Origin: a virus
Direction: 5' to 3' (one strand)
Length of the DNA stretch: 64,000 bases
Virus record (IMG/VR): IMGVR_UViG_3300045988_124546
Both the position numbers and the translations under genes were made by a program. Below the pieces are notes generated by a model. That model was not told where the DNA came from. It searched no databases and saw nothing but the letters and a program-made list of their open reading frames with translations. Positions within the stretch are counted from its first letter, which is position 1. Each line of letters starts with the position of its first letter. This document shows positions 1 through 64,000 of this stretch, piece after piece.

Positions 1-127
1 TGTTTAACAGAACAGACCTACGTACTTCCACTGTCCTGACAGGCATGGACGCCCGTCTCGCCTACCAGCCTGCCTAATTCTCCACTGGCTACCTAATATA
101 ATTATTAACGTCACTCCATCACCTATC

Positions 128-303
128 TCCCTTCAGTCGATAGGTTCAGTCGTTTTTAAATATTATAAATTTTTTCGCATCGTTCCCTTCGGTCACGATA
201 CTCAATCTTTTAACACAATTAGGCAAACAATACAATAGACGAAAAAAGTAATTTGTCAATCCGTTCACTCACTTAACTCCCTTCGGTCGTTAAGTTCATT
301 CAC
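128..303. repeat. Three direct copies of a 12-nt motif TCCCTTCRGTCR (128-139, 184-195, 278-289) with associated GTTCA half-sites, in the 607-nt non-coding leader
   Basis: Read directly: tcccttcagtcg / tcccttcggtca / tcccttcggtcg. GTTCA recurs at 155-159, 264-268 and 294-298. No ORF of 60 aa or more in 1-607. Confidence 0.5.
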
Positions 304-518
304 TGCAAACAATTATATGAATAAATGGTAAAGTATATAAAATAATATAAATAATATAATGAGTAAGATCATTAAAAATGGTCTTAATATTAAGGAAAAC
401 GGAGACTATTTATAGGCGTAGTTTTAATTCAAGATTTGTTGTCCCACTCCTGACGGTCAGACGGTTACGTTCAGGGTCATTTTCCCGTCTCTTATCCAAA
501 CCGTCATAAAATAAAAAA

Positions 519-573
519 CCTTGTATCCTATTTCTCTCAAACCGGATACAAGGCAGTGCATTTTCTTCTTTTT
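519..573 (+). terminator. Hairpin with 10-bp perfect stem (ccttgtatcc / ggatacaagg) and 15-nt loop, followed by a T-rich tract; terminator-like
   Basis: Inverted repeat at 519-528 / 544-553. T-rich run 561-573 lies downstream but is not immediately adjacent. Confidence 0.35.
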
Positions 574-584
574 ATGTAAAATCA

Positions 585-592
585 TATATTTG
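585..592 (+). promoter_or_regulatory. Bacteroidetes-type -7 promoter box TATATTTG (TAnnTTTG), 16 nt upstream of ATG at 608
   Basis: Exact match to the TAnnTTTG consensus used by Bacteroidetes sigma-A and by crAss-like phages. Confidence 0.4.
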
Positions 593-607
593 CACTAAAC
601 AACAAAT

Positions 608-1627
608 ATGGAGACAAAAATAACTGAAATAATGAATCCTCACAAGTTACACGACAAGCTCTTTAAGAAAGAGCAGGTCTCTCCGATAGAAGTTATATAC
701 AATAGCTTCAGCAACTTAGGGTACAATGTAGTACGCCGTCCAGCCGGTCAGTGTTTAGGCAATTTGAGATATTTTAATCTATTTTATGACAAACATACTC
801 ATCATTTCTATCAGAAAGACAGGAAGTTGAGATATTGTAGCAACTTTCTCATATCTGATTACTGGAAAGATAGAGTGCGATGTTTCATAGTTTGGAACTT
901 TGGATTTGGGAGATTCTTTCCATATAATGACTTTATTGAAGCTATGGTTTATGACTATCTTCGATATGGGAGAAAGTCAGTTCCTTATCTTAAAAGCGTG
1001 CAAGAAGCTGAAGAAAAGTGTGTAATGTTCTATATCCGGTCTCAGATAGATATGCTCCGTAAGGAAGGATATGCCGCATACCGGGCTAAGTTTAAGGAAG
1101 AACGTCCTCAGTATTTCATCGGAGACGATAGGACGGTGTTTAGGTGCCTTGACAGCTCTTTGAAAAGAGAAGAGAAGATTGCTGCATGTGTAGCCCACAA
1201 AAGGGCTTTAAAAGAAGGGATAATGACTTCCTTCATCAATCATATCAAGAAACATCCTACCACTTTATATTCGTGGTTTTCATCAGAGGTAGATAGCGAA
1301 GGAAAGAATAGGATATGTCTATCTGATAAGGCTGTTTCGTATTTGAATAAGAGACTGGCTCGCAATGGATTAAAGGTTCTTTCGGCATCATATCTTTTTA
1401 GAACGTTTAGAAAAATGGTGAAGACTTTGTTCGGTTTCAATGTCAGGTCGTTCTTGAATAGCTGTCTGATGTCTGTTTCAACAGAAGAGGTTTTAACCAA
1501 ATCTATGAAGAAAATAGTTTCCAAGATGGTGCTGTTTTTGTACAAGAGAGCGCTTAAGAACTATCGCCGGGCATGCGGTCTTAAGTACGACCCTGATTCG
1601 GGTGGTTTGTCTGTCGTACATGATTGA
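608..1627 (+). CDS. Hypothetical protein (339 aa), first gene of the plus-strand block
   Basis: Long ORF preceded by -7 box. No recognisable motif. Confidence 0.7.
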   Translation: METKITEIMNPHKLHDKLFKKEQVSPIEVIYNSFSNLGYNVVRRPAGQCLGNLRYFNLFYDKHTHHFYQKDRKLRYCSNFLISDYWKDRVRCFIVWNFGFGRFFPYNDFIEAMVYDYLRYGRKSVPYLKSVQEAEEKCVMFYIRSQIDMLRKEGYAAYRAKFKEERPQYFIGDDRTVFRCLDSSLKREEKIAACVAHKRALKEGIMTSFINHIKKHPTTLYSWFSSEVDSEGKNRICLSDKAVSYLNKRLARNGLKVLSASYLFRTFRKMVKTLFGFNVRSFLNSCLMSVSTEEVLTKSMKKIVSKMVLFLYKRALKNYRRACGLKYDPDSGGLSVVHD

Positions 1628-1673
1628 TTTTTAAACGTATCCCATAACGTTGGATTTTCTCGTTCGTTTCTCT

Positions 1674-1681
1674 TATCTTTG
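1674..1681 (+). promoter_or_regulatory. -7 promoter box TATCTTTG, 15 nt upstream of ATG at 1696
   Basis: Match to TAnnTTTG. Confidence 0.35.
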
Positions 1682-4488
1682 TGAAAAAAGATAGTATGAA
1701 ATTACGAATCATAAAAAATCGTCCGGTATTCGCTCCTGGTGGTAGTGTTCAGGATGTTACACAACAGGCTGATACGACATCTAATCCATATATTGATATG
1801 GACATGTCTAATGTTCCTGGTATGAGTGAGATAAATTCGGAAATAGATACGATGGAGGCAGGATTTGACAATATTATAGGTCCTGACTATTCTACTATAA
1901 AAATGCAAGAACCTTCTATTCCGACTATGAATGTAAGTAATAACAATACGTTCGATCCCAAGTCTATGTCCAAAGGAACTATTGTTAGTGTTGATAAAGA
2001 AGAAAATCAATCAAATGAAAAGCGATCACAAGACGGGAACCCTCTGGATCCTATGACTGCTCCTTATTATTCTCCTGATCTTGGAGGTCGAGCTCAAATG
2101 TTCGGTACAAGTCTTGGCCGGATAAGAGCCGGTAATAAGGTAGGTGCTAATGTGGCTCAAGCTGCCTTGTCTGGTGTTAGTTTAGGATTAGGTCTTACCC
2201 GTAATATCATGGGAGCTTCATCTGCTGCGTATGCAGCCAGCAGAGACGAGCAGGCAGCGAGGGAAAAGCTCGAAAAAGAGCGCCGGCAGCAGTTTATCCG
2301 ATGGGAACGTGAAGGCGGTGGTGTTAACCTCGGAAATGGACAGAGAATAGATTCTTCCGATTTGACAGGAGAATACATTTACCCTCTTCCTAAATCTATG
2401 GAGGATAATGCTAATGTTGAGATAGAAAAAGGAGAATACGTTTTGACTCCGGATGACGTTGGTCCTATGGAGTCAAAAGGTGACAGGCATGAAGACGGCG
2501 GCACTCCCGTTGATTTGCCAGAAGCTCATATTATTTCAGATTACCGTACTATCGATGATGATTTCGCTTCTTACGTAAGGGAAAATTATGGCATTAGAGC
2601 TACGGAAAAAGATACGTATGCTACGCTTCTTGATAGGTATAAGAAAAAAATAGGATTGTCCGAAAAGTATGATGATCAGGAACGTGTTTTCAAGAGGTTA
2701 GAAAAGAATAAGGATGTTAAGGATAAAAACACTTCTGAGTTGAATAAGTCTATTCTTTCCAAGTACGTAAATGATAATCAAAAGGAAATAGACGAACTTG
2801 AGGTGCAATTCAGGTCTTTTGCTGATATTGTCTATAACAAACAAGAGGAATCCAAGCGCCAAGAAAAGATAGATGCTTTCTTTAGAGATGGCGGAAAAGT
2901 TGATTTAAATGCCGTGAGAAAACAGGCTAAGGCTCTTAATGTATCTGAATCTGATGCTAAAAATTGGATATACGATGAGTATGTAAAGAGAGTTAGGAAA
3001 ATGGCTGAAGGCGGTCCTACCAAAGAACAAATAGAGTGGGGTAAGAAAGTACAGCAGCTTTTAATGAAGCAGTTTGGACGTGCTCTTAATATGTCTATAG
3101 TAGATGTTGCGGACAGAGAGCAGATTCTTAATCCTGATTCTGGTGTAAATTCTAATCAAAATCTGCAACACAGAAGCAGTTCCGGTTATGGTAGGGTAAA
3201 CAACAAGGCTATTTCTAATTTGCTTGATATTAACCGTTGGGCTAATAAATACAATACGGATGGTGATTTTAATACAGAAGGATTCCAGACTGGATACAAT
3301 AGCCAACTAAATAACCTATGGGCTTTGGCGGAATCAGGTGCTATAGCCAATGCCGAAAAAGCCAAGAAATTTAGAGACGAATACGGATTTTGGGGAGAAG
3401 ATGCCGGTAAGTACGACCAAGGAAGTAAATCGGCATATAACTCATTTGCCGTAGATGACAAATTTGGACAAACTACGGCAACCAGATCATTTTATGGATT
3501 GGATGTAGTTACTCCTGAACAAAAGAGATTGTTGAACGAAAAAGGGATAAAGAATTATGTTGACTTATTTGGTGATAAATCTGATGCAGCTAAGAAGATT
3601 CTGGGTGCCGATTATAATAAGTTTGCTGCTTTAAAAGATAGCGGTTTGATGTCAGAAACAGACTTTGTTTTAGAAGCCGTAAATCCGGCATCAAAACCTA
3701 TAGAAGCTGAACCTGTAGGAACCGGCGCTAAATCTCCCAACCCGGGCTCTCCAGGCAGGATAGAAGTGAAGAAAGAAAATCCTGTTGTTAATACTACTGT
3801 AGAAACGGAAGCTGAGGAAGAAGATGATACAAACGGAAGAAAAGGTGTCAATCCTGTTTTATCAGGCCCTATATTCCCTGAGATGTTGAGGATGCTTGAT
3901 ACCGGATTAGAGATAGAGGGATTGGAAAGGCATCAGGCTCCGAGAATAGACCCGGTTCTGCAATCTGCTGATCAGTATATCAACGAGCTCAACCGCGCGA
4001 CATCGGCTCAGTTGGACGCAGTAGGTGACGTGCCCGACTCCCAGCGCTCCGCTATTCTGGCTAATATGAACGCCATAGCTGGAAGCAATATAGCTAAGTA
4101 CGTTAATGAAGTAAATTTCAATAACGCAAGGCAAATAAACGAAGCTGATAGATTCAATGAAATGGCTTATGTTCAGACAGACGATAAGAACATAGCGGAA
4201 AGGCAACGTTATGAATCTGGGTTATTGAAGGCTATGGCTATAAGGGATGAAAATCTTGCTCGTTATTATGATAGCATAAACAGCGAAATACAGAATAAGT
4301 TCAATGTTCGTACATCGTTGAATACCATAGCTTCCATAGCTCCGAATATGAGAATGCTTCCAAGTGGCCAAATTATTTACGTTCAAGGTAATCAGGATGT
4401 GATGAATATGGGTGATTATTCTACACCTTACTTGAGAAGTTTAAATGAAGAAGATGACGAAAATAAAAGAAGAAGGAGGACCAAATAG
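1681..4488 (+). CDS. Large virion/cargo-type protein (935 aa by ORF track; probable true start ATG 1696), Gly-rich N-terminal region
   Basis: Long ORF. Track start at 1681 is GTG; first ATG is at 1696 (MKLRIIKN). Stop TAG overlaps the next start (TAGTG). Confidence 0.8.
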   Translation: MKKDSMKLRIIKNRPVFAPGGSVQDVTQQADTTSNPYIDMDMSNVPGMSEINSEIDTMEAGFDNIIGPDYSTIKMQEPSIPTMNVSNNNTFDPKSMSKGTIVSVDKEENQSNEKRSQDGNPLDPMTAPYYSPDLGGRAQMFGTSLGRIRAGNKVGANVAQAALSGVSLGLGLTRNIMGASSAAYAASRDEQAAREKLEKERRQQFIRWEREGGGVNLGNGQRIDSSDLTGEYIYPLPKSMEDNANVEIEKGEYVLTPDDVGPMESKGDRHEDGGTPVDLPEAHIISDYRTIDDDFASYVRENYGIRATEKDTYATLLDRYKKKIGLSEKYDDQERVFKRLEKNKDVKDKNTSELNKSILSKYVNDNQKEIDELEVQFRSFADIVYNKQEESKRQEKIDAFFRDGGKVDLNAVRKQAKALNVSESDAKNWIYDEYVKRVRKMAEGGPTKEQIEWGKKVQQLLMKQFGRALNMSIVDVADREQILNPDSGVNSNQNLQHRSSSGYGRVNNKAISNLLDINRWANKYNTDGDFNTEGFQTGYNSQLNNLWALAESGAIANAEKAKKFRDEYGFWGEDAGKYDQGSKSAYNSFAVDDKFGQTTATRSFYGLDVVTPEQKRLLNEKGIKNYVDLFGDKSDAAKKILGADYNKFAALKDSGLMSETDFVLEAVNPASKPIEAEPVGTGAKSPNPGSPGRIEVKKENPVVNTTVETEAEEEDDTNGRKGVNPVLSGPIFPEMLRMLDTGLEIEGLERHQAPRIDPVLQSADQYINELNRATSAQLDAVGDVPDSQRSAILANMNAIAGSNIAKYVNEVNFNNARQINEADRFNEMAYVQTDDKNIAERQRYESGLLKAMAIRDENLARYYDSINSEIQNKFNVRTSLNTIASIAPNMRMLPSGQIIYVQGNQDVMNMGDYSTPYLRSLNEEDDENKRRRRTK

Positions 4489-7400
4489 TGGCTTCACAGT
4501 ATAGTATTTTAAGGCAATATGCCCCGTATGTTAGTCCTTACAACATAGATCTTGTTAAGGACGTCATGATGTACAAACAGCAGAAGGTTGATGCTGCTCG
4601 TGAAAAGATCTATACCCAGGTAGATTATCTTATGGGTCAAGAGATAGATAAGCCTGAAGCCCGCGCTTATATGGAGGATAAGATGTCAGGCGTGATTGCT
4701 AACATCAATCAAAAATTCAAAGGCGTGGATCTTTCTTCTGATGGTGTTACAAGAGCCATACAAGGAGAGATCAGTTCGGTGTTAGATGATACGGTCATTA
4801 ACGCGATTGCCGGCACAAAAGAAGGCAAGAGGGTTATGAAGGAAATAGAATCTATAAAACAGAATCATCCTGAACTTTATTCTCCTATTAATGAATGGCA
4901 TGCTTTGGACCCTTATTACAAATGGAGGTCAGATGGTAAAGCAGGATCAAGGTTGGGAGGTCTTCATTATTCTCCTTATGTCGATTATACTAAGGAGATA
5001 AATAAGCTGGTCAGTGATTTTAGGAAAAACAACGAAGGCAAGAAGATTCAGACAACAGAATATGATGTTAAAGGTAATCCTACTGGTGGAATCATAGAAG
5101 TCAACGTAGATGAGCTTACTGATTCCCAGATAAGGAATTTTGTGTCTGCTAACTTATCTGAAAACATGAGGAATCAGATGAGAATAGAAGCATCATACAT
5201 GGCAGCTACCAATCCGGTGTTCAGTAATCCGGATTTGGTTAGTCAATACATTGGGTCTTATGTCGAAAGATACGATAGGCACATAGGAGCATTGGAAGCA
5301 AAAAAGAAATCAGTAGGGGATAATAAGGATATTATTGATCGTATTGACAGTCAGATACAGGAAGCTAAAAATCAGAAAGCAGAAGCCAAGAGGGAGGCAG
5401 ATATGATAATAGCTTCATCAGATCCGGTAGCGGCTGCTAATTTTGTTGTTACCAATAATCTTTTCGATAAGATGACTGATGCATGGAGATACGACAATAC
5501 AAGTTTTGAAAGGAAGAAAGATGATCTTTATTTTGCAAGGTTGGCAGAGGATAGGGCTCAGCAAAAGTTTTTGACTGACAATGCCAAGTCTATGGTTGAA
5601 ATATCATTGGCGAATGAGCAGCTTGCTCAGGCTAAGATTGAAACCGAATACATGCGTACTTACGGTTCCAAGATGGGCACTGAAAGCTCATCCGGAGGCA
5701 CAAGAGGAACAGGCGGTGTAGGAGTGCCGATGGCTCCTATGGACGGGCCTACGGCTATCAATTCTGGAACGGGTAAGATAGGATCTGTTAATTTGGCTAA
5801 TATCCCTTATGAACAACTCACATCTTCTTCCACAGAGCGTAGAGCAAATTTATTGAAACTATATAATTCATTATCTCCTACAGACAGAAGTAATATCGTT
5901 GAAGCATCATACGAAGAAGAAAAAACTGACCCAGGATTGTATGCTAATATGACTCCTGAAGAACGGATATATTCTTATTTAAAAAATAATGGAGGTCAGA
6001 AAAACGGATATTTCGGACAAGGAAATAACAGATTGTCTGAAGCTTATGATGCTTTACTTCTTTCTGATTCTAAGGCAAATGGAGCTGCAAAGGCTATAAA
6101 TAACATAACTGATTATCAAATCGATAACATAGTTACTGAAAAAAATAAGGATATTATCAGGAAAGTTCGTAATGCTAAGTTTATGAAAGGAAATTCTTTT
6201 ATAAATCTTACCGATACAGATGATAAGGCTGGAGCCTTCCTGCTCGCCACAGCCATAACAACTGGTGTATCTGATGCCGTAGGGTTCAGAGAATACATGA
6301 TGGACCCTTCAAGAGGAATAGATATTCTTAGTGCTATATCTCCGTCATTAGGAGCTAAGGCGAGTGCCGGCAAGTTGGGGAAAAACATATCTGATGCTAT
6401 TACAAGCGAGAATAATGGTTCTTCTACTGGTACATTGGCTCTTATTAATGGAATGAAGAAACTCAACGGCGATCCTGATTTTAATATATCAGATTATATG
6501 ACCATAGATAAGGATGGTGATATAGATTTAAAAGATTATCAGGAAGGTGAACCATTAACTATTACCCAGCTAAGATATGCTGAGAAAAACAGTAGAGTGT
6601 CTGATATGATAGCAGGTCAGATGCAGGATGAGATAAAAATGTCTGTATCTCCTGATCAGATTTCTGATAAGTTATCTCAGTATCATTACCTTGATTCTTA
6701 CAAAAGATACAATTGGAATGCCGATTCACCGGAAAAGTCTTTGCAGAAGGCTCAGTTTAGAAGATTGTCTGGTTACATGGCAGGAAAGGTAAATAATCTG
6801 GATCCTACTGCTATTAATGCCATTAATATGGATGCCGAGATAGATAATGGCACTGTTAGAAGATTCTTGACTGCTCAAGTAGGTTCCGGTAAAAAGTCTT
6901 ATGTTACAGAAAGGGTTGAGATTACGAATGACGAGCTTCTTAAGGCGGGTATAGATCCTTCGGTCGAGGAGCGTAATTATCCGGTGGATGGTTACAAATC
7001 AAGTTTTGGAACCTGTGATTTTGTAGATACCGGAAAGAAGGAAGGTTATTCTTATGATAAGTATCTTATACGTAATGGTCTTCCCCGTTTGGCTTCTAAG
7101 GCTGATGTTAAGAATGATCTTTATGATATAGTAAAGGTTCATGGTTCTTATCTTAAGCCTGAGGAAATGAATGTTGTTAAAACCCTTGTTGATAATTTCA
7201 TTGATATGTCTGACAACATATCAGTTCAGTTGGAAGGAATGGATGACAGGGGTTCGAGAGAGGTAGCGGTCAATTTCTATGATAAAAGGACTAAAAATTC
7301 TAAAAATCCTGCATTGTTGTTCTCGGATTTTGTTCCTTTGGATCCGGGTAATGATGAGTATGCGGATTACTGGAATAACATTCACCAGAAGTGTCCTCAG

Positions 7401-7547
7401 TACTTCTTTGTAAAATACGTGAAGGAGGCTGTTCAAGAGCGTCTTGATCAGATGAGAGATCCGTATATGAGAGGAATAAATATCATGCCTAACATGAATG
7501 ACAAGTTTAGTAAGTTGAACGATTTTTTGCAAAAAATTTATGGCTGA
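4488..7547 (+). CDS. Large virion/cargo-type protein (1019 aa), GTG start overlapping upstream stop
   Basis: Long ORF, translationally coupled on both sides (TAGTG at 4486-4490; ATGGCTGA at 7540-7547). Confidence 0.8.
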   Translation: MASQYSILRQYAPYVSPYNIDLVKDVMMYKQQKVDAAREKIYTQVDYLMGQEIDKPEARAYMEDKMSGVIANINQKFKGVDLSSDGVTRAIQGEISSVLDDTVINAIAGTKEGKRVMKEIESIKQNHPELYSPINEWHALDPYYKWRSDGKAGSRLGGLHYSPYVDYTKEINKLVSDFRKNNEGKKIQTTEYDVKGNPTGGIIEVNVDELTDSQIRNFVSANLSENMRNQMRIEASYMAATNPVFSNPDLVSQYIGSYVERYDRHIGALEAKKKSVGDNKDIIDRIDSQIQEAKNQKAEAKREADMIIASSDPVAAANFVVTNNLFDKMTDAWRYDNTSFERKKDDLYFARLAEDRAQQKFLTDNAKSMVEISLANEQLAQAKIETEYMRTYGSKMGTESSSGGTRGTGGVGVPMAPMDGPTAINSGTGKIGSVNLANIPYEQLTSSSTERRANLLKLYNSLSPTDRSNIVEASYEEEKTDPGLYANMTPEERIYSYLKNNGGQKNGYFGQGNNRLSEAYDALLLSDSKANGAAKAINNITDYQIDNIVTEKNKDIIRKVRNAKFMKGNSFINLTDTDDKAGAFLLATAITTGVSDAVGFREYMMDPSRGIDILSAISPSLGAKASAGKLGKNISDAITSENNGSSTGTLALINGMKKLNGDPDFNISDYMTIDKDGDIDLKDYQEGEPLTITQLRYAEKNSRVSDMIAGQMQDEIKMSVSPDQISDKLSQYHYLDSYKRYNWNADSPEKSLQKAQFRRLSGYMAGKVNNLDPTAINAINMDAEIDNGTVRRFLTAQVGSGKKSYVTERVEITNDELLKAGIDPSVEERNYPVDGYKSSFGTCDFVDTGKKEGYSYDKYLIRNGLPRLASKADVKNDLYDIVKVHGSYLKPEEMNVVKTLVDNFIDMSDNISVQLEGMDDRGSREVAVNFYDKRTKNSKNPALLFSDFVPLDPGNDEYADYWNNIHQKCPQYFFVKYVKEAVQERLDQMRDPYMRGINIMPNMNDKFSKLNDFLQKIYG

Positions 7548-10500
7548 TAATAACATAGATAGATATAATCCTGCTGCTAAAACCACTTACGAAGATGTGG
7601 CAAGGCAAAGGAAATTAGCTGAAGAAGAAAATTACACTCCGGCTACATTACCAGAGACGACAACGCCTCTGGTTCCTAATTATATGCCTGGTGAAGGTGT
7701 GTATGCCCAACCTAAATTTCCAGATTATGCATCAAGGATAGCTGCTGCCGAATACGAAGAGCCGTATATAGCCAAGGAAATAAGCAATAGCTACTCGGAG
7801 GCACTGGCCCGTAACAGCTACAGGGGGGCTACACCTGCACCGCCTCCTCTTAATCCTTATGGACCAAAGGTAAGTATCCGTGAAAGTCATCAGATGGGTA
7901 ATGATGGGGTATGGCGTACAAAATATCCCAACTATATTCCGGGTATAAATAATGAGGATTATTATGCCAGAAGACAGAGCGGATGGAGTAAGTTTTGGAA
8001 TGGTGTAGGCAAATTCGCTTTAAAGTCCGCATTGTACGGTGCTCAAGGAGTTGTGTCATTGCCTGACAAACTTATCAATATGGCATCTGAGGGAAGTTAC
8101 AAAGCTGCGTTAAACACTAACATGGATAAGTTTGTAGGTGATCTTGACCAGCAAATAGACATGCTTCTTCCCCATTATTACAAGAAAGAGGTAGAAGATT
8201 ATAATTTTGGTCAGAAGCTTTTTAAGGATACCGGTAATTTCTTGTGGAATGACGTCCTTGGTAATGGTATGTCTTTTACCGTAGGAGCCATGATATCAGC
8301 GTACATGACCGGAGGACTTGGAGTTGGATCATTGGGTAATATAGGCGCTAAATTAGGTGGAAGAATCGGAGCTAAGTTAGCAGCAAGGCAAGCTGCCAAT
8401 AGGGGCATAGGAAGCCTTAAAAGCGTGTTTAACGACTATGTAAGAAAAGGAGTTGCTACCGGAAGAAATGTAGGGGAGGCGGCTAAGACCATGACGTTGT
8501 TGGCTACCAGTGCCGGATTCGAGTCATCGGTTGAAGCAAATTCTTTTATGAAGCAATCTGAGTCTGATTTCAAGGATTATTATCGTAAGATTTATGGTCG
8601 TGATCCCAATGCAGAGGAAATGGCTGTTTTTCGTAATTTTAATGCTGATGTAGGTAGTGCTATATTTGCCGCCAATATGGGTATAGTAGGATTATCTAAC
8701 TGGCTTCTTTTTGGTAAGTATATAGGGTTAGGAGGCAAGGCTATACCAGGGTTGGAAAAGAAGCTCAACAAGCATTTATTTGGATTAGGGACGGAAGTTG
8801 CGAAGCCGGGAGAGATGGCTATTAAAATAACCAATCCCAATATAGGACAAAAGATAGCAGGCAATGTTTTCAATATCATGAAAAGGCCGGTGTCCGAAGG
8901 CTTATGGGAAGAAGGATCTCAAGGTGCTGTTCAGAATACGGCTGAGGAATATGTTAAGTCAAGATATGATAATGTAGCCATGAACGGAGCCGTTGATGTT
9001 CTTGATGCTATTTCTGAAGGATTTAAAAAGCAATATACGTCTAAAGAAGGATGGACTGAAATAGGAATCGGTGCTATTATCGGTTCTTTGTTTGGTATGA
9101 GGGAAGGCTTCTTTGGGGTTAAAGAGTATAGCAATAGTCAGATCTTGCTGGAAAGGCAAGTGAATGAATACAACAAAGCATCTTCTAATCTTAACACGGC
9201 GGCTTTGAATACGTTGAAAAAATCAATGAGTTTAGGGCCTCAAGTTCGTTCCGATGCCCAGTCTATGACTGGCAAGGAGCTTGATGATGCTATGTTTGAA
9301 AAGATGTCTATTGACAACCAAATGGGAACCTTAGAGGATTCGGCTGAAAATTTTAGGCAGATGATTGATATGATGCCTATTTCGGAAATAGCCGAAGCTA
9401 ATGGAATGTCTTTGGAAGAGGCAAAGAAATACAAGGATTCTATTATTGATAATTATAACAATCGTCTTTCTGATTTCAGATCTGCCCAGAGTTTTGCCGA
9501 AGATCTTATAGGTGATGACTCTAAGATCGAATTTAGAAAATACGTAGCTCGTAATGCCTTCCTTGGCCTTCAATCAGAATCAAGGATGAAAGACATAGCT
9601 TCTGTCATAGAAACGCTTTCGGGGCAGCCTCGCGTGGCGGATGCTCTAAGTACGTTCTCCCGGCTGTCGGACAGGGCAAGGGAGCGGGCGATGGCTATCC
9701 GTGGCATACGGTCAAGAATAGAAGAACTTGAATCCGAAATAGAAGATCTTGCTACCCGCCCTCGCAACGTAGAAGGGAAAGATCCACAAGCTGAATCCAT
9801 ACAACGAAAAACCAAAGAATTGGAAAGCCTTAGAACCAATTACAATAATTCGTTGTCTGAGTTATCAACGTTAATAGGAAAAGAGTTTTCGATAGAAGAG
9901 CTGGTAAGTAAAACCGAATCTGTTTTATCATCTCCTCTTTCTCCCATAAGTTCACAAGATGTGATAGAAGCCTATGATACGCTTGTGGCTTTTGATGATT
10001 ATTTTAATGTAAAATCAAGACAGGAAAAGAAGTTTACAGCCAAAGACAAAGCCATGAGATCCTTGGTAAATGAATACCGAAGAAGTTTGATGGACTATAG
10101 GAATATGAATAACTTCTTGTCTAAGATGCTTGATAAAAGATTCTTAGCTGAGGAAAACAGGGGGTTTTCAAAAGCGCTGTCTTCTCTATGGTCTACTCCT
10201 TATAAAGGGGATGACAAGGTTCCTGATTTTGCAGAGTCTAATAAAGTTGGTGAATATGACACTGATGAGGTAGTAGATCAAGCTGTGTCAGAAGGTAAGA
10301 TTTCGGAAGACGAAGCTTGGACTATCAAGGCTTTTATGCATGCTCTTGATAAAGTAAGGGAAGATAGGATGAAGGAAGCAGAAGATGATATAAAAGAGTC
10401 ACCGCTTACGGAGTCTGTATCGGATGAAGATTATGAGGCTGCTATGGATAATCCTATTATGGTTCCGGCCGTAAGGCAGTCTATAATTGATAAACTATAT

Positions 10501-13500
10501 ACAGGTAATGCCGATCTTCTTACTGAGAGAGAAAAAGATGTGTATGATAAATACAAACAAGATTTTGATGATTATGTATCGTCTTTGGGTGACAGTCCCG
10601 TTAATCTCATAAAATCATTATCTGAAAAGGCTGATAGGCTTACAAGTCCGAGATCTGTGTATGAGGATAATAAAGCTATTATTGATATGGCTAAATCCAA
10701 TTTGGAACCAGATCAAAGGAAGGAACTTGATGATGCTATTTCTTCGTATGTTGATATAATGAACAGACGGGACAAAGGGGAGAAAGTTGACGAAGATAAG
10801 CTTGCCGATTCGGTATTTACCATAGAAGATCTTGGCCAGGTTGGAAACATCACGGATCTCCTTCCTTATATCGAACAAAACAGGATTATTGATAAAGGTC
10901 GTATTTCCGAATCTACGTTAAGTAATTTTGGGGAGGATGATGCTAATATAGATTCTCTTGTAAATGAATTAGACGAATCTGATAATACGCCGGGAGCCAA
11001 TATAGATAGCGCCCAGAATCCAGAGACGTTGATGGTAAGAAGAATCTCCAATGACGGCAATGAAAGGTATGAAATTGCAGGTCTTAGAGCCGATAAATTT
11101 ATATCTTCTATAAAATCATTGGTTCCTATTCAAATAAGCTCTGAAACGAACGCTAATGGCACTAAAAGGTATTCTCTTAATATAGGTGGAGAAACGGCTA
11201 CTATAATTGAATTGCCTTATCATGCGAGATGGTCTATAGACAAAGAATCGGCTCGTGTTCTTAACCGTTACACAGACGTGTCTATTCAGGACGTGGGTAA
11301 TTCCTATTCTTTGGTTTATAAGCGTCTTGATTCAGATGAGTTGGTTCCGTACAGAACAGGTGTTGGATTCGGAGAGAATGAGGTAGATAAAATAGATCAG
11401 GAAGCATTATCTTCTTTGAAAAAAGGAGATAAGGTTAATCTCGAAATAGATGTAAATGATACCTATAATCAGTCTCTTTTTGCCGAATACAATGATGCTG
11501 TTCAGTCCGGCGATAAAAAAAGAATAGAATCTGCTGAGAATAAACTGGTGTCCAATATGGTTATCAAGGTCATGAGTGGGAACCGATTCGTTTCTGTTGT
11601 AAAAGCTGATACAGGAGGCATAGATGGTATAAGTAAAATAAGAAGAACGGCTTTCAACAAGTGGAAGAAGGATGCCGGCCGGTCGGCTACCATCGGCGTC
11701 GGCACGCATGTTGTTGCCCAGACCCTTCCCGGAAGACCGGTGTTTAACATGAAGGTGAACGGTCAAGGATATGGCCAGGTAGAAAATCTCCCCATTACCG
11801 AAAAAGGTGCTGAAAAAATATCTGATGTAGGATATGTATTAAATGGCAAAGTCGTGCTTAAGAACGGCTCTAAATACACAGGATTCCCATTTGCTTATTC
11901 TATATTAAATGACAAGGGGAATAATTACAAAAATGTAAGAGTTCCGGTAGTTGTTATCAAGGGTAAAAACGGTCTTAATTATCTTTTCCCGGTTAGTCTA
12001 CGTTCTGTGGAATCAGAGGAAGGAAAGAAATGGATTTCTTTTATAGATATGCTGCTTGAATCCGGTGACTCTGAATTGTTACAGATGGGTCAAGATGACA
12101 TACAAGATCTTAATGCGTATCTAACCAAGTTAGGTCTTGATCCAGCTTCGTATCAAGTATCGTATTTGAATCCTATTTCAGGGCTTAGAAAAGCTCGTGA
12201 GGCTATAGAAAAATTATCTACAGTTCCTGATGTTGTTAAGTGGGTAGAAGATGAAAGTAGGAGTGTGAAAGACATTGTGACGTCTGAGGTAGAATCTGGA
12301 ATAGATTTCGAAGGTGAGATGTTTGTTGCTCCTAAGATCAGGATTCAGTTTGGTAAATCATCTTCCAGACCTAAATCACTTATAGAAGATGATCTCCCTT
12401 TCTCCGATGAGGGTAAGACCGTTACTTCCAAGGAAGATGTGGATATTTACGAAGATGAAATGCCAGAGGAAGACCCTGTCCGGGGGACTCGGCCGGCGCC
12501 ACCAGCCCAGCCGGCTCCTGCGGCACAAGCTACGCAGTCCTTACATGGCAAGAAGCGCACCTCCAGAAAAAACTTCTCTCTTATGTTAAACGAAATAGAA
12601 TCTCATATAGAAAAAGAAGGGTTGCCGCCTTATGCTAATATTTTTGATTTTATAGCAAGGAAGATTGTAGGAGGTGATTTGAGATTTCTTCGTGAGAGAG
12701 GTAATCCTAAAAGTCTTAAGGAGGAAATGGGATTAGAACCTAAAGGAACAGTAGGTGATAAAATATCCACTCCTTCTAAAAAGGGAGGTAAGACCTTAGA
12801 AGAATATGTTTCTTGGCTTTGTTCTCAAACGGATCAGGTGGTGGTTGATTATGTTGGTCCAAGATCTGACGAACAAATTATATCAGAGTTGAAAAACTTT
12901 TTGAAATATATTAATTTTGTTCCAAGCAAGGCTTTGAATTATTCTCTTAGAGTCAATGGCATGGATGCCCTAAAAGAATATGGCACAAAAGAGGAAGTAG
13001 AAAAAATGGAATCTGACATCAATAGTTTGGTTTCTGAAGTTTTGCCTACGGTAGATAATCAAACTGTAGAAGATGTTTCTACTGCAATAGAATTAAATAA
13101 CTTGCCTGCCATATGGAGACCTATGGAAAGCCTTGATATGACAAACGAGGAAAAAATAGAGTTTTTGAATAACGTAGCAGATTTCCTTAGCGGCATTCCA
13201 GAGTATGATGCTGTTGTGGAGTCTATAGAGTCAGAATCAGATAATATTTTAAATGATGGAAAAGAAGGAAGTGCAGAAGGCGGTGCAGTACGCGCTGAGG
13301 AAGATGGCGATAAAAAGGGAGATGGAAAAAGAGAAGGACAACCCAGAGATGATGGCAAAGCTGAGGGAGATGTCTATTTACCTGGATCTGAAGAAGGAAG
13401 AGTAGATAACTATAAGAAGAACGGAGATAAGTTCTCTGATATTGCCGAAGTTACTTTATGGTTACTTAGAAGGGCTGCCGGCATAACCTCTATCCCGGAA

Positions 13501-14181
13501 GGAGAAGAGGTTTATGTAGAGGGGGATGAAGTTAATAGCATTATGACCGATATGGAATCAAGGTACGGGATAGACACCATCAACCACTCGCATACGACTA
13601 AGGCTATAAGGGCTCTTAACGGCGTATCAGGTTATAAAGTAGAATACGGCTTAACCTTTTTAACATACGATCCTTTTATTAGAATATCCAATCCAAGGAA
13701 AGAATCTAAGGCCGAGAAAGACGAACCTCATATATCCGAAGAACCGCTTACTCACATATCAAGGGTAACAACCCCTTATTTCCTGTACGGCGGTGATGAA
13801 GCATATACATCTGTTCCGGCTAAGGTAGAACCTATACCGGAGAAGATAATGGGTCGTAATGGCATTAAATTTGGTATGAGTGTAGTCGAGTTAACCAAAT
13901 TAGGGTACAAAAAAGCTGGTGGAAACTGGATATATAAATTCTATATGAACTCAGGTGTGTATGATTTGTATAATATCAGTACCGGTGAAGCGTTTAGGGT
14001 AAAACCGGATCTTGGAGTTAAGATAAGTTCCAGTGCATTCATCCGCTCTTTATCTCAATCTGGTAGAAAAATACAAAATATGATGAGTAATATGAGCCAG
14101 GAAGAGATAGATAGAAATAAGAATCTCGTAGAAGGTTCTGATAATTCGGATTCGATAAATGAGTTAAATAAAGAGTGTTGA
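7540..14181 (+). CDS. Giant protein (2213 aa) typical of the Crassvirales virion cargo / tail-associated module; contains a Pro/Ala-rich linker and an acidic Gly/Glu/Lys-rich low-complexity segment
   Basis: 6.6-kb uninterrupted ORF. GC-rich island around 12470-12545 encodes RPAPPAQPAPAAQATQ. Low complexity EGSAEGGAVRAEEDGDKKGDGKREGQPRDDGKAEGD near 13270-13380. Confidence 0.85.
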   Translation: MADNNIDRYNPAAKTTYEDVARQRKLAEEENYTPATLPETTTPLVPNYMPGEGVYAQPKFPDYASRIAAAEYEEPYIAKEISNSYSEALARNSYRGATPAPPPLNPYGPKVSIRESHQMGNDGVWRTKYPNYIPGINNEDYYARRQSGWSKFWNGVGKFALKSALYGAQGVVSLPDKLINMASEGSYKAALNTNMDKFVGDLDQQIDMLLPHYYKKEVEDYNFGQKLFKDTGNFLWNDVLGNGMSFTVGAMISAYMTGGLGVGSLGNIGAKLGGRIGAKLAARQAANRGIGSLKSVFNDYVRKGVATGRNVGEAAKTMTLLATSAGFESSVEANSFMKQSESDFKDYYRKIYGRDPNAEEMAVFRNFNADVGSAIFAANMGIVGLSNWLLFGKYIGLGGKAIPGLEKKLNKHLFGLGTEVAKPGEMAIKITNPNIGQKIAGNVFNIMKRPVSEGLWEEGSQGAVQNTAEEYVKSRYDNVAMNGAVDVLDAISEGFKKQYTSKEGWTEIGIGAIIGSLFGMREGFFGVKEYSNSQILLERQVNEYNKASSNLNTAALNTLKKSMSLGPQVRSDAQSMTGKELDDAMFEKMSIDNQMGTLEDSAENFRQMIDMMPISEIAEANGMSLEEAKKYKDSIIDNYNNRLSDFRSAQSFAEDLIGDDSKIEFRKYVARNAFLGLQSESRMKDIASVIETLSGQPRVADALSTFSRLSDRARERAMAIRGIRSRIEELESEIEDLATRPRNVEGKDPQAESIQRKTKELESLRTNYNNSLSELSTLIGKEFSIEELVSKTESVLSSPLSPISSQDVIEAYDTLVAFDDYFNVKSRQEKKFTAKDKAMRSLVNEYRRSLMDYRNMNNFLSKMLDKRFLAEENRGFSKALSSLWSTPYKGDDKVPDFAESNKVGEYDTDEVVDQAVSEGKISEDEAWTIKAFMHALDKVREDRMKEAEDDIKESPLTESVSDEDYEAAMDNPIMVPAVRQSIIDKLYTGNADLLTEREKDVYDKYKQDFDDYVSSLGDSPVNLIKSLSEKADRLTSPRSVYEDNKAIIDMAKSNLEPDQRKELDDAISSYVDIMNRRDKGEKVDEDKLADSVFTIEDLGQVGNITDLLPYIEQNRIIDKGRISESTLSNFGEDDANIDSLVNELDESDNTPGANIDSAQNPETLMVRRISNDGNERYEIAGLRADKFISSIKSLVPIQISSETNANGTKRYSLNIGGETATIIELPYHARWSIDKESARVLNRYTDVSIQDVGNSYSLVYKRLDSDELVPYRTGVGFGENEVDKIDQEALSSLKKGDKVNLEIDVNDTYNQSLFAEYNDAVQSGDKKRIESAENKLVSNMVIKVMSGNRFVSVVKADTGGIDGISKIRRTAFNKWKKDAGRSATIGVGTHVVAQTLPGRPVFNMKVNGQGYGQVENLPITEKGAEKISDVGYVLNGKVVLKNGSKYTGFPFAYSILNDKGNNYKNVRVPVVVIKGKNGLNYLFPVSLRSVESEEGKKWISFIDMLLESGDSELLQMGQDDIQDLNAYLTKLGLDPASYQVSYLNPISGLRKAREAIEKLSTVPDVVKWVEDESRSVKDIVTSEVESGIDFEGEMFVAPKIRIQFGKSSSRPKSLIEDDLPFSDEGKTVTSKEDVDIYEDEMPEEDPVRGTRPAPPAQPAPAAQATQSLHGKKRTSRKNFSLMLNEIESHIEKEGLPPYANIFDFIARKIVGGDLRFLRERGNPKSLKEEMGLEPKGTVGDKISTPSKKGGKTLEEYVSWLCSQTDQVVVDYVGPRSDEQIISELKNFLKYINFVPSKALNYSLRVNGMDALKEYGTKEEVEKMESDINSLVSEVLPTVDNQTVEDVSTAIELNNLPAIWRPMESLDMTNEEKIEFLNNVADFLSGIPEYDAVVESIESESDNILNDGKEGSAEGGAVRAEEDGDKKGDGKREGQPRDDGKAEGDVYLPGSEEGRVDNYKKNGDKFSDIAEVTLWLLRRAAGITSIPEGEEVYVEGDEVNSIMTDMESRYGIDTINHSHTTKAIRALNGVSGYKVEYGLTFLTYDPFIRISNPRKESKAEKDEPHISEEPLTHISRVTTPYFLYGGDEAYTSVPAKVEPIPEKIMGRNGIKFGMSVVELTKLGYKKAGGNWIYKFYMNSGVYDLYNISTGEAFRVKPDLGVKISSSAFIRSLSQSGRKIQNMMSNMSQEEIDRNKNLVEGSDNSDSINELNKEC

Positions 14182-14714
14182 GTATGAGAAGGAGATTTTT
14201 TAATGCTGCGGATAATTTTGTGGGAGGATGTTATAATAAGTTATCTAATGAAGAGATAAAAAGGCTTGGAGGAAAAAGACCTTATGTATGTCAGTTTAAT
14301 AAAATTCATATACATATAGGACCTGTATTAAAAGATCATGATTCCGATGTCAGTGATATAGTGTTTAATAGTGACTGGAATTATGGTAATTATGAATCTA
14401 CGGTTTATCATCATAGCAATAATGGTATTTTTATATTAGGTGGAAATAAAATTGGTAATATAGAAGACCATATACAAGATCTAACATATTGGTACGAATA
14501 TGATCCAAGCATTAATGAAAATTATTGTTATTATTATTATGAAGCTGATAATAGTGGAAATGCTATTAAGTTGAATGGTGAGTTTAGTGATGTTAGCACT
14601 GTTTTTAACATTCCCAGTTTGAAAGTTACCACTCTTCGTGATGGCAGTTTGAGTTTCCCAGAGATTTATATAGAAGGAATTTGGGATCCGTCATTGTATA
14701 AGTCGGTTTTATAA
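14175..14714 (+). CDS. Hypothetical protein; probable true start ATG 14184 giving N-terminus MRRRFF (member of an MRRRF-N-terminus trio)
   Basis: ORF immediately follows the giant gene stop (TGAGTATG). N-terminus shared with genes at 31739 and 32361. Confidence 0.65.
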   Translation: MLSMRRRFFNAADNFVGGCYNKLSNEEIKRLGGKRPYVCQFNKIHIHIGPVLKDHDSDVSDIVFNSDWNYGNYESTVYHHSNNGIFILGGNKIGNIEDHIQDLTYWYEYDPSINENYCYYYYEADNSGNAIKLNGEFSDVSTVFNIPSLKVTTLRDGSLSFPEIYIEGIWDPSLYKSVL

Positions 14715-14738
14715 TTAACTTTGCAAAAAAGTTAATTA
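14712..14738 (+). promoter_or_regulatory. AT-rich 8-bp inverted repeat (taattaac / gttaatta) enclosing a -7 box TAACTTTG (14716-14723), 18 nt upstream of ATG 14741
   Basis: Read directly. Hairpin and promoter motif overlap, suggesting an operator or attenuator-like site. Confidence 0.35.
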
Positions 14739-14740
14739 CA

Positions 14741-16999
14741 ATGGGTGTCAAATGTCAGATAGAAAAAAAGGAAAATGAAATAAAACGGGTTAAGGCTCCT
14801 AACGGGGAGCCTTCCGTTCTTTACGAAAGTGCTTTAAAAGTATTAGGAAACAGCGAGCGGGCTCTTCAGGTATGGGCTAAGGCTTACACTCCTGGTTTTT
14901 TGTCGTATTACGGTCATTGGAATAACCCGGCTCCAGGGGAGATGTTTAATACCGATCCCAATGGTGAACCTCTTTTAGAAGACGTGCTGTCGTATATGAA
15001 GCGTCAGACTTATTTTGCTGATCCTTTAACGGCTCAGGACATTAAGGATGTAAGGGATTTCCTTTTGTCTACTCATTATTTTTTCAATGCGTCTTCATTA
15101 TCTAATGCTATTCTCTTCGATTTTTATGTAGATGGCAGTTTGATACTGAATGAGCAGAAATTAAGGAGATCTGGTTTGTATGATGAAACAGAAATAAGTC
15201 GTATTTTATCCGATCCTTCTGTTTTAAACGAGGTTTCGACTTCCATGAGAAAGTTAATAGATTCTTCTATTAACGAACATGATAGGGAAAAAGATAATTA
15301 TTTTATGTCTATTGACTATCAGTATGGTCCTATTGTTTACAAGGAGGGAGTGTTTAACCAATTTGGTAAAAAGGTACCATATAATCCTTCTGAGCTTTAT
15401 TATGCTATGCGTAAAACAGTAGCCGGCATAAAAAACTTTTCTGAATTTTCATCTGCTTTTGAATCGTTGAGAAATTCATATCCTGAACTGGTTGAGAAAT
15501 TCGTTTCTGATAAAGAATTTGCCGAATCTATGTTTGATGAGTTCTCATCTACGAATAAGATTCCGGTAATAAACATAGAAGGGGATGATGTGGTAGAAGG
15601 CAAGAGAAGATCCTTGTCTAAGTTACAAGATCTGTCTTATTACAATCCTGGCAAAATAGAGTTCCTAAGAGCTCGTATATCAGCTTATTTACATAGGGCT
15701 AATGCCGACACCGAATCCGATTTAAGAAGCATGATATGGGATATAGAAGAGGCTTGTACGTGGTTTGGCATAGATATAATAGGGACATCGGAAACTTATG
15801 ATGGCACAGAAGAATCTTTGAATAAGATAGATAATTTGATGCTGGATCTTGATATTTATGTGGCCAGGCATAATGATGTAAATTATGCTCCAACGCTGGC
15901 ATCTTCTATAGATGATGTTCTTGGTGATAGCACAGATTATTATTCTGAATTATTGCCGGAGTATATGGATAATTTGAATATCGTTTATTCTGAATCCAAT
16001 ATAGACCCAGTAGAAGCGTTTGAGAAACATTCATTGCTTAAGGTAGGAGATAATCTATATCAAAGGATCAGCAAAGATGATATTAACGAGATGTATCAAA
16101 TATCAACAGTGTTAGCCAAGCACAACCTAACTCATTTTTCTACTAAAATATATCCTGAATCTTGTTTTAAGAACGGCGTTTTGGATAAAGAGAAAGTACG
16201 GAACGTAGATAATAATACGCTCATGGCTTCCATTAAAAAATACGTCAGATCGTTCATGGATTCTCAGAACACGGAGGACATGATAATGACCAGGATGGCG
16301 TTTGGACACCCGGCGGTACTTGACGTTCCTTACGTGGATGTGGATCGGGAGTATAGTCGATACATGAACAAAAAACAAGATAGCGAAAACCCATTATCCT
16401 TATTCGATTTATACCAATCTTACCTTGACAACAAACTCCATAAAACAAAATTATATGATAATGCCTATAAGTATCTTGACTTCAAACCTGGTCCATCTTT
16501 GGGCCTTATTTCTGATGATCCTGATATTTTGAAATCAATAGAATTATCTTTATCTGGAAAAGACAGGTTGATGTTGTTTGATTATAGCATGACCAGTACC
16601 GACCCTTCTTTATCAGAATTGTTTTATTTGGAGAAGTATGACCCTTTGTATGCCGGGAATGATTTTGAACACTATTTTTACACCAGGCACCCGTATTTGT
16701 TAAAAGAAAAATCGGGCCCTAATATCGTAGAGCAAGATGGTGTTATAACAGCCGAAGGTATTTATGATAATTTTATAAGAGTAGGTAATAAGATATGGTC
16801 TAAAGTAAGCGAGAGTAGTTCCGGCTCTATCTACCAAAATCTGACAGGAACCGAATCAGAGGTAAAATACGATTCTACTCAGAAGGCTAAGACGGTAGAA
16901 ACCGATTACGCTCCATACCAAAACAGATCTGGCTTGACGCAAGACATGACCGTAAGCAAGCCTGAATTGGATGATCTTAATAAATTGGAATGTAGGTAA
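14741..16999 (+). CDS. Large hypothetical protein (752 aa)
   Basis: Long ORF in virion/cargo block. No recognisable catalytic motif. Confidence 0.8.
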   Translation: MGVKCQIEKKENEIKRVKAPNGEPSVLYESALKVLGNSERALQVWAKAYTPGFLSYYGHWNNPAPGEMFNTDPNGEPLLEDVLSYMKRQTYFADPLTAQDIKDVRDFLLSTHYFFNASSLSNAILFDFYVDGSLILNEQKLRRSGLYDETEISRILSDPSVLNEVSTSMRKLIDSSINEHDREKDNYFMSIDYQYGPIVYKEGVFNQFGKKVPYNPSELYYAMRKTVAGIKNFSEFSSAFESLRNSYPELVEKFVSDKEFAESMFDEFSSTNKIPVINIEGDDVVEGKRRSLSKLQDLSYYNPGKIEFLRARISAYLHRANADTESDLRSMIWDIEEACTWFGIDIIGTSETYDGTEESLNKIDNLMLDLDIYVARHNDVNYAPTLASSIDDVLGDSTDYYSELLPEYMDNLNIVYSESNIDPVEAFEKHSLLKVGDNLYQRISKDDINEMYQISTVLAKHNLTHFSTKIYPESCFKNGVLDKEKVRNVDNNTLMASIKKYVRSFMDSQNTEDMIMTRMAFGHPAVLDVPYVDVDREYSRYMNKKQDSENPLSLFDLYQSYLDNKLHKTKLYDNAYKYLDFKPGPSLGLISDDPDILKSIELSLSGKDRLMLFDYSMTSTDPSLSELFYLEKYDPLYAGNDFEHYFYTRHPYLLKEKSGPNIVEQDGVITAEGIYDNFIRVGNKIWSKVSESSSGSIYQNLTGTESEVKYDSTQKAKTVETDYAPYQNRSGLTQDMTVSKPELDDLNKLECR

Positions 17000-17043
17000 T
17001 TTTTGTGTACATATATATAGTTTTTTCATAGTTATAATTTGGG

Positions 17044-17071
17044 AAGTGAGGCTTGTGAAAGTCTCACTTTT
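17044..17071 (+). terminator. Hairpin aagtgag / ctcactt (7 bp, 12-nt loop) followed by TTTT; terminator for the giant-gene operon
   Basis: Inverted repeat 17044-17050 / 17063-17069 with T-run, 45 nt after the stop at 16999. Confidence 0.4.
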
Positions 17072-17151
17072 CTCATATATGCACGTATATCAATAACATA
17101 CAAGAAAAGTTAGATTTTCATTGTTTATGAATTATTTTTATTAAGTTTGCA

Positions 17152-17159
17152 ATATTAGT
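17152..17159 (+). promoter_or_regulatory. -7 promoter box TAAGTTTG upstream of small HTH gene (ATG 17223)
   Basis: Match to TAnnTTTG. Would give a ~57-nt leader. Confidence 0.3.
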
Positions 17160-17222
17160 TTCAGGAAGGGATTATAGAAATAGGAAAAAGTAAGAACCGG
17201 ACGTAACTAATAACAGTAGAAA

Positions 17223-17420
17223 ATGAGAATCAGTACCATCAAACGTAACAACAGCATTCATCTTATGTATAAAAACATTATGAATGATTTAGGTCAATTA
17301 AGAACTGTAGTTTCAAAATCCTATATTTATAATCTGATACAAAATCAAACCGGATTAAGTATCAGAACTATATCCCATGTCTTGAATCACACAAAAGAAC
17401 AGGATACAGATTCTTTGTGA
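17223..17420 (+). CDS. Small (65 aa) putative HTH DNA-binding regulator
   Basis: Segment GLSIRTISHVLNHTKE resembles the LacI-type/HTH recognition-helix pattern (sIrTvSrvLn). Sits alone in a 690-nt otherwise non-coding region next to operator-like dyads. Confidence 0.4.
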   Translation: MRISTIKRNNSIHLMYKNIMNDLGQLRTVVSKSYIYNLIQNQTGLSIRTISHVLNHTKEQDTDSL

Positions 17421-17495
17421 AAACCATACATTTTCATACATTTGTGTGTTCTTTAGTTTTTAGATTTAAGTTTTTCATGGTATTAGTTTAGAGAT

Positions 17496-17521
17496 CAGGG
17501 CTCGCAGTGATGCGGGCCCTG
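17496..17521 (+). promoter_or_regulatory. GC-rich 11-bp stem hairpin with GNRA-type tetraloop (cagggctcgca GTGA tgcgggccctg); RNA structural element or terminator
   Basis: Read directly. Strikingly GC-rich within an AT-rich region. Weak T-tract follows (gtttgattt). Confidence 0.4.
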
Positions 17522-17537
17522 GTTTGATTTACAGCGC

Positions 17538-17600
17538 TTTACCCAAAATGGGAAAAGCGTAAGTTATTGATTGTCAAGTTTTCCCCTTAAATGGGGAAAA
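17538..17600 (+). promoter_or_regulatory. Two dyad-symmetric operator-like sites: TTTACCCAAAATGGGAAAAG (17538-17557) and TTTTCCCCTTAAATGGGGAAAA (17579-17600)
   Basis: Both have CCC(C)-N6-GGG(G) arms flanked by T/A runs, 21 nt apart, upstream of gene 17688/17745. Confidence 0.4.
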
Positions 17601-17687
17601 TTACTCATTGTGTATTATTTTTCTATCTTTTCTGAAAATACTTCTCTTCTATAGGAAATAAACACACCAATATTCCACCCTGTAATC

Positions 17688-18752
17688 ATGATCTTTGTTA
17701 CGTGCTTCATGCACGTATGTTTAACAATTAAATACTATAAAATTATGGGTGGTGATAAAATCGTCCTTTTAGATGGAGCCGGGGCTAACGGTGGTGGTGC
17801 AGCCACTAACGGTCTTCTTTCAATGATTCCCGGCATGTTTGCTAATTTGATAGGTGGTAATAAAATGGATCCGAATCTGGTGGCGGCTTTGATGAACGGT
17901 CGTAACAACCAGGACGGTTTCGGTGGGGCTAACGGTTGGTGGCTCTGGATAATTGTTTTGTTCTGGCTGTGGGGTGGACGCGGCTTCGGTAACGGTTTTG
18001 GAAATGGCGGTGATTGTTGTGCCAATGGTTTGCCGGCTCAGTTGAATAACGATTACGGTCGTGAACTTTTGATGCAGGCAATTCAAGGTAATCGTAGCGC
18101 CATAGATCAGATTGCTTCTGCTTTGAACTGTTCTACTACTCAACTTCAAAACGCTATCTGCAACGTACAGGGTGCCATTGATAAAGTAGCTGGTCAGGTA
18201 GGTATGACTTCTCAGGCTGTTATCAACGCAGTTCAACAACAAGGTTGTGAAATAGGAAATCAAATCAGCTCTTGCTGCTGCAATCTGAGTTCGTTGATCA
18301 ATCAAAGCACTTGCCAGACTCAGGGAATGATTACTCAGCAAGGTTTTGATAACCAGCTTCGCACGTTGGAACAAACCAATATCTTGCAGAACGGTCTCAA
18401 CCAAGGTCTGGCTAACAATCGTGAGCAAGCTACAAGCCAATTCAATATCTTGTCTGCGAAACTTGACGCCCAAACCGTTATGATCAACGACAAATTCTGT
18501 CAGTTGGAAATGAGGGAGATGCAGAACACTATTGCTCAACTTCGTGAAGAAAAAGCGGCTTTGACAGCTTCGGCATTATCTCAGCAACAAACCCAGAATA
18601 TCGTTGGTCAATTACGCCCGACGGCCGTCCCGGCCTACCCCTCTTGTTCTCCTTACCAGGCTTATACTTGGGGACAGGTATTCGGAGGAGGTTGCTGCAA
18701 TAACGGATGTGGATGTAACAACGGATGTTGCAATAACAACGCTGCTGTCTGA
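17688..18752 (+). CDS. Gly/Gln/Asn/Cys-rich protein with one hydrophobic TM-like segment (WWLWIIVLFWLWGG) and Cys-rich C-terminus (GGGCCNNGCGCNNGCCNNN); probable true start ATG 17745 (MGGDK)
   Basis: Compositionally unusual ORF. The N-terminal 19 codons of the track ORF overlap the upstream palindrome. Antisense ORF 17820..18539 is considered spurious. Confidence 0.6.
   Translation: MIFVTCFMHVCLTIKYYKIMGGDKIVLLDGAGANGGGAATNGLLSMIPGMFANLIGGNKMDPNLVAALMNGRNNQDGFGGANGWWLWIIVLFWLWGGRGFGNGFGNGGDCCANGLPAQLNNDYGRELLMQAIQGNRSAIDQIASALNCSTTQLQNAICNVQGAIDKVAGQVGMTSQAVINAVQQQGCEIGNQISSCCCNLSSLINQSTCQTQGMITQQGFDNQLRTLEQTNILQNGLNQGLANNREQATSQFNILSAKLDAQTVMINDKFCQLEMREMQNTIAQLREEKAALTASALSQQQTQNIVGQLRPTAVPAYPSCSPYQAYTWGQVFGGGCCNNGCGCNNGCCNNNAAV
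17699..17717 (+). promoter_or_regulatory. Perfect 7-bp inverted repeat TACGTGC-ttcat-GCACGTA, 28 nt upstream of ATG 17745
   Basis: Read directly. Possible operator or 5'-UTR hairpin. Confidence 0.3.
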
Positions 18753-18775
18753 TTTTATTAAGAGAGGAGGCTAAT

Positions 18776-19189
18776 ATGGCTTGTGTTTCTAAAATAGGAT
18801 CGTTGTATGAGATGGTTACGAAGAATGTTATTGTCAGTACGACAAATACAGTCTTCGGTATTAACCCACGGGCTTGGATCGCCCTTCCGTGTGAGGGTCT
18901 TATCCTTCTTAAGATAAGGCAAGTAGTCCCCACAGCCGGAAGTGCTCTACCGGTACAGATTGCGGTCCCGGCAAACAGCACAGTTTCAACAGTAGGATCC
19001 GACACCTGTTGCCCGGTTACGGGAGTGAATGTCGTGAACCCTATTAACGTAGCTGTCACGGGTGCTGCTATGGTAAATGGCACAGAACGCCTTCTGTACT
19101 TCAATAAAGTTCGTGGCGTGTTAAGATTAATGGATTGCTGTGTTCCAGTAGCGGCAGCCCAGGCGTCTGAAGTTAAAGCAGGTAAATGA
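18776..19189 (+). CDS. Hypothetical protein (137 aa) with strong Shine-Dalgarno (AGAGGAGG) 7 nt upstream
   Basis: ORF co-directional with neighbours. Preferred over overlapping antisense ORF 18529..19104. Confidence 0.55.
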   Translation: MACVSKIGSLYEMVTKNVIVSTTNTVFGINPRAWIALPCEGLILLKIRQVVPTAGSALPVQIAVPANSTVSTVGSDTCCPVTGVNVVNPINVAVTGAAMVNGTERLLYFNKVRGVLRLMDCCVPVAAAQASEVKAGK

Positions 19190-19239
19190 TTTCAGTAGGG
19201 TGATGAAGATCATCACCCTATTTTCACCTAACTAATATT

Positions 19240-19734
19240 TTGATCATGTTTTCAGATTTGAAGAAAGGGTTTCAGGTACATACCCTTGATACTAATACAG
19301 TACCTAAATACGAATTGGGAAAGGTAGTAGCCGTATCCGAACCCAGGTATCTTCCTCCTCAGCCAGGTCAGTATCAGGCGATGCAGACCCGCGTGGTGGA
19401 TCTGACGGTAGAGCTCACTGGAGAAACCAAGACCTATACGGTTCCGGAATCCCAGAATGTGGCCAAGGCTATGGGTATAACATTATCTACCAGCATAGAT
19501 CCGATTATGAACGAACTGAATGCTATAAAAAACACCAGTCAAGACATAATAAACAGCGTAGATGCCCATCGTGCCAAGATAGAGGCTTGTGAATCTATAT
19601 TAGAAGACATCAATCCGGCATTCAAACAAACGAGAGAGCAGGATCGTAAAATAGCTGGTATAGAAAATAAGGTGAATGACCTTACTGATTCATTCGAAGA
19701 TTTAAAGAAGTTAATTGTAGAACGTTTGAAATAA
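19240..19734 (+). CDS. Hypothetical protein (164 aa)
   Basis: ORF in plus-strand accessory block. Confidence 0.55.
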   Translation: MIMFSDLKKGFQVHTLDTNTVPKYELGKVVAVSEPRYLPPQPGQYQAMQTRVVDLTVELTGETKTYTVPESQNVAKAMGITLSTSIDPIMNELNAIKNTSQDIINSVDAHRAKIEACESILEDINPAFKQTREQDRKIAGIENKVNDLTDSFEDLKKLIVERLK

Positions 19735-19741
19735 GTATAAT

Positions 19742-20110
19742 ATGATAGTATATGATTTAAATTCAGGACACAGAGAATATCCTGGATATGACGAGATAGA
19801 AGACAGACGAGGTGGAGGCAGAGGCAGAAGCCGGCGTTCTGATGGGACGTACATGGGGTACGGTGGTGGTATTTACGACCATTACGGTATGCATGAGAAG
19901 ATGAAGGAAATGGAAGAACGCGAAAACGAGCTGGAAGAAAGGGAAAGAAGGCTTGAAGAGCGCGAACGTCGTCATGAAATGGAGGACCGGGAATACCGGA
20001 GGATGGGTTACGAATCCTACCCGATCGATTACTATGGAGACGACAGATACTACGGTGACGGGCCTCAGATGCGTAGAGGTCGCGGACGTGGCAGAGGTCG
20101 TTCTTATTGA
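19742..20110 (+). CDS. RG/RGG-, Tyr- and Glu/Arg-repeat-rich low-complexity protein (122 aa)
   Basis: Contains RGGGRGRSRR, ERENELEERERRLEERERRHEMEDREYRR and RRGRGRGRGRSY. The antisense 183-aa ORF is a mirror of this bias. Confidence 0.5.
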   Translation: MIVYDLNSGHREYPGYDEIEDRRGGGRGRSRRSDGTYMGYGGGIYDHYGMHEKMKEMEERENELEERERRLEERERRHEMEDREYRRMGYESYPIDYYGDDRYYGDGPQMRRGRGRGRGRSY

Positions 20111-20203
20111 GGAGCAGACGCAGAGGATCCAGCTTATCAGAAATATGTAGATACTTACGGCTACCATTTTTCTAATGCTCTTGCTGATGAGGCGGTAAAG
20201 AAG

Positions 20204-20497
20204 ATGGTCAACGTCGATGGATCCAAGAGGATCTGGAAGCAGCCGGAAATAAAAGATATTTTTGAAAAGTGCGGAGCGAAGAAGCCGGATAAAGCGACAT
20301 GGGGCGATGTCCAATATGTCTTTGCAATGTACTATTCGGATGGTTTTCCGAAGGTCTTCAAATGTGAGAACGAGTTGGTGAAAGCTACGTTAATGTATTT
20401 GGATGATCCGGATGCTCCCGAAGGAGTAGCCTTTATAAGATGGCTTGCCGTGCAAGATTACCTCGGCGAAAAAATAAACTGGAAGGATCTGACCTGA
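20204..20497 (+). CDS. Hypothetical protein (97 aa)
   Basis: ORF, co-directional. Confidence 0.5.
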   Translation: MVNVDGSKRIWKQPEIKDIFEKCGAKKPDKATWGDVQYVFAMYYSDGFPKVFKCENELVKATLMYLDDPDAPEGVAFIRWLAVQDYLGEKINWKDLT

Positions 20498-20653
20498 GAT
20501 CTAGATCCAGGTCCTTCCGGTGGTGCGGGAGCCATAGTAAAAAATATGATTCCCGCATTCCCGTTTTTCCCGTTTGGAAAAAAAGAATAAAAATGTTATA
20601 CCGGTCGGCGGGCAATAGAATACCCGTGGCCGGTTTGTTTCACATAACTTTTT

Positions 20654-20836
20654 TTGGATATGAATGTAGCACACGAATATAAATCGAATAAAACCCCCTT
20701 GTATTTAATAGGTGAATTGATTGGCGTACCGAATACGGTTATGGACTCAGCATTGCACGAACTGAAAGATAGAATAGACAAAGACCCTAAATATAAAGAT
20801 GTTAAAAATTGGCTCGAATCTTTACCCAAGATCTGA
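20654..20836 (+). CDS. Small hypothetical protein (60 aa)
   Basis: Short ORF preceded by a GC-rich hairpin near 20611-20650. Confidence 0.35.
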   Translation: MDMNVAHEYKSNKTPLYLIGELIGVPNTVMDSALHELKDRIDKDPKYKDVKNWLESLPKI

Positions 20837-20858
20837 ACCTATTTTTCCCAATACCAGG

Positions 20859-20893
20859 CCCGATGCGATTTTAACGTATCGGGTTTTTATTTT
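20859..20893 (+). terminator. Hairpin cccgat / atcggg (6 bp, 13-nt loop) followed by TTTTTATTTT
   Basis: Inverted repeat 20859-20864 / 20878-20883 followed by T-run. Confidence 0.45.
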
Positions 20894-20938
20894 AATTCAT
20901 ATTGTTTTATTTTAAATCTAATTAATTTATGAATGTCG

Positions 20939-20946
20939 TACATTTG
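20939..20946 (+). promoter_or_regulatory. -7 promoter box TACATTTG, 18 nt upstream of ATG 20964
   Basis: Match to TAnnTTTG. Confidence 0.35.
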
Positions 20947-20963
20947 TTGAAAAACTATTCTAT

Positions 20964-21188
20964 ATGGAAAATAAGGAAGATTACGTTGGTTACGAAGATC
21001 AAGAACTGTGTAACCGGTATTACAAAGAGGCTGAAGCCATGAGGCAAAAGCAGGACTGGCCTCAGCTTAGGGCTGTCCCTGCTCCGGCCAAGGGAACGCC
21101 ATCGCCCGGCTGGGGTCAGCTTGGACGTGGAACGGCACGTGTTAAGTATGTTAGTATCAATTCAGGATTGGGAGGAGATAGGTTATGA
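20964..21188 (+). CDS. Hypothetical protein (74 aa)
   Basis: ORF with upstream -7 box. Confidence 0.5.
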   Translation: MENKEDYVGYEDQELCNRYYKEAEAMRQKQDWPQLRAVPAPAKGTPSPGWGQLGRGTARVKYVSINSGLGGDRL

Positions 21189-21403
21189 CCGTAGAAGAGT
21201 TAGCCAGTAAAAGATACGGTGGTGAATTTGTTTTCATGTTTGGTCATCTTGAAGGTAGAACAAGATTCGTTTTTGAATGCTTTGATCCCAGGCCTGATCA
21301 CGAAGGTAAAAACACTTATATGGTTTCCTATTTTGAAAAGGAACTTCATGGAAGAGATGTGGTAGATGTGCCGTGTTATATGAATGTTTTGCCAAAATCA
21401 TGA
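21185..21403 (+). CDS. Hypothetical protein (72 aa), start overlaps upstream stop (ATGA)
   Basis: Translational coupling. Confidence 0.5.
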   Translation: MTVEELASKRYGGEFVFMFGHLEGRTRFVFECFDPRPDHEGKNTYMVSYFEKELHGRDVVDVPCYMNVLPKS

Positions 21404-21603
21404 AAACACTACTTTTAAATGTACCTGTATTTTCCGGTAAGATTATTTCTCCTATATGGATTAAGGCCGTAAGAGATTTTCAATCCAAATCCAAGTCAGA
21501 AAGAGACCTGTATTGTTCGATCTGTGGATGTGCAGGAGGGTGTAACTTGTGTAATAATATAAGTAAGTATAGGATTTCAGAACAATTAAAATATTACAAA
21601 TAA
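21373..21603 (+). CDS. Hypothetical Cys-containing small protein (76 aa)
   Basis: ORF overlapping neighbours by a few nt. Confidence 0.4.
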   Translation: MLYECFAKIMKTLLLNVPVFSGKIISPIWIKAVRDFQSKSKSERDLYCSICGCAGGCNLCNNISKYRISEQLKYYK

Positions 21604-21881
21604 TGGAATTAAAAGATTTTAAAGATGTAATTAGAATGATGACAAAAGAAGAGTTCGAATCAACAATTGAAGAAGATATTAAATTCGTTGAAGGATTCAA
21701 GTATTTCTTAAGACATGATGATGCTACAAGGATAGTGGAACACATCAAGTCCGTGTTAGAAGCATCAGTGGACTACTATTATCCTAATCATCCTAAACCT
21801 GAAGCAGAACCAGGAGACATGGGAGAAGTTTCTGATGGATACCACACTTTCAATATCCGAAATAACATTAAAACAATATAA
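21603..21881 (+). CDS. Hypothetical protein (92 aa)
   Basis: ORF. Last gene before the IscB element. Confidence 0.5.
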   Translation: MELKDFKDVIRMMTKEEFESTIEEDIKFVEGFKYFLRHDDATRIVEHIKSVLEASVDYYYPNHPKPEAEPGDMGEVSDGYHTFNIRNNIKTI

Positions 21882-21884
21882 TTT

Positions 21885-22140
21885 CATTATAAGGTTTTAA
21901 TGTACCAGAAATGGTCCGGATATTAGCCTAAGCCTTGAAACGAAGGCTACGTTATTTGAGAATATATAGTTACCTACGGATGTTTACCCAAGTCTGTAGC
22001 TCTAAGGCAAGCGATTAAACAGGAGTAGTGTATTTGCGAAACAGTGTTGCTTGCATCAAAACCTCTTATAACATTGGCGATGGGTACTAACAGGATGAAA
22101 TATTCCTGACTTATGTTGAATAAACATTGAAAACGTTTGT
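21885..22140 (+). ncRNA. Candidate omega RNA (guide RNA scaffold) of the downstream IscB nuclease
   Basis: ~245-nt region with no ORF directly 5' of, and overlapping, the iscB start, which is where IscB omega RNAs are encoded. Contains stem-loops, e.g. agcctt-gaaacg-aaggct (21931-21948) and gcaagc...gcttgc (around 22005-22050). Confidence 0.45.
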
Positions 22141-23365
22141 AGATATGGTGTACGTACAGGATATAAATGGTAAACCTATGATGCCTACAACAAGGCATGG
22201 AAAGGTTAGGAGACTGCTTAAAGAAAACAAGGCAGTTGTTGTAAACCTATGTCCGTTTACCATCAAATTAATGTACGTAACATCCGATTACAAACAAGAA
22301 ATTGTGTTAGGCGTTGATGCTGGAGCTAAACATGTTGGTTTATCAGCAACGACGAAAAGCAAAGAGCTTTACAGCAGTGAAGTTATTCTTAGAAATGATA
22401 TCGTAGATCTTTTATCTACAAGAAGAGAGTCAAGAAGGGTGAGGAGGAATAGATTGAGATATAGAAAACCTCGTTTTGACAACAGGGTAAAAAGCAAGCG
22501 TCCAGGATGGGTAGCACCTTCGGTGAAGTACAAAATAGACGCCCATATTCGTGTTATTGACAATGTATGTTCTATATTACCAATATCTCGTATTGTTATT
22601 GAAGTAGCTCAATTTGATACTCAGAAGATTAACAATCCTGAAATATCAGGTAAAGAATATCAGGAAGGAGATCAACTTGGTTTTTGGAACACAAGGGAGT
22701 ATGTTTTAGCAAGGGATGGGCATAAATGTCAGTATTGTAAAGGAAAATCGAAATCCAAAATCCTTAATGTTCATCACATTGAATCCCGAAAAACGGGAGG
22801 TGATTCCCCTTCTAATCTTATTACCTTATGTGAAACTTGTCACAAAGAATACCATAAAGGTAATATAGATTTGAAGATCAAACGGGGATCGTCGCTTCGC
22901 GACGCGGCCGTAATGGGAATTATGAAATGGAGGTTGTATGAAGAGTTAAAATCCAGATACGACAGAGTTTTTATGACGTTTGGTTACATTACGAAACATA
23001 ATCGGATTAAATACGGGATTGAAAAATCCCATACATCCGACGCGTTTGTCATTTCTATGAACATTAATGCGAAACGAATCGAACGTCAATATTTAAAACG
23101 TTTAATTCGTAGACATAATAGACAAATACATAAAATGAAAATTTTAAAAGGAGGAAAGAAGAAAAACAATCAAGCTCCTTTTGAGGTTTTCGGATTTAGA
23201 TTGTTTGATAAAGTGTTGTATAACAATAAAATATTCTTTGTTTATGGAAGGAGAAAATCAGGGAATTTCAATATCAGGGATTTCAACGGAGAAAACCCGA
23301 AGGATGTTTCACGCAAAAAGTTTAAACTCATTAGAGGTAAGAGGCATCCGATTATATTAAAGTAA
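22127..23365 (+). CDS. iscB: IscB-family RNA-guided nuclease (OMEGA system; PLMP domain, RuvC-I, Arg-rich bridge helix, RuvC-II, HNH, RuvC-III, C-terminal TI-like domain); 412 aa, possible alternative start at 22145
   Basis: Motifs read from translation: NGKPMMPTTRHGKVRRLLKENKAVVV...PFTIKL (PLMP); LGVDAGAKHVGLS (RuvC-I, D64); TRRESRRVRRNRLRYRKPRFDNRVKSKRPGW (bridge helix); IVIEVAQFD (RuvC-II, E159); CQYC...NVHHIE...NLITLCETCH (HNH with CxxC...CxxC); SHTSDAFVIS (RuvC-III, H302/D305); GFRLFDKVLYNNKIFFVYGRRKSGNFNIRDFNG (C-terminal domain). Confidence 0.85.
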   Translation: MKTFVDMVYVQDINGKPMMPTTRHGKVRRLLKENKAVVVNLCPFTIKLMYVTSDYKQEIVLGVDAGAKHVGLSATTKSKELYSSEVILRNDIVDLLSTRRESRRVRRNRLRYRKPRFDNRVKSKRPGWVAPSVKYKIDAHIRVIDNVCSILPISRIVIEVAQFDTQKINNPEISGKEYQEGDQLGFWNTREYVLARDGHKCQYCKGKSKSKILNVHHIESRKTGGDSPSNLITLCETCHKEYHKGNIDLKIKRGSSLRDAAVMGIMKWRLYEELKSRYDRVFMTFGYITKHNRIKYGIEKSHTSDAFVISMNINAKRIERQYLKRLIRRHNRQIHKMKILKGGKKKNNQAPFEVFGFRLFDKVLYNNKIFFVYGRRKSGNFNIRDFNGENPKDVSRKKFKLIRGKRHPIILK

Positions 23366-23402
23366 ATGAACGGATTTAATAAATTTAATAGAAAAACGTA
23401 TC

Positions 23403-23708
23403 ATGTATAATAAAGAAATCGTGATATGCGCGGCCATCTGGGTACAGGATGACAAGAAACGTCCCTATCAGCCCACCAATATACCATCCGGCACCGTGTT
23501 CTGTGGATTGAGACACCCCTCTATACTATCTCAACTTGCGGCATACGGTATAGCCCATAAGAACCGTAGTGTTCAAGGATTTTTGTCAAGCAAGAATCGG
23601 TTTCTAACAAGAGAGGAAGCATCTGAACTTGTTAAGAGCAATAATCAGGAAATGGTAGTAGATAGGAGTGCCATTAGAGAACAATTGTATTCAGAAGATC
23701 TATATTAA
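23403..23708 (+). CDS. Hypothetical protein (101 aa)
   Basis: ORF immediately downstream of iscB. Confidence 0.5.
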   Translation: MYNKEIVICAAIWVQDDKKRPYQPTNIPSGTVFCGLRHPSILSQLAAYGIAHKNRSVQGFLSSKNRFLTREEASELVKSNNQEMVVDRSAIREQLYSEDLY

Positions 23709-23725
23709 CTAAAAAACAAAACAAC

Positions 23726-24079
23726 ATGGGGTTTAAAATCAAAAAGTCAATCACTTATGATATGATGGACGACAGTCGGGTAGAGTATGAATTTGATAAT
23801 ACCAATGATTTAAATCATATCATATTTAAAGGTAATTGTAGAGAACCTTTTTCATTTAGCAGAGTACTTGTTAAAGAATTAATTAAGACATTTGAAACCA
23901 TACGGGATAGATACTCTGATAATTATGAACTTAAGGTCTATCTTTACAATTGCATAATTCAACTGAGCGTAAATCCAAAGGACCCCAGTGAATCCTTTTT
24001 TGGCGTATATGATAGAGATGAGATGAAATTGATATATAGTATAAAAAATAGTATCTTGAAAGAAATGTTTGGCATATGA
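23726..24079 (+). CDS. Hypothetical protein (117 aa)
   Basis: ORF. Confidence 0.5.
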   Translation: MGFKIKKSITYDMMDDSRVEYEFDNTNDLNHIIFKGNCREPFSFSRVLVKELIKTFETIRDRYSDNYELKVYLYNCIIQLSVNPKDPSESFFGVYDRDEMKLIYSIKNSILKEMFGI

Positions 24080-24393
24080 TTATTAAACAAGATATACAAG
24101 CAGCAGCATCGTATATTTTCCGAAGCAGTTTTGTCTCGAAGGACCAGGCAAGGAAAGCAATGGTAAAAGCCGGCAATAACGCTACCAAGATCCTCGTCAA
24201 GACCTTTAGAGGCAAGTTGTTCAAGAAAGCTTTTGAAAGAGCTCGTAGAGGAAAGGATATCAGTTCTTTTGAAAGACAGGAAAAAGAAAGTGGTTTCAAT
24301 TTTCTACATAATCCTAATAATGGTCGTATGCAAAGCGGTCATATTATAATAGATGGAATTGGTCTGTTTAAACAAATAATTCATGAAGTTTAA
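24076..24393 (+). CDS. Hypothetical basic protein (105 aa)
   Basis: ORF, 4-nt overlap with upstream gene. Confidence 0.5.
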   Translation: MIIKQDIQAAASYIFRSSFVSKDQARKAMVKAGNNATKILVKTFRGKLFKKAFERARRGKDISSFERQEKESGFNFLHNPNNGRMQSGHIIIDGIGLFKQIIHEV

Positions 24394-24565
24394 TATTAAA
24401 GGTAAAAAAGTTGATATTCGTTTAGGCAGAGGTCTGGCGAATCAGATTAAGATAAACAAAACCATCCCAGTGTCTCATAAACCAAAAGAAGAACGTCGAA
24501 TGATGTTTGTTTGTGGTGATGATATTGCTTCTCTTATAAAGCGGTTTGAAAACGAATCAAAGTAA
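24383..24565 (+). CDS. Small hypothetical protein (60 aa)
   Basis: ORF ending just before a canonical terminator. Confidence 0.4.
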   Translation: MKFNIKGKKVDIRLGRGLANQIKINKTIPVSHKPKEERRMMFVCGDDIASLIKRFENESK

Positions 24566-24935
24566 TATAAAGTCGGACATGTGTCTTGTCCGACTTTTTT
24601 TATATATTTGTGGCATGACAAGAGGTTATTATTGGATATCGCAGACAGATGAAACGTTAAATGGCAGAAGCTATTACGTGGCTAAGATAGTAGGAGATAT
24701 CACGTTTGATACTAAACGAAAAAGAATCGTATTTCAAGCTGATAGGTATTTCCCTGTAGGATCTGTTTTCCATTTTACGCACAATTGCTTCAACTATATC
24801 ATAACTTGCCGACTTCGCAAGCCGGGGCTTTGGTTTGAAGCCAGGAGAGAAGATTCGGGCCCTATTTGCCCTGAAGATATTGAGCGCTTTGAATCGGGAA
24901 GGTTTATACATAGAGATGGTTACATACATACATAA
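24546..24935 (+). CDS. Hypothetical protein; track ORF reads through the terminator hairpin, so the probable true start is ATG 24615 (MTRGYYW..., 106 aa)
   Basis: In-frame ATG at 24615 lies after terminator and -7 box. Confidence 0.5.
   Translation: MKTNQSNIKSDMCLVRLFLYICGMTRGYYWISQTDETLNGRSYYVAKIVGDITFDTKRKRIVFQADRYFPVGSVFHFTHNCFNYIITCRLRKPGLWFEARREDSGPICPEDIERFESGRFIHRDGYIHT
24572..24601 (+). terminator. Canonical rho-independent terminator: gtcggaca-tgtgtct-tgtccgac followed by TTTTTTT
   Basis: 8-bp perfect stem, 7-nt loop, 7-T run. Confidence 0.7.
24603..24610 (+). promoter_or_regulatory. -7 box TATATTTG directly after terminator, upstream of ATG 24615
   Basis: Match to TAnnTTTG. Spacing to ATG is short, so possibly a leaderless or short-leader transcript. 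Confidence 0.25.
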
Positions 24936-24987
24936 GTTGAACTTGACGATTTTCGTCAGATTATAATTATTTTTTCATATTATTTTT

Positions 24988-25027
24988 AAGCCATCAGACT
25001 GAGAAGTTAGGTGGCTTTATTTTTTAT
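24988..25027 (+). terminator. Hairpin aagcca...tggctt (6 bp, long loop) followed by TATTTTTTAT
   Basis: Inverted repeat 24988-24993 / 25012-25017 followed by T-run. Confidence 0.35.
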
Positions 25028-25046
25028 GATATGCTTGATTTTTAAC

Positions 25047-25054
25047 TACCTTTG
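25047..25054 (+). promoter_or_regulatory. -7 promoter box TACCTTTG, 24 nt upstream of ATG 25078
   Basis: Match to TAnnTTTG. Confidence 0.4.
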
Positions 25055-25077
25055 TCTCATAACAAAAATGTTTTACT

Positions 25078-28000
25078 ATGACATCAACGTGTATTATTAA
25101 AAGAGATAATAAAAAGAAAGTTGTTTCTGTCTCTACCAGATCAGGGGACAGGTCTATGTTGTTTGATAAAATAGCATCTATTCCTCTTATGGAGAACAGA
25201 GAACGGGCTACTACTGTTTTTAAAACCGTATTTTCTAATAAGTTCTTAAAGGCTTTTGGCGACTGGAGAAAGAGAGTGCCTATCAACAAACCGGCTTATA
25301 ATAAGGTAAAATCCAACATCGATCTTATTCCGGAAGCCTATAGAGAAAGGGTGCTGGATAAGGCTTCTAAGATGAGTAATCCTGTTCTTGTGTCAAAATC
25401 AGATGCACCTTATGAAATCCAAGAATCAGGCTTTGGATTCTATAGCCAAGATCTGGGTGATAATATTATGTTGGTGGATGCTATGGTCCCGTCAAGTATT
25501 TCCGTACCGGAAGGACCGGGAATAGACGCCGGGCAGTATCTACAAGATACCATATCTTCGGACTTCACTCCCGTATCTATGGTACAGGATAAGGGTGTTA
25601 ATTATATGGTTATAAAAGACGGTCTTAAGATATTTAGCCCAGAGGAGTTACCAGAGACAGATTCTAATCCTGTGGGTGTAACGTATCAGACCGGAGAGCC
25701 TCGTTTGTTTTTCATGAACGATCGTAGTCAATTATTTGAAGATTACGGAGAAGCTCTTCGCTCTGACGGGAATGATATTAGAATAGGATTCTTATCCGGC
25801 ACCGTTCAAGAATCTGCCTGGGATGGCGTGGCAGACATTACTTACAAGGCTGGAAAGTATGTCCTTAACAACCCCAAATCTTTTATACCTGTCATGACCG
25901 CCTCTGCTTCCACTTCTTTATCAACAAAAGGTGGAATAATAAACTACCTTATAAAGAAAGGTCTTTTGTCAGGATCTAAGATATTCGATTCGGAAACAAG
26001 AAGCTATTATCTTACAGGAGAAGGTCATACAGGACAAATTAGACTTTTCAATTCAGCCTTATCCTACACCGAGCTCCGTAATCATTTTGGTTCCGATGTT
26101 TCCATGAACGACCAAGGTATGATAACCATAAGCTCGTTGGATAACAGTAAGGTAACTATGAGACTCGCCACCGGGGGAATGGAAAGGGTTAGCAAAGAGC
26201 AGATAAAGAACGATCTTAAGTCAGGAAGATACAATGAATTGGATGCTAAGTACGATCATTTTGATGCGCTTGTAGTTTCATTCATATTAGAAGACAACGA
26301 TCTTTATGCTGATACTAAAGCTAAGATCGTATCAGATTATAGCAGGCAGGAACGTGATCAACGAAATTCTATTGTCGAGATACTGAAAACTCTTGGCGTT
26401 AGTGTCATAGGTATGACCGACTATATAGAGAAGTACCAAACCAAATACGGGCATGAACCTTCTGCTAAGGCATTGGCGGATATTGCCAATAACGTAATAG
26501 CAGTTGGTGAAGATGCTACTTTATCTGATTTAGTAGAAGAAACAGCCCACTTCCTTGTAGAGGCATACAGAGATCAGAATGTTGTTGAATCTGTTTTGCA
26601 AGATGTAGAAGGCACTGAAGAATGGAATCAGTATGCAGGTCAGTATTATAATACATACGGTAAGGTATATGAAGGAGCTGAGCTTGATAATGCTGTTAGG
26701 AGAGAAATTTTTGGAAAGATCCTCGCCAGGGAGATGCAGACCGGCACAGCACAGGCGCCGGTAGAGCCCACCTCCTTCCTGGGGCGCGTCCGGCAGCTTC
26801 TCTCTGGAATCGTAAGCTGGCTTAAATCAGCTTTATCAACCCAAAGACAAGATTTGAATAACGTTATTAAAAGCATTCGTGATCTTGCCATTACTGACAT
26901 AGATAAAGGATTTGACACCTCTCTGTTAAAGGATAATGACTTTACATTATACTCCCTTTCTTCTATGAACAAGAACAAGTTTCTTGAGTCTAAGATCCGG
27001 GCATTGAGAAAAACCTTAAGAGACTTGCGTCAGATAAGCTCTGATAGGGCTGTAACTACGTCTATGACCCTTGCTCAGCTTAAGACTATAGAAGATAAGA
27101 TAAATAAGGTAGAGACCGAAATAGACAAGAATGAGATGGCGGCTGCCATGAATAGCATGATCTCTACAGCCGAAGCTCAGGTCAGATACTTAAGCAATGT
27201 GGTGAACACCATCCTTCATGGTGATACCAAAGATGGTAAGCTTCACTTCAATACCAATGATCGAAAGAACGTAGATATTATCAACAATCAGGTTCTTCCG
27301 ATCATGAACGATCTTCGAGGATATATCCGTAACAGAAGTACCGAATTTGATGAACGTGAAAAGCAGGATTATACAAATAGGATTAATACCGTCATTGCCG
27401 ACATTAATGGTATTCAGTCTGATATTAAATCAGTACAAGACCTTGATGAAAGCACGTTGCTTGATAAGTTAATGAACGAACTTCATGTGCCGGCAGATAA
27501 GGTAAAGAGAGTAAAAGAATTTTTTGACAAAGTTCAACATGATGTCTCTTGGATAAGTAGGTGGTTCGGTATATTAGAGCATTCTTCCAGTCCGTTCAAT
27601 AACGCTCTTGGAGCTATGATTGCCAAAGACAATTACAATGCGATGGTGAATGCTCAGCCCGCCATATCCGACTTCCTGGCATATGCTAAAAAGCATGGTT
27701 TTAACAAATCTGAATTTGAAAAACTGCTTCAGAAAGTAGATGGCAAAACTTCTAATTACCTTCGCAGTGCTCTTGATATGGCTAAATACGATCGTAATAA
27801 GAAACTGGCACAGATGCGTGCGTTTGCGGCTGCCATGAACATAGAAATATCAGAAGAAGAAATCAATGATGTGGTTGACAATAATCGTAATTACGTATTT
27901 AAAAGAGAAGTAGTTGACAAGGACGGAAATACGGTTACTGAAAACGCTAAATTTAAGCCCTCATCTGACAGGGTTAATACCGATATTTTTACCATCGAGC

Positions 28001-31000
28001 AGGAAAAGATCTATACGGAGCAGATGGAAAAGTGGGATGCTGAAAATTCAGAATTGGAATTTAGTGAAAGTTACGCCACAAGAATGGAATCCATATACAA
28101 AAAGGCTGAAGAAGAATTAGGACATCCGGTTTCTCAAACAACCAAAGAATACCTTAATGCCTTATCCCGGCAAAAACGGATATTGAGGCAGCCTTTTATT
28201 GATAGCGGTGGTAATTTTGATGAGGTTGCCTACTATAAGAGTAGTAACTACGAAGAAGAAGGACTGCTTCGTAAACAACGTAAGGAAGCAGCTTCGGAAT
28301 ACATATATGTAGGGACCAGACGTGTTGAAAAAACCGGCGACCAACTTAAGATGGCCAAAGAAATACAAGCCATAAATGAAGTTTGGAGAAAAGAATCAAA
28401 TAATGCCACTAATTCCGTATCAGAATCGTTTTTGCAAAAATTAAGAACGATTCAGAACGAGTCAGGAGGAGAAGCTGCGTTGAAGGCACTTATGTTGGGA
28501 GGTCACCTGTCATTTAATGATCGGTTTTGGAATGATGTAGAATCGGAACAGTCGGCACGTACCGAATCAAATAACAAGGCTTCGTATCTTAAAATGGCGC
28601 ATGATATCATTAGTTCTACGACAAGTGATAGAGATGCGACTGACGTGGACTCGATTGTAAAAGATATAGAAAAAAATAAGGCCATTATCAAGGAAATAAT
28701 CGGAAACAATCGCGATGTGGCTGATATCGGAGAAATTAACGAAGCGACATTTACCTCATCTGAAAGAGATGCTTTTAGGGCCGCATCTGAAGCTATTGAA
28801 GCCGATTACGCTATCTTAATAGATTATGCTAAGATGGTGGGTCTTGAAGATATTGATAAGTACCTTACTAAAAGCAGTAAGGCTGAAAACGAAGTAAATC
28901 AGTCTTATTTAAATGCTCTTGCTGACTCCAAGGAAGTGGAATGGAAGTTCGTACAACGTCATACTACGGCGAAGAAAGCAAAAAGGATTCAGGCTTTAAG
29001 GGATAAGCTGTTTAAGGCTGCTGATAACCGATATCTGTTTACCGTATCTGAAACCAACTACCTGTCAGAAAAGCTTGGTATAAGCAAAGAATTAGACGGT
29101 AGAGATTTCAGGAATGCTGTTAATGCTAAGATGGCCAGCTTATTTTTAAATAATACAAGAGAAGAGGGTATAGAAGCTGACATAAAAGCGGGCATAGAAG
29201 AAGCTAATGCTATTGTTAATGAATTTGCCAGGAGCCAGGTTTTTTCGTACTATAAACGCATGGCGCCTACCGGATATGCGGCCATGATCGACAAAATCGG
29301 TCGAGGTGAGATAGATGTGGCGCAGATGGTTAAGGACGTACAAAACGGTACATCCACCCAAGATTATGGCATGGACATATCGTACCTTTCTTTCGACCCT
29401 GCAAGGGCATGGGTGGCTGAATCTGAAGCCGAAAATAGCGGCCGTAATCCTGATTATGTAAAAGATCATGGGTATGGTCATCGCATGCCTAAGAAAAGCC
29501 TGTATCGTGACGAATCGTATTTCAATGACTTTGGTATCAAGTATGATGCTGACGGTAATGAAGTTGCTACTAAAAACGTAGATCAGTGGAATATGATTCA
29601 AAAACTCAAGGAAATAAAAAGACAATCACTTGATCTATACAAAGAGCAGAGCCCGAACCTGTATGCTATTCCACAGATATCAAAACAAGATATAGAACGT
29701 ATAGAAGGATTGGGTATTAACTTCAAAAATACGGTTCGTAATTTTGTATCAGATCTGTGCCTGGACAGAGTAGACGATTCTTTATACGGTAAAACCAGAC
29801 AAGGGGAAGTATATGATCCGGAAGACAGACTTAGGTCTATACCCAAATACTACATATATGAATTGGAGAACCAAGATGATGTATCTCACGATTTTGGCTA
29901 CTCTTATTCTATGCTTATGATGCGGTCATCGTTATATAACGAAAAGCAGAAGTCTATAGAGCTTGCCCAAGGACTGGAGCAGATGTTACTGAATAAACAA
30001 TTTGAAGGCGGTAAGAAGGCTGAAGCAACCCAAGCGTATCAGATGTTCAGGGACTTCTTCAACGATCATTATTATGGCATTAGGATGAACACCAAAAAAC
30101 TTACGGTGAACATCGGAGGATATACGGTAGACCTTACAAGAATTATGATGGCTGTTGAAAGATTTATGTCGGTCATGAACTTGGCACTGTCTCCGTTTGT
30201 GGCAGCTACCGGCGCCCTGACAGGTCATATCAACCTCATCATGGAATCTGCCGTAGGACAGTATATAAGCAAAGACTCCCTTAAATACGCATCGGCTGAA
30301 TTTTCACGCCTTGCTCCATCTTGTATAGCAGAAACCGGAGACATAGATAGGAAAAGCAAATTATATGTCATAGGTGAGAGAATGGGGATATTCAATATCC
30401 GAAATCGTATGTATGGTGCCGGATACAATAGAGTGGCCAGGACCTTAATGCGTTCACCTATGTATGCTTTTATGGAAATCCTGAACTACCCTCTTAATCC
30501 GCAGGTTATGATTGCTACTATGGACAATGTTCGTTATTACAAAGGCCGGTTCTACACGTTCCAAGATTTCAAGATGGAAAAAGAACGCAATAAAGAACAG
30601 AGTACCATAAAAAGAGAATGGAATGCATTAAAAGATCGTACTTTATGGAGTATGGTAGATGTCGTGGATGGGAAGGTGGTTGTAAAGCCCGGATCAGGTG
30701 TTACTGTTGAGGAAGTTGAAACCCAGATGGCTATAACCAGGAATCAAGTCCGTAGCTTGTCGCAGATATGTAACGGATCTTTGAATGAAGAAAATCGAAC
30801 TGCCGCATCGCGCAACTGGATAGCCAGGTTCATGACCGCCCACCGAGGATGGTTGGTGCTGGCGGCTCAACGCCTGTGGAAAAGACGTGGCTTCAATTTC
30901 CAAACAATGCAAGAAGAGGAAGGGTTGTCAATTACGTTAAAGAATATGATAGCCAAAACATTTAGCTTAGCTTCCGAGTCTGGTATGAAAAACATCATAG

Positions 31001-31524
31001 ATGCCTGGAACGAAAATAAAGATAATATGAATGAGGTAGAGAAAACCAATATAAAACGTCTCAGTGTCTATGCCGGCACGTTCCTTATCATGCAAGCCGT
31101 ATCCATGCTTCTTGCCGGATGGCGTGATGATGATGAAAACGAAGAAAGTTGGCTTACTCAATTTGGATCCTATGTCGGATTCAGAACCATAAACGAAATA
31201 GCTTCACAGATGCCGTTTATTATGGAGCTTAACGTTGTAGATATCATTAACGACCCGTTTGTCATGGGGCGGAAGTTGAAGGATCTTACTGATCTTAGGA
31301 ATTACTCACTTGATAAAGTAACATCCGGCACATACAAAGGAGAGTTTAAGTTATTTAGGCAACTCGCCAAACAGACGTTTATCAAACAATGGTATAACAT
31401 CAAGACGCCGGAAGACATAGCGCGCGCCTATAATTGGTGGCAGCAGACAAACAACAAGTCAATGATGTTCTTCATCGGCGCCACTCCTGATTCGGAAGGA
31501 GACGATGATGTTAGTTACAAATAG
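25078..31524 (+). CDS. Giant protein (2148 aa), Crassvirales-type virion/ejected cargo protein; coiled-coil-rich middle region
   Basis: 6.4-kb uninterrupted ORF with own promoter-like box and downstream terminator. No DxDGD RNAP motif found by eye. Confidence 0.85.
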   Translation: MTSTCIIKRDNKKKVVSVSTRSGDRSMLFDKIASIPLMENRERATTVFKTVFSNKFLKAFGDWRKRVPINKPAYNKVKSNIDLIPEAYRERVLDKASKMSNPVLVSKSDAPYEIQESGFGFYSQDLGDNIMLVDAMVPSSISVPEGPGIDAGQYLQDTISSDFTPVSMVQDKGVNYMVIKDGLKIFSPEELPETDSNPVGVTYQTGEPRLFFMNDRSQLFEDYGEALRSDGNDIRIGFLSGTVQESAWDGVADITYKAGKYVLNNPKSFIPVMTASASTSLSTKGGIINYLIKKGLLSGSKIFDSETRSYYLTGEGHTGQIRLFNSALSYTELRNHFGSDVSMNDQGMITISSLDNSKVTMRLATGGMERVSKEQIKNDLKSGRYNELDAKYDHFDALVVSFILEDNDLYADTKAKIVSDYSRQERDQRNSIVEILKTLGVSVIGMTDYIEKYQTKYGHEPSAKALADIANNVIAVGEDATLSDLVEETAHFLVEAYRDQNVVESVLQDVEGTEEWNQYAGQYYNTYGKVYEGAELDNAVRREIFGKILAREMQTGTAQAPVEPTSFLGRVRQLLSGIVSWLKSALSTQRQDLNNVIKSIRDLAITDIDKGFDTSLLKDNDFTLYSLSSMNKNKFLESKIRALRKTLRDLRQISSDRAVTTSMTLAQLKTIEDKINKVETEIDKNEMAAAMNSMISTAEAQVRYLSNVVNTILHGDTKDGKLHFNTNDRKNVDIINNQVLPIMNDLRGYIRNRSTEFDEREKQDYTNRINTVIADINGIQSDIKSVQDLDESTLLDKLMNELHVPADKVKRVKEFFDKVQHDVSWISRWFGILEHSSSPFNNALGAMIAKDNYNAMVNAQPAISDFLAYAKKHGFNKSEFEKLLQKVDGKTSNYLRSALDMAKYDRNKKLAQMRAFAAAMNIEISEEEINDVVDNNRNYVFKREVVDKDGNTVTENAKFKPSSDRVNTDIFTIEQEKIYTEQMEKWDAENSELEFSESYATRMESIYKKAEEELGHPVSQTTKEYLNALSRQKRILRQPFIDSGGNFDEVAYYKSSNYEEEGLLRKQRKEAASEYIYVGTRRVEKTGDQLKMAKEIQAINEVWRKESNNATNSVSESFLQKLRTIQNESGGEAALKALMLGGHLSFNDRFWNDVESEQSARTESNNKASYLKMAHDIISSTTSDRDATDVDSIVKDIEKNKAIIKEIIGNNRDVADIGEINEATFTSSERDAFRAASEAIEADYAILIDYAKMVGLEDIDKYLTKSSKAENEVNQSYLNALADSKEVEWKFVQRHTTAKKAKRIQALRDKLFKAADNRYLFTVSETNYLSEKLGISKELDGRDFRNAVNAKMASLFLNNTREEGIEADIKAGIEEANAIVNEFARSQVFSYYKRMAPTGYAAMIDKIGRGEIDVAQMVKDVQNGTSTQDYGMDISYLSFDPARAWVAESEAENSGRNPDYVKDHGYGHRMPKKSLYRDESYFNDFGIKYDADGNEVATKNVDQWNMIQKLKEIKRQSLDLYKEQSPNLYAIPQISKQDIERIEGLGINFKNTVRNFVSDLCLDRVDDSLYGKTRQGEVYDPEDRLRSIPKYYIYELENQDDVSHDFGYSYSMLMMRSSLYNEKQKSIELAQGLEQMLLNKQFEGGKKAEATQAYQMFRDFFNDHYYGIRMNTKKLTVNIGGYTVDLTRIMMAVERFMSVMNLALSPFVAATGALTGHINLIMESAVGQYISKDSLKYASAEFSRLAPSCIAETGDIDRKSKLYVIGERMGIFNIRNRMYGAGYNRVARTLMRSPMYAFMEILNYPLNPQVMIATMDNVRYYKGRFYTFQDFKMEKERNKEQSTIKREWNALKDRTLWSMVDVVDGKVVVKPGSGVTVEEVETQMAITRNQVRSLSQICNGSLNEENRTAASRNWIARFMTAHRGWLVLAAQRLWKRRGFNFQTMQEEEGLSITLKNMIAKTFSLASESGMKNIIDAWNENKDNMNEVEKTNIKRLSVYAGTFLIMQAVSMLLAGWRDDDENEESWLTQFGSYVGFRTINEIASQMPFIMELNVVDIINDPFVMGRKLKDLTDLRNYSLDKVTSGTYKGEFKLFRQLAKQTFIKQWYNIKTPEDIARAYNWWQQTNNKSMMFFIGATPDSEGDDDVSYK

Positions 31525-31660
31525 ACGAAGAATATCGGACTTGCATTGTTTTTGTATGATTCCAATATGTTATATTAGCATCGTCAAAGAGTAGATTGTA
31601 CGTTTTTTGTTCTTACTTGAAAGATTATGTAGGTTAAATTTTTTCTGAAATTGTTTTCTT

Positions 31661-31703
31661 ACCGGTTCTCAGTCAGAGATGATAGGGAACCGGTTTCTTT
31701 TAT
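31661..31703 (+). terminator. Hairpin accggttc / gaaccggt (8 bp perfect, 18-nt loop) followed by T-rich tract
   Basis: Inverted repeat 31661-31668 / 31687-31694 followed by ttcttttat. Confidence 0.5.
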
Positions 31704-32356
31704 GTTGTCAATTATTGCTATCTTGCAAACAAAAAATCATGAGACGAAGATTTCAAATAGGGATGGGGGTAAATCCCTCGCTTATAATCAATAAAGGCAT
31801 ATACATCCAACATGTAGATGGAGGATTATATACAAAAGAAAATTGGTCTAATAAATTATATTCCAATGATCTATGCAATGGAATAGCTCTTGTAGATAAA
31901 GTGTGTTTTGTTATAGCCACTGAATATATTGGCACATTTAGTTGGGGTAAGGATGGAAGAGTAGACAATGTATTTGCACAAAATAGTTCTTATATGGAGA
32001 CCGTTAAAAAGGATTATTGGGGGCGTGAAAATCAGAATGCGTATCTTGAATATGATACCAGTAATGAAAATTACGCTTTTAATAAAGCTAATAGCTATTT
32101 ATTTAAAAATGGTCAAAATGGATATGTAAGTGGCGCCGGAGAGTTTTTTTTGATATCATTGTATGCGAATGAAATAAACGAATGTCTTTTAATGGTAGGA
32201 GGTACGATAATGAGTAATAAAATGTGGACATCCACTCAATCTACACAATTTACCTATTCGTGGTATTATGATATAAACATCCAAGGAGATCATTTGGATA
32301 CAAGTACAAGGAGTAATCCACGTTATGTCCGCCCCCTTACCGAATTAATTTTATGA
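31679..32356 (+). CDS. Protein with DUF1566-like (Lcl C-terminal-like) C-terminal motif; probable true start ATG 31739 (MRRRFQIG..., 206 aa)
   Basis: Track ORF overlaps the terminator hairpin. C-terminus MWTSTQ...SWYYDI...RYVRPL resembles YWSST...AW...YVRCV of DUF1566. Confidence 0.55.
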   Translation: MIGNRFLLCCQLLLSCKQKIMRRRFQIGMGVNPSLIINKGIYIQHVDGGLYTKENWSNKLYSNDLCNGIALVDKVCFVIATEYIGTFSWGKDGRVDNVFAQNSSYMETVKKDYWGRENQNAYLEYDTSNENYAFNKANSYLFKNGQNGYVSGAGEFFLISLYANEINECLLMVGGTIMSNKMWTSTQSTQFTYSWYYDINIQGDHLDTSTRSNPRYVRPLTELIL

Positions 32357-32360
32357 AATT

Positions 32361-33098
32361 ATGAGAAGAAGATTTGAAAATAATGCTAAACTATATGAGT
32401 ATAAGATAGTTAGCGATTGTATAGGGGGGGAGGTAATCGTAGAAAGAAAGAAAGTAGGCACCATTCCACAGGGCGGGCAATTTATCTTTCTGTCTAAAAA
32501 AGAACGGCTGGATTCCATAAGTGTCCAGGGCGGTGTTCCAATGGAAGATAGGCAAGAGATCGATAGTCAGGTTGATACGACAGAGGAATTGCTTGAACAG
32601 GATTCGGTGGTTCTTGCTATTGCTTTAACAACCTCTCCTTATTATGGATTTAGAGTAAGTGTGATAGCACCTGATGAGTTTACGCTAAGAACAACCAATA
32701 GGATTAATAGAACCTTTTTAATAACAAGCTTTACTCCACCTGCTGCTATATACGGTGTAAACTTTGGTGATCCTATTGTCCTTAATTATGATAGTTACCA
32801 ATATAAGATGTCAGATCCTGTAATTGATGGACCTCATGATAGAATAGTTAGGGCAGATCCTAATCTTACTTGGGTTGTAAGATGTACAGACGCCGACTTT
32901 AAACCTTTGCCATATCCAGAATCATGGTCTGGCCAAGGTTTAAATTCTGTGTTCTTACCAGATATGAAACGTCTTGCTCCTGGTGATCATCATGTATCAT
33001 ATACAGCTTATATTAATTTGGACTTGATAAATGATGGCGGAAGTAAAGTTCATACTGAATATCTGATATTAAAAAAAACACTTAATTTTACGATATGA
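32361..33098 (+). CDS. Hypothetical protein (245 aa) with MRRRF N-terminus
   Basis: ORF. Starts ATGAGAAGAAGATTT like genes at 14184 and 31739. Confidence 0.6.
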   Translation: MRRRFENNAKLYEYKIVSDCIGGEVIVERKKVGTIPQGGQFIFLSKKERLDSISVQGGVPMEDRQEIDSQVDTTEELLEQDSVVLAIALTTSPYYGFRVSVIAPDEFTLRTTNRINRTFLITSFTPPAAIYGVNFGDPIVLNYDSYQYKMSDPVIDGPHDRIVRADPNLTWVVRCTDADFKPLPYPESWSGQGLNSVFLPDMKRLAPGDHHVSYTAYINLDLINDGGSKVHTEYLILKKTLNFTI

Positions 33099-33100
33099 CA

Positions 33101-33141
33101 ACAATCCCCAACCGTACGCCTATTGTATGGTTGGGGATTGT
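33101..33141. terminator. Strong hairpin (13-bp perfect stem acaatccccaacc / ggttggggattgt, 15-nt loop) at the convergence point of the plus- and minus-strand gene blocks
   Basis: Read directly. Lies between convergent stops at 33098 (+) and 33188 (-). Confidence 0.6.
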
Positions 33142-33187
33142 TGTAGTTACCATCTTTTCTTGTATAAGCAGAACATGAAATAAGTTT

Positions 33188-33676
33188 CTAAGCATTAACT
33201 TCATGACCTCCCCTATCTGTGAAAACTAAACCAATACCTTCTATGATATGTCCTACTACAGGAGCTTTGTCAAATTCCTCCTTCGTAGCCCAAGTAGCAT
33301 TATCAGGCATAAGATCCTTGAATGCGTCCGAAACATCACCTTGACACCAGCAGTTATTTGATGTAACAATGCCTTTCCCTTCGATATTGATATACATTTT
33401 TCTTCCACCACATCCAAGGCTGTTCCATCCGCTCGGTACGTTTTCCACCATAGGCTTAAGCACCCAGCTTACACCGTCTATCCTAACCCATCCAGGATCG
33501 TCTTTGTGCTTGTCGTACAAGTTTTGCCAAAAAGAGCATTCGTAGCACCATCCCCTGTCTTCCATGACAGTTCTTATCTCACTCCTTTCAAATCCATCTG
33601 CATCCATCGTGTGCGGAGAATGAGGCTGGTGAGGGGTGCCACATTTTGGACATATGAGTTTTAAATTCTTTTCCAT
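33188..33676 (-). CDS. Hypothetical Cys-rich protein with N-terminal zinc-ribbon-like CPKCG motif (162 aa)
   Basis: ORF. Last gene of the minus-strand block. Confidence 0.55.
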   Translation of the reverse strand: MEKNLKLICPKCGTPHQPHSPHTMDADGFERSEIRTVMEDRGWCYECSFWQNLYDKHKDDPGWVRIDGVSWVLKPMVENVPSGWNSLGCGGRKMYINIEGKGIVTSNNCWCQGDVSDAFKDLMPDNATWATKEEFDKAPVVGHIIEGIGLVFTDRGGHEVNA

Positions 33677-33677
33677 A

Positions 33678-33914
33678 TTATTTAACTTTTACGATCTTAA
33701 TAGAATCTCCGATATTGTATTCCCCTTGGTATCCAACGAATTTTATAAGCCTATTATTATAAAATATTGAAATTCTTTCGTCTTCACCATAATACATTAT
33801 ACATCCATCTTCTAAAGGAAGTAGATCATATATAACCCATCCGTTATTAACCTGACTATCATCATGCGAACATGATGATAACACAAGTGCCATCAATAAA
33901 ATAAAATACCTCAT
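33678..33914 (-). CDS. Small putative lipoprotein (78 aa; signal peptide with lipobox LSSC)
   Basis: N-terminus MRYFILLMALVLSSCSHDD. Confidence 0.5.
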   Translation of the reverse strand: MRYFILLMALVLSSCSHDDSQVNNGWVIYDLLPLEDGCIMYYGEDERISIFYNNRLIKFVGYQGEYNIGDSIKIVKVK

Positions 33915-33921
33915 ATTATTT

Positions 33922-34113
33922 TCAACATAAAAATTTATAACCTGTTTTTACAGCTTCCGCTTCTTCTCTCGTATCAAACATTAAGGTAGTGACAGCTCCT
34001 ATTCCTTCACAAACGTAAGACACTTTCACCCACCACCTAAAAACCCCAGAGCCATAATCGTCATAGTACGGCTCAGAAAGAACTTCTTCTACATACCCAT
34101 CCAAATAATTCAC
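33922..34113 (-). CDS. Small hypothetical protein (63 aa)
   Basis: ORF in operon context. Confidence 0.4.
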   Translation of the reverse strand: MNYLDGYVEEVLSEPYYDDYGSGVFRWWVKVSYVCEGIGAVTTLMFDTREEAEAVKTGYKFLC

Positions 34114-34823
34114 GATTGCTCCTCCTTATTTTTAGATTCTGCCTCTTCGAGTATGTTGATCACCTTATCGACAATATCCGAATCAGACATTTTCTCAATA
34201 AAAACATCCATTGCCTTAGTTATGTCATTGGCTTCTTTTTCTTCAAGAGCTATTTCTCCACCGGTAATAGCATCAGATAATGATGTAGATAAGTGTCTTA
34301 TCTTATCAATGCTCATAAACGTAAATGGATTACCACCCCATCCACCACCCATTTCTTTCATGATCTGATATCCACCTGAAATAAGTCTGCCTGATGTCGT
34401 GGCCAAGGAGGATACGATTAGGGACAGTACCGCCACCTCCGTCCGCTCCTCGGATACACCCCTCGACCACACGGCTGCCCTTATAGCGCCGGCCAGGTCG
34501 TCTATGTATGGCATGAGGTAATCTTCCATCGCTTGTGTTATATCAGCTATAACCTCACTACGCTCTTTATTTATGTAGTAGATAGAAGCATTGTACTTCT
34601 TTATCTCTTTGTCCATATCATTTAAAAGACGCTTGATATTGTGCTTATACATAGGACTGGTTTTAATTACTTCCTTTAGCTTAAGAATGTAATTATAAGC
34701 CTGGTCATTTACGAACAACGTCATGGTTTCAACCGTTGAATGAAGCGTGTTGAGGCTGTTAAGAATCTTATCGAAATTGTTTATCAAATAAGCTTTTCTG
34801 GTTTTTGCTGCATAGTTAATCAT
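34110..34823 (-). CDS. Hypothetical protein (237 aa)
   Basis: ORF, 4-nt overlap with downstream gene. Confidence 0.6.
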   Translation of the reverse strand: MINYAAKTRKAYLINNFDKILNSLNTLHSTVETMTLFVNDQAYNYILKLKEVIKTSPMYKHNIKRLLNDMDKEIKKYNASIYYINKERSEVIADITQAMEDYLMPYIDDLAGAIRAAVWSRGVSEERTEVAVLSLIVSSLATTSGRLISGGYQIMKEMGGGWGGNPFTFMSIDKIRHLSTSLSDAITGGEIALEEKEANDITKAMDVFIEKMSDSDIVDKVINILEEAESKNKEEQS

Positions 34824-35358
34824 CGCATTCGAATTTTAGATTTTCAAGTTCATGTATTTGTAACCTAAGAGACTTAATTAAATTCGTTCTCTGTTCCTCT
34901 GCATGTTTTGAAGCCTCTTCCTTGCTTTCAAAAGCACAATCCCCTATCTGATAAGGGGTGTAACGACCAGGAGTGTCGGCTAATAAAAGACCACCACAAT
35001 CTTCTATTCTGGCTTTTACCTTTCTTATTTTCCCATCTTTTAGACACATGTCTGTAACCCATACGAATTTACCATATAATTTATCATACTCTTCTGATCT
35101 CTCTTCTTGCAATTCATACCATTTAGGCTTAGGAAATCTTAATGTGAATTTAACCTCAGTATCTTTTTCTAAGACATTAATATCGTATGCTTCCGGCCAC
35201 AGCTCTTTTATGCTGTCTTCGTCTTCGGCATACGCTACAAGTATGAATGAATCATCGGATTCACCACTACACCAATATGGATATTTTATAGGCCATTTGA
35301 CTGGACGGTAGTCGTTACCGCAGTCGGATTTTTTAATGTAAAATCTTGCTCTAATCAT
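34816..35358 (-). CDS. Hypothetical protein (180 aa)
   Basis: ORF. Confidence 0.6.
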   Translation of the reverse strand: MIRARFYIKKSDCGNDYRPVKWPIKYPYWCSGESDDSFILVAYAEDEDSIKELWPEAYDINVLEKDTEVKFTLRFPKPKWYELQEERSEEYDKLYGKFVWVTDMCLKDGKIRKVKARIEDCGGLLLADTPGRYTPYQIGDCAFESKEEASKHAEEQRTNLIKSLRLQIHELENLKFECDD

Positions 35359-35365
35359 ATCGTTA

Positions 35366-35677
35366 TTAATCTGATAATTTTTCTATTTTAATTAATTTTG
35401 ATGATAGATACATATTCCATTTCCCTCTGCCTCTGTCACCTTTTTCGTTTTGTTTTTGGATTGTCAAGTACAGATCTCCGTCTTCACATACTTCAACTTT
35501 TTTCAAGAAGCCTATCATTTCATCTCCTGCTTCGTGTAAAATACGGATCTTATCTCCTTCTTTTAACCCATAATTGGAATCAAAATATTCTTTTTTGATT
35601 CTATCAATGTTGTCTTTATGGTTTTTTATAGCATAAAGCTCTTTTCTTAATAAATAATTTAGTTGTTCTATTGTCAT
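35366..35677 (-). CDS. Hypothetical protein (103 aa)
   Basis: ORF. Confidence 0.5.
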   Translation of the reverse strand: MTIEQLNYLLRKELYAIKNHKDNIDRIKKEYFDSNYGLKEGDKIRILHEAGDEMIGFLKKVEVCEDGDLYLTIQKQNEKGDRGRGKWNMYLSSKLIKIEKLSD

Positions 35678-36219
35678 TTCTTTTCCTCCTTATTTAATGG
35701 TATTAATCCTTTCCCGTGCTTATCATACCACAGCATAGCTATACAATTCCATGCACATTGTGCAAGATGAAAAGCTCCTGTATCTGAGTCTATTCTTTCC
35801 CCTTTCATGTATTCCATTAGGTGTCTGGCAGCCGCAGCACGATACCGTTCAAACCCGTTGTCAAGGTTCTGCCATTTATTGGGTCCGTACTTCTTTGCAC
35901 CAGCATGATAGACTCTTACAATATCCTCAATCTCTTCCATTGGAAGCAAATCCCATCGTAGTTTGTCGTCAATGATGTCATTCTTTACCGACTTACTTTC
36001 TTTATTTTCAAAAAGAGTATTATCACTCTTAGATATATATTCAACTGGTACATCGAACTCCATACGACCTTCGTATGACAGTGTAACTTCTGTATCTCCT
36101 TTTTTGATATCCTTTTGACATGCAACCTTAAGTCCTTTTCTGGCTACTGTTACTTCACGAACATTAAGATCTCTGTTAAGAACTACATCGGTTCCTTTTT
36201 TAATAATAATATCGTCCAT
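35674..36219 (-). CDS. Hypothetical protein; C-terminal half resembles the N-terminal domain of phage dATP/dGTP pyrophosphohydrolases (RWDLLP...KKYG...RHL motif)
   Basis: Motif LRWDLLPMEEIEDIVRVYHAGAKKYGPNKWQNL...RYRAAAARHLMEY recalled from a family of phage nucleotide-pyrophosphohydrolase N-terminal domains. Not verifiable here. Confidence 0.45.
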   Translation of the reverse strand: MDDIIIKKGTDVVLNRDLNVREVTVARKGLKVACQKDIKKGDTEVTLSYEGRMEFDVPVEYISKSDNTLFENKESKSVKNDIIDDKLRWDLLPMEEIEDIVRVYHAGAKKYGPNKWQNLDNGFERYRAAAARHLMEYMKGERIDSDTGAFHLAQCAWNCIAMLWYDKHGKGLIPLNKEEKK

Positions 36220-36280
36220 CTTTTATTTTGTTTTATCGTTGTTTTACCATATTTAGATAGTAATATAATTCATCTTCGTC

Positions 36281-36568
36281 CTATACCCTATCATTCCTGT
36301 TTTTCTCAAAATACTGTCTTACGGCTTCAATCGCCTTATCGTCATCAAAAACCTCTACAAATTCCTCATAGAATCTATTTCGTTCCATAGAGAACGTGTT
36401 GCTTCCTTCCGGAATGGTCCTGAATACAACTACTTTCTCTCCGTCTACGTTCGTTCCTATTATGTTATTGTGAAGAATAATAGAATAGCGCCCAGAGCTT
36501 TTGTTTTGGACGACACTATGTTCGAGATTGTAGAGTCTAAGTAGTTCTCTTATTTCTTTTACTCCCAT
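36281..36568 (-). CDS. Hypothetical protein (95 aa)
   Basis: ORF. Confidence 0.5.
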   Translation of the reverse strand: MGVKEIRELLRLYNLEHSVVQNKSSGRYSIILHNNIIGTNVDGEKVVVFRTIPEGSNTFSMERNRFYEEFVEVFDDDKAIEAVRQYFEKNRNDRV

Positions 36569-36569
36569 A

Positions 36570-37337
36570 TTATTTTACTTTTTTAGAGGTTACAGTCTCT
36601 TCTCCCCATTTCTTTACATATATAGATCTCATCATGTTCATTAAATTAGAGAAAGAAGAGATGGTTCCCATCTCTATGCAGAATGCAAGATTAGACTGTA
36701 GGGTTTCAAGTTCTTTCAACTGCTCCTGTGTAGCCCTATTTCTTATCATGCTTTCATGCTCATTAAATACAATCCAATTTAAGCCTTTAGCCATCTTGGA
36801 GTAATCGGCATCCGGAAATCTTGATATAGCTCTTGATAAGACATTGTATTTATCACCTGCCTCTATTCGGTTTAAGATAAGCTTATCTGTCAACCACGTA
36901 ACAACCTCAGCGTACAACATAGGGTTCAGTTCCATAGCTACAAGCACCCATATATATGGATTACACATAGTCCTTCTATTCTCTCCTCTACCCATTGTTT
37001 TATAGGCTCCCATCTTTTTCATCACTTTTATAAGTGATTCTTTTTCAACAGATTGTATAAAACCAGGAAATCCTGATTCTATCTTATATCCCTGTTTTTC
37101 AAGGATATAGTAAACCCGTTCCGCACTCTCCTTATTAGATAGGATATTCTCTATTCTCTTTTCATTCCACCCCATCTCAACCCTCTTCTTCGTGTAGGCT
37201 TCCTGAAGGTCTGTTAAGGACATAAACGAAGTTTTAGTGTCCTGCTTAATTATTACGCCAAATAATTCTCGGTCTTTTGATACCATTGTGACATTCGTTT
37301 TCATAAAATATAACACATAAAAAATAATACGATACAA
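36570..37337 (-). CDS. Hypothetical protein (255 aa), possible KilA-N/Bro-N-like DNA-binding N-terminal domain
   Basis: Weak resemblance only (FMSLTDLQEAY...). Confidence 0.45.
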   Translation of the reverse strand: MYRIIFYVLYFMKTNVTMVSKDRELFGVIIKQDTKTSFMSLTDLQEAYTKKRVEMGWNEKRIENILSNKESAERVYYILEKQGYKIESGFPGFIQSVEKESLIKVMKKMGAYKTMGRGENRRTMCNPYIWVLVAMELNPMLYAEVVTWLTDKLILNRIEAGDKYNVLSRAISRFPDADYSKMAKGLNWIVFNEHESMIRNRATQEQLKELETLQSNLAFCIEMGTISSFSNLMNMMRSIYVKKWGEETVTSKKVK

Positions 37338-37403
37338 AAATATGTATCGTATTATACCTATACAAATATACTGTGTTAAATTTTATTATTGTATTTTTTT
37401 ATA

Positions 37404-37766
37404 CTATGCGCCTATGGCTGCCTCTAAATTTCCTATAATATCAGTTTCTATCTCATCGATTTTATCATCAATGGTTGAAACCGCATTCTCTAAATCCCCT
37501 ACAATACTTTCCATATCATCAACAACCGCCTCCATATTAGCTACAGCCTCATCTGATTGATAATATCTTTCTGTATCTTGTAACGGCTCCGGCGTATTGT
37601 CTCTTGCTTCTGTCTCCTCGTCTAAAATCATATCAACATCATCCTTGGCTGAATCCAGATTATGCCTGACCTCTGACAGCTTTGATTTGATAAACTCAAG
37701 ATCTGTTTTATGCTTTTCCAAATTGGAAATAATATCCTCTATTTTCTTACGTCTTTTGCTGTTCAT
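37404..37766 (-). CDS. Acidic coiled-coil protein (120 aa)
   Basis: ORF, highly acidic (D/E-rich). Confidence 0.5.
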   Translation of the reverse strand: MNSKRRKKIEDIISNLEKHKTDLEFIKSKLSEVRHNLDSAKDDVDMILDEETEARDNTPEPLQDTERYYQSDEAVANMEAVVDDMESIVGDLENAVSTIDDKIDEIETDIIGNLEAAIGA

Positions 37767-39184
37767 GCTTTTATCCTATTATAATATTCGATAATCTTTT
37801 CTTTCCTATCTCCCGGTTTTACTGCCATATTCTCAGCCAAGAACCTAAAATACGACACCGGTATGTCTTTGAATCTAATTCCTTCATATTTTCCAAACCA
37901 CATTATTATGCTGTCAAGATCGTCCTCTCTCCTACCATCTCCATTTACGGATTTAAGCGAGGCTGCCCGGCGAAGGATTTCGTCTTTGGTAATAATATCA
38001 CCCATCCTTATATTGGACAGAAGTTGATCGCCGGCAAACATACACCATCCCTTAGAAGGAAATTGTTCGATCGTTAAATCTTCTATCCGGCCGAAACGCC
38101 TCATGTTGTCGCAGCAATCAACTATCAGCGCCTCTTTCTTGTCAGGATGGATGCGGACGGCTCGACCTACAATTTGGTAAAATACTGAATATGAGAACGT
38201 TGGTCGTCCAAACATCACACAATCAAGTTCAGGAAAATCAAATCCGGTAGCAAGCGTTGAATAATTAAACACGACCTTTAACTTACCTTCTTTGAAATCG
38301 GATATGATTTGCTCTCTTTTCTTTTTGGTTGTTAGCGATGTTACGACACCTGTTATGGCTCCCATCCTGGCATTCATGAACTCGGATATTCTATTACATG
38401 ATTCGATAGAATCCATGCAAACCAAAATGGCCTTACGCTCGTTCATAAGCTGAAGAAGACGCTTATAGATAGAGTTGTTTAAGCCGTTTCGTACAATGCT
38501 TTCTTTGATAGATTCGTTGGTGTATTCGGCTCCGGTACTGTTTAACATCAGAGCCGATTCATCAAACGACCATCGTTCGTACTTAAGTGGACACCAAAAA
38601 CCTTGAGAAGTTAGCTCTTGTATTTGTATTACATGAACTATTTTCTTGAAGAAGTTATGTTCGTCTTTCGTCAGCATATTAAGTTTGCTGTAGTTTCCTT
38701 CCAGCATGGAGCTGTAGGTCCGGAGGCGGCAGGGCGTGGCGGTGAAGCCCAGCACCTTCGCCTCGGGAAACTCGCTCATAAACTCCATAAATTCAGAACC
38801 TTCCTCAGGGGAATACCCCGAGTGGCATTCGTCCACCAATAAGGTGTCTATCCCTATATCTTTCAACCTTGCTACGTCTTTCTTTATGCTTTTAAGTGTA
38901 GCATAAGTCATAGCCGATAATTCCTTTACGCCACATGAGGCAGAGTATATGGTAGGTTTAGCTCCAAATGATATGGCTTTCGCATAATTCTGTTCCAGAA
39001 TCTCTTTTGATGGCTGCAATACTAACGTCGGTCTATTTATCTCATGCGCTATCTTGGATATCAGAAGGCTCTTACCTGCTCCGCATGGGGCCACTATTAT
39101 GCCAGGCTTCTTAGATTTTCCTGTAAGAAACTTAAGCCCGGCATCTACGGCCTCTTTTTGGTAAGGTCTAAGTTCAAAGCCCAT
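37763..39184 (-). CDS. Superfamily 2 DEAD/DEAH-box DNA helicase (type III restriction res-subunit-like)
   Basis: Walker A VAPCGAGKSLLISK; motif II LLVDECHSG; motif III GFTATP; motif VI QIVGRAVR. Confidence 0.85.
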   Translation of the reverse strand: MGFELRPYQKEAVDAGLKFLTGKSKKPGIIVAPCGAGKSLLISKIAHEINRPTLVLQPSKEILEQNYAKAISFGAKPTIYSASCGVKELSAMTYATLKSIKKDVARLKDIGIDTLLVDECHSGYSPEEGSEFMEFMSEFPEAKVLGFTATPCRLRTYSSMLEGNYSKLNMLTKDEHNFFKKIVHVIQIQELTSQGFWCPLKYERWSFDESALMLNSTGAEYTNESIKESIVRNGLNNSIYKRLLQLMNERKAILVCMDSIESCNRISEFMNARMGAITGVVTSLTTKKKREQIISDFKEGKLKVVFNYSTLATGFDFPELDCVMFGRPTFSYSVFYQIVGRAVRIHPDKKEALIVDCCDNMRRFGRIEDLTIEQFPSKGWCMFAGDQLLSNIRMGDIITKDEILRRAASLKSVNGDGRREDDLDSIIMWFGKYEGIRFKDIPVSYFRFLAENMAVKPGDRKEKIIEYYNRIKA

Positions 39185-39560
39185 CGCAATCTATTTTACT
39201 GTTTTTTGAAAGTTCTATTATCGCCTCCTTTAGCATTTCTCTCGCTTTATTCTCATTATCTTCAAACAGGCATACACTGCATGTAGCACCTTTGGAGGGG
39301 TAGTCTCTGTAGGCTTCTGCTCTTTCTACAACGTACTCACAACAATAGTCGTGACTCATGTCTTTTGCTATACTTATAAAATGATCTTCTCCATCCATCA
39401 ACACGCAATATTCAGCATCGTTTTCGCATGCAATAACACCTTTGTTTTTTAAAATGGATAGCACTTTGTTTCCAAAAAGTCCAATATAGACCCATATATC
39501 TTTCCCTGCATTTTTGTAAAAAATACCCATCCCTTCTTTGATTGTGACTTTCTTTTCCAT
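39174..39560 (-). CDS. Hypothetical protein (128 aa)
   Basis: ORF. Confidence 0.5.
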   Translation of the reverse strand: MEKKVTIKEGMGIFYKNAGKDIWVYIGLFGNKVLSILKNKGVIACENDAEYCVLMDGEDHFISIAKDMSHDYCCEYVVERAEAYRDYPSKGATCSVCLFEDNENKAREMLKEAIIELSKNSKIDCDGL

Positions 39561-39566
39561 AACCCC

Positions 39567-39917
39567 TTATTTTATATCAGTAATTAAAACATATCTTTTA
39601 ACAATGTCTTCAAGACTCACAGAAGAACGTATATATAGTTTTTCTTCGTACTCATATAGAGCGTACCCTTCTTTTATGTCTAATATCTTAATCACATGCT
39701 TGCCTCTTTCAAATGGATCCTCAAAGTAGCTCTTATGTTCGTATCTTTGACCTACTTTGATTTTGTCAGTTTTCTTCTTCATCTTATAACGATCTACTGC
39801 TCTACCTGTTTTTATGAAAGCTGTCGTGAGTAAGTATAATAAAACTAAATACAAAAGGATCGCTACTCCACATATTAGATCTTCTTTCATTACACTCCTT
39901 TTAAATAGTTGAACCAT
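39567..39917 (-). CDS. Hypothetical protein with N-terminal TM helix (116 aa)
   Basis: Hydrophobic segment ICGVAILLYLVLLYLLTTAFI. Confidence 0.5.
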   Translation of the reverse strand: MVQLFKRSVMKEDLICGVAILLYLVLLYLLTTAFIKTGRAVDRYKMKKKTDKIKVGQRYEHKSYFEDPFERGKHVIKILDIKEGYALYEYEEKLYIRSSVSLEDIVKRYVLITDIK

Positions 39918-40056
39918 ATATCCTCCAGCTTCTCCTGAAGCTCAAACGCTTTCTTGAAATTCCCGCATCTTACAGCAACATCTCTCATGTATTCTACGTT
40001 TATAACTTCCGGATCTTGCCGGTATTTTGTTCTTAACTTTTGAACATCCTCGTATT

Positions 40057-41076
40057 TCATCGTTTTATCTTTTTAGACGGATCCCAATCCGAAGAGAAAG
40101 GGCATTCGTTTTTGTTATGTAATCCAAAGTCACAATAATAACACAGTGCTGACGGGCAGGGCAGCCTGTTTTGCGGAACAGGCTGACTTAGGGTGGCGCG
40201 CCGCTTGCTATACCTGGCTCCTTCTGCTCCCTGGATGTACGCTTGAAATGATTTTACACTATTATCTTCAAAATCATACATTTTAGATAAAGTGTCATTT
40301 AGCATCTCTATAGATTTTGTTTTACGTTCCTCATCCACTTTAACCTTTTGGTATTGTCTGGTCCTGGTAAAGAAATAGATGTTCATATCTGGCAGAACTC
40401 CACCATATTTTCTATAGATGTAAAACGAATATATAGGATGCTGTAAATTCGTTTCCAACTTCTTAGAATCAAAAACCTTATTACCTGATTTCCAATCTAT
40501 GACATAATGGTGAACTACGTTCTTGCTCTTTATAGCCAGATGAAGATCTACCGATCCTACTATGTACACATGTGTATGAACGTCACCATTTATATCAACA
40601 GGCTTAGGAAGACGGTACGGCAGCACAAAATCTTCTTCGACTCCAACTATGGCGCCGTGTCTGATAAGTTTCTCGCAGGGATTAAGATCACTATCAGCTA
40701 TCATAAACCTATTCCCGTCTTTTTTGAACAGATCCACAATCCAAGCAAGAAGTTCCCCAGATTGCTTCATGGCTATCATCATATTTTCCGGTGATTGCCA
40801 AGGTATGTCCTCCTGGTAAGCATAGTAACTTATTGCTTCTCCAAGGTCTTTACCAGAAGGCTGTCTTCCGTTCTTAAAGAAGTATTCCAGTGTCTTATGG
40901 ATAACCGTACCATAGGATGTAGCTTCTTGTTTTTCCGTAGACCTTTTGCCCTCCACGTAAGTCTTATACCATTTCATTGGACAGGTAAGAAACGTATCTA
41001 TCTGGGAATAAGATATGGCAAGACGTTTTACACCATTAAACTCCTTATATAGCAAATGCGTTTCCGGGACCATCAT
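40057..41076 (-). CDS. Cas4-like PD-(D/E)XK exonuclease with 4Fe-4S-type Cys cluster
   Basis: N-terminal TCPMKWY motif, central VIDWKSGNK (D-x-K), C-terminal CPSALCYYCDFGLHNKNECPF cysteine cluster, as in Cas4/RecB-family nucleases. Confidence 0.6.
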   Translation of the reverse strand: MMVPETHLLYKEFNGVKRLAISYSQIDTFLTCPMKWYKTYVEGKRSTEKQEATSYGTVIHKTLEYFFKNGRQPSGKDLGEAISYYAYQEDIPWQSPENMMIAMKQSGELLAWIVDLFKKDGNRFMIADSDLNPCEKLIRHGAIVGVEEDFVLPYRLPKPVDINGDVHTHVYIVGSVDLHLAIKSKNVVHHYVIDWKSGNKVFDSKKLETNLQHPIYSFYIYRKYGGVLPDMNIYFFTRTRQYQKVKVDEERKTKSIEMLNDTLSKMYDFEDNSVKSFQAYIQGAEGARYSKRRATLSQPVPQNRLPCPSALCYYCDFGLHNKNECPFSSDWDPSKKIKR

Positions 41077-41432
41077 AAGTCATTGTCTTTAAATCCTTCC
41101 GGGTAATATACGACATACTTCTTACCGTCTTCTGGTGTCATGGCAAACTGCATGTAGTTATTACGATTACGATGCTTGCCATCTAATCCTCGCTTCCAAT
41201 ACAGAATCCCGTCTATCTCCACATAAGACCGTCCGCGTTCGGCTCTAACTACGTCCGTGTGTAGCAGATACCCGTCGGAAGACACGATCCATACTTTATC
41301 ACCTTTGTTTAAATAAGATATTCTTTTTCTTACAACAACCTTTTTCTTATTATCCAATACAAATTCCTCATCAGTCATACTCTTCATCCTCCTCTTCTTC
41401 TGTTTCAAAATCAATTCCATAACACTGATCAT
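41073..41432 (-). CDS. Hypothetical protein (119 aa)
   Basis: ORF. Confidence 0.5.
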   Translation of the reverse strand: MISVMELILKQKKRRMKSMTDEEFVLDNKKKVVVRKRISYLNKGDKVWIVSSDGYLLHTDVVRAERGRSYVEIDGILYWKRGLDGKHRNRNNYMQFAMTPEDGKKYVVYYPEGFKDNDL

Positions 41433-41595
41433 AATGCTTGGTCAGTTCTTCTGGTTCTAAATCTTGTCCAAAATCCATGTTAAAAATATCGTAATTAGTA
41501 AAGCACTTAAAAGCACTGTTTCCGCCGGCAGGAAATCTATGAATGCTGCTTTTATTTCTTCAATTAGGCCCAAGTGTAACCTTGGGCCATTGTAT

Positions 41596-43272
41596 TTATT
41601 TTTTGTCATCTCCCTTTAACTTCTTTAAAGTATCTGCAATCGGAAGCTGATCAATGACTCCCAATGCCGGAGCGACGGTCTTGACAACATTGTTAAGGAA
41701 ATTACCGGTACTGTTCTGACCGCCGTCAAATACCGTGATATTTCCGAGGTTAATGTGCTCAAATGCCTTAACCTGTTCTCCGGCAATTTCTTTCCACTGA
41801 TTAACCATCTTGTACTGGATGGCGATCTGAGGATTGGATTCTGCTGCTTCCACCATAGCCTTAAATCCGTCGGCTTCTGCCATCAACGATTTTTTCTTAC
41901 CTTCGGCTTCTGCCTCCAGCTTCATCTGAATAGCTTTTGCCTCCGCCTCAGCTTTTGCCAAATGTGCTGCTGCCTCTGCCTCAGCCCGGCGTTTGATCTT
42001 CTCTGCCTCAGCATCAGCTTGCAAGATAGCCTCTTCCTTCTGGGTTTCAGCCGGCACAATCTTTTCAGCCTTAAGCGCAGCCTGAACTTTCTTAGCCTTA
42101 GCTTCTTCTGCCGTTTTTACAGCCGCTTCCGATTTAACTTTTTCTTCTCCGGCCTTCTTCTCTGATTGAGCTTTGATGATCTGTAATTCTGATACCGATA
42201 CAGCAACCTCCTTCTGGGCATTGTTGTATCCTATAGACGCATTTTTCTCAGCCTCAGCCTTCTTAATCTGAGCTTCAGAGTCTTGTATTGCTATAGCTGC
42301 TTCCTTGTCAGCTTCAGCCTTATTTTTTCCGACTTCTTCCATCCTTTCAGCCTCGGCTTTATTTACTTCAAGTTCTGCCTTAGATCTTACAATCGCCGAT
42401 TCCTTGTCGGTTAAAGTTTTTGCGATAACCGCAGCCCTGTCTCTATCTGCTTGAGCTACGCCGATCTGTTTCTCTTTATCGGTTAAAGCCAAGGCTATTT
42501 CTTTTTCTTTCTTCGTTTCAGCTACTATCGTTTCCTTTTCTTTTTCAGTACAAGCAATTTGAATCTCTTGTTCTTTTTTGGTATTAGCCACAGCCGTTTC
42601 TTTCTCCTTCTGCTGTACAGCAATCTTAATAGCACCCAGCTTCTCCTGTTCTTCAATATTAGCCTGTGCCTCGTTCAGAGCCCTACTTTCAGCTTCCTTA
42701 CCAAGGTTCATAATATAACCGGCTTCGTCTCTGATGTCACTGATGTTGATGTTCAGGAGGTAAAGACCTAACTTGTTAAGTTCGTTATCAATGTTCTTTC
42801 TTGCCTTATCCAAAAACTCATCCCTGTCAGAATTAAGTTTTTCGATTGTCATTTCAGCAATAATCAAACGCATCTGACCGTAAACGATGTCCGTAATAAG
42901 ATTTTCAGTAGATTCGGTATCCATCCCCAAAAGTCTTTCTGCCGCATTTTGCATGATTTCTGGATTTGTACTGATAGCTACTGTAATAGTCGTAGGTACA
43001 TCTACTCTAATATTCTGAGATGACAAAGCACCGGTAAGCTTGCAATCTATTTGCATAGGCTCCATTGACAAAACATCATAGCTTTGAATAATAGGCAAGA
43101 CAAATGCCGCTCCACCATGATATAATTTCGCCGATTTCTTTTCCCCACCTGTCTTACCATAAACGACCAAGACCTGATTAGGCTTACATCTACGATACCT
43201 TGATAAGACTCCGATGATTGTCAAAATAATCACTACAGCTAAGATAGCTGACACGTACATGATTGTTGTCAT
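41596..43272 (-). CDS. Flotillin-like SPFH/band-7 domain protein (N-terminal TM, SPFH domain, long Glu/Ala-rich flotillin coiled-coil repeats)
   Basis: N-terminal hydrophobic helix; SPFH core (VLVVYGK...GGAAFVLPIIQSYDVL...); about 250 aa of AEAEAK/EKE repeats, as in bacterial FloT/YuaG. Confidence 0.8.
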   Translation of the reverse strand: MTTIMYVSAILAVVIILTIIGVLSRYRRCKPNQVLVVYGKTGGEKKSAKLYHGGAAFVLPIIQSYDVLSMEPMQIDCKLTGALSSQNIRVDVPTTITVAISTNPEIMQNAAERLLGMDTESTENLITDIVYGQMRLIIAEMTIEKLNSDRDEFLDKARKNIDNELNKLGLYLLNINISDIRDEAGYIMNLGKEAESRALNEAQANIEEQEKLGAIKIAVQQKEKETAVANTKKEQEIQIACTEKEKETIVAETKKEKEIALALTDKEKQIGVAQADRDRAAVIAKTLTDKESAIVRSKAELEVNKAEAERMEEVGKNKAEADKEAAIAIQDSEAQIKKAEAEKNASIGYNNAQKEVAVSVSELQIIKAQSEKKAGEEKVKSEAAVKTAEEAKAKKVQAALKAEKIVPAETQKEEAILQADAEAEKIKRRAEAEAAAHLAKAEAEAKAIQMKLEAEAEGKKKSLMAEADGFKAMVEAAESNPQIAIQYKMVNQWKEIAGEQVKAFEHINLGNITVFDGGQNSTGNFLNNVVKTVAPALGVIDQLPIADTLKKLKGDDKK

Positions 43273-43304
43273 AACTTTTAAAATTTAATTGTTGATAAAA
43301 AAAA

Positions 43305-43799
43305 TTAGATACTTAATTCTCCTTCTTCATATTTTATATTCGCCTTGTCGCCGTTTTTGTAGGTTTTCCCAGACAAGCATCTTACTCTCATTTGCTCTTG
43401 TCTTCCATTTTTCGAAATATTTACCATATAATGATTCTTCCCTGATCTAAACACTATCTCCACTTCTCTGCCATTTAAATCTTCCGGACATTCGTACACC
43501 ATTTCTTGCTTTAACTTAAGAAGTAACTTATATACGTAAAACAAAACGATAAAGAAAAACGACCCTATTACGACCCCTATTAAATGGGAACCCGAAAAGT
43601 ATGTGGTCCAGCTATATCCAAGAATAAAATGTGTTATGCCTTTGAATGATATGATGTCCGACAAAGACATGCTTAAATCAGAAGCGTTATCAATGTCAAT
43701 ATCCGTATCCAGATCAGATCCTAATATCGACAATAAAAACTGTATAACAAAAGCAAATGACGCTATTAAAGCCATGCATAAAATTATATCATTTCCCAT
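43305..43799 (-). CDS. NfeD-like membrane protein (N-terminal TM helices plus C-terminal OB-fold-like beta domain), partner of the downstream flotillin
   Basis: Hydrophobic N-terminal half. C-terminal NGREVEIVFRSGKNHYMVNISKNGRQEQMRVRCLSG resembles the NfeD short-form OB domain. Gene order NfeD then SPFH is the conserved operon arrangement. Confidence 0.5.
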   Translation of the reverse strand: MGNDIILCMALIASFAFVIQFLLSILGSDLDTDIDIDNASDLSMSLSDIISFKGITHFILGYSWTTYFSGSHLIGVVIGSFFFIVLFYVYKLLLKLKQEMVYECPEDLNGREVEIVFRSGKNHYMVNISKNGRQEQMRVRCLSGKTYKNGDKANIKYEEGELSI

Positions 43800-44040
43800 A
43801 TCCTTCTGTTATTATTTTGTAAACAAGATCAGTCATATCTTTGATGGATTCTGTATCATAATCAATAATAACGATATTGAATTTTTGTTCCACCATCGCA
43901 TCAAGCTCAATTCGATCAATAGAATCTAATCCAAGTTCTTTAAACGACACATCTTCTTCATGAACTATATCCATTTCCGAATTAAGAAACTGAGTAATAA
44001 TTATATCCTCTATTATCTTTCTAATTCTTACTTTTTCCAT
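43789..44040 (-). CDS. Acyl carrier protein-like carrier protein (83 aa) with phosphopantetheine-attachment Ser motif
   Basis: FKELGLDSIDRIELDAMVEQKFNIVI matches the ACP helix II motif (LGxDSLDxVEL...EEEF). Confidence 0.6.
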   Translation of the reverse strand: MEKVRIRKIIEDIIITQFLNSEMDIVHEEDVSFKELGLDSIDRIELDAMVEQKFNIVIIDYDTESIKDMTDLVYKIITEGYGK

Positions 44041-44741
44041 TGCTTTCTAATTTTGTTAAATAAATATGTTTTTATGTTTTTCAATCGTTCTTTGTCTGTT
44101 TCCGCACTTCCGGTAAACAAATAATCCGGATTGCCTTTAGCCGGCGGCGTAGGCAATTTAGATACGGCAAACAACCAATCCATTTCCTTATTCTTCTTAG
44201 ACTCCAAATAAGGCTCGGTAGCGATCTTAAATTTTTCAGCTATTAAGTCAAAGAGCTTTGAATTTTTAAGGTTCATATGGACTGAAAAAGCCTGAGAAGG
44301 CGGTTTCCATATGAAGTTACATAAGCTCATTGTATAATCTCCTGACTCTGCTATATAAGATTCCGTTACCTGAAGTATGACCTCTTTCTTGAATGAGGTG
44401 TTACCCATAAACCAACACAATCTGGATTCCGCTTCTTTTCTACTGACACCTATGTCTTTTGAATATGATTCGTACATTCCTATCATAATCTTCAACGTTT
44501 CCAGAACCTCGTCTGTCATTTCCGGTGTCTCTATATAATTTACAAAAGACGTTCCTTTGTTGGTTAATCTCATCACGCCTGATTTTAATTTCTCAACCAG
44601 GCCAAGCTCTATATACTTCCCAGCATCTTCTTCCGGCATGGCTTCGATCATAACCGAATCCTTCTGTCTTATGGCGAGAAGATTGGCAAGATCATTAGGA
44701 GTCATGTCTGATGCTGCAAGTTGTCTGAAATTGATGTACAT
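44028..44741 (-). CDS. Hypothetical protein (237 aa), first gene of the ACP/NfeD/flotillin operon
   Basis: ORF overlapping the downstream ACP-like gene by 13 nt. Confidence 0.6.
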   Translation of the reverse strand: MYINFRQLAASDMTPNDLANLLAIRQKDSVMIEAMPEEDAGKYIELGLVEKLKSGVMRLTNKGTSFVNYIETPEMTDEVLETLKIMIGMYESYSKDIGVSRKEAESRLCWFMGNTSFKKEVILQVTESYIAESGDYTMSLCNFIWKPPSQAFSVHMNLKNSKLFDLIAEKFKIATEPYLESKKNKEMDWLFAVSKLPTPPAKGNPDYLFTGSAETDKERLKNIKTYLFNKIRKQWKK

Positions 44742-44743
44742 TT

Positions 44744-44869
44744 TTAATCAGCTTTAATAAAAATAACATTCTTGTTATCTTGTCTATCGCATGTATCACC
44801 TTCCACACATTTTAATCTTACAAGTCCGGCATCAAACACTTCTCCTACTTTAAATTCCTTCTTTTCCAT
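44744..44869 (-). CDS. Unlisted small ORF (41 aa, MEKKEFKVGEVFDAGLVRLKCVEGDTCDRQDNKNVIFIKAD) with AAGGAGGG Shine-Dalgarno
   Basis: Found by eye in the 143-nt gap, below the 60-aa track threshold. SD 7 nt upstream of ATG. Confidence 0.25.
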   Translation of the reverse strand: MEKKEFKVGEVFDAGLVRLKCVEGDTCDRQDNKNVIFIKAD

Positions 44870-44884
44870 ATTCCCTCCTTGTTT

Positions 44885-45487
44885 TTAACTGTTGTACCCT
44901 TCTTTAATAATCGAATTTCTACCGGTAGATACCGACTGTCGAAGATCGTCATGTACAGAATCTACCGTAGAATACTTGTTTCTGGTTGTAAAAATCACTT
45001 CCAGCATCTCCTTGTAGTCACCTAAAGCTACTTCGTATCTCGGATCTACTTTGGCTTTTCTTTCAGCCTCAGCATTACTTTTAGCCAGCTCCCGGTCGAG
45101 GAGGTCTTCTTTGATTCGGTCAGCAATCATATCAAGTTCTTTTTTAATAACTTCTCCTGCTGCCCGAAGTTGACCTTCTACGTCACCAAGCTGGTCTTGG
45201 ACGGTACCTATTTCTTTCTTTAGGCGATCGTATTCGTTAATCATACCCATATCACCTGCATATCCAGAAAAGTCCTTGATTATTCTGGTTCCTTCTTTAA
45301 GAAGTTCAATAACTCGTCTTTTACGTTCTCTGCTTATTAAAGATGGAAGACGATAATTCATATCTGCCACCGCCTTATCATGTATGGAGTTGATTAAAAA
45401 CATCTCTCTTTCATCTCCTGCAAACTCAGTAAGAACCAAAAGGAACTTACTTATCAGGTATTCGTTTTCTTCTACTGTTAGTCTCAT
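44885..45487 (-). CDS. Hypothetical coiled-coil protein (200 aa)
   Basis: ORF directly downstream of the DnaB-like helicase; possible helicase-associated factor (speculative). Confidence 0.55.
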   Translation of the reverse strand: MRLTVEENEYLISKFLLVLTEFAGDEREMFLINSIHDKAVADMNYRLPSLISRERKRRVIELLKEGTRIIKDFSGYAGDMGMINEYDRLKKEIGTVQDQLGDVEGQLRAAGEVIKKELDMIADRIKEDLLDRELAKSNAEAERKAKVDPRYEVALGDYKEMLEVIFTTRNKYSTVDSVHDDLRQSVSTGRNSIIKEGYNS

Positions 45488-45502
45488 GGTTCTTATTTTT
45501 TT

Positions 45503-46636
45503 TTAATACAATGACTGTTCTTCTTTTGTCTCTTGTTCTTGTTCCTGATTGTCCGTAACGTCTTCCACAGTATAGAGCTTGGGCGGCGTCGGCGGCTGGT
45601 TGGGGTTCACGAACTTCGTCCCGCCCTCCCCGTACATCCATCCATGCCCCGGCAGGATCTCTGGGTGGATTGTATTAGTAAGCTCTTCCATACTAACTTG
45701 CCTTACCTTCAGTATATGATGAAATACCAGTCCGGCTGTCCTGAATGATGTTTTGTTTTCAGTTTTAAACCTATCAAGAGTCTGATACCAATCTTTCCCA
45801 AATATCATATACTTATCCAGCCCGTACCTACGAGGATTGTGCAAGCCTATCATTAACGTACATAACTGACCCAGCGTATCAGATTGGTAAAAATCAGAAA
45901 GACGCGGAGGCTGTTCTTGTGGGCTTTTTATCCTTCCTTCTATCTCTCTGTTGAATTGGGATATGATGAGGAAAAATATGTTTTTATATACTAATTTAGC
46001 CTCGTTCATAACCGCCACCAAATCATCTATAGCCGACTTAGGATCTAACCCCATTCTTTTTATCAAAGCAATATGATCGACTTTAAATATTATAAGACGT
46101 TTGTCTTTGTGTTTGGTAGCTATATGATACACAGCCGCCTCAAACTCTTTTACCGTACACGGAGCATCGATGTATATTATATTATTCCTGATTTCACCTT
46201 GAAGGATTTCAAACATCCTCATCTCTTCCACTGTATTAGAATCTTGCCTTCTTAATATTTCAGGAGCCCGCTTTTTCATATCCTGGCTCATTCTACGAAG
46301 AAGAAGATCTTGAGGATTCATTTCGAACTCGCAATTAACAAGAAAATAATCTTCTGCTTGCGGGTTGATCATCGGATTCATCACATTTTCCAATATCTTT
46401 TGGGCCACATACGATTTACCTACAGATGGCCGGGCTCCTATGGCAATAGCATGCTGAGGGAAAATACCTCCAAGCAAAGCCTCATCAATATAATCGTATC
46501 CGGTTTTAGCGGGGATAAGCTCTCCCCGCCTGTATTTCAAGATATTCTCATACGCCTCTTCCATAACCTGTTTAGAGGTCTTGAATATCCTTCTTATATC
46601 TATCCTATTTGCTATCTCCTCTTGCATTTTTGTCAC
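45503..46636 (-). CDS. DnaB-family replicative DNA helicase (RecA-fold C-terminal domain)
   Basis: YIDEALLGGIFPQHAIAIGARPSVGKSYVAQKI matches the DnaB pattern LD..tGGl..g.L.iiaaRPsmGKT. Confidence 0.7.
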   Translation of the reverse strand: MTKMQEEIANRIDIRRIFKTSKQVMEEAYENILKYRRGELIPAKTGYDYIDEALLGGIFPQHAIAIGARPSVGKSYVAQKILENVMNPMINPQAEDYFLVNCEFEMNPQDLLLRRMSQDMKKRAPEILRRQDSNTVEEMRMFEILQGEIRNNIIYIDAPCTVKEFEAAVYHIATKHKDKRLIIFKVDHIALIKRMGLDPKSAIDDLVAVMNEAKLVYKNIFFLIISQFNREIEGRIKSPQEQPPRLSDFYQSDTLGQLCTLMIGLHNPRRYGLDKYMIFGKDWYQTLDRFKTENKTSFRTAGLVFHHILKVRQVSMEELTNTIHPEILPGHGWMYGEGGTKFVNPNQPPTPPKLYTVEDVTDNQEQEQETKEEQSLY

Positions 46637-46883
46637 CTTTCGTATCCGATTTGGATCCCCTATTAGCTTTTACTGATTTATACCTAAGACCGTTCTTGGT
46701 ATGAGAACAATCCTTACCTTTCCTCCAACCCTTGCCCTTCTTCTTGTCCGTTTCGTAATTTTTACGACCAAGCTCTCGGCGTTTGGCTTTCTGTTCCGGT
46801 CTGGCATTTATCTCCTTGTCCTTTTTAGCCTTTTTCTTCCTGGCTTCGGGATGAGTCCTGTAGTACTCTGTTGATCTGCCCAT
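46605..46883 (-). CDS. Small Lys/Arg-rich basic protein (92 aa), probably nucleic-acid binding
   Basis: Composition (KKKAKKDKE..., KRRELGRKNYETDKKKGKGWRKGK). Confidence 0.45.
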   Translation of the reverse strand: MGRSTEYYRTHPEARKKKAKKDKEINARPEQKAKRRELGRKNYETDKKKGKGWRKGKDCSHTKNGLRYKSVKANRGSKSDTKGDKNARGDSK

Positions 46884-46935
46884 GTGCTTATATTTTTTTT
46901 GATTAATAATAGCACAAAGATAGGCAATTCGCGCC

Positions 46936-47430
46936 CTATTTCAACCTGCCGTAGCTCATATCAGGATCACACCAGACATACCCGTCTTTCTCATCATGAA
47001 GATACTCAGGACATCCTCTGCATGCGCTACTGCCTGACACTATTTGATTGTTTTTGTTAGGGCACTTATCTCCAGGCTTATGCCATTCTATTCTCGAACC
47101 TGATCGCTCTTTGTTTACATGACAGAATTGAAAGATTTTCCCCATCGTCTTCTCGCCAAACATACCTATATGTGTGTATTCTTCCGGTATAGAGAGAAAT
47201 TCAGATAAATCTTTATACATCCTTTCCCGTTCCTCCGGCGTAGACCATAGTCTGTCAAGTTCGGCATGGACCCTTATCTTAAGAGACCTCAGTGATGGCC
47301 CTGCAAGCCGGCCTTTAGCTTTTCCCTTATTCGGCCCTGATTCATGAACACCGACATAAGCATTGCATGGTTTACACATCATAACCATCCCTAAGTCTTT
47401 TCTGCTATATATTTTATCGGCATTGACCAA
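46936..47430 (-). CDS. Cys-rich hypothetical protein (164 aa; CKPC...CRGC motifs)
   Basis: ORF with two CxxC pairs. Confidence 0.55.
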   Translation of the reverse strand: MVNADKIYSRKDLGMVMMCKPCNAYVGVHESGPNKGKAKGRLAGPSLRSLKIRVHAELDRLWSTPEERERMYKDLSEFLSIPEEYTHIGMFGEKTMGKIFQFCHVNKERSGSRIEWHKPGDKCPNKNNQIVSGSSACRGCPEYLHDEKDGYVWCDPDMSYGRLK

Positions 47431-47468
47431 CTCGGTTTCTCTTCCACAATAAGGACAAATTTCGCCTC

Positions 47469-47744
47469 TTAAAACCCGTTATTGGCGCTCATTAAGTTCC
47501 ATACCCTATTCTTTTGTTTTTCTTTAAACTTTTCATACAAACTGCTCTCAGTTTCCATTTCCGAAATCTCTACCTCTACGTCCTCTCTTTTGAAAATTAC
47601 TTTCTTGGCTGTCGGATACGCACATTTAGAGATACGAATAGCATTACGAATAGCGTAAACAAAATACGTTTCTGGTGATGATTCGATCACCACTACCTCA
47701 TTTAAAGTGTTTTTGTAATTTTCCATATTATCTACTTGCTTCAA
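47469..47744 (-). CDS. Hypothetical protein (91 aa)
   Basis: ORF. Confidence 0.5.
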   Translation of the reverse strand: MKQVDNMENYKNTLNEVVVIESSPETYFVYAIRNAIRISKCAYPTAKKVIFKREDVEVEISEMETESSLYEKFKEKQKNRVWNLMSANNGF

Positions 47745-48081
47745 TTATATAACCCGGATGATCTTCACACGCCTTTTTATATTCGATAAGAAACTTAAGA
47801 AATGAATCATAAGACCCCCATCCATTTTCTGGCTCGTATTTCAAAAGACTTTTTCTCTTGGAGATCATAATACATATACCTTTTGTAAGTACATTCTTCA
47901 TCTCATCGGTATCTATTTCCCTACCCAATTTTTCTGGTCTCCAAACATAATCGTACAGCGTTTCTTTATTTTCTGATACGAATATTCTTTGTGCCATCTT
48001 GTTCATGTTGTGGGTGATGTTCGCAACCCATTCACGATCCTCTTCTTTCTTCTTACTTTTAATATAAACGTCCAGGCTCAT
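47728..48081 (-). CDS. Hypothetical protein (117 aa)
   Basis: ORF. Confidence 0.5.
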   Translation of the reverse strand: MSLDVYIKSKKKEEDREWVANITHNMNKMAQRIFVSENKETLYDYVWRPEKLGREIDTDEMKNVLTKGICIMISKRKSLLKYEPENGWGSYDSFLKFLIEYKKACEDHPGYIIEASR

Positions 48082-49072
48082 ACTGTTTTTCTTTTACCTT
48101 GTTACTAATTATCAAATCTGCCACATCATCTCCGTCCCCTACATTTTCAACATTTTGAAGATAGTCCGATACTTTTATCCTTGACTTCATCATCATCCCA
48201 TCTATCTTTTTACTCCATGTCTCAAATGCTTGTCCTTTGTCCGGAAAAGCTACAGTCTTTCTATCTTTTAAAACATCTATCACTTCCGGCCTTAGATTCT
48301 GCAACCCACCGGTAGCTACAAATAACTCATCTGGTTTATTCACAGCGCATATAATAGCCGTCTTTTCTGATTCCACCAAATTAACCACCTTATCCGGATA
48401 CTGGCTTAGAAGATGTTCTCCAAACAGGCATTGTCTAAACAAGAAGTCTCTTGCATGCAACGAGTGATAAAACATAACATGAGGCCGCTCATTGTCACCG
48501 TCTTTTTCCTTCACTCTTTTTACATCAATCTCATTCCCCTGGCTGTCGGTCTTTATACAAAAGTCCATGATCTTGCCGGTTCTGCATACAAAATCTTTGT
48601 CTATCTGCCAGAATATACAACACCCTTTCCATCCCCATAAGTCCATTGTTCCGACATGATACCTTCTGAATACATCAGATACCCTTTCTTTTCCCCATAG
48701 AGACGATAAAAATCTAAATACGGTATTTCTATCGTCTGGGACTACAGTCCTCTCAAACTCGCTAAAAGGTATGTAATTTACAACGTCAGGATTTATAGGA
48801 GGACGATAAGCTCTTATACACTTATTTCCCGAAATCCAAAGATCTTTGTCACCTACATCCTTACCAGTGGGTCGTTTATCGTAACCGCAAGTCCGTTCGT
48901 GATCGCATCTTCCGAACTCGTTTCCAACAACCTGACCTGTTGCCACATCAATATAAGGAGTGAGGCACCGGCTTTTCCCGCAAGCCGGGCAGGTCAGCTT
49001 TAGTCGGCTCCTGCCAGGCCTGCGGTCAAGTTGAAACCGGGGTACGTTTTCGTATCTTCTAAAATCAAGCAT
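48059..49072 (-). CDS. Putative DNA primase (N-terminal zinc ribbon CPACGK...C..H....CG plus TOPRIM-like region)
   Basis: Zinc-ribbon motif LTCPACGKSRCLTPY...GRCDHERTCG. TOPRIM-like VNLVESEKTAIICA...VATGG...KTVAFPDKGQ. Sits in the replication module with the DnaB helicase. Confidence 0.45.
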   Translation of the reverse strand: MLDFRRYENVPRFQLDRRPGRSRLKLTCPACGKSRCLTPYIDVATGQVVGNEFGRCDHERTCGYDKRPTGKDVGDKDLWISGNKCIRAYRPPINPDVVNYIPFSEFERTVVPDDRNTVFRFLSSLWGKERVSDVFRRYHVGTMDLWGWKGCCIFWQIDKDFVCRTGKIMDFCIKTDSQGNEIDVKRVKEKDGDNERPHVMFYHSLHARDFLFRQCLFGEHLLSQYPDKVVNLVESEKTAIICAVNKPDELFVATGGLQNLRPEVIDVLKDRKTVAFPDKGQAFETWSKKIDGMMMKSRIKVSDYLQNVENVGDGDDVADLIISNKVKEKQYEPGRLY

Positions 49073-49081
49073 AATGCTTAT

Positions 49082-50398
49082 TTATATTACAAATCTTTTA
49101 GACATTTCCTCAGCAATATCATATACGACAATATGATCCTCTTCATTGTAAGGCTTATTGATATTCAGCACTCCCTTTCTCACTTTGAACCTCTTGTCTT
49201 TTCTGATATGATTCAACATCCCTTGTTGGAATACACAGTCTGCCTTCTCCATAGCAGCATTTTTATCAGACCATTCTTTTAGCGTATAACCTTTACTGTT
49301 CGTGCTTTTTGGAGAAAAATTCATAATACGTGCATCAATTCCGTACCAGTTTTTAACCATTCTCCTTTCAGCCTCCAATTGAAAAGCATGTTCATTTCGT
49401 ATGTCACCTGATTTAAAATCTAAGATAACAATCTCTTCTTTCTCCACTTCTCTCACTTCCTTCTTCGGATCTCCTTTTTTGAACTGCCCCGTAGCCCTTT
49501 GATACACGGCTCCAAAATAACCTTCTTCTTTGTACTTGAATGTCATTTTAACCATCGCATCTATCGGCGTAGCTACCAAATAATCTTCTAATGATAATAT
49601 TCTTTCAATCATCATCGGCTTAACCTTATACTCCGAACAAAACTTAGCAAACTTCATAACTCTGACAATCATATCGTCAAGATCATCTATGCTACCAAAG
49701 AATTTGTCAAGATTCTTTTTTGATATTTTAAGCTTGCCTTCTTGCACTGTCTTAACTATAAAACTTCGATTTAAGACCATATCTCTACCCGTCAAGTACA
49801 ATCCGTATAGGTAGTGCATGATCGTTCCTTTATCTGCATCATATTCTGATACTTCTTCCGGGTTGCGACCAATCATCCTCATCTCCTGTCTCCATTCTTG
49901 AAGAGCCGTCTTGTCATCTACGAATCCGTCTCTAATCATGGTTGTTACCGAAGCATATATCTTGGCTGTCCCATCGTCCATCTTTCTTACATAAAAACGA
50001 TTACCGTCTAATGTCAATCTTACGAATTTGGGAGTCTCAATCTTCTTTAACTCATCACAGATATAAAACGGCTCTAACGTTTCCTGATTTTCTGTAAACG
50101 GATTCGAATCTTCTTCTCCAGGGTTAGAAGCGGCTTCCTCCGCCGGAGCTTCCGGTTCCTCCTTCTGGGCCTGCTCTGTCTCAGGCGCCGGCTCTTCAAC
50201 TACTGGAACCTGTCCGCCTCTTTCTGCTATGTCTCTGTTCTTTATTAAAGACATAACCTCCTTCTTCAACTGCTCTGGTGTTTGGTTAGGATCTGACACC
50301 GACATCACAACATCGTTCATTCTAAACAACGTATTTCCTTCTCCTTCCACCATAGGGACAAATCCTAAATCTGTCAATATTTTTATTTTCTCTTTCAT
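49082..50398 (-). CDS. Hypothetical protein (438 aa) with acidic Pro/Glu-rich linker; possible PD-(D/E)XK-like motifs (PIDAM...ILDFKSG...QLEA)
   Basis: ORF. Motif assignment tentative. Confidence 0.55.
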   Translation of the reverse strand: MKEKIKILTDLGFVPMVEGEGNTLFRMNDVVMSVSDPNQTPEQLKKEVMSLIKNRDIAERGGQVPVVEEPAPETEQAQKEEPEAPAEEAASNPGEEDSNPFTENQETLEPFYICDELKKIETPKFVRLTLDGNRFYVRKMDDGTAKIYASVTTMIRDGFVDDKTALQEWRQEMRMIGRNPEEVSEYDADKGTIMHYLYGLYLTGRDMVLNRSFIVKTVQEGKLKISKKNLDKFFGSIDDLDDMIVRVMKFAKFCSEYKVKPMMIERILSLEDYLVATPIDAMVKMTFKYKEEGYFGAVYQRATGQFKKGDPKKEVREVEKEEIVILDFKSGDIRNEHAFQLEAERRMVKNWYGIDARIMNFSPKSTNSKGYTLKEWSDKNAAMEKADCVFQQGMLNHIRKDKRFKVRKGVLNINKPYNEEDHIVVYDIAEEMSKRFVI

Positions 50399-50580
50399 GA
50401 TCTTCCTCTAATCAATTCTTCTTTAATACAATGTAACACTGTTTCCACTTCATCTTTATCTCTATCTTTCACTGCGATAGCTATATCCTTACCATAACTT
50501 TCTCTCTGTATGTGAGCATAAAAGATAGTTTCATCGTCAGCTTCTATTCTTATTTTATAAAGTTTTCTCATATCTGTCAA
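50395..50580 (-). CDS. Small hypothetical protein (61 aa)
   Basis: ORF. Confidence 0.4.
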   Translation of the reverse strand: MTDMRKLYKIRIEADDETIFYAHIQRESYGKDIAIAVKDRDKDEVETVLHCIKEELIRGRS

Positions 50581-51079
50581 TTATTTCAATAATTAATCTA
50601 CCTCTTTCTTTAATCATTCCCCTGCTTTCCATATCCAGCACCTTCTTTACCGCATACTTCCACACAAAAGGAAATTCTGTTTCAAGTTTATCAAATTCCA
50701 TCCGGTCAAGATACATGTCGAATACCGTATGCTCTGATTCATGAAGGAAAACTATATTATCCCTGCAAGTGGCAACCGACTTATATAACCTTTTCGGAAG
50801 TATGTGACAGACGTTACATACTGTAGGAAAATGAATAGCTTTACCAGTCATAGACATTCGAATAGTACTCAACTCCTCCAACATAAGACGAAAAAACCCG
50901 GATAAATCCGGGTTCTCTAACTTTTTCTTCTTGCTGCTGTTTTTAATGGATGTAATTCTGTTTTTTTTCTTCGGAGTCAACTCTTTGCTCCTGCAAGCCT
51001 GGCATAAGCCATGACTTCTTATCATCACTTTTCGTCCACATCGTTCGCAGACGTATAGCTTCTTTTCCTTGCTTTCCAT
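50555..51079 (-). CDS. Zinc-ribbon protein (174 aa; CERCGR...CQACRS)
   Basis: ORF with N-terminal CxxC...CxxC. Confidence 0.5.
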   Translation of the reverse strand: MESKEKKLYVCERCGRKVMIRSHGLCQACRSKELTPKKKNRITSIKNSSKKKKLENPDLSGFFRLMLEELSTIRMSMTGKAIHFPTVCNVCHILPKRLYKSVATCRDNIVFLHESEHTVFDMYLDRMEFDKLETEFPFVWKYAVKKVLDMESRGMIKERGRLIIEIIDRYEKTL

Positions 51080-51264
51080 TCGAATAATAATGATATTATT
51101 GAAAAGAACAATCCCGCTGAAGCCAGTAGATAAGGTACGTTCATTAATAATTTAGATACCTCGTCTGTCTTAATCACTATCAGAAGGAAAGCGCCTGCTG
51201 AAAGCAATGATATTATCGCCACAACAAGCGCTATGTTGGAAACTACATCAGCCTTACTCTTCAC
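51025..51264 (-). CDS. Small two-TM membrane protein (79 aa)
   Basis: Two hydrophobic helices (IALVVAIISLLSAGAFLLIVI; LLASAGLFFSIISLLF). Overlaps neighbour by 55 nt in another frame. Confidence 0.4.
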   Translation of the reverse strand: MKSKADVVSNIALVVAIISLLSAGAFLLIVIKTDEVSKLLMNVPYLLASAGLFFSIISLLFEWKARKRSYTSANDVDEK

Positions 51265-51724
51265 TCTTCTTCTCGCCTAATTTTTCAGCTCCCTTCTGAA
51301 GATCGTATTTGAATACGTCAATGATCTTCGTTTCAGCAATAGCTTCGCAATTCCAGTCTCCTAACGTGCCCTGCATACCTTTAGTTAACACAGCCTCAGC
51401 GTCTTTCGGATTGCCGGCCTGGACATACATATAGCATGGCGTTTTCTTTTCTTTACCTTTCTTTTCATCCAGTGTAATGTAATTCACCTTACACTTATAC
51501 CAGTACTCAGCTTCTCCGTTGAAGAAGATTTCCGACACTTTAATAGGATTTATTTTAATAATGTCGAACACTTGAAATAAATCCTTGAAAATCTCTAAAG
51601 ATCTTGATTCTGCCTCTGTATAAGACAAGGCATCTACCAAATACTTTTCAGTTACTTTCTTTTTTTTGCCGTTCTCGATATTATCAATCTCGGCTTTTAC
51701 CGTAATTTCAAACCAGCGATTCAT
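51254..51724 (-). CDS. Hypothetical protein (156 aa)
   Basis: ORF. Confidence 0.55.
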   Translation of the reverse strand: MNRWFEITVKAEIDNIENGKKKKVTEKYLVDALSYTEAESRSLEIFKDLFQVFDIIKINPIKVSEIFFNGEAEYWYKCKVNYITLDEKKGKEKKTPCYMYVQAGNPKDAEAVLTKGMQGTLGDWNCEAIAETKIIDVFKYDLQKGAEKLGEKKSEE

Positions 51725-51735
51725 TGTATTAATAT

Positions 51736-52011
51736 TTAATTAGTTGATTTCTTTCCTTTCTCTATACTATTTTTAAATCTTTCAGAACACCACTGCAAAA
51801 CATCCATCATCATCATCTCATTATTAGATAAGATGCCTTTTATAATTAACGCCAATTGATGCTGTGACATTCTTAGGCTCATATCAAATCTTCTTTCCTC
51901 TTCATTTACTATCGTGGCTACGAAATACTTACACCCCTCTAAGTGCGTCAGGGCTTCAATCATAGCTTCTTTTATCTCTTTTTCTTCCATTCTGTTTGTT
52001 TTTTTGGACAA
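51736..52011 (-). CDS. Hypothetical protein (91 aa)
   Basis: ORF. Confidence 0.5.
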   Translation of the reverse strand: MSKKTNRMEEKEIKEAMIEALTHLEGCKYFVATIVNEEERRFDMSLRMSQHQLALIIKGILSNNEMMMMDVLQWCSERFKNSIEKGKKSTN

Positions 52012-52066
52012 AGATATGTCTTTTGATAATAAAAAAGATTCAAAATGATTTAATTTAGCTTAATTA

Positions 52067-52732
52067 CTACTCTTTTGATTCGTCCGGCATAGGCATGTCA
52101 AACTTTTTCCTGATAAACGATTCTGTTTCTTCATTGAATGGATAGGCCTCCTTGATAAAATTCATAGCTACCTCCATGTCACCGTCTGCTATATCTTTAT
52201 ACCTTTCAAAGATACCAACCAGGTCATTGTTGTATGAACGTTCTTGTTTTATGTTGTACACGTATTTCAATACCCTGTCTTTGATTTCATTGGCTTTTTT
52301 CACAGTATCATTGAAAGAATTTATACTTTCCAATTCTGGATCTTTGTTTTCCTTGTTTACCTTATCAAACTCTTCCTTGCTATATCCCGCTTCTCCTGTA
52401 ATGGCTGGGCAAACACTTCCATTTATGATCCAAAACTGCTCATACGATCCTATCAGAAACTTTGATTCCATTTTAAATGCATTATATTTAATAAGCAAAT
52501 TAGCCACCTCTGTTGCACCTTCTATGGTTCTAAAACCGATGCCGATATCTTTTAACATAAATACTGGAACTCCAGTTCTTGGATACACGACTTCTTTTTT
52601 GTTCTTTATATTCCAGTTTTTAGCTTCAATTGGAATACCTTTACCAGCAAGCTCTTTGTCTATATACAGATATATCTCTTTGCATGTCAATGACACAATC
52701 TCATCTCTGCTTAAATCAAAAACTGTTTTCAT
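52067..52732 (-). CDS. Hypothetical protein (221 aa)
   Basis: ORF. Antisense 200-aa ORF 52152..52754 judged spurious. Confidence 0.6.
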   Translation of the reverse strand: MKTVFDLSRDEIVSLTCKEIYLYIDKELAGKGIPIEAKNWNIKNKKEVVYPRTGVPVFMLKDIGIGFRTIEGATEVANLLIKYNAFKMESKFLIGSYEQFWIINGSVCPAITGEAGYSKEEFDKVNKENKDPELESINSFNDTVKKANEIKDRVLKYVYNIKQERSYNNDLVGIFERYKDIADGDMEVAMNFIKEAYPFNEETESFIRKKFDMPMPDESKE

Positions 52733-52932
52733 TTATTTTTATTTATTAAATTAAACAATCTACCTCTTTGTTCGGGCTCCGTATATTCAACCCATATATC
52801 GGCTGCCACATTTCTAAGAAATTCCATAAAGTCTTGATGATCCCTGTATTCAGCAGAATCAACTTTTCTCACAAAACTTAGAATTTCCTTTAACATCTTA
52901 TTGTTTTCTTCAAGAAGTTCTCTGTCGGTCAT
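52729..52932 (-). CDS. Small hypothetical protein (67 aa)
   Basis: ORF, 4-nt overlap. Confidence 0.45.
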   Translation of the reverse strand: MTDRELLEENNKMLKEILSFVRKVDSAEYRDHQDFMEFLRNVAADIWVEYTEPEQRGRLFNLINKNK

Positions 52933-52938
52933 AACCTT

Positions 52939-53148
52939 TCAAATTTTCTTCTTATGGTGTTGATTCTTTACCGCTCCGGCTACCGCCGACAACTCCACGT
53001 CCCTTTCCATTGTTACCCGAAGATCTTCTTCTGTTAAAGAAAAAGACATAGTTAATGTAGGAGTATCCTTAAAATACCAATCACATAATTCTTTTAACTC
53101 TTTACGTTCATCCTCGTTTTTACATTTATGGATGGTAAGGTAATTCAT
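52939..53148 (-). CDS. Small hypothetical protein (69 aa)
   Basis: ORF. Confidence 0.45.
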   Translation of the reverse strand: MNYLTIHKCKNEDERKELKELCDWYFKDTPTLTMSFSLTEEDLRVTMERDVELSAVAGAVKNQHHKKKI

Positions 53149-53239
53149 TCTTTCCTCTTTTTCTTTGTCTGTTAAATCTTTTTTTTCATAACTCTAATTT
53201 TTAAAAGTGAATAATTAATTGAGGTGATTATATACAACT

Positions 53240-53581
53240 TTACACCTTAATTCGATTCCCTAATTTTAAAATAAAAACTTCATTATCCGGTGCACCCCAT
53301 TCCGAGTGACCTTTGCCAATAGAAATGCCATTCAATTTAAATAACATGGTTCGTTTTGTATATCCGTAACGAAAACGGACAGCATCATAATATTTAAGGG
53401 ATGGTTTGCAACAATACTTGCACTTTTCTGAAATATAGATTTTGCAATCCGTGTTTTTATCGTAGCAAGCATAAAATCTTTTGGCCCAATAACTGTTATG
53501 TTCCCGATACTCCTCCTTTTTCTTGCCAGATTCTATCATATTGTACCAAATGGCTTTTAATGGTAAATCAAGTATATTCAT
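53240..53581 (-). CDS. ASCH-domain-like protein (113 aa)
   Basis: N-terminal LPLKAIWYNMIESGKKKEEYRE fits the ASCH GxKxxExR signature. Confidence 0.4.
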   Translation of the reverse strand: MNILDLPLKAIWYNMIESGKKKEEYREHNSYWAKRFYACYDKNTDCKIYISEKCKYCCKPSLKYYDAVRFRYGYTKRTMLFKLNGISIGKGHSEWGAPDNEVFILKLGNRIKV

Positions 53582-53594
53582 ATCTTTTTAAATT

Positions 53595-54014
53595 TTACAG
53601 TATAGATTGAACATATTCCAAATATTCTTGAGCTTGTTCAAGGGATTCGAATTGAGATGTCTCTTCGTTATATAAAGGAGCATAGTTGGCTTGTTTCAAT
53701 AAATTGTCGTAAAACATATTGATGAATATTTTTAATAGATCGGCTGTATTATTCACTGTTCCCATTGCTACTCCATGACATCCATCTCCCATATTTACAT
53801 ATTCGTTACTAAAAGACATCCCACCTTTTATACCATATCGAATTTGAGCGATGTATATGCGTTCGAAATGTACTTCAAACCAAAGATTATGTTCTGATTT
53901 TTCATATTCTTTGATTGATAAGCAGAATATGCCAAAAACAAATTTCAACTCTTCTTTTGTAATTTCTGCCGGATTTTTTGTCAATATTTCTTTAACTTGT
54001 TCTTTCGTTATCAT
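53595..54014 (-). CDS. Hypothetical protein (139 aa)
   Basis: ORF. Confidence 0.55.
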   Translation of the reverse strand: MITKEQVKEILTKNPAEITKEELKFVFGIFCLSIKEYEKSEHNLWFEVHFERIYIAQIRYGIKGGMSFSNEYVNMGDGCHGVAMGTVNNTADLLKIFINMFYDNLLKQANYAPLYNEETSQFESLEQAQEYLEYVQSIL

Positions 54015-54027
54015 GATTCGCTATTTT

Positions 54028-54168
54028 TTAAAGTTTATCTATTATTTTGTTACCCATTTCCTGCCATTCATCACTCACGCTTATAACCAATCCTATGACA
54101 GTGAATGATAATAACAACGTAAAAATAAGCCATAACAGAAAGCAGATAAAAACACATACATACCTCAT
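54028..54168 (-). CDS. Unlisted small hydrophobic ORF (46 aa, MRYVCVFICFLLWLIFTLLLSFTVIGLVISVSDEWQEMGNKIIDKL), single-TM membrane peptide
   Basis: Found by eye in the 160-nt gap between 54014 and 54175. Below track threshold. Confidence 0.25.
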   Translation of the reverse strand: MRYVCVFICFLLWLIFTLLLSFTVIGLVISVSDEWQEMGNKIIDKL

Positions 54169-54174
54169 GATTTT

Positions 54175-54921
54175 TTAGTTGTTAGATAAAAGCAAAATCG
54201 GTTCATTTGACTCCGCAATTGCTTTTATTTGTTCTGGATTGATAAAACTCTTGACTTGTTCACTTATCTTACAAATAGATTTGATCATATCAACGAATAA
54301 TTTTGAGGTGCATTCGTTGCATTCCACTTCCATTACCGGCTTATGTCGATTGTATGATATGCATGTTACATAATTCAGCCAGTGCGCATAAGTTCCTTTT
54401 TCTGTATTTAACCTGTCGTATTCTACTTTTGTCTCTCCATTACCATATTCAATTACTCTTTTTAGAAATGGTTTTGCATAAACACTAAAACCGAAAGGTT
54501 GGGTGTTTAAGGCATCTAAACGAGAGGTTCCATCTCTCCATTTCCCGTTTTCATCACCTCCTGTCCATTCTTTAGAGGCATTAGGGACAATATTTCCATT
54601 TTTGTCATATGAAAACATGCAATTCGTTTCCAGTTGATACTTAATAACAGGCACTTCTTCTACTATTTTATAACTTAAACATCTCCTCAGAACTTCCCTG
54701 ATTTGACTTTCCAAATCAGAAAGTGCTATACTATTGAAATATCCTTCGTTGCCTAATCTGTTTGTAGGTAATTTGATCCCATAAGAATGAATCTTGTCCA
54801 CATCTTCTTTTGACAAGGTAGTGGTAAACACTCCTTCTTTGGTGACATTCACTTTAGCAGTTACAGACAAACTGTTATTAGCGTTCTTTTCCGTTATATT
54901 TAGTGTTGTTAATGCTGCCAT
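54175..54921 (-). CDS. Hypothetical protein (248 aa)
   Basis: ORF. Confidence 0.6.
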   Translation of the reverse strand: MAALTTLNITEKNANNSLSVTAKVNVTKEGVFTTTLSKEDVDKIHSYGIKLPTNRLGNEGYFNSIALSDLESQIREVLRRCLSYKIVEEVPVIKYQLETNCMFSYDKNGNIVPNASKEWTGGDENGKWRDGTSRLDALNTQPFGFSVYAKPFLKRVIEYGNGETKVEYDRLNTEKGTYAHWLNYVTCISYNRHKPVMEVECNECTSKLFVDMIKSICKISEQVKSFINPEQIKAIAESNEPILLLSNN

Positions 54922-54939
54922 AATCAGATCTTTTTAAAA

Positions 54940-55200
54940 TCAATTCGAATAAATATAATACATTCCTGCTTCATATACCTTATGTACATCAGGGTCATTC
55001 TTGTCTTCCTGTTCCAATTCACTCTCTTCACAAGTATAATCCCATTCAGAGTTGTAGTACATATCCTCGTCTGTTTTCTCCAAGGAACAATCTTTCATTA
55101 GATTCATATTTTCTCCCCATACTGCAACTTCTTGTCGTTGCTCTTCTTCTGTCATAAGAGATATTTTGTCTTTCAATTCTTTCCAAGTCATGATTTTCAA
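54940..55200 (-). CDS. Acidic small protein (86 aa)
   Basis: ORF. Confidence 0.5.
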   Translation of the reverse strand: MKIMTWKELKDKISLMTEEEQRQEVAVWGENMNLMKDCSLEKTDEDMYYNSEWDYTCEESELEQEDKNDPDVHKVYEAGMYYIYSN

Positions 55201-55215
55201 AAGATGATTAATAGT

Positions 55216-55599
55216 TTATTCTACATCAAAAAGCTGATCTAACACCAATAATTCGGCATCCATATCTTCATCTTTCGGAAAACGAACTTTTATGTTTCCG
55301 AACTTAGATGTCTTGAATAAGATGTAAGGATTCATGTCTTCGGCAGTCACCGGCTTATATTCCTTAACTTCCGACATCTTGAGATACCAGTCGCCTATTT
55401 TTACAAATCCGGAGAAGACAGAACACAGATGCGCTTTTACAGACTGTATCTCCTTTTTATCTTTGAAAGGTATAATTTCCTCCTTTCCCCTTATCCTGAT
55501 TGACAGGAAAGGACGAATGTTATCTGTTTCATTTTGGAACTTGAAGCCTGTTATGGCTTGCTTTGGGATTCTTCTCCCCATTAATACAAAATAGCTCAT
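55216..55599 (-). CDS. Hypothetical protein (127 aa)
   Basis: ORF. Confidence 0.55.
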   Translation of the reverse strand: MSYFVLMGRRIPKQAITGFKFQNETDNIRPFLSIRIRGKEEIIPFKDKKEIQSVKAHLCSVFSGFVKIGDWYLKMSEVKEYKPVTAEDMNPYILFKTSKFGNIKVRFPKDEDMDAELLVLDQLFDVE

Positions 55600-55601
55600 T
55601 G

Positions 55602-55910
55602 TTATAAGTGATTTTGTTTTATGTCAGGTAAGTAATTTGTAATAACATCAAGTGATATCCATAACTCTGGCTCTATGCTGTTTTTTATTCTATCACTGAA
55701 AAGAGAATTATCATCACAATCACAATGAGAGATTGTGATATAACAATCTTGATAATCCCACCAATGAGCCGATTTAAAATCGTCTCCTCCATTCCAAAAC
55801 CCTATTCTTATACCTCTTGGGTTGAAATCTTCATCTATCCAACTTGGGTGATAAGCCAACACTTCTTCTCCCTCTGAAGGTTTTTCCTCTTTGAATTTCT
55901 TCCAGTTCAT
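55602..55910 (-). CDS. Hypothetical protein (102 aa)
   Basis: ORF. Confidence 0.5.
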   Translation of the reverse strand: MNWKKFKEEKPSEGEEVLAYHPSWIDEDFNPRGIRIGFWNGGDDFKSAHWWDYQDCYITISHCDCDDNSLFSDRIKNSIEPELWISLDVITNYLPDIKQNHL

Positions 55911-55921
55911 CTCACCTTTAA

Positions 55922-56719
55922 TTAGTTAGACACAAATGTACAAGTTTTATTAAGATACCCTTCTGTCATCTCTATGAAATTCACACAATCTAATTTACTT
56001 AATTTGTAAATCAATGCCGGATTGTGTATTATGGCTATAATTTGTGTTTGTGGTTTATGAAATGACAATACATTGTGAATCTGCATTATGTTGTCAATGT
56101 CAAGATTCCTGTCTGGCTCATCCATGAGAACCGTGTATTCAAAACTGCTTTCTGTTAATGTTATGCGGTTTCTTTTATAATACTTCAACAGGTTATCAAT
56201 TCTTTTAATCCAAAACGCATTTGATTTTTTCTTGTATTCTACAAGATCTTGTATTGGAAACGTATAATCCTTTTGACCGAACATTAAATTGAAAAGTGAT
56301 TCCAATGATAACACCACTTTCTCTCCATAAGATCTTCTAATATTATTCACATACAAATCTAAGTTGCTGATGTTTTTCAATACGCTATCTCGATTCATCT
56401 CCGCCGATGGCAATAAACGGAATACTTTCCCTGCATAATCGGATGATATATCAATCCCATCAAGAACCTTATCATCATCATCAAATATAGGTGGAAAATC
56501 CAGTGCCTCGGTCGGTATTTCAGAGCACATGGACTTCTCGCATAACGCATACATTGACATGATGTTAAGCAAAGTTGATTTTCCACTACCGTTTTTACCT
56601 ATAATTACATTCACTCCTGGCTTGAAAATAAATTCTCTACCATTTTCAAACGCTTCTATGTCAGAAGCATATTCAAATGGAGTTTTTGTATTGTCTTTTA
56701 TTTTTACCGATGTTATCAT
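55922..56719 (-). CDS. Compact ABC-type (AAA_21-like) ATPase
   Basis: Walker A GKNGSGKST; signature-like SYGEK; Walker B/D-loop TVLMDEPDRNLD; H-loop AIIHNP. Confidence 0.7.
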   Translation of the reverse strand: MITSVKIKDNTKTPFEYASDIEAFENGREFIFKPGVNVIIGKNGSGKSTLLNIMSMYALCEKSMCSEIPTEALDFPPIFDDDDKVLDGIDISSDYAGKVFRLLPSAEMNRDSVLKNISNLDLYVNNIRRSYGEKVVLSLESLFNLMFGQKDYTFPIQDLVEYKKKSNAFWIKRIDNLLKYYKRNRITLTESSFEYTVLMDEPDRNLDIDNIMQIHNVLSFHKPQTQIIAIIHNPALIYKLSKLDCVNFIEMTEGYLNKTCTFVSN

Positions 56720-56731
56720 ATGTAATCCTTT

Positions 56732-57568
56732 TTAAAAATCAATTACCGCCCGAACCCTGTAACTATTGTACTCAATGTTGCTGTGCGTGCCGCCATTGGA
56801 GAAGCTCACGAACCATGCGCTGACCTTGCTGTACTCGGTACTGGACCAATACCGCGCCGAGGAGAGGGGAGATGCCGAAACATAAGCGAATGCTTTGTTT
56901 AGTTCGTCCATATGATGGGCCATTAAATTTAATTGACCAAGAGATGGTATATACTCGTCATCTTCCAGCAGATTTCTCAATTTTGGATTTCTGGCTACAA
57001 GGCGTTCCGTATTGCCGCGTCCGTCAATATCAAACAGCGCATCACATTCACGTTCGTAATATGTCTCACTTCCGGATTCTTTACGGCTATCATTGTCAAG
57101 CAACCGTACACTATTATGCTCCTCCAGCGAGATAGCAAACGATACGTCTTTGTGTTTTAATCCGATATAACGCACATTCTCTTTAATATTCTCTCCAGTA
57201 AACGGCTCAGCGTGTCCGTTTCCGTAGATTAGATACAAACCATCTTTTCTTGATGGTACTCTATTTTCACATACGCATATTTCATTTTTTGGTCTTACAA
57301 TTATGTTCAACTCATTCAACACATGATCTTTTATGACTTCCTTGCTTATTCTTTCTACAAAACCATAATTCCTTTGTTTAAGCTCATCATTTACCATACA
57401 TCTGATCCAATTTTCTATCTGATTGTTTCCTCCGTATGTATTATGCATGCACCTTTTTACAAGCTTTTCCAATAATGATTCTATGTTTTTGATTATATCT
57501 TCTTTGGTAAGGTGAAGTTCATTTAATATACAGTTCCTTACTGCCCTGTATTCTTTACTTGTGCTCAT
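56732..57568 (-). CDS. Protein with C-terminal DUF1566 (Lcl C-terminal-like) domain (278 aa)
   Basis: C-terminus ARYWSSTEYSKVSAWFVSFSNGGTHSNIEYNSYRVRAVIDF matches DUF1566 consensus (YWSSTE...AW.V.F.NG...K...YVRCVR). Confidence 0.6.
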   Translation of the reverse strand: MSTSKEYRAVRNCILNELHLTKEDIIKNIESLLEKLVKRCMHNTYGGNNQIENWIRCMVNDELKQRNYGFVERISKEVIKDHVLNELNIIVRPKNEICVCENRVPSRKDGLYLIYGNGHAEPFTGENIKENVRYIGLKHKDVSFAISLEEHNSVRLLDNDSRKESGSETYYERECDALFDIDGRGNTERLVARNPKLRNLLEDDEYIPSLGQLNLMAHHMDELNKAFAYVSASPLSSARYWSSTEYSKVSAWFVSFSNGGTHSNIEYNSYRVRAVIDF

Positions 57569-57579
57569 GATATGCCCAT

Positions 57580-58281
57580 TTAATACTGTGAATCATATTT
57601 TCTTTCTCTCCCGCTGTCTTCCCCTATAGGATTATCCCATCCGTATTTTACAGCCGTAGCTTTAAACAGAGGTAGCCCGCAAACTTCATCAACAATCACA
57701 TTTACGGTCCCTAACACTTTTAATCCTTGATGATCCAATAAAATTTGAAAGATGCGTTTTAATTCATGTACGTGCTTACGCTTGATACTATCTTCGCTCT
57801 TGGATAATTCATGATTGGTTCCAAGCCAATCATTAGCACTCTTTTTAAGGATACTCTTAGCAGTTCCCATGTTAAAGAACTGAATGTAATCCATCATATT
57901 CCCAAAAGCGCCCCAAATATCTGTATAAGATAATTCTGTTTTAGCTCTTTTGTATTTTTCAATAGACTTCTTAATTGATTCCAGTTTGCTGGCAACAAAC
58001 CTCATATTACCAGTATCCGATATATTATCCCCTACACTGAAAACCATTGCCCAAATTGGTATCGCATTACGAACATAGCGTTGATGTTTGCCCGTGGTAG
58101 CAGAATAATAATCTTCATTTATCAGGTATGCCTTCTTCCCTTGTTTGTTTTTTACTATTCTCCCGACTTCAAAGTGATGCCCGTAAGAATAAATACTTGT
58201 ACCTTCAAAGAAGAAATTGCTCCCTGATGCTGATTCTTCTTGTTCATGAGCCCACAAGTGAGCGACCATTGAATTGTTCAT
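57580..58281 (-). CDS. Hypothetical protein (233 aa)
   Basis: ORF. Confidence 0.6.
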   Translation of the reverse strand: MNNSMVAHLWAHEQEESASGSNFFFEGTSIYSYGHHFEVGRIVKNKQGKKAYLINEDYYSATTGKHQRYVRNAIPIWAMVFSVGDNISDTGNMRFVASKLESIKKSIEKYKRAKTELSYTDIWGAFGNMMDYIQFFNMGTAKSILKKSANDWLGTNHELSKSEDSIKRKHVHELKRIFQILLDHQGLKVLGTVNVIVDEVCGLPLFKATAVKYGWDNPIGEDSGRERKYDSQY

Positions 58282-58293
58282 ATAAATATCTTT

Positions 58294-58608
58294 TTAATTG
58301 TTTAACTTACCTTTATCATATGACATTCTCTTTTCGTATTTTTCAATACGTTCTGTTATCATATCGCAGAAGATTTGCCCATCTTTTTCGGAACCTCTGA
58401 AGTAACCGACCATCTTCAGAATATTCCCGTCAAACTCATGAACGAACTTGTTATAATAATGTTCACCCATAACTTTCCCATATTTTTCCACGAACAAATC
58501 CTTGTCTAACGACTCATCCTTAAAACAACGGTTGTAATCCCATCTTACGATACGAAACAATGTTTCAAAATTCAATCTTTCCATATCCTGTATTTTATTT
58601 AAGCTCAA
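58294..58608 (-). CDS. Hypothetical protein (104 aa)
   Basis: ORF. Confidence 0.5.
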   Translation of the reverse strand: MSLNKIQDMERLNFETLFRIVRWDYNRCFKDESLDKDLFVEKYGKVMGEHYYNKFVHEFDGNILKMVGYFRGSEKDGQIFCDMITERIEKYEKRMSYDKGKLNN

Positions 58609-58852
58609 ACCTAATATCTTCTGGCAATTGAGAGCGGTCTACCTTATTCACAAAATCATCAAACTCTTCTTGTGTGATTTTTTCTTCATAGCTGTCCCAG
58701 TTGAAAGACAAAGTGTTCGTGTGAGGATAATATATAACATTATCGGTAGACAACCCATAATCAAACACACAAAGCATTATCTTCTTTTCTGCTTCTGCTT
58801 GTCTGATTTTCTTATCATATTGCTCACAAATTTCAGCACGCTTTTTCAACAT
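58595..58852 (-). CDS. Hypothetical protein (85 aa)
   Basis: ORF. Confidence 0.5.
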   Translation of the reverse strand: MLKKRAEICEQYDKKIRQAEAEKKIMLCVFDYGLSTDNVIYYPHTNTLSFNWDSYEEKITQEEFDDFVNKVDRSQLPEDIRFELK

Positions 58853-59165
58853 CTCTGCAATCGTTGATAGTTGCCGGGAATCCTCCTACGTCGTTATACT
58901 TATAGTAATCGTTTTGATTAAAAACGATTCCCTTTATTAAGAGGTTCCCGATGCTTTTCATGTTGAATCCGGACAACGCGATCTGCTCTGAGATATAACT
59001 AATCAAACAGTTATGATACGTGTTTGGCTTATCTCCTCTCTCGTTAATAATTTTCTTCCATTTCTTCGTTAATGGAACCCTAATATCCATATATGTACCA
59101 AATACGACTATGTTAGGACATTCTCCTTCAAACTTCGTTAAATCTTCTACTCTCATAATCAACAA
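58833..59165 (-). CDS. Hypothetical protein (110 aa)
   Basis: ORF. Confidence 0.5.
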   Translation of the reverse strand: MLIMRVEDLTKFEGECPNIVVFGTYMDIRVPLTKKWKKIINERGDKPNTYHNCLISYISEQIALSGFNMKSIGNLLIKGIVFNQNDYYKYNDVGGFPATINDCRDVEKAC

Positions 59166-59258
59166 ACATTTGTATTGTTTTCGTCGTTCACTATCTGACT
59201 AATGTACGGTCCTGGCCACAGACAGCCAGGCCGACCTCATGGCAGGGCGGGCGCCACC

Positions 59259-59447
59259 TTACTCTGGCTGTTCTGCCCACTCTCTGTACCCTACATTAAA
59301 ACCAATAGGATCATACCTTTTGATCATAGTACCATAATTCTCTCTACCACAATACCTGTTTTTCCCTCCAATGATCCATGCCTCATCGTCTCTATCTGGA
59401 GATATTGAGTTAAGAAACTTCTCATAATCTTTTCTACTCTTTCCCAT
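59259..59447 (-). CDS. Small hypothetical protein (62 aa)
   Basis: ORF. GC-rich patch just downstream (59202-59260). Confidence 0.4.
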   Translation of the reverse strand: MGKSRKDYEKFLNSISPDRDDEAWIIGGKNRYCGRENYGTMIKRYDPIGFNVGYREWAEQPE

Positions 59448-59802
59448 CTTTGTCTTGATTTAAACAATAGTTAATAAAATAAGCAACCTGTTCATTTTCC
59501 CCTGTATTATCATAATCACCTAAAGTCATATCATCATAATCCAGCAGAACTATACGAAAATCGTTTTTTTTGACATACACCTCCGTTAAAAACATAGGAA
59601 TCCCATTAATTTCTATTATCACCGGAAACTGATCATCAAAGTCAAACGCATCATTAGTTTCTTTAAACTCTTTAAATTCTTTGAATTTTAGCTTTATAAT
59701 TCCATTGTTTTCTGCTAATGCTTCTTTGATGTACTTTAATCTTTTTGCATTCAGACTGACCTCTGCTTCTTCTATTTCTTTATACAATTTATTTAGATCC
59801 AT
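59434..59802 (-). CDS. Hypothetical protein (122 aa)
   Basis: ORF. Confidence 0.5.
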   Translation of the reverse strand: MDLNKLYKEIEEAEVSLNAKRLKYIKEALAENNGIIKLKFKEFKEFKETNDAFDFDDQFPVIIEINGIPMFLTEVYVKKNDFRIVLLDYDDMTLGDYDNTGENEQVAYFINYCLNQDKDGKE

Positions 59803-60304
59803 ATTCCACTATATTTATGTTGTCAAATTTTTCTTTTATAATATCCAAGGCGCCACACTCGTTTGTTATCATAGCATGCTTTCCTGGCTTCATTCTCCAC
59901 AGATTAAAATACCTTGTCACATTCATAGTGGCATTAAATAATGATATTTCGTATCTTGTGTTCCCATTTTCATCATGTCCCGCTTTTTTAAAATAACATA
60001 GGGTCGGCTTGTATTTGAAATAATTAAAAAGCCTATACCATCCCTTTCCGTTACATGTTTCACAATTCCATATTCCAGCAAGCTTCCTATATCCCCTTAC
60101 CGGTATTCTCTCTATTTCTTTTGGTACGATCTTGACATACTTTCCTTCTCCGATTGGTATGGTCATATTACCTGCCTCTTCCGTGCAAAAGTATTCTATT
60201 TCAGATGCCATTCCTTTATACATATAGAACCGGTATAAGTTCCCGTCAGGGTCTACCCGATCCATGTAATATAAAACCACTTTGTCTACTTTTATCGTTT
60301 TCAT
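59789..60304 (-). CDS. Hypothetical protein (171 aa)
   Basis: ORF. Confidence 0.55.
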   Translation of the reverse strand: MKTIKVDKVVLYYMDRVDPDGNLYRFYMYKGMASEIEYFCTEEAGNMTIPIGEGKYVKIVPKEIERIPVRGYRKLAGIWNCETCNGKGWYRLFNYFKYKPTLCYFKKAGHDENGNTRYEISLFNATMNVTRYFNLWRMKPGKHAMITNECGALDIIKEKFDNINIVEYGSK

Positions 60305-60552
60305 TCCTTTATTCTCCTTATCTTTAAATTGTCATTCTTACAGTATTTCTTCAGCCAATCATCCGTTAGATAACGATTAACTCTATCATATTTCTTTTTC
60401 GGATCCTTGCTCCAGAATTTCCATTCGTTTGTAATATCGTTCCCATATTTATCAAACCAATAGATATAATATACTACGTTACCGTATAAATCCACTTTGT
60501 TTCTCTCCTGTATGATTACCTCGTAAGGCATTTCCTTGTCTCTTTTCTCCAT
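60301..60552 (-). CDS. Hypothetical protein (83 aa)
   Basis: ORF. Confidence 0.5.
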   Translation of the reverse strand: MEKRDKEMPYEVIIQERNKVDLYGNVVYYIYWFDKYGNDITNEWKFWSKDPKKKYDRVNRYLTDDWLKKYCKNDNLKIRRIKE

Positions 60553-60625
60553 CTTTATCCTCCTTTCTTAAAAAAACGACACCTATCTTCACAGACCAGT
60601 GCCGGCAACTAACTTACATGGAAAA

Positions 60626-61036
60626 CTACTTAACTTCAACTAATTCTACAGAGTTGTAGAATTTAGTGAAGCTACCAACAAATTCTCTTATGTTTTTATA
60701 TTCTTCTGGTCGTTTTCTGTTACCGTCTTTTATATAATTTACCCACAGTCTATCCTCTATGCTCTTAATCGCATTCTCTATCGTAAATTCGTCGCTGACA
60801 CACATTAAGCACGAAGACCCGGTTTTCTTATGCGGTTTATACACCCTTGAAAAAGACCACATTTTTATCCTGTCGTATATATATCCGTTGTTGGGATAAA
60901 CGAATCCTATTCGACTGTCGCCTTCTTTAGCATAAAACACACCTGGCTCTTTCCCGCCTTTCTTATACACAATAAATCCTTTTTCTTTTAGGATCTTAAC
61001 CACTTTATCTAATTTATTTTCTACGTTCATTTTCAT
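60626..61036 (-). CDS. Hypothetical protein (136 aa)
   Basis: ORF. Confidence 0.55.
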   Translation of the reverse strand: MKMNVENKLDKVVKILKEKGFIVYKKGGKEPGVFYAKEGDSRIGFVYPNNGYIYDRIKMWSFSRVYKPHKKTGSSCLMCVSDEFTIENAIKSIEDRLWVNYIKDGNRKRPEEYKNIREFVGSFTKFYNSVELVEVK

Positions 61037-61487
61037 GCAAAAATTTAAAAACGACCCTCATTATATCTCCAAAGTTCTCCACCTTAACCCACTCATGAGC
61101 TACTGCTCTAAGTACAGACGTTTCATATGTTGGGACATTGTCTTCTTCAATCACCTTACAAGAAGCCAGAACTCCTTCGGTCGGCTTTAGTCCACGGTCA
61201 TGCAGCTCGCAGAGACCGTCCGGCTGGCGGAATGCGCACCACCCGTCTTTCTCTGTCGGCTGGATCATCGCTATTGGTTTTTCTTTCACTGCAAGATACC
61301 CTACCATCCACATTGTTTCTTTTAACCTGTCAGCGTATCCGGCATCTATGATAGCCTCTATGTCTTTTGGCGTACCAATACAAGGAACCTTACACATGTT
61401 CTTGCATTTATCACATGTACAAGGTTGCTCCCATCTGTTATGATCTATGCCTACCAACTTCTTTATCCGTTTTACTTCCTCTTTCAT
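61014..61487 (-). CDS. Cys-rich hypothetical protein (157 aa; CTCDKCKNMCKVPC)
   Basis: ORF with Cys cluster. Confidence 0.55.
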   Translation of the reverse strand: MKEEVKRIKKLVGIDHNRWEQPCTCDKCKNMCKVPCIGTPKDIEAIIDAGYADRLKETMWMVGYLAVKEKPIAMIQPTEKDGWCAFRQPDGLCELHDRGLKPTEGVLASCKVIEEDNVPTYETSVLRAVAHEWVKVENFGDIMRVVFKFLHENERRK

Positions 61488-61765
61488 ACTTCTTTTGTTA
61501 GTTCATCATAATAAGCTTTCAGTTCCGGTGAAGCGTATTCCATAAATGCTTCAAACAAGTAGGGCACCTCTATTATCATATTCACATTACAACCTTCTGC
61601 CTGTGAAAGCGATTCAAGATCATTACTGTATGAACGTGTTACATAAGCTCCTACATTAAACACATGTAAATCTAATCTTACATATTCCATACATAAATCT
61701 AACGCTTTAAACAAGTTCTCTACCTCAATCTCCTGAAATAGGTCTATAAACATCCTTAAATCCAT
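61484..61765 (-). CDS. Hypothetical protein (93 aa)
   Basis: ORF. Confidence 0.5.
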   Translation of the reverse strand: MDLRMFIDLFQEIEVENLFKALDLCMEYVRLDLHVFNVGAYVTRSYSNDLESLSQAEGCNVNMIIEVPYLFEAFMEYASPELKAYYDELTKEV

Positions 61766-62148
61766 TATTTTACCACCCTTTCCACGTGTTTAATTAATAC
61801 TACTGCTATTCCCTTACCGGTTTTTATCGCACATTCCGATCCTTTTATCCATTCTACACACCCTACATACTTTTCTGTAGAATGAAAACCTGGATTGTAT
61901 TTCCCAGATGTACTGAACTCTACCGTATCCCCTACCTTCAGATCCTCAAAAGCGACAGACCATGTGGTCCAAATTCTATCATGCCTCCCAGGCTGAATGG
62001 CTCCTATTACGCCCTTCTTTCGACCGTTTTTTATCGCCCTTAGTATTATCTTTCTATCACCTTCGATAAGGCTGCAAAAGCGCCCGTAAAAGGTCAAATC
62101 AACCTGTTTTCCTCCTATTTCTTCTCTTATTTTTGTTATTCTGTTCAT
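61765..62148 (-). CDS. Hypothetical protein (127 aa)
   Basis: ORF. Confidence 0.55.
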   Translation of the reverse strand: MNRITKIREEIGGKQVDLTFYGRFCSLIEGDRKIILRAIKNGRKKGVIGAIQPGRHDRIWTTWSVAFEDLKVGDTVEFSTSGKYNPGFHSTEKYVGCVEWIKGSECAIKTGKGIAVVLIKHVERVVK

Positions 62149-62392
62149 TTTCTGATTTTGTTTTATTTTTTTCTTTGTTTTTTCTATCTTCTATAGAAGA
62201 TGATAATAACATTATCTTTTCTATGTTACTTTTTGACTGTAAAAAAGAATCGCATTTCATTACTACTACCACCTTCTTAAGTTCCCCATTATCGTATAGC
62301 GATACACGCATCATGTTTTGCACCTCGTCCACTATCAGACCTGGAGTAGTCTTAGCCATTTTGCGTAGCTTATTATACTCCGGTCTTTCCAT
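62099..62392 (-). CDS. Hypothetical protein with Lys/Asn/Arg-rich basic C-terminus (97 aa)
   Basis: ORF, overlaps neighbour by ~50 nt. Confidence 0.4.
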   Translation of the reverse strand: MERPEYNKLRKMAKTTPGLIVDEVQNMMRVSLYDNGELKKVVVVMKCDSFLQSKSNIEKIMLLSSSIEDRKNKEKNKTKSENEQNNKNKRRNRRKTG

Positions 62393-62657
62393 TTCCTCTG
62401 TTTATTACTCTATAGTATTTATCCTTATCCCCTTCTTTCAACTTCTCCAGATAGAAAATTCCATCATGTAAATGAGACAAACAAAACCTGTATCCGTATT
62501 TCTGTACTCTTCTTACATGATCCCGCAGTCTTATCTCTTCACTTTTGTCTTGTACTTTGATTTTAATACTGTCTCCTTCTTTGATTGTGTATAAAATAGT
62601 TTGAATCTCTTCTTTTTTCATCTTATAAAATATTTTAACGGCAGCACCTATACTCAC
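62373..62657 (-). CDS. Hypothetical protein (94 aa)
   Basis: ORF. Confidence 0.5.
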   Translation of the reverse strand: MSIGAAVKIFYKMKKEEIQTILYTIKEGDSIKIKVQDKSEEIRLRDHVRRVQKYGYRFCLSHLHDGIFYLEKLKEGDKDKYYRVINRGNGKTGV

Positions 62658-62684
62658 GCACCACTACTGCCTTATGTTTAACAA

Positions 62685-63494
62685 TTAAATACTTAACTCT
62701 TCAATGGTCAAGCCTTTTTCTTTTGCCCACTTTAGCATCGCGCATAATTCTGTTTCTGACTTATATTTCGGATCACGCCACGCCCATCCGAATTTATCCA
62801 GGACATGATGATATAATTCGTCGGCCTTTGCCGTGTAAATGTCTTTGAATAAATGCTCCGAACCTTCCGGTATAAGCATCTCTGTTGTTGCAAAATCGGA
62901 ATACGATAAACATCCGTAAGCATATTCTGTTATTTCACTCCATGCTTCTCCGGCTTTAAATCCAAATTCTTTTACAAAAGCCAAAGTTAGATACATATTT
63001 AATAATATTGTTACATCATATCCGGAATCCGACTTTCTTTCTATTATTTCCTTTTCAAATTCCTTTAAATCTTCAGGCCCTAAAAAGATGTATCCTGATA
63101 CCGACCGGTAATTAGTCTCCGCATACTTCTTGCATTTATCATCATTGACAATCTTACTAATGTTAGATAACATCTTTTGCCTCCATTCATCACAAAACTC
63201 TACCTCTACGTTCATCCAATCAGTACCATAATTATATTCTTTCGGATATCCGACCGATGTTACCTTTATACTATTCACGCCATATCCGTAAAGGCGTTCA
63301 CTTACCTCATTCGCCCATTCCTGTACAAAAGGAATAAACTTATTGCAATAAGAATCAAAATCAAAATCCGATTCTTCTTCATATTCCGGCATCTCATCAT
63401 ATTCCTGTGAAAAGAAATGACGCGGGTCTGCTATTGTTTCATAAAAACTTACGTTAATGAAACAAAACTCGTTAGTTGTCGTTTTTAATATCAT
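62685..63494 (-). CDS. Hypothetical acidic protein (269 aa)
   Basis: ORF. Confidence 0.6.
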   Translation of the reverse strand: MILKTTTNEFCFINVSFYETIADPRHFFSQEYDEMPEYEEESDFDFDSYCNKFIPFVQEWANEVSERLYGYGVNSIKVTSVGYPKEYNYGTDWMNVEVEFCDEWRQKMLSNISKIVNDDKCKKYAETNYRSVSGYIFLGPEDLKEFEKEIIERKSDSGYDVTILLNMYLTLAFVKEFGFKAGEAWSEITEYAYGCLSYSDFATTEMLIPEGSEHLFKDIYTAKADELYHHVLDKFGWAWRDPKYKSETELCAMLKWAKEKGLTIEELSI

Positions 63495-63745
63495 AACTTT
63501 TTGTATTTACGTACATTTTTCTTGCCATAGAATCTACACATGGCACGAATCTGACTATAAAATACTTTTGTCCTCCTGGCCTCAAAGTATTTAAACATTT
63601 CTTCATTCTTTGTTTCCCAAACGTAATCCGTTTGGGAACTCATGCGATCTTTCTCCTTGCGTGAATAATGGTAATATGATACCACAACACGTTTCATACC
63701 ATTCTTTACAGGTACGATATTTACGTCTATACTATTCTCTGTCAT
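63491..63745 (-). CDS. Hypothetical protein (84 aa), first recognisable gene of the minus-strand block in this window
   Basis: ORF. Region 63746-64000 upstream appears non-coding. Confidence 0.5.
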   Translation of the reverse strand: MTENSIDVNIVPVKNGMKRVVVSYYHYSRKEKDRMSSQTDYVWETKNEEMFKYFEARRTKVFYSQIRAMCRFYGKKNVRKYKKL

Positions 63746-64000
63746 ATTATTATTGTTTTATGCATTATACAAATACAAAGAGCGCATACCTTCACAGGCC
63801 GGCGCTCCTTTCAATAAAAATGAAAAAACTAATATTACATAAACATACGGATTTGCAAACATGAATCTTACAAAGGAAGAAGAATCAAACGAGGATTGTT
63901 TAAAACCTCGTTTGGTAAGATCATCAATGCTGATATCAATGGTGCTTTTAACATCATTAGAAAATCAGAAAAAGAATCCTTTGATGTAACGATGTTACCA

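Follow-up and report, generated by a model that had tools for sequence, protein, structure and literature searches.

An IscB–omegaRNA element in an epsilon crAss-like phage and its probable spread between phage genomes by guided cutting

IscB is the ancestor of Cas9, and to our knowledge a natural role has been demonstrated for it only in bacteria and plasmids, where it maintains transposons. What, then, does a complete iscB gene do in a phage genome? Homing into the genomes of co-infecting phages was still called theoretical in a 2026 review, and no paper linking IscB with crAss-like phages was found in the literature searched. The window analysed here is a stretch of 64,000 nucleotides of viral DNA (IMG/VR record IMGVR_UViG_3300045988_124546). 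It is 92–96% identical to crAssE-Sib, a published member of the epsilon crAss-like phages, and the crAss-like origin proposed in a preliminary description of the sequence is thereby borne out; this identity rests on the nucleotide similarity to crAssE-Sib together with the literature, and a PDB sequence search with two ORFs of 2,100–2,200 aa, made as a test of crAss-like identity, gave no matches. Within the crAss-like assemblage the epsilon group, with its 150-kb genomes, branches deepest.

The protein in question is a complete IscB with intact catalytic residues. The preliminary description had given it as a 412-aa ORF at 22127–23365; the ORF is present, but it opens on a TTG six codons too early. 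The ATG at 22145 is the start in about 8,000 homologues in public collections, which are 406 aa long and include the exact protein, and the real coding sequence is therefore that of Table 1. Likewise, the residues named as D64, E159, H216/H217 and H302/D305 exist, but with numbers six too high (D58, E153, H210/H211 and H296/D299 in the 406-aa protein). The domains follow one another as claimed, in the order PLMP/RRXRR, RuvC-I, bridge helix, RuvC-II, HNH, RuvC-III and C-terminal beta domain, and are matched by Pfam RRXRR (PF14239; residues 8–181 of 412, E = 1.5e-59, full profile, the motif here being PMMP), by Pfam HNH (residues 201–244, E = 1e-10, inserted between RuvC-II and RuvC-III) and by the NCBIfam equivalog guided_IscB (NF040563; 356.5 bits, cut-off 175). 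A phmmer search against the PDB also matched IscB chains (E = 4e-45). In the alignment (412-aa numbering), D64 falls on D61 of OgeuIscB, E159 on E193, H216/H217 on the His-His pair of HNH, and H302/D305 on the H/D pair of RuvC-III. Twelve catalytic or zinc residues of RuvC and HNH are unchanged in 70 of 70 full-length relatives; the unvarying HNH residues are C201, C204, C235, C238, H216, H217 and N230 in the same numbering. In public databases the relatives are labelled 'HNH endonuclease', 'RRXRR protein' or 'hypothetical protein'.

Structure prediction leads to the same identification. An AlphaFold2 model built on 94 sequences that a profile search had aligned has a pLDDT of 73.3 and a pTM of 0.70; a model from 20 sequences of 87–96% identity reached a pLDDT of 34 and was discarded. 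Foldseek puts IscB–omegaRNA–DNA complexes on top, with 8csz_D as the best match (E = 5e-24, TMq 0.59), followed by 9liq, 9nvu, 7utn, 7xht and 9k30. The ten top PDB entries comprise nine IscB complexes and one IsrB (8dmb_P, rank 8), with E-values from 5e-24 to 8e-14 and TMq from 0.50 to 0.62. The C-terminal domain, earlier described as conserved, is kept within the clade; it is beta-rich, is modelled with a pLDDT of 87–89, and has a GFRLFDKV...GRRxSGxF pattern common to bacterial relatives. However, its sequence shows no detectable resemblance to the TAM-interacting domains of solved IscBs: a PDB sequence search with only the last 87 aa matched no IscB, and the alignment of a 15-sequence full-length profile with PDB IscB ends around profile position 335, short of the C-terminus. 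A TAM-reading function is implied by the fixed ATG beside the targets described below.

The guide RNA had not been located in the preliminary description; its scaffold was found directly upstream of iscB, on the same strand. The only match in the window to HEARO, the omegaRNA of IscB (Rfam RF02033), lies at 21853–22091 (+) and covers the full model (positions 1–211) with 99.3 bits, compared with a gathering score of 83. In an alignment of the family's scaffolds (n = 33), compensatory changes were seen in nine of the 39 consensus pairs, and the MFE z-score is -3.3 for the omegaRNA and -7.1 for the region of the 5' stem. HEARO is located upstream of nearly all of the 79 relatives examined, and the sequence 5' of the scaffold changes among them with context. 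In some relatives the omegaRNA is truncated. The position of the guide is set by these data, and for its length the 16 nt of characterised IscBs are assumed to apply here too. The putative guide is unique within the window and is the phage's own flank, derived from a Tad2-like gene at the point where homology to crAssE-Sib stops; the same GGATACCACACTTTCA, followed by ATGAATTG, is present in related phages that lack this junction.

The genome of crAssE-Sib represents the element-free allele, which lies at 100391–101727 of OR575929.1. Its homology with the window ends exactly at the scaffold start and restarts at the ATG of the next gene, so that the element is 1,550 bp long (21853–23402) and stands in place of 778 bp of crAssE-Sib-type DNA, comprising most of a WDGH/Tad2-like gene and a small ORF. 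By blastn, 21581–21854 of the window corresponds to 4949–5225 of crAssE-Sib (L001), the start of a 251-aa gene. Pfam places WDGH at residues 75–177 and Tad2-like at residues 186–249 of the crAssE-Sib protein; neither domain is present in the window's remnant, whose ORF continues into the scaffold as far as 21881. Because this remnant is co-oriented with the element, read-through from it would supply the 5' guide, and all elements are co-oriented with their flanking genes, as guide transcription requires. At the distal end, the 37-nt tail is kept in type-A copies across different contexts, and alignment to empty sites resumes at the ATG just after it, which corresponds to position 6002 of L001. 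A simple insertion at the window's target, in which the tail would be followed by ATGAATTGTAT, gave 0 matches in IMG/VR, and a route to the replacement allele through two insertions and then recombination is unsupported.

Table 1. Coordinates of the element, its flanks and the targets of relatives' guides in the 64,000-nucleotide window
Feature	Position	Strand	Remarks
WDGH + Tad2-like gene remnant	21603..21852	+	first ~83 codons; blastn to crAssE-Sib
Putative omegaRNA guide GGATACCACACTTTCA	21837..21852	+	16 nt, immediately 5' of conserved scaffold start
omegaRNA scaffold (HEARO)	21853..22108	+	starts AT-ATCCG; conserved terminal hairpin 22091-22108
iscB coding sequence	22145..23365	+	406 aa, ATG start
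Conserved 37-nt tail	23366..23402	+	distal end of element (left end in transposase orientation)
ATG abutting element	23403..23405	+	TAM-type motif, also start codon of next phage gene (101 aa)
Target of L021/L006-type guide	21220..21238	+	1 mismatch, then ATGTTT
Target of L023-type guide	21384..21402	+	1 mismatch, then ATGAAA
Target of L020-type guide	40058..40076	-	16/16, then ATGAAA
Target of L052-type guide	51903..51921	-	1 mismatch, then ATGAAG
Target of L050-type guide	51988..52006	-	16/16, then ATGGAA

The element has moved to many sites. IMG/VR holds 343 relatives, the best 79 of which occupy about 14 contexts, and some phages have two copies. The nearest bacterial relatives are no more than 59–69% identical, and the clade is resident in phages. 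IscB-like genes as such are not rare in phages, because PHROG 119 ('HNH endonuclease') matches IscB (E = 1.4e-65). At five sites the insertions are precise, without target duplication, and lie exactly 5' of a single ATG, or 3' of CAT as read on the opposite strand. The window's own locus has at least 12 left (guide) junctions and one common right junction; where the sequence is uninterrupted, ten of these left junctions directly precede an ATG, two more are derivatives with a 4-nt deletion, and elements 100% identical to each other bear different junctions. The median dN/dS among copies (around 0.12) indicates purifying selection, the window's iscB ORF is full length and identical in nine contigs, and 10 of 80 copies are truncated or disrupted. 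Identity profiles of the distal flank and of the element, compared in a search for co-conversion and horizontal transfer, are mosaic, without a clean co-conversion signal.

The empty sites reveal the target rule. Among the approximately 14 contexts of the best 79 relatives, from which both counts are drawn, a guide match followed by ATG is present in 15 of 15 independent empty sites that are uninterrupted in a relative, and the element is followed by ATG, usually a start codon, in 13 of 13 contexts (28 of 28 for the rule as a whole). The frequency of ATG is 0.0196 per position, and the probability of 15 out of 15 by chance is about 2e-26. The TAM here would be ATG(A/T/G), i.e. ATG(D). The target of the window's guide, GGATACCACACTTTCA followed by ATGAAT, occurs uninterrupted in at least 120 related IMG/VR contigs. 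Of these target contigs 80 were fetched; 42 match at 16/16 positions, and at least 35 lack the element at the locus, compared with four IMG/VR contigs that have the window-type junction. A single locus is thus polymorphic for the presence and absence of the element. The window-type allele is rare and has not swept. The window itself contains five intact targets for the guides of relatives (Table 1), and in L050-type phages an element stands at the corresponding site, in place of 51725–51990 of the window.

It is probable, on this comparative evidence, that the window carries an active selfish IscB–omegaRNA element that spreads between co-infecting phages by guided cutting and recombinational repair. 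The homing or self-propagating role offered in the preliminary description is strongly supported by the boundaries, the empty sites with targets and the ATG rule. Read-through from the upstream phage genes would yield an omegaRNA with the flank GGATACCACACTTTCA at its 5' end and the HEARO scaffold as its body. With this RNA, IscB (RuvC plus HNH) would cut related co-infecting genomes that keep the 16-mer followed by ATG, here inside the intact WDGH/Tad2-like gene of an element-free phage. The element's own copy would be spared, because the ATA of the scaffold start follows the 16-mer in the position of the ATG. Repair of the break by recombination with an element-bearing genome would then copy the element in and, in the window's allele, would have swapped out 778 bp of phage DNA.

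A separate matter is the route by which new sites come to be occupied. The element is a transposase-less IscB–omegaRNA element (OMEGA, IS200/IS605-type 'ISC'); like IS200/IS605-type insertions, it adjoins a specific short motif and shows neither target duplication nor terminal inverted repeats. A weak search for Y1 TnpA (tblastn with three approximate seeds) found none in the window, in the flanks of the 79 loci or in the loci of the bacterial relatives, and no TnpA is annotated in crAssE-Sib. About 98% of iscB genes have no tnpA nearby (PMC10055086), so that this absence does not exclude the IS200/IS605 family. The end on the omegaRNA side has a strong hairpin in two element types (z -7.1 and -5.5), and the distal end has none in two element types (DNA fold z +0.1 and +1.3). 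Canonical IS200/IS605 mobilisation of the element is therefore no more than a candidate. A Y1 transposase acting in trans would be the most natural source of new sites, since the insertions are precise, duplication-free and beside a fixed short motif. Another candidate, the formation of new junctions by IscB alone through end joining at a cut 3 bp from the TAM, was rejected: the junctions lie at the TAM boundary and not at -3.

The same insertion features might be accommodated by a non-autonomous IS200/IS605 element in which IscB is only 'restorative', re-cutting the donor joint after TnpA excision within one genome lineage, with its spread between phages due to ordinary recombination and descent and not to the cutting of rival genomes. 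Precise, duplication-free insertions at a motif that equals the TAM are what Meers et al. describe, and most iscB genes lack a nearby tnpA (PMC10055086). However, TnpA was not found in the phage data (a weak search), and the left-end hairpin is absent. Furthermore, in a lytic phage, where many genomes replicate side by side, the enzyme would be bound to cut co-infecting genomes without the element as well, which are abundant and have exact targets, and gene-replacing alleles such as that of the window cannot be 'restored' donor joints. We therefore regard this account as unlikely. That the guides match sequences of many related phages would also suit a nuclease co-opted as a phage weapon, selected mainly for destroying or excluding competitors and not for propagating itself, and intron-encoded and free-standing endonucleases are known from a review to act in this way. 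Such a function is rather improbable here: the element is patchy, occurs in about 14 different places and is decaying in some genomes, its guide is whatever flank adjoins the landing site and not a dedicated spacer, and in the window it destroyed a Tad2-like gene of an anti-defence type, all of which argues for a selfish element rather than a fixed phage function. The selfish and weapon readings are not exclusive. Of the suggestion that the phage co-opted IscB for inter-phage competition, competition stands as a likely by-product, not as an established co-opted function.

The rarity of the window-type junction (four contigs) and the decayed copies in relatives might also point to a window copy without current activity, a relic whose intactness is due to chance or to recent arrival. 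This is very improbable in view of the full-length ORF identical in nine contigs, the intact catalytic residues in a family under purifying selection, the omegaRNA that fits the full model above the gathering score, and the exact guide targets with ATG that circulate. Finally, the public labels on relatives quoted above would be compatible with an HNH homing endonuclease that uses no RNA guide, or with the bacterial host genome as the target. The protein, however, matches the IscB equivalog, has a split RuvC and is predicted to fold like IscB complexes, and HEARO RNA adjoins nearly all copies, so that an unguided enzyme is barely conceivable. Host-genome targeting, which the preliminary description had also raised, is no more credible and lacks support: the guide derives from flanking phage sequence and has no second match in the window.

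The element belongs to the known IscB–OMEGA kind, and its interest lies in the population evidence and in the way its guides form a nested series. Like OgeuIscB and its relatives (7xht, 7utn, 8csz and 9liq), the window IscB has PLMP/RRXRR, a split RuvC, an Arg-rich bridge helix and an HNH insert, the same catalytic residues and predicted overall fold, and a large 5' HEARO omegaRNA with a flank-derived guide. It differs from them in its length (406 aa versus about 496 aa), in the absence of some 30 residues downstream of the bridge helix, in the CxxC...CxxC zinc site of its HNH domain, in a C-terminal domain that cannot be aligned by sequence, and in its residence in phages. The OgeuIscB-type TAM is NWRRNA, which differs from the putative ATG(D) of the window element.

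In GstIscB of the Geobacillus element ISGst (Meers et al. 2023, PMC10055086) the guide also lies outside the scaffold-forming transposon end, TAM and target motif of the transposon coincide (TTCAT in transposase orientation, ATGAA on the iscB strand, in agreement with the putative ATG(A/T/G) of the window element), and the element is co-oriented with upstream genes and lacks tnpA in cis. GstIscB elements were shown to be mobilised by a TnpA of the same genome, with IscB re-cutting the donor joint (PMC10055086), whereas for the window element no TnpA is known, a hairpin is absent from the distal end, and the likely targets are other phage genomes. The free-standing homing endonucleases of T4-like phages (SegF, SegB and Mob) resemble the window element in that a nuclease gene is interposed among phage genes and some close relatives have it where others do not, and the predicted conversion of a rival allele and its flanking DNA corresponds to their 'intronless homing' and 'marker exclusion'. 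Those enzymes separate self from non-self by polymorphisms in a protein-recognised site; here, the target would be recognised by RNA, with ATA versus ATG beside the guide match marking self and non-self, so that every new junction would give a new specificity.

TnpB genes, reported in epsilon crAss-like phages including crAssE-Sib (PMC11054128), also encode an OMEGA nuclease, and are patchy in the same phage group without a transposase; however, TnpB is of another family, with RuvC only and a 3' omegaRNA. IscB is unmentioned in that paper and absent from crAssE-Sib. Cas9 shares the RuvC-HNH architecture, and in structure and sequence the window IscB weakly resembles Cas9d and other compact Cas9s (NCBIfam Cas9d, 13 bits against a cut-off of 375). 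Unlike Cas9, the window IscB has no REC lobe, no adaptation genes and a single flank-derived guide, and no CRISPR array was found within 5 kb of the element.

Hundreds of natural alleles, with occupied and empty sites, make the target rule (16 nt + ATG) directly readable in these phages, which belong to one of the most abundant phage groups of the human gut. They offer a test bed for whether OMEGA nucleases drive their own genes from virus to virus, for the acquisition of new guides without a transposase in sight, and for the cost to the phage, which here lost a Tad2-like gene. The protein had also been put forward as a compact source of genome-editing tools; its small size (406 aa) and short putative TAM would make it attractive if activity is confirmed. 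More tentatively, and somewhat against the odds, this IscB lineage may work in epsilon crAss-like phages as a natural gene drive, guided by RNA, that keeps renewing its own guide. An allele with a junction further upstream would cut every allele still holding that site, and would itself be immune to the guides of the others, because their targets are deleted from it. If this reading is true, homing would act as a one-way ratchet, in which the element spreads while accessory phage genes, here a Tad2-like gene of an anti-defence type, are eroded, and mini-elements without iscB, reduced to the omegaRNA and the tail, would depend on IscB provided in trans to spread along with it.

The gene for the RNA-guided nuclease opens with TTG in the ORF listing, and the preliminary description had read the resulting 412-aa ORF as a complete IscB. 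That reading is borne out by Pfam, which places RRXRR (PF14239) on residues 8–181 (E 1.5e-59) and HNH on residues 201–244, and by phmmer against PDB sequences, which matches IscB chains including OgeuIscB at E about 4e-45. In the phmmer alignments the known RuvC and HNH residues coincide with D64, E159, H216/H217 and H302/D305, the residues previously named as catalytic. The ORF stands; its proposed start does not. Close homologues are all 406 aa long with the N-terminus MVYVQD, so the coding sequence begins at the downstream ATG and residue numbers counted from TTG are six too high. The profile search and structure comparison proposed earlier as checks both returned IscB: the NCBIfam equivalog 'RNA-guided endonuclease IscB' scored 356.5 bits against a cut-off of 175, and the ten best PDB matches of an AlphaFold2 model, built from an alignment of 94 diverse relatives (pLDDT 73, pTM 0.70), comprise nine IscB–omegaRNA–target DNA complexes and one IsrB complex. 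The best match is 8csz_D (E 5e-24, TMq 0.59), and Cas9d ranks below these ten. The C-terminal 75 or so residues are kept across the clade and modelled with confidence; PDB sequence comparison found no alignable similarity between them and the TAM-interacting domains of solved IscBs.

The whole Rfam model of the IscB omegaRNA, HEARO, matches upstream of the gene and is the sole Rfam match within the 64-kb window; a conserved hairpin follows. An alignment of 33 distinct relatives' scaffolds contains compensatory changes in nine of 39 consensus pairs. A repeat search found no CRISPR array within 5 kb. Full length is retained in 70 of 80 copies, with the 12 catalytic or zinc residues invariant, and dN/dS between copies in different contexts has a median of 0.12 (range 0.05–0.21). 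The other ten copies are truncated or disrupted, and a few (L013, L014 and L025, contigs with related iscB genes) have partly or wholly lost the omegaRNA. The window carries a bona fide, apparently functional IscB–omegaRNA element, and a homing-element life cycle predicts such a mixture of putatively active and decaying copies.

Locations of the IscB element and associated features (window coordinates unless a contig or accession is named)
Feature	Location	Description
Low-complexity ORF	19742–20110	122 aa; RGG/RGR runs and ERE/RRxE repeat
Tandem repeat	19911–19966	21-nt unit, inside the 122-aa ORF
Cys-rich ORF	21373–21603	76 aa
Stretch with 10 bp in its place in crAssE-Sib	21424–21580	157 bp; most of the Cys-rich ORF; contains the IscB junction in some relatives
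Interrupted gene	21603–21881; L001 4971–5726	crAssE-Sib product 251 aa, WDGH + Tad2-like (Thoeris anti-defence 2-like)
Predicted guide	21837–21852	16 nt (length by analogy with characterised IscBs)
HEARO match	21853–22091 (+)	99.3 bits, gathering score 83
Conserved hairpin	22091–22108	3' of HEARO match
iscB ORF from TTG	22127–23365 (+)	412 aa
iscB start codon (ATG)	22145	406-aa product
Second full iscB	L026:10210–11427; L056:12538–13200; L073:12579–13199	few kb from the first, same orientation
iscB-less mini-elements	L020:3995–4385; L012:1114–1510; L045:609–1005; L080:9452–9850	about 380 nt; at least three contexts
Contig ends inside omegaRNA	L232, L233, L235	start 86 nt before iscB
	L234	starts 60 nt before iscB
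Family target sites in crAssE-Sib with altered ATG (ATA, ACG)	L001 5607; OR575929.1 ~130581 (- strand)	

ENA ERZ28575749 scaffold_85 (145,864 bp) matches the window exactly. The attribution of the window to a crAss-like phage holds: this DNA is 92–96% identical to crAssE-Sib (OR575929.1), an epsilon crAss-like phage (PMC11054128), and a 2,213-aa structural ORF in it matches phi4:1 and phi17:2. Epsilon genomes are about 150 kb long, and Cellulophaga phage phi17:2 belongs to the group (PMC7886860). In the crAssE-Sib paper two TnpB genes are mentioned and IscB is not (PMC11054128); the record itself contains neither IscB nor a Y1 transposase, and its corresponding region (L001) served as the element-free reference. 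Homology ends at window 21852–21854 and restarts at the ATG at 23403. Between these breaks the window has 1,550 bp, comprising the scaffold, iscB and a 37-nt tail, and crAssE-Sib has 778 bp, comprising the last two thirds of the WDGH + Tad2-like gene and a 91-aa ORF. The window's left junction is GGATACCACACTTTCA followed by ATATCCG, where crAssE-Sib has GGATACCATACTTTCA followed by ATGAATTG. The window phage retains about 83 codons of the interrupted gene and has lost both domains.

IMG/VR contains 343 relatives of this IscB. The best 79 of them (80–100% amino acid identity), mostly on 80–160-kb contigs, fall into about 14 genomic contexts by flank clustering, and some of their contigs bear two iscB copies; in four contigs the two lie at distant loci. 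The omegaRNA directly precedes iscB in all contexts, with a conserved scaffold start of AT-ATCCG (type A) or AT-AATCG (type B), and the sequence 5' of the scaffold changes with the context. The stop codon is followed by a conserved tail of 23–37 nt and then always by ATG, which nearly always serves as the start codon of the next phage gene in the same orientation. Mini-elements, absent from the window, combine a variant omegaRNA scaffold that begins with ATAACCCCAAATAG, a short linker with a GC hairpin, a type-A-like tail and the next gene's ATG; they resemble derivatives of the MITE/PATE type, for which IscB could be supplied in trans.

ATG follows the 16–20-nt guide match in all 15 independent uninterrupted sites, taken from crAssE-Sib, the window itself or other loci; at an ATG frequency of 0.0196 per position the chance probability is about 2e-26. 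Position 4, after the ATG, is C in none of 28 cases. This rule agrees with the TAM and guide layout of GstIscB, the one transposon-borne IscB with dissected biology, in which the TAM TTCAT (transposase orientation) reads ATGAA on the iscB strand, and the transposon end supplies the scaffold with the guide lying outside the transposon (PMC10055086). Since ATG follows the target and ATA stands at the scaffold start, self and target differ by one base. Five sites are simple insertions exactly 5' of ATG without duplication, one at the start codon of the portal gene; others, the window's among them, are ATG-to-ATG replacements of 167–778 bp. The window's occupied junction (guide plus scaffold) occurs in four IMG/VR contigs, and the uninterrupted target with ATGAATTG in at least 120. 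Among 80 of these that were retrieved, the 16-mer is exact in 42 and differs by one base in 38; at least 35 have no element at the locus and nine have one at a junction further downstream. No second match to the guide was found within the 64-kb window, which carries five intact targets (at most one mismatch, then ATG) for relatives' guides. The altered-ATG sites of crAssE-Sib may be alleles that resist cutting by IscB.

At the window's locus the right junction, tail followed by ATGTATAAT, is common to every copy, and the left junctions are spread over at least 12 positions within about 1.1 kb of the crAssE-Sib reference. Ten of these directly precede ATG in uninterrupted genomes, and two are 4-nt deletion derivatives. 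A second locus has the same nested pattern, plus 6–25-nt deletions adjoining the scaffold. Such 4–25-nt deletions, seen at the guide–scaffold junctions of L004, L007/L009, L005, L059, L063 and L073, trim the guide region at its 3' end, always stop precisely where the scaffold begins and are not ATG-adjacent in the ancestral sequence; imprecise repair in homing and cleavage at the element end are possible causes. Two elements (L010 and L008) are 100% identical over 1,540 nt with different left junctions, and the window and L230 have identical IscB proteins with different left junctions. Thus, junctions change in place, and recently. The exact window protein is encoded on nine public contigs, four of which end within the omegaRNA, which suggests assembly breaks from several junction alleles or copies co-existing in a sample.

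New junctions could arise if a Y1 transposase acted on the scaffold end together with a CAT/ATG site close by. Searches by tblastn with approximate seed sequences found no Y1 transposase in the window, the flanks of 79 loci or the bacterial loci, and no hairpin was found at the element's distal end. Two insertions might instead be followed by recombination between copies; copies do recombine, as chimeric elements of type A/B show (L006, L019, L079). Random deletions might also suffice, since only ATG-adjacent ones could home and so become visible. The chimeric omegaRNAs of L006, L019, L079 and L002, which join a type-B 5' part to a type-A remainder or the reverse, are evidence for frequent recombination among element copies. 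L002 encodes an IscB 100% identical to the window's with an omegaRNA only 95% identical, the differences being clustered in one hairpin.

In a search of one genome per bacterial species, only two close matches were found, one in a Vibrio olivae assembly (88% identical, 20-kb contig) and one in a Phocaeicola MAG (69%, 6.9-kb contig). Identity does not exceed 59% for the rest, which come from Sutterella, Syntrophomonas, Lachnospiraceae and others. The Vibrio contig (L208; NZ_JBHMEP010000019.1, strain CECT 8064) also carries crAss-like structural genes, 65% identical to the crAssE-Sib capsid region, and probably represents a phage contig or contamination, not Vibrio DNA. The protein collection contains about 8,000 related clusters. 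The exact window protein is labelled 'hypothetical protein', its nearest named relative is 'RRXRR protein [Bacteriophage sp.]', and PHROG 119 ('HNH endonuclease') matches IscB (E 1.4e-65); IscB-like genes are therefore common in phages yet unrecognized in annotation. One 520-aa NCBI protein (P0001), which shares 94% identity with the window IscB across 75% of its length, may be a fusion or may result from a start mis-called across a junction.

Both what the preliminary description observed and its main interpretation hold; of the roles it suggested, comparison of targets and junctions strongly supports that of a homing or self-propagating element. The best-supported mechanism is one in which IscB would use its RNA guide to cut alleles lacking the element in co-infecting phages, and recombination would then copy the element in; a 2026 review uses the term 'non-restorative homing' for this and regards it as theoretical in phages (PMC13565253). 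With an active nuclease, alleles whose junctions lie more upstream would be able to cut those keeping that site, while themselves lacking the targets of the latter. The presence of IscB in a phage is by itself ordinary; the interest lies in the target rule seen across the population, the TAM that doubles as a start codon, the alleles that replace genes and the series of nested guides.

Follow-up and report, generated by a model that had tools for sequence, protein, structure and literature searches.

HEARO, held in Rfam as RF02033, is the RNA that is now named IscB omega RNA (Weinberg 2010; Altae-Tran 2021; Goltsman 2022, PMC9755519), and HEARO nucleases have been noted earlier in viral genomes (Goltsman et al. 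2022, PMC9755519). In Geobacillus stearothermophilus, the IscB element is IS605-like and non-autonomous, carries the omega RNA at its right end and derives its guide from the flanking DNA; the HEARO region is bounded by the transposon RE, the TAM of GstIscB is TTCAT and lies 5' of the LE, IscB elements show a same-orientation bias with the upstream gene, and the RF02033 model does not contain the downstream structural elements (Meers et al. 2023, 10.1101/2023.03.14.532601). For OgeuIscB, a nuclease of 496 aa that has been solved with its omega RNA (PDB 7UTN, 7XHT), the TAM is given as NWRRNA, and the candidate motif at the present locus is led by ATG.

The locus described here lies in a 64,000-nt stretch of viral DNA, the whole of which is called the window below. 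From position 21853 to about 22114, it carries the scaffold of an IscB omega RNA (HEARO), by every test that could be applied, and we consider it very likely that this scaffold is the RNA end of a 1550-bp non-autonomous IscB element that spreads by RNA-guided cutting. As a member of a family that is already curated, the RNA is a textbook case; the population pattern is of more interest. Since hundreds of closely related phage genomes have the element, at many sites, the ends of the element, its guide and its candidate TAM can be read from natural variation. The coordinates of the features are collected in Table 1.

Table 1 Features of the IscB locus and of a second insertion hotspot in the window
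Feature	Coordinates	Strand	Basis or remark
Remnant of WDGH + Tad2-like gene	21603-21881	+	blastn and alignment to csAssE-Sib (OR575929.1)
Predicted guide, GGATACCACACTTTCA	21837-21852	+	immediately 5' of first scaffold helix, outside element boundary
Whole non-autonomous IscB element, 1550 bp	21853-23402	+	csAssE-Sib comparison, junctions, simple-insertion rule
First scaffold domain, three-way junction	21853-21923	+	Rfam alignment, MFE folds, compensatory closing helix
Closing helix of first domain, 7 bp	ATATCCG 21853-21859 with CGGATAT 21917-21923	+	
Long hairpin within first domain	21865-21903	+	
Short hairpin within first domain	21904-21915	+	
Core HEARO helices	21924-22091	+	Rfam RF02033 and pair counts on 51 scaffolds
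Individual core helices	21931-21935/21944-21948, 21951-21961/22062-22072, 21974-21981/21992-21999, 22007-22015/22046-22054		enclosing helix 21926-21930/22074-22078
3' hairpin, CAGGA...TCCTG	22091-22108	+	outside Rfam model; helix 10 in pair counts
iscB leader, near-invariant	22115-22144	+	conservation profile; missing from solo omega-RNA copies, which diverge after 22114
iscB, 406 aa, intact	22145-23365	+	Pfam RRXRR + HNH, homology to IscB in PDB, dN/dS, motifs
Element tail, ATGAACGGATTTAATAAATTTAATAGAAAAACGTATC	23366-23402	+	transposon left end (IS convention); conserved across insertion sites
ATG abutting element, candidate TAM/target motif	23403-23405	+	start codon of next phage gene (23403-23708)
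Left junctions at second hotspot	51906, 51912, 51916, 51931, 51991, 51993	-	right junction, ATG of DUF4494 gene (51724)

A HEARO-type RNA directly upstream of an intact iscB gene

When the whole window was scanned against Rfam, only one match exceeded a curated threshold, namely HEARO RF02033 at 21853-22091 on the + strand, which spans model positions 1-211 of 211 and scores 99.3 bits (gathering score 83; E 3.4e-19). A second HEARO was not found in the 64-kb window even at E<=1. This full-length match lies directly upstream of a real iscB gene on the same strand, as in the known family, and it upholds the original prediction, which had called the stretch a candidate IscB omega RNA from the letters alone and had named a covariance-model search as a check. 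Further, the 314-nt region has a fold z-score of -3.2, and none of 100 shuffles was as stable. Of 16 bacterial relatives (protein identity 47-69%), 12 have a HEARO upstream of iscB, and so does every viral subfamily tested. A purely cis-regulatory leader was considered and rejected, given that the RNA matches this family and that the function of the family is known.

The stretch had also been described as free of any ORF of 60 aa or more. This holds for the + strand, on which the next long ORF has a TTG start at 22127 and its first ATG at 22145, but not for the - strand, where a 74-aa ORF occupies 21974-22198. We take the latter to be spurious because it runs antisense across the conserved scaffold.

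The product of the iscB gene shows the features of an IscB nuclease, that is, a PLMP domain, a split RuvC with bridge helix, an inserted HNH, and conserved catalytic residues. Pfam detected RRXRR over its full length (1.4e-59) plus HNH, and the homology to the solved chains 7UTN/7XHT (E ~1e-44) includes the PLMP N-terminus and extends over the RuvC, bridge-helix and HNH regions. The individual motifs are GKPMMP (PLMP) at residue 9, the RuvC residues D58, E153 and D299, the HNH residues H210/H211, and CxxC pairs at 195 and 229. Compared with nine relatives, dN/dS is 0.07-0.18, which indicates purifying selection. With 406 aa, the protein is shorter than OgeuIscB, and the locus offers a compact nuclease accompanied by a defined guide scaffold.

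Shortened or disrupted iscB frames were seen in about 10% of the 79 related loci (among them L023, L049, L066 and L069), so that decay exists beside strong purifying selection on the others. One IscB encoded on a 20-kb contig of a Vibrio olivae assembly (L081, NZ_JBHMEP010000019.1) is 88% identical to the phage protein and has a HEARO upstream, and none of the other bacterial relatives exceeds 69% identity; this contig is probably a phage contig inside the bacterial assembly. Elsewhere in the window, there are two very large + strand ORFs (7540-14181, 2213 aa; 25078-31524, 2148 aa), of which the second corresponds to a csAssE-Sib protein annotated 'structural protein'.

Compensatory changes in the scaffold helices

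A set of 343 relatives of the IscB protein was obtained from IMG/VR, and about 120 loci were read; the alignment work used 79 loci, mostly gut phage contigs of roughly 80-160 kb. From these, 51 distinct scaffolds were aligned, and the Rfam structure was mapped onto the alignment for pair counting. The results showed that 83% of the cells were paired, compared with 33-43% when the partners were slid, and that 170 cells over 18 pairs carried a double change versus 61 +/- 9 in shuffles, a number equalled in none of 500 shuffles. In helices 4, 7 and 8, pairing reached 99-100% and double changes were numerous. RNAalifold on the same 51 scaffolds recovered the core helices, with 10 pairs in which both sides had changed. 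The folding and covariation analysis that had been suggested as a further check therefore came out in favour of the RNA, with compensatory changes in its helices across the homologous loci. Both stems that the original prediction had named were confirmed and coincide with Rfam HEARO helices: agcctt/aaggct pairs 21931-21936 with 21943-21948, and the gcaagc...gcttgc pairing joins 22007-22015 to 22046-22054.

The locus shares the multi-helix architecture of HEARO but departs from the model at both ends. On the 3' side, a covarying hairpin lies beyond the model; it is 100% paired in the 51 scaffolds and occurs in GGA/TCC, GAG/CTC and GGG/CCC versions. On the 5' side, the first domain has a high AT content and longer hairpins and fits the model poorly, which is reflected in a low posterior probability in the Rfam alignment. 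RNAalifold missed the first helix, and a column-wise count found only 48% of it paired, because two subfamilies pair one column apart in register. Tested sequence by sequence, the helix is compensatory: ATATCCG/CGGATAT in the window is replaced elsewhere by ATAATCG/CGATTAT, ATAATCT/GGATTAT or ATAATTG/CGATTAT. The three-way junction is likewise preserved between the subfamilies despite their differing sequences. In subfamily 2, the Rfam start coordinate falls about 55 nt inside the element and is unreliable as its boundary. The long-range helix of the window's own scaffold (21951-21961/22062-22072) contains two T-T mismatches.

Boundaries of the scaffold and the predicted guide

The 5' edge of the scaffold was located by three lines of evidence. 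In csAssE-Sib (OR575929.1), the closest deposited phage, which lacks the element, homology to the window breaks off at 21854 and begins again immediately before the ATG at 23403. Conservation across 79 upstream regions rises from about 0.4 to above 0.9 between 21854 and 21855. Positions 21853-21854 are part of the first helix, and both bases covary with their partners. Taken together, the break in csAssE-Sib, the jump in conservation and the first helix put the scaffold start at 21853, give or take one or two bases, and, as in the HEARO family, this edge is also the element boundary. The scaffold therefore begins within what appears as a 92-aa gene, and not after the stop of that gene, as the original prediction had it. 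The same prediction had placed the guide at 21885-21905, which falls in the long hairpin of the first scaffold domain according to the Rfam alignment and the folds; the predicted guide lies about 40 bases further upstream, next to an RNA of an already known family.

About 36 different left flanks were found 5' of the scaffold in related loci, and 3 more on fresh loci. Guides in IscB systems are generally 16 nt long. With this length assumed, the predicted guide is the 16 nt that end at 21852 (GGATACCACACTTTCA); it would extend 5' to about 21829 if it had 24 nt, the length preferred by one HEARO nuclease (Goltsman et al. 2022, PMC9755519). In the related phages whose loci were read, an intact copy of this 16-mer with ATGAAT directly after it occurs 13 times, 6 times exactly and 7 times with a single mismatch. 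A one-mismatch version (CATACT) is present in csAssE-Sib.

At the other end, two solo omega-RNA copies (L020 and L080) have sequence in common with the full element exactly as far as about 22114, which sets the 3' edge of the scaffold. Between the end of the scaffold and the iscB ATG there are 31-54 nt. An overlap of the RNA with the iscB start, which had been expected, is thus probably not the case, as the copies without iscB are alike only that far.

The 1550-bp element and its candidate target motif

In every site class, the conserved tail that follows the iscB stop leads directly to an ATG, with which the next phage gene starts. Simple insertions were found in four site classes, where naive genomes have the left flank joined directly to the right flank with its leading ATG (38-40 of 40 bases); these elements measure 1514-1551 bp and have no target-site duplication. 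When the guide-matching flank was followed into naive genomes, the continuation was ATG for 16 of the 26 distinct left flanks that have a naive counterpart, against a background of 0.02 per position (binomial P ~6e-21), and the fourth position was A in 12 of these 16 cases. A separate scan for scaffold starts gave three new junctions, all led by ATGA. Where the site is occupied, the bases after the flank are ATAT or ATAA. In most of the non-ATG exceptions, the junction had been mis-anchored or an ATG-type parent had lost 4-25 nt. The junction anchors of L013, L014, L067/L075/L076 and L079 had been misplaced by the alignment and were excluded from the evidence, and the right-hand blast HSPs at the second hotspot began 35 nt too early in a first mapping, owing to the likeness between the element tail and the native sequence.

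We regard ATG, usually ATGA, as a candidate TAM on the strength of these junctions, which could also reflect a preference in insertion site alone. The TTCAT of G. stearothermophilus, read in the sense of the omega RNA, is ATGAA 3' of the target, which equals the junction motif ATG(A) and matches the ATG(A/W) seen here. The two elements are alike in further respects, since each is non-autonomous and IS605-like, with the omega RNA at the right end, a flank-derived guide and the same orientation as the upstream gene. In contrast to the G. stearothermophilus element, the one described here is phage-borne, has many deletion-type alleles and shows neither a cognate TnpA (101 loci) nor a detectable left-end hairpin. 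Specifically, no HUH-type ORF is present in the window, and a tblastn search with a Pfam-verified probe found no Y1 TnpA in the window or within 4-5 kb of the 101 loci (960 kb; best E 0.8). In the iscB-distal tail, no hairpin was better than shuffles on either strand (z -0.4 to +1.2); the RNA end of the element is rich in hairpins, but these belong to the omega RNA. Judged from its sequence, the element appears to act like a non-autonomous IS605-type IscB element, although two hallmarks, the transposase and the iscB-distal hairpin, were not found.

The native sequence upstream of the target ATG resembles the tail of the element. In the flanks of L027/L024 and L012, ...TAACGCAAAAAGGAA before ATG stands beside ...TAACGCAAAAAAGGAA before ATG in the tail, and, in a second native flank, ...AAAAACGTATTAAA stands beside ...GAAAAACGTATC. 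This likeness may come from an upstream signal that both have for the gene downstream, or it may preserve a trace of the tail's origin.

Interruption of a WDGH/Tad2-like gene and its possible consequences

The ORF in front of the scaffold had been read as a preceding phage gene that ends at 21881. The stop is indeed there (21879-21881), but the gene is not intact: it is a truncated remnant of a gene that encodes 252 aa in csAssE-Sib, with Pfam WDGH at residues 75-177 and Tad2-like at residues 186-249. Positions 21603-21852 are phage DNA and hold the first 83 codons, codon 84 spans the junction, and the final 8 codons and the stop come from the element. No Pfam domain was found in the 92-aa remnant. 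The element has knocked out a phage gene of the anti-defence type (WDGH/Tad2-like). Relative to csAssE-Sib, about 778 bp of phage DNA has been replaced by the element, which means that the insertion in the window is not a simple one.

The following course of events, modelled on the established behaviour of IscB systems, would connect the RNA with this site. Read-through from the co-oriented gene remnant would make the RNA, and for that reason its 5' end would carry about 16 nt of flank (21837-21852). In related phages, IscB with this RNA would cut the intact WDGH/Tad2-like gene at GGATACCA(C/T)ACTTTCA+ATGAAT; the occupied locus would be spared, because the 16-mer is followed there by the ATAT of the first helix and not by ATG(A). 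In a co-infection, the break would be repaired from the element-bearing genome, and the element would be copied in. For the window's allele, the repair would also delete the ~778 bp, since homology on the right starts only at 23403; this ~0.78 kb would comprise the remainder of the Tad2-like gene and a small gene. Free-standing homing endonucleases of T4-like phages offer a parallel, as their genes lie between conserved phage genes with the cut site in a neighbouring gene, and the intervening DNA is replaced by co-conversion (intronless homing, marker exclusion). Unlike theirs, recognition here would be RNA-guided and would change with each new flank.

The same cutting could serve another end, and the RNA and nuclease might be mainly a weapon between phages, in which cleavage of the Tad2-like gene destroys or excludes co-infecting relatives and the element is not copied. 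The guide matches phage DNA only, some of the related phages that hold the 13 intact targets carry the element at junctions further right, and the exclusion of competitors by phage homing endonucleases is already established (review). However, one identical allele, with the same left and right junctions, is found in several distinct contigs, which fits copying, and flanks that are 87-96% identical between phages give ample homology for repair. Exclusion as the main role appears unlikely to us, and the two outcomes are not mutually exclusive. It is far less probable that the window's element is an inactive relic whose RNA no longer guides. Such a relic would agree with the two T-T mismatches in one scaffold helix and with the disrupted iscB frames in about 10% of the related copies, but the same version of that helix is present in many loci with intact genes, the Rfam score exceeds the gathering threshold, and the window's iscB is itself intact, with all catalytic motifs and the low dN/dS given above.

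Nested junctions at the insertion hotspots

At the window's site, all loci share one right junction, the ATG at 23403 (csAssE-Sib 6502), and differ in the left one. In csAssE-Sib coordinates, the left junctions are 5199, 5250, 5414, 5723 (the window), 5846, 6106, 6139, 6188, 6222 and 6236; two further left junctions are small-deletion derivatives. The second hotspot, which is empty in the window (51724-51991, - strand), likewise has one right junction and six left junctions, and in about 20 related loci an IscB element takes the place of all or part of an 84-aa ORF (51990-51739) there. The roughly 45 loci at the two hotspots included no simple insertion. We found no description of such a nested pattern in the literature searched, which is no proof of its absence, and the literature searches for IscB in crAss-like phages gave only unrelated word matches.

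Copies of the element recombine with one another, as judged from mosaics at the window's hotspot: in L006 and L019, the omega RNA is of subfamily 2 but the iscB and the tail are of subfamily 1. The left junction at csAssE-Sib 5250 also occurs with two first-helix types, ATAATTG in L006 and ATATCCG in L021. Some contigs hold two IscB elements at different sites, sometimes of different subfamilies (3300045988_120989, with L013 and L057; _127883, with L020 and L073; _147128, with L012 and L077; _121141, with L062 and L080). The left junctions of L004, L007, L059, L063 and L073 show small deletions of 4-25 nt at or beside the guide position. Most of these end exactly at the scaffold start, and one retains a single base of the old flank; the naive target of the resulting guide is not followed by ATG, and 1-2 nt of microhomology are visible.

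One possible, if rather doubtful, interpretation is that the IscB element of these ~150-kb gut phages changes its own target, with no resident transposase involved. The RNA end would become joined to DNA further upstream, always just before an ATG, and each step would create a new guide and delete accessory genes, here the Tad2-like gene of the anti-defence type. An allele with a more upstream junction would still cut the alleles that retain its target and would itself have lost theirs, so that the alleles would form a one-way hierarchy of RNA-guided gene drives. If the nested junctions do reflect retargeting, the locus would be a natural system for studying the spread of IscB without a visible transposase. 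It also shows that mobile elements remove anti-defence-type accessory genes from phages.

The origin of the new left junctions can be accounted for in two ways, neither of which we hold more than tentatively. A Y1 TnpA acting in trans, from the host or from elsewhere in the phage, could join the RNA end to DNA directly beyond another CAT (ATG) of the same molecule and would give adjacent deletions anchored at the element end. The roughly dozen left junctions with one right junction at the window's site and the six at the second site would follow from this, as would the position of nearly all junctions exactly before an ATG in the naive sequence and the lack of simple insertions at either hotspot and of target-site duplications; the motif also equals a known TnpA/IscB TAM. 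On the contrary, no tnpA was present in the 960 kb examined, nor was an iscB-distal hairpin detected, and we know of no description of adjacent-deletion joining of this kind for IS200/IS605 transposases. Alternatively, recombination between copies at different ATG sites, or rare deletions, may make new joints with no transposase, and only those joints whose new guide precedes a TAM in naive phages could spread. The mosaic elements (including the junction with two helix types), the contigs with two copies and the 4-25 nt deletions beside the scaffold that do not end at an ATG are all in line with such a course; however, the parental simple insertions that it needs were not found among the ~45 hotspot loci, and the simple insertions at other sites still require an insertion mechanism.

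A third site is also empty in the window (39890-40061, - strand). In L020, a 56-aa ORF at this site (40060-39891) is exactly replaced, the exchange running from its own ATG up to that of the following gene.

Solo omega-RNA mini-elements without iscB were observed in two loci (L020, 1991-2346; L080, ~7450-7800), each within 2-4 kb of a full IscB element. They contain the full scaffold (HEARO 112.9 bits in L020), followed by about 60 nt with a GC-rich hairpin, GGAGACC...GGTCTCC, and then by a tail that resembles the one of the full element and borders on an ATG. Such copies could supply a second guide in trans.

Follow-up and report, generated by a model that had tools for sequence, protein, structure and literature searches.

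Cas9 descends from IscB–omegaRNA elements, whose natural role has, to our knowledge, been shown only as the restoration of excised copies, in one bacterium. For OgeuIscB, whose structure has been solved, the reported target-adjacent motif (TAM) is NWRRNA, which differs from the ATG proposed below for the element studied here. The two proteins share the RuvC–HNH architecture, the catalytic residues, and a HEARO-type omegaRNA (PDB 7XHT, 7UTN, and 8CSZ; E = 4e-44), but the similarity is distant and OgeuIscB is the longer protein, with 496 aa against 406 to 412 aa.

In Geobacillus stearothermophilus, the ISGst element contains no tnpA, draws its guide from the flanking DNA, and encodes an IscB that was shown to restore excised copies (10.1101/2023.03.14.532601). 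The TAM of GstIscB is TTCAT, which reads ATGAA on the iscB strand, and the omegaRNA lies at the transposon right end (10.1101/2023.03.14.532601). ISGst is chromosomal, carries hairpins at both its left and right ends, and has its cognate TnpA in the same genome. The absence of tnpA from an element is not special in itself, since ~98.5% of iscB loci are TnpA-less, the TnpA being encoded elsewhere (Meers et al., 10.1101/2023.03.14.532601). Likewise, most members of the ISC elements encode only IscB or IsrB and no transposase; they have IS605-like termini and reside in bacterial and archaeal chromosomes, and no phage-population behavior has been described for them (PMC13565253).

TnpA-independent spread, by cutting of the empty orthologous site on another replicon, is the principle of both the IS605 TnpB plasmid gene drive (PMC11870625) and "transposon non-restorative homing" (PMC13565253). 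The former employs TnpB and not IscB, in an experimental plasmid system; homing of this sort has been published for TnpB on plasmids, and for phages it exists only as a theoretical proposal (PMC13565253). In T-even phages, the free-standing homing endonucleases SegB, SegF, and Mob (intronless homing, localized marker exclusion) are encoded by selfish genes that sit between conserved phage genes, are present in some close relatives and absent from others, and target the allele lacking the gene, with co-conversion of flanking markers (PMC13565253). These enzymes recognize DNA by protein contacts.

The locus that we describe lies in a 64-kb window, by which we mean the whole stretch of viral DNA that was analyzed (64,000 nucleotides). 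In this window, which comes from an epsilon crAss-like phage, positions 21853..23402 make up an IscB–omegaRNA element that is non-autonomous and belongs to the ISC / IS200-IS605 kind (an OMEGA system). Like ISGst, it has no tnpA inside the element and a predicted guide that corresponds to flanking DNA, and the TAM of GstIscB agrees with its ATG motif. Unlike ISGst, it is phage-borne, its TnpA was not found, its left end has no hairpin, it replaces neighboring genes, and its guide side is variable among relatives. Like the T-even genes, it is a selfish nuclease gene located between conserved phage genes, present or absent among close relatives, and it displays a hallmark of homing endonucleases, namely, a predicted recognition site that is present in the IscB-less allele and disrupted in the carrier. 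In contrast to the T-even enzymes, its specificity would reside in RNA copied from the flank, so that any rearrangement of the flank would re-target the nuclease. Based on these sequence comparisons, we propose, with a probability of roughly 0.6, that the cassette is an RNA-guided homing element, that is, a gene drive, operating among co-infecting phages.

RESULTS AND DISCUSSION

Anatomy of the cassette

The cassette (21853..23402, plus strand) measures 1.55 kb and consists of an omegaRNA gene, iscB, a 37-nt tail, and nothing else. The initial annotation had placed the element at 21885-23400, with a left edge that in fact falls 32 nt inside the omegaRNA. The cassette and its borders comprise the following features.

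21603..21852, plus strand: truncated 5' fragment of a DUF2829-family gene, ~84 codons, from the csAssE-Sib alignment
21837..21852, plus strand: predicted 16-nt omegaRNA guide GGATACCACACTTTCA, directly flanking the scaffold on its 5' side, placed by the HEARO start
21853..22140, plus strand: omegaRNA scaffold, made up of HEARO (21853-22091) and two conserved hairpins to ~22140; corresponds to the transposon right end
22145..23365, plus strand: iscB coding sequence, 406 aa from the probable ATG start (Pfam RRXRR/HNH, PDB IscB matches, phrog_119)
23366..23402, plus strand: 3' tail of 37 nt, at the transposon left-end position, conserved across contexts within the subfamily
23403..23405, plus strand: ATG, start codon of the 101-aa gene 23403..23708 and inferred target-adjacent motif; insertion point

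The presence of iscB at this locus, already recognized in the initial annotation, is confirmed by the Pfam domains RRXRR and HNH, by the match to OgeuIscB, and by the HEARO RNA upstream. In the list of open reading frames (ORFs), iscB occupies 22127..23365 (plus strand), with a TTG start at 22127 and a length of 412 aa; the true start is probably ATG 22145, which gives 406 aa, because the alignments with relatives and with Pfam begin at residue 7-8. RRXRR was matched at 1.5e-59 (residues 8-181) and HNH at 1e-10 (residues 201-244), PHROG 119, annotated as "HNH endonuclease," at 1.4e-65, and solved IscB structures, including that of OgeuIscB, at E = 4e-45 to 5e-44. The catalytic RuvC-I D, RuvC-II E, HNH HH, and RuvC-III H..D all aligned to the IscB chain, in the segments lgvDaG, iviEv, vHHie, and shtsDaf, respectively. 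Comparison with six relatives yielded dN/dS values of 0.07-0.12, indicative of purifying selection, and about one-quarter of the iscB copies at the window's locus are frameshifted or 5'-truncated. The locus offers an IscB that is compact and for which the predicted TAM is simple. Among phages, IscB-like proteins annotated as "HNH endonucleases" are widespread.

The sole above-threshold Rfam match in the window is HEARO (RF02033) at 21853..22091 on the plus strand, which scores 99.3 bits where the gathering score is 83. The consensus structure computed with RNAalifold from 14 relatives contains 56 pairs, 11 of which show compensatory changes; the covarying pairs extend into two conserved hairpins that separate the HEARO match from the iscB start codon, one of them being the 22096-22113 hairpin. 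The 5' boundary of the omegaRNA is identical in every context compared. The guide length of 16 nt was taken from published IscB work and is a prediction for the window. Here, these 16 nt are followed by the scaffold (ATATCC) and not by ATG, and a search of the window for a second copy of the guide found none: the sequence occurs once, so there is no self-target.

Folding of the two ends as single-stranded DNA gave a z-score of -6.3 relative to shuffled sequences for the 5' part of the omegaRNA end, which qualifies as a strongly structured right end, and z-scores of 0.5 and 0.7 for the tail (left) end and the final 135 nt of iscB, i.e., no significant hairpin. Neither terminal inverted repeats nor a left-end hairpin was detected beyond chance at the ends of the element. 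A weak L20-leader match at 24480-24607 was dismissed as no more than a terminator-like hairpin.

Gene replacement at the window's locus

The closest annotated genome is that of csAssE-Sib (OR575929), an epsilon crAss-like phage that is ~95% identical over the flanks and has no iscB at the locus (PMC11054128). Window positions 21581-21854 align with the start of csAssE-Sib coding sequence WOZ57315, which encodes a 251-aa DUF2829-family protein, at 86.6% identity. The homology stops sharply at 21852/21854, where the HEARO RNA starts (...CACACTTTCA / ATATCCG), and resumes at 23403, the ATG of the 101-aa gene. The 1.55-kb cassette stands in place of 773 bp of csAssE-Sib, which hold the last two-thirds of the DUF2829 gene and the whole of a gene for a 91-aa zinc-ribbon-like protein. 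The ORF 21603..21881, initially regarded as an intact small phage gene, is really the truncated start of the 251-aa DUF2829-family gene, the frame of which reads through into the omegaRNA and reaches a stop at 21879-21881.

Relatives of the window's locus were collected from IMG/VR via the 101-aa gene, which gave 80-81 loci. About 45 of them contain the DUF2829 gene, the 91-aa gene, and the 101-aa gene and no iscB; in about 35, the cassette adjoins the 101-aa gene, and none of these retains the 91-aa gene. The cassette and the DUF2829 plus 91-aa genes are mutually exclusive states of the locus, the 101-aa gene and the upstream genes being common to both. An ancestral form combining an intact 91-aa gene with the cassette was found neither among 80 loci nor by a pattern scan of IMG/VR. 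The cassette is polymorphic among near-identical phages.

These data do not support the picture of a simple insertion with an empty site that defines both ends, since at this locus the cassette always replaces the 91-aa gene. Nor does any relative have 21603..21881 adjacent to 23403..23708, as had been expected of phages lacking iscB: the rest of the DUF2829 gene and the 91-aa gene lie between. The view that the element is mobile and not long fixed is upheld by the ~45 of 80-81 close relatives that lack the cassette and by the occurrence of the element in at least 15 other contexts. With the locus polymorphic and relatives spread in this way, the opposite picture, of a domesticated gene in a conserved context with no empty site, does not describe what is seen.

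Insertion at ATG start codons in other phage contexts

IMG/VR holds 481 relatives of the window's IscB. The best 80 of the 481 are 82-99% identical to it and are nearly all located on contigs of crAss size (75-160 kb), several of which carry two copies. Clustering of the relatives by their flanks separated at least 15 distinct phage contexts, in all of which the conserved DNA begins at one and the same 5' end of the omegaRNA, ATATCCGAAATAAC or ATAATCGCGAATAAT, and ends 0-37 nt past the iscB stop, directly adjoining an ATG. The ATG adjoined by the element opens an ORF of at least 82 aa in 13 of the 13 contexts tested. Four filled/empty pairs (L011 versus L043/L047, L024 versus L035, L041 versus L011, and L045 versus L067) reveal scarless insertion exactly 5' of the ATG with no target-site duplication, with a 2-nt (AT) ambiguity in the exact breakpoint. 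The motif is thus found at the right end of the cassette, which is the transposon left end in the IS605 convention, and not at the left end, where the initial annotation had expected it; the DNA at the left end is the predicted guide.

The initial annotation had also suggested that further copies might be present in the Bacteroidales hosts. No close copy was found in Bacteroidales or other bacterial genomes, the scan giving distant relatives only. The best bacterial match (88%) is on a 20-kb "Vibrio olivae" contig, which is probably phage contamination, and the next (68%) is on a 6.9-kb contig of a Phocaeicola metagenome-assembled genome.

Nested left junctions and the ATG motif

Among the cassette-bearing relatives of the window's locus, at least 13 to 14 different left junctions occur, versus a single right junction. 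The rightmost of these left junctions is at codon 5 of the 91-aa gene and the leftmost at the start codon of a gene located 1.4 kb further upstream, and the deletions that belong to them, of 264-1424 bp, are all joined to the same omegaRNA 5' end. In intact relatives, every left-junction site precedes an ATG (ATGAAT, ATGTTC, ATGAGT, ATGATT, etc.), from which we infer that ATG is the target-adjacent motif; on the transposon left-end strand, the ATG of the iscB strand reads CAT. In total, 19 of 19 independent left-junction sites and 13 of 13 right flanks read ATG. ATG has a frequency of 0.022 per position, and only 23% of AT dinucleotides are followed by G; the junctions are therefore explained neither by chance nor by AT microhomology. 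Microhomology alone was also considered and found insufficient, given that the element starts with ATA and every deleted segment with ATG (~5e-9 for 13 sites).

Two other loci behave alike, one with a 28-bp segment bounded by two ATGs and the other in the context of L049/L051 versus L053. Short deletions (4-25 nt) that are anchored at the omegaRNA end and lie off ATG are also present, each in one or a few loci.

Predicted targets of the guides

In at least 120 IMG/VR contigs, a GGATACCACACTTTCA-type protospacer followed by ATGAATTG lies inside an intact DUF2829 gene. The protospacer matches the window's guide at 16 of 16 positions in 64 of these contigs and with one mismatch in the other 56, which match the guide of a sister variant. 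The window's own junction (W-type) was found in only 4 IMG/VR contigs. As this junction is rare and its target common, the W-type has not swept, which counts against the homing model.

For six guides with junctions to the right of the window's own, the targets are missing from the window; for three observed guides whose junctions are located further left, it retains matches (0-1 mismatch) flanked by ATG. These three sites are listed below together with another ATG-flanked 16-mer.

21220..21235, plus strand: guide site of a relative (junction W72 codon 18), followed by ATGTTT; one mismatch
21261..21276, plus strand: guide site of a relative (junction W72 codon 31), followed by ATGCTT; no mismatches
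21384..21399, plus strand: guide site of a relative (junction W76 codon 10), followed by ATGAAA; one mismatch
21587..21602, plus strand: 16-mer at the start codon of the DUF2829 gene, flanked by ATG (ATGGAA); no mismatches

The site at 21220..21235 is predicted to be cleavable by the variant with the W72-codon-18 junction. The 16-mer at 21587..21602 was considered as a target of the L012/L108 variant and rejected, because the L012/L108 junction is really at DUF2829 codon ~10 and the corresponding guide mismatches the window; no observed relative is known to target this 16-mer.

With respect to the flanks, the nearest neighbor of a locus was in the same state (cassette or not) with a frequency of 0.83 within 306 nt and of 0.62 at 307-700 nt, against a permutation value of 0.50. 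For 10 of the 35 cassette-bearing loci, an IscB-less relative diverges by no more than 1% at 307-700 nt. Such a decay of linkage with distance is equally expected from plain recombination.

A model of RNA-guided homing

Because the guide matches a gene that is deleted in the window and kept in many siblings, the cassette probably spreads by cutting siblings. We propose that co-oriented transcription from upstream would yield an omegaRNA whose 5' 16 nt derive from the flank (GGATACCACACTTTCA, inside the DUF2829 gene). The IscB–omegaRNA complex would cut co-infecting siblings in which the guide sequence is followed by ATG, i.e., those with an intact DUF2829 gene, and would spare the window's copy, which should be safe since the guide sequence there is followed by the scaffold and not by ATG. 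Repair of the cut genome by recombination from the IscB-bearing genome would copy the cassette in and, at the same time, delete the 3' part of the DUF2829 gene and the 91-aa gene in the recipient. Such non-restorative homing would be a gene drive accompanied by co-conversion. A variant with a junction further left would no longer contain the sites targeted by variants to its right, yet would still be able to cut those variants, and this combination of immunity and attack would account for the nested series of junctions.

The homing model covers neither the first arrival at a new site nor the origin of new left junctions. As a tentative extension, which we regard as possible and not as the favored outcome, re-targeting could proceed without TnpA if deletions anchored at the omegaRNA 5' end set new 16-nt flanks, in a one-way "deletion ratchet" of competing gene drives. 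The deletions would arise via AT microhomology or at the end hairpin, a new flank would provide a working guide only if it precedes ATG in rival genomes, and each further-left variant would be immune to all the guides on its right while still cutting those genomes. Deletion plus selection for ATG-flanked guides would account for variation being confined to the guide side. If the ratchet holds true, then accessory genes would be eroded in sibling phages, guide turnover would occur naturally in an OMEGA system, and the locus would represent the first case in which IscB homing between viruses is seen at the population level.

Transposase searches and alternatives to homing

No Y1/HUH TnpA or serine recombinase was found among the 74 ORFs of the 64-kb window with Pfam, and tblastn with an IS200 TnpA query (98% identical to the Salmonella record) gave no match in the window or in any of 160 related phage loci. 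A TnpA motif screen together with tblastn over ±4-6 kb of the 160 phage loci was likewise negative. The initial annotation was therefore correct in stating that no such transposase lies beside iscB, and its assignment of the locus to the TnpA-less IscB elements of the ISC / IS200-IS605 kind is supported. There was no crAss-like phage among the TnpA matches listed for the phage collection. The absence of TnpA is compatible with membership in the IS200/IS605 (ISC) family, whose non-autonomous members lack TnpA by definition.

The foremost alternative, which we judge rather unlikely, is that the cassette is an ordinary non-autonomous IS200/IS605 element moved in trans by a Y1 TnpA that the host or an unseen part of the phage supplies. 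Its left junctions would then arise by cleavage of the right end and joining past a nearby CAT/ATG, the intervening DNA being excised as a circle. Several features fit this scheme: the insertion lies exactly beside a fixed short motif and without duplication, every large right-end-anchored deletion ends at the ATG motif, as in HUH transposase chemistry, and the motif is identical to the TAM that TnpA and IscB share in the Geobacillus elements. A strong subterminal structure, as a right end should have, is present at the omegaRNA end, but the tail end has no hairpin. Reliance on a TnpA encoded elsewhere would be shared with ~98.5% of iscB loci, but the searches described above detected no Y1_Tnp, the csAssE-Sib paper reports only TnpB-family genes (PMC11054128), and no related element that could share its TnpA was found in bacterial genomes. 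Movement by TnpA should moreover leave donor joints of precise excision; the W-type joint was absent from IMG/VR, and the W-type and ORF91-codon-5 joints were absent from JGI metagenome contigs in a scan that had no positive control. Finally, it is the guide side alone that varies, which TnpA chemistry does not predict.

Another possibility, to which we assign a low probability, is that of a phage-against-phage weapon that operates without copying: IscB would cut competitors bearing the intact allele, and the cassette would be inherited vertically and through ordinary recombination. The predicted targets do lie in sibling phages and not in the carrier, and free-standing phage homing endonucleases are known to give a competitive advantage of this sort (PMC13565253). 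However, cutting is hard to separate from homology-directed repair in recombination-proficient phages, and the same cassette with the same junction is found on different flanking haplotypes, which implies transfer. A weapon of this kind overlaps with homing and does not exclude it. Lastly, an inactive relic, or a gene domesticated for a task other than DNA cleavage, e.g., RNA-guided repression, would be in keeping with the frameshifted or truncated copies at the locus and with the rarity of the W-type junction, but is most improbable in view of the intact RuvC and HNH catalytic residues, the dN/dS of ~0.1, the omegaRNA structure kept by compensatory changes, the perfect ATG-flanked targets of the guide, and a locus that is polymorphic and not fixed.

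The locus as a natural data set

The element itself is of a known kind, an OMEGA IscB, and TnpA-less iscB loci are the norm. The new points concern the population level and are the phage-to-phage polymorphism, the docking at ATG start codons, the gene replacement, and the nested alternative guides; in the literature searched, we found no paper linking IscB with crAss-like phages. The locus and its relatives constitute a natural data set: hundreds of gut phage genomes, nearly identical to one another, either carry or lack the cassette, and the set offers a readable ATG motif, at least 13 to 14 alternative guides at one site, and predicted targets in rival alleles. Three questions become testable with it: does IscB function as a gene drive in viral populations, how do guides turn over where no spacers are acquired, and how are accessory regions of the most abundant human gut phages shaped by such elements.

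ATG is retained in 350 of 375 cases at used sites versus 876 of 1046 at unused ATGs; with no general excess of ATG loss at used sites, there is no clear signature of an arms race. The exception is the ORF91 codon-5 target, which belongs to the commonest variant: in 19 of 40 intact alleles, the ATG of this site is replaced by TTG or GTG through a synonymous change.

Decay of the cassette and loss of its target motif

About one-quarter of the copies of the IscB cassette found at the DUF2829 locus are decayed, either carrying a frameshift or having lost the omegaRNA together with the N terminus of IscB. Such decay fits the expectation for a selfish element, which degrades once it has spread. Among the fetched relatives (L numbers), these copies are as follows:

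Frameshifted or devoid of omegaRNA and IscB N terminus: L084, L107, L121, L137, L149; L089, L115, L134/L025, L135

Changes are also seen at the target. We compared L083-L160 at the site equivalent to L104:3736 and found that the ATG at codon 5 of the 91-aa gene, which is the motif of the commonest IscB variant, is replaced synonymously by TTG or GTG in 19 of the 40 relatives without IscB, whereas the other ATGs that are used are almost invariant.

Variant junctions and stand-alone omegaRNAs

An omegaRNA variant without the first AT-rich hairpin (L012:5740-5800 and L108:2465-2525) has its junction at codon ∼10 of DUF2829, where the intact sequence likewise has an ATG. In one allele without IscB (L153:3860-4030), the 101-aa gene follows codon ∼43 of DUF2829 without a gap, its ATG forming the right side of the fusion, whereas there is no ATG at the left breakpoint; the allele may descend from a cassette-bearing ancestor through loss or escape. 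In L024, the left flank (GTAACGCAAAAATAAGGAA) is almost repeated by the last ∼16 nt of the element's tail (TTAACGCAAAAAAGGAA), a similarity not seen in the other contexts:

L024:7185-7225, tail, versus L024:5690-5709, left flank

Matches to HEARO, the Rfam omegaRNA model, also occur with no IscB ORF downstream, between a clamp-like gene on one side and an SSB-like gene on the other:

L011:1131-1375, 95.3 bits
L019, ∼4000
L045, ∼620
L078, ∼9460

Since the L011 contig carries two IscB copies elsewhere in addition to its stand-alone omegaRNA, a single IscB may be supplied by several guides.

Other features of the accessory block and related contigs

The accessory block that holds the IscB cassette has a further indel, a 1.1-kb segment of the epsilon crAss-like phage csAssE-Sib that contains an "antirepressor" gene and is missing from the window:

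Window 17532-17619 versus L001:3522-4625, antirepressor-segment indel

Upstream of the truncated DUF2829, a 76-aa ORF (window 21373-21603) is polymorphic for presence, being absent from csAssE-Sib and found in many IMG/VR relatives. A 20-kb contig assigned to "Vibrio olivae" (L161; NZ_JBHMEP010000019.1) encodes an IscB 88% identical to that of the window; this gene probably comes from contaminating crAss-like phage DNA and not from Vibrio. Finally, a weak, below-threshold L20-leader match (window 24480-24607) was rejected, as it stems from a GC hairpin and the T run after it (∼24566-24605), a terminator-like arrangement located where the small-gene block ends.

Follow-up and report, generated by a model that had tools for sequence, protein, structure and literature searches.

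Why should a phage carry a flotillin gene, and which of the genes packed around it belong with it? The window considered here (the whole stretch of DNA analysed, 64,000 nucleotides of IMG/VR virus record IMGVR_UViG_3300045988_124546) presents a flotillin gene at the downstream end of a run of four genes on the minus strand. The initial annotation took the four to be a translationally coupled operon, joining the flotillin and an NfeD-like partner to an acyl carrier protein (ACP)-like protein and to a 237-aa protein, here called p237. We argue instead that 41596-43799, the flotillin and its partner, is probably a two-gene, host-derived accessory cassette of epsilon crAss-like phages, with a proposed role as a membrane scaffold. 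The features pertinent to the argument are as follows:

41457..41609, minus strand: ORF of 50 aa whose C-terminal helix is hydrophobic; it shares 14 nt with the stop end of the flotillin gene
41596..43272, minus strand: flotillin, 558 aa, with Band_7 and Flot matches; core of the proposed cassette
41834..43556, no strand assigned: span lost in deletion alleles (41857-43459 in L182/L183; 41834-43556 in L184)
43273..43304, minus strand: A/T-rich spacer of 32 nt at the NfeD-like/flotillin junction
43305..43799, minus strand: short NfeD-like partner, 164 aa; second gene of the proposed captured cassette
43789..44040, minus strand: ACP-like protein, 83 aa, pI 4.35, with an LGLDSID motif (PP-binding, phrog_5934); backbone gene adjoining the cassette
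44028..44741, minus strand: p237, 237 aa, with an N-terminal MarR-like winged helix-turn-helix (wHTH) and a helical C-terminal domain lacking an assignment
44744..44869, minus strand: 41-codon ORF with aaggaggg upstream, filling a 143-nt "gap" upstream of p237

The phage itself is readily placed. Across 7 kb, the window is 97.3% identical to crAssE-Sib (OR575929.1), a published phage (PMC11054128) whose deposited record is a complete genome of 151 kb. The earlier supposition that this is a crAss-like phage is borne out: it belongs to the epsilon group, is nearly identical to crAssE-Sib, and has Bacteroidales as its predicted hosts (PMC11054128, PMC7886860). Its 2213-aa structural protein is matched by the Cellulophaga phages phi17:2 and phi4:1, the former placed in the Epsilon group by Yutin et al. 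(PMC7886860). NCBI taxonomy enters the phage under unclassified Caudoviricetes, and crAssE-Sib has no cultured host (PMC11054128). The supplementary ORF table of PMC11054128 is the one place where the flotillin and the ACP are labelled as such, and our literature searches found no discussion beyond those labels of a flotillin or an ACP in crAss-like phages.

The flotillin has the parts initially ascribed to it: a transmembrane (TM) anchor, an SPFH domain, and a Glu/Ala-rich region. The anchor is a single N-terminal hydrophobic segment (residues 1-28). Band_7 (PF01145) matches residues 30-211 (E 7.4e-26; 91.7 bits, cutoff 23.6) and spans positions 4-176 of the 176 in the profile, and the C-terminal Flot domain (PF15975) matches residues 442-551 (38.9 bits, cutoff 27). 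The coiled-coil region, at about residues 196-470, is rich in E, A, and K (18% E, 22% A, and 16% K in a 275-residue stretch, or 62% E/A/K/Q), and its length varies within the phage population. Since the protein scores 150.5 bits against the FloT equivalog of NCBIfam (NF058507), far under the cutoff of 700, it is a flotillin but not an orthologue of FloT; its orthologues are the flotillins of Bacteroidales.

The 164-aa partner had been described as an NfeD-like protein with TM and OB-fold parts. The architecture stands, as three predicted TM helices precede a beta domain, but a match to Pfam NfeD is lacking. The predicted layout is TM1, an acidic DxD-rich loop, TM2 and TM3, and a C-terminal OB-fold; the structure model places helices at residues 2-25, 52-69, and 72-101, and hydrophobic segments lie at 1-30 and 67-96. 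The OB-fold, which follows the N-terminal TM helices, has the five strands of a partner-binding domain and, going by the model, may serve as one. Neither the protein nor its closest relatives match NfeD (PF01957), YqiJ_N/YqiJ_OB, or any other Pfam family (E <= 0.1-1), and in the wider family just three members out of 82 hit Pfam NfeD (best E 6e-05). The alignment with E. coli YqiJ is in register and marginal (hhalign E 0.047, BLAST E 0.21), and a phmmer match to SpoIIAA in the PDB was spurious. As the protein has no Pfam match, the NfeD assignment rests on fold, transitive matches, and context. The context is regular: the gene adjoins an SPFH gene in the same orientation at 82 of 82 phage loci and at 80 of 81 bacterial loci, the remaining one being cut by a contig end. 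The comparison with the bacterial yuaF-floT operon holds, and it extends to yqiJ-yqiK, where again an NfeD-type gene lies directly upstream of the flotillin. What emerges is a divergent NfeD-like family of about 400 representatives, missed by Pfam today, that partners flotillin across Bacteroidales.

The 83-aa protein is ACP-like, as initially proposed, with a PP-binding match above cutoff (26.7 bits, cutoff 20.8) and a match to phrog_5934 (acyl carrier protein); all NCBIfam ACP models score under their cutoffs. The serine of its LGLDS(I/V/L)D motif aligns to Ser36 of E. coli AcpP. Its neighbor p237 is a winged-helix protein of the DNA-binding type and a conserved backbone gene of the replication module; a role as PPTase or acyl enzyme is ruled out by the wHTH fold and by the lack of an ACPS match. 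Scans of the 164-aa and 237-aa proteins against Pfam, NCBIfam, PHROG, and PADLOC gave nothing usable, and PADLOC, run against all four proteins, returned no match apart from a faint one to p237.

The four ORFs are indeed co-directional on the minus strand, and neighbors overlap at two junctions, by 11 nt at 43789-43799 and by 13 nt at 44028-44040. As the mark of a coupled operon, however, these overlaps are indistinct, being routine in the surrounding array: the block of minus-strand genes has 59 junctions, of which 25 overlap, and in 10 of these the overlap is 8-20 nt. The NfeD-like/flotillin junction is the only one inside the set without an overlap. (Its 32-nt spacer resembles the spacer of roughly 40 nt in the bacterial operon.) Because the 41-codon ORF occupies the apparent gap upstream of p237, the array is continuous there, and the deposited record carries an annotated 65-aa CDS at the equivalent position. 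A terminator scan found no terminator-like site on the minus strand from 41.4 to 46.9 kb, and searches for the Bacteroides TTTG...TAnnTTTG motif and for sigma-70 promoters gave counts at background and none in the module. The four-gene set has no boundaries of its own. The pair lies between the gene for DnaB and those for a PD-(D/E)XK nuclease and helicase, within a co-directional array of about 60 genes, and in G+C content and GC skew it does not differ from its flanks.

Bacterial chromosomes tell where the flotillin and its partner came from. The flotillin is 62-66% identical over its full length to the chromosomal flotillins of Bacteroides, Parabacteroides, Phocaeicola, and Prevotella, and the partner is 30-42% identical over its full length to the bacterial copies. 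An NfeD-like homologue lies 40-150 nt upstream of the bacterial flotillin at 80 of 81 loci; homologues of ACP, p237, or other phage genes are absent from all 81, and at one of them (L085) the neighbors are housekeeping genes. In the gene trees of both proteins, the two phage lineages group together as a single clade, and its sister is the sampled Bacteroidales. As judged from these comparisons of sequence, the pair is established as host-derived, by a single co-capture from a Bacteroidota chromosome. The Bacteroidales operon has the same genes as the phage, in the same order and on the same strand, with a short spacer and the same domain architecture. It differs in that the phage copies form a clade of their own outside the sampled radiation and lie within a replication-gene array; a small extra TM ORF downstream and the variation in coiled-coil length are also features of the phage. 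The bacterial orthologues are about 84-87% identical among themselves. The phage copies are farther from all sampled Bacteroidales than these are from each other, a pattern in which old capture and fast divergence look alike.

Could the bacterial ancestry of the pair, clear as it is, mean simply that a bacterial fragment was misassembled into the contig, or that a passenger gene is decaying there without function? Either notion is already refuted and retains next to no probability. We find the phage-flanked locus 82 times in viral or metagenomic sequence and again in the complete 151-kb deposited genome, identity to bacterial copies is at most 66-70%, G+C and GC skew match those of the flanks, and the ORFs are intact with dN/dS of 0.027-0.064. 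The genes are those of a phage, as the initial annotation held, and not of a chimera: phage flanks appear in more than 80 independent viral contigs, and identity to any bacterial copy is only 64-70% for the flotillin and 31-42% for the NfeD-like protein.

Related phages show which genes travel together. The order of all four is the same in two phage lineages, that of the window and L083, but L168/L169 have p237 and the ACP without the pair, and L170-L173 have p237 alone, lacking both. Common to the related phages are DnaB, p200, p237, (in some) the ACP, p119, and the PD-(D/E)XK nuclease; in place of the pair, relatives carry a DNA methylase with two radical-SAM genes, or other ORFs. The pair thus occupies a variable cargo slot, with p237/ACP on one side and p119/nuclease on the other. 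Moreover, at least two independent, clean deletion alleles, both rare, occur in collinear phage contigs. They lose the OB domain of the NfeD-like protein and the SPFH and coiled-coil regions of the flotillin and keep p237, the ACP, and both flanks. Since such alleles exist, the pair must be dispensable for propagation. Where present, it is under strong purifying selection (dN/dS about 0.03-0.06), matching that on the replicative helicase: across the phage population the flotillin gives 0.027, the NfeD-like protein 0.064, DnaB 0.035, and the nuclease 0.044, and nearly all of the 80 loci have an intact flotillin.

These co-occurrence data largely refute the reading with which the locus was first approached, that translational coupling joins p237, ACP, NfeD-like protein, and flotillin into a single functional module and an acyl or lipid carrier is thereby tied to microdomain formation. 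One can see its appeal: the genes are adjacent on one strand with overlaps of 13 and 11 nt, their order is kept in two phage lineages, and the carrier serine of the ACP is retained in all 80 close loci and in L083. Yet overlaps are commonplace in the array, bacteria have the pair only (ACP and p237 are missing at 81 of 81 loci), relatives lack the pair but have p237, some of them together with the ACP, and the deletions take the pair and spare its two neighbors. The ACP also evolves at four to ten times the rate of the pair (dN/dS 0.27 against 0.03-0.06), its carrier serine is Asp in L168, and p237, with its wHTH, does not have an enzyme-like fold. As for the suggested lipid or acyl-transfer component, the 151-kb genome has no annotated PPTase, acyltransferase, or lipid enzyme to go with the ACP, though many ORFs in it are annotated as hypothetical, and the host might supply a PPTase. 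A functional unit of four is therefore very unlikely, and the acyl carrier protein should not be tied to the flotillin. The ACP-like protein and p237 are backbone neighbors whose function is separate from the cassette and probably related to DNA or replication. A possible third, phage-specific component of the cassette is the 50-aa ORF: L083 has a counterpart by position, whose N-terminal motif is similar and which has a TM helix at its C-terminus, and none is found in the flotillin-less L168 or at the 81 bacterial loci. Scans against Pfam and PHROG found no family for it.

What might the cassette do? According to the model we favor, the common ancestor of some epsilon crAss-like phages co-captured the pair once from a Bacteroidota chromosome, the pair was inserted into the variable cargo slot of the replication-gene array, and the small tail-anchored ORF of 50 aa was perhaps added on the phage side. 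The cassette would be co-transcribed with the replication genes, and both proteins would insert into the host inner membrane. There, by analogy with cellular SPFH/NfeD pairs, the flotillin may form an oligomeric scaffold or cage to which the OB domain of the NfeD-like protein binds, and this phage scaffold would supplement the host flotillin (64-70% identical) or mix with it. The likely benefit, admittedly a conjecture, is that the membrane of the infected cell is stabilized or reorganized during a long productive or persistent infection. Such a benefit would be conditional and non-essential.

An alternative is a hostile role, in which the pair co-assembles with or displaces host flotillin and so disables a host membrane function or excludes superinfecting phages; the function at stake might be a defence at the membrane, a response to stress or an abortive one, or a regulated protease. 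Between phage and host flotillins, the SPFH domain and the C-terminal oligomerization region are conserved most and the coiled coil carries the bulk of the divergence, a pattern that makes mixed phage/host oligomers plausible. The strong purifying selection implies that the pair is functional, and recurrent deletions fit a host-dependent trade-off of cost and benefit. But the pair matches no PADLOC model, it has no linked gene for defence or anti-defence, and nothing at the level of sequence separates interference from reinforcement. We regard interference as unlikely. A membrane platform that anchors or organizes the phage replisome or early proteins is more doubtful still, and we would give it little credence. 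It draws on the site of the pair between DnaB and the nuclease and helicase, in a continuous array with no internal terminator, but position is weak evidence in an array of 60 genes, relatives whose replication genes are the same fill the slot with an unrelated methylase and radical-SAM genes, and deletion alleles occur. A role in a lysis cassette, also suggested by position, was rejected: in the deposited record, endolysin and membrane-protein genes occupy about 40-41.6 kb, some 80 kb from the module, which falls at about 120-123 kb.

Long persistent or carrier-type infections are typical of crAss-like phages. It is conceivable, if a long shot, that a virus-built SPFH cage in the inner membrane of Bacteroides mixes with or replaces the host flotillin, rewiring membrane organization during infection. 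Such a cage would, for example, sustain infections of this kind or blunt membrane-triggered abortive responses. If so, the rare deletion alleles would represent a host-dependent escape from the cost of the cage, and a virus-encoded flotillin would for the first time have a demonstrated functional role.

Cellular SPFH/NfeD assemblies include QmcA-YbbJ and HflK/C of E. coli and FloT-YuaF of B. subtilis, the first of which is the SPFH-NfeD complex of PDB 8z5g. Set against the QmcA-YbbJ complex and the HflK/C cages, the phage pair differs in that QmcA and HflK/C are SPFH proteins of the stomatin/prohibitin type, whereas the pair comprises a flotillin, whose assembly is putative. The operons yuaF(nfeD2)-floT(yuaG) of B. 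subtilis and yqiJ-yqiK of E. coli are distant relations, given the 150 bits against a cutoff of 700 for the FloT equivalog and a partner without a match to NfeD, YqiJ_N, or YqiJ_OB; unlike them, the genes of the window are phage-borne. SPFH proteins take part in membrane-stress networks (PMC8581546, PMC8844932).

Other phages carry SPFH or Band 7 genes: the T4-like 44RR, Aeh1, and RB43, Vi01-like phages, Schitoviridae GIB1, Burkholderia phage CSP3, and Vibrio phage KIT04, with its "flotillin family protein" (PMC1524935, PMC10892097, PMC13239085, PMC10269572). For several families, the purpose of these genes is said by the authors to be "unclear" (PMC13239085). Like the genes of the window, they are accessory genes of obscure role, in virulent or temperate phages. 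They are mostly short lipoprotein or prohibitin types (phrog_200), without a Flot domain or a recognized NfeD partner, whereas here a complete host operon was captured, partner as well as flotillin. The pair is thus a solid, if modestly novel, addition to a known but unexplained class. An 82-aa membrane protein upstream of the KIT04 flotillin was considered as an NfeD-like homologue and set aside, the similarity not being significant. Of 50,697 phage records, only 11 match the flotillin. A scan of viral contigs with the flotillin yielded matches that are all of the same species (at least 95% identity) and is for that reason uninformative on distant phages. Among phage SPFH genes, a complete host operon in an abundant phage of the human gut makes an unusually clean case, for with natural knock-out alleles in metagenomes and a defined two-gene unit, intact and deleted genotypes are ready to be compared.

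The initial annotation had read four overlapping minus-strand ORFs in this part of the window, and all four were recovered with the same coordinates and the same junction overlaps (11 nt and 13 nt):

41596-43272, minus strand: flotillin, 558 aa, with Band_7 and Flot domains
43305-43799, minus strand: NfeD-like protein, 164 aa, with no convincing match in Pfam, PHROG or NCBIfam models
43789-44040, minus strand: ACP-like protein, 83 aa, PP-binding, phrog_5934
44028-44741, minus strand: p237, a winged-helix protein of 237 aa, also with no convincing match in Pfam, PHROG or NCBIfam models

The 558-aa protein has a single N-terminal hydrophobic segment (residues 1-28), a Band_7/SPFH domain (30-211, E 7.4e-26), a stretch of 275 residues of which 62% are E, A, K or Q, and a Flot C-terminal domain (442-551). 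Both Pfam domains score above their gathering scores, bearing out its reading as a flotillin with an anchor, an SPFH domain and a long repeat region. The dominant flotillin form has 566 aa (75 of 80 loci), and that of the window is a minority in-frame variant, 8 aa shorter. Among metagenome clusters, lengths range from 459 to 594 aa, with in-frame indels confined to the E/A/K-rich coiled coil (about aa 300-440); some short forms may be repeats collapsed in assembly. The ACP-like assignment also stands: the 83-aa protein scores 26.7 bits against a Pfam PP-binding cutoff of 20.8, matches the phage ACP family phrog_5934, and carries, in LGLDSID, a serine aligned to Ser36 of E. coli AcpP.

Over the 7 kb surrounding the module (window 40000-47000), identity to phage csAssE-Sib (OR575929.1; 151 kb, human gut) is 97.3%; this phage is called crAssE-Sib in a paper on epsilon crAss-like phages (PMC11054128) and is listed by NCBI as unclassified Caudoviricetes. 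Genomes in the Epsilon group measure about 150 kb, and Cellulophaga phage phi17:2 is among its members (PMC7886860); a structural protein of 2213 aa in the window matches phi17:2 and phi4:1. The GenBank record and the supplementary ORF table already carry the labels "flotillin family protein" and "acyl carrier protein", with "transmembrane" or "hypothetical" for the 164-aa gene, and the main text mentions none of these genes (PMC11054128). No paper linking flotillin or ACP to crAss-like phages turned up in the literature searched. At about 32000-34000 of the window, both GC and AT skew switch sign where the plus-strand structural genes give way to a minus-strand block of about 60 genes.

The identification of the 164-aa protein as NfeD-like held in part. 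Pfam gave zero matches for the window protein, and its matches to E. coli YqiJ are weak (BLAST E 0.21, hhalign E 0.047), both in register. An exhaustive profile search gathered a family of 405 representatives at E <= 0.001, mostly of 160-180 aa, in which Pfam NfeD was matched by 3 of 82 full-length members (best E 6e-05). Against the PDB, the sole soluble-domain match of the family profile was to the OB domain in B. subtilis YuaF, weak (E 0.15) and covering the whole domain. YuaF is the NfeD partner of FloT in B. subtilis. Taking this profile evidence together with architecture and gene context, we consider the protein best assigned as a short NfeD-like partner; the family is a divergent NfeD-like one that current Pfam models miss. 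The partner of about 165 aa in Bacteroidales chromosomal loci (L087-L166, about 3400-3960) belongs to the same family of some 400 representatives, which the Pfam NfeD and YqiJ models fail to detect. It diverges much faster than flotillin (39-98% versus 71-100% identity among sampled bacteria).

Scanning reference bacterial genomes gave 80 chromosomal flotillin loci, in Bacteroides, Parabacteroides, Phocaeicola, Prevotella, Leyella and Xylanibacter, and a metagenomic bacterial contig, L085, has housekeeping neighbours beside its flotillin locus. The phage protein is 62-66% identical over its full length to the flotillins of the 80 loci. In 80 of 81 bacterial loci (the exception is truncated at a contig end), the 164-aa protein has a homologue (30-42% identity; E 1e-39 in L085) encoded 40-150 nt upstream of flotillin on the same strand; homologues of ACP, p237 or other phage neighbours occur in 0 of 81. 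The pair is present in all 82 phage loci examined, 80 from the same species and two from the diverged lineage L083/L084 (flotillin at 81% and NfeD-like protein at 61% identity). The order that had been likened to a bacterial NfeD-SPFH operon is indeed shared. Both gene trees place the two phage lineages in a single clade, sister to the sampled Bacteroidales; bacterial orthologues are about 84-87% identical among themselves, the phage flotillin only 64-70% to any of them. It follows that the pair was captured once, as a unit, either long ago or with fast divergence afterwards. The same trees and divergence exclude a bacterial fragment joined in a chimeric assembly, a caveat raised at the outset. 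The L085 flotillin (6001-7980, P0160) reaches 659 aa through a tandem duplication of about 100 residues from the SPFH domain and the beginning of the coiled coil, with STDPEVMQNAAERMLG...NINISDIRDAANYIVNLGKEAESKAQNEAQANIEEQEKLGAI present twice; the duplication is either real or an assembly artefact.

The initial annotation had also taken the overlaps for the mark of a four-gene operon. They are no such mark. Overlaps occur at 25 of 59 junctions in the minus-strand block, 10 of them of 8-20 nt, and two further small ORFs flank the four genes:

41457-41609, minus strand: 50-aa ORF with a C-terminal TM helix, overlapping the flotillin stop by 14 nt
44744-44869, minus strand: 41-codon ORF, MEKKEFKVGEVFDAGLVRLKCVEGDTCDRQDNKNVIFIKAD, with aaggaggg upstream, filling the apparent gap between p200 and p237

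At the position of the latter, the deposited record shows a CDS of 65 aa, and there is therefore an indel relative to crAssE-Sib here. No minus-strand terminator-like site was found at 41.4-46.9 kb, nor any Bacteroides-type promoter motif near the module. The sole non-overlapping junction is the 32-nt spacer between the NfeD-like gene and flotillin, which mirrors the bacterial operon. The 50-aa ORF has a similar 52-aa counterpart after flotillin in L083 (8011-8169), is absent from flotillin-less relatives and bacteria, and may be an extra component of the cassette that is specific to the phages.

ACP and p237 are phage backbone, outside the cassette. The p237 family extends to more distant phages at 35-60% identity, and the related loci have these gene orders:

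L168/L169 (about 150 kb): DnaB, p200, p121, p236, ACP (PP-binding), DNA methylase, p119 homologue, 53-aa ORF, two radical-SAM genes, PD-(D/E)XK nuclease, with neither an NfeD-like gene nor flotillin
L170/L171: p235, then unrelated 105- and 176-aa ORFs
L172-L174: p237 homologues present, ACP absent

With such differing gene content after p237/ACP, this position is a variable cargo slot within a conserved array of replication genes. In L168/L169 the slot (5675-8946) is occupied by a DNA (cytosine-5) methylase together with two radical-SAM genes lying side by side. ACP is 36% identical between the two flotillin-carrying lineages, versus 76% for p237, and in L168 an Asp replaces the phosphopantetheine-attachment Ser (LGFDDLD), which suggests that there it may act as an ACP fold without the prosthetic group. 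The annotation of the whole 151-kb genome includes no PPTase, acyltransferase or lipid enzyme. The proposed lipid or acyl component is thus not upheld: ACP is missing from all 81 bacterial loci, evolves fast, has lost its serine in L168 and lacks an annotated acyl enzyme. Mobile elements also occur in the relatives' replication arrays: in L169 (592-1812) the region upstream of DnaB has gained an IS605 OrfB/TnpB gene, and orthologues of the SNF2/DEAD helicase carry intein or homing-endonuclease insertions (Hint, LAGLIDADG; L170 8014-9837, L173 6142-8571, L184 6882-8480), from which the window's helicase (37763-39184, 473 aa) is free.

Median pairwise dN/dS against the window, over about 80 loci, is 0.027 for flotillin, 0.035 for DnaB, 0.044 for the PD-(D/E)XK nuclease, 0.064 for both the NfeD-like protein and p237, and 0.27 for ACP. 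There are at least two independent deletion alleles, lacking the NfeD OB domain and most of flotillin: window 41857-43459 is cleanly deleted in L182/L183 (4001-4591; identical sequences, counted as one allele) and 41834-43556 in L184 (4001-4480). In both, a fused in-frame ORF runs from the NfeD-like TM region into the final ~80 flotillin residues, and p237, ACP and the collinear flanks are kept. Other junction variants occur among metagenome proteins (P0027, P0009, P0013), two of which, P0009 and P0013, read on into an alternative-frame ORF (41625-41786). Intact clusters hold about 2,400 member sequences, versus 1 for the deleted form. Low dN/dS, clean deletions and far larger intact clusters together mark the pair as an accessory cassette that is maintained but not essential.

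By analogy with QmcA-YbbJ (PDB 8z5g), HflK/C and FloT-YuaF, both proteins would insert into the host inner membrane, where flotillin would form an oligomeric scaffold with the OB domain of its partner bound. Mixed assemblies with host flotillin are plausible, because the SPFH and C-terminal regions are those that resemble the host protein most. Networks of membrane stress and repair involve SPFH proteins (PMC8581546), and how phage infection turns out is influenced by membrane-remodelling proteins (PMC8844932). Our preferred reading is that the cassette would reinforce or reorganise the membrane of the infected cell, to conditional benefit. The main rival is interference with a host function, and no sequence-level feature separates the two. 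Defence-system models gave no match, and the lysis genes lie about 80 kb from the module in the deposited record.

Listings of phage SPFH/Band 7 genes go back to 2006, for the T4-like phages 44RR, Aeh1 and RB43 (PMC1524935), and such genes are also reported in Vi01-like phages (PMC10892097), in Burkholderia phage CSP3 (PMC10269572) and in a Schitoviridae phage, where the role "remains unclear" (PMC13239085). True flotillins are rare among phages (matches in 11 of 50,697 records). What is new here is the recognition of an NfeD-type partner of a phage flotillin, the co-capture of a complete Bacteroidales operon into a phage cargo slot, the selection and deletion data for the pair, and its uncoupling from ACP and p237. 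Vibrio phage KIT04 (T5-like; L086 3680-5350) has an annotated "flotillin family protein" (Band_7 4.6e-24, about 30% identical). Immediately before it, and abutting it, lies the gene of an 82-aa protein that has three TM segments and an acidic DLDD loop. That protein has no OB domain and no significant homology to the NfeD-like family, but the KIT04 gene order parallels that of the NfeD-like/flotillin pair.
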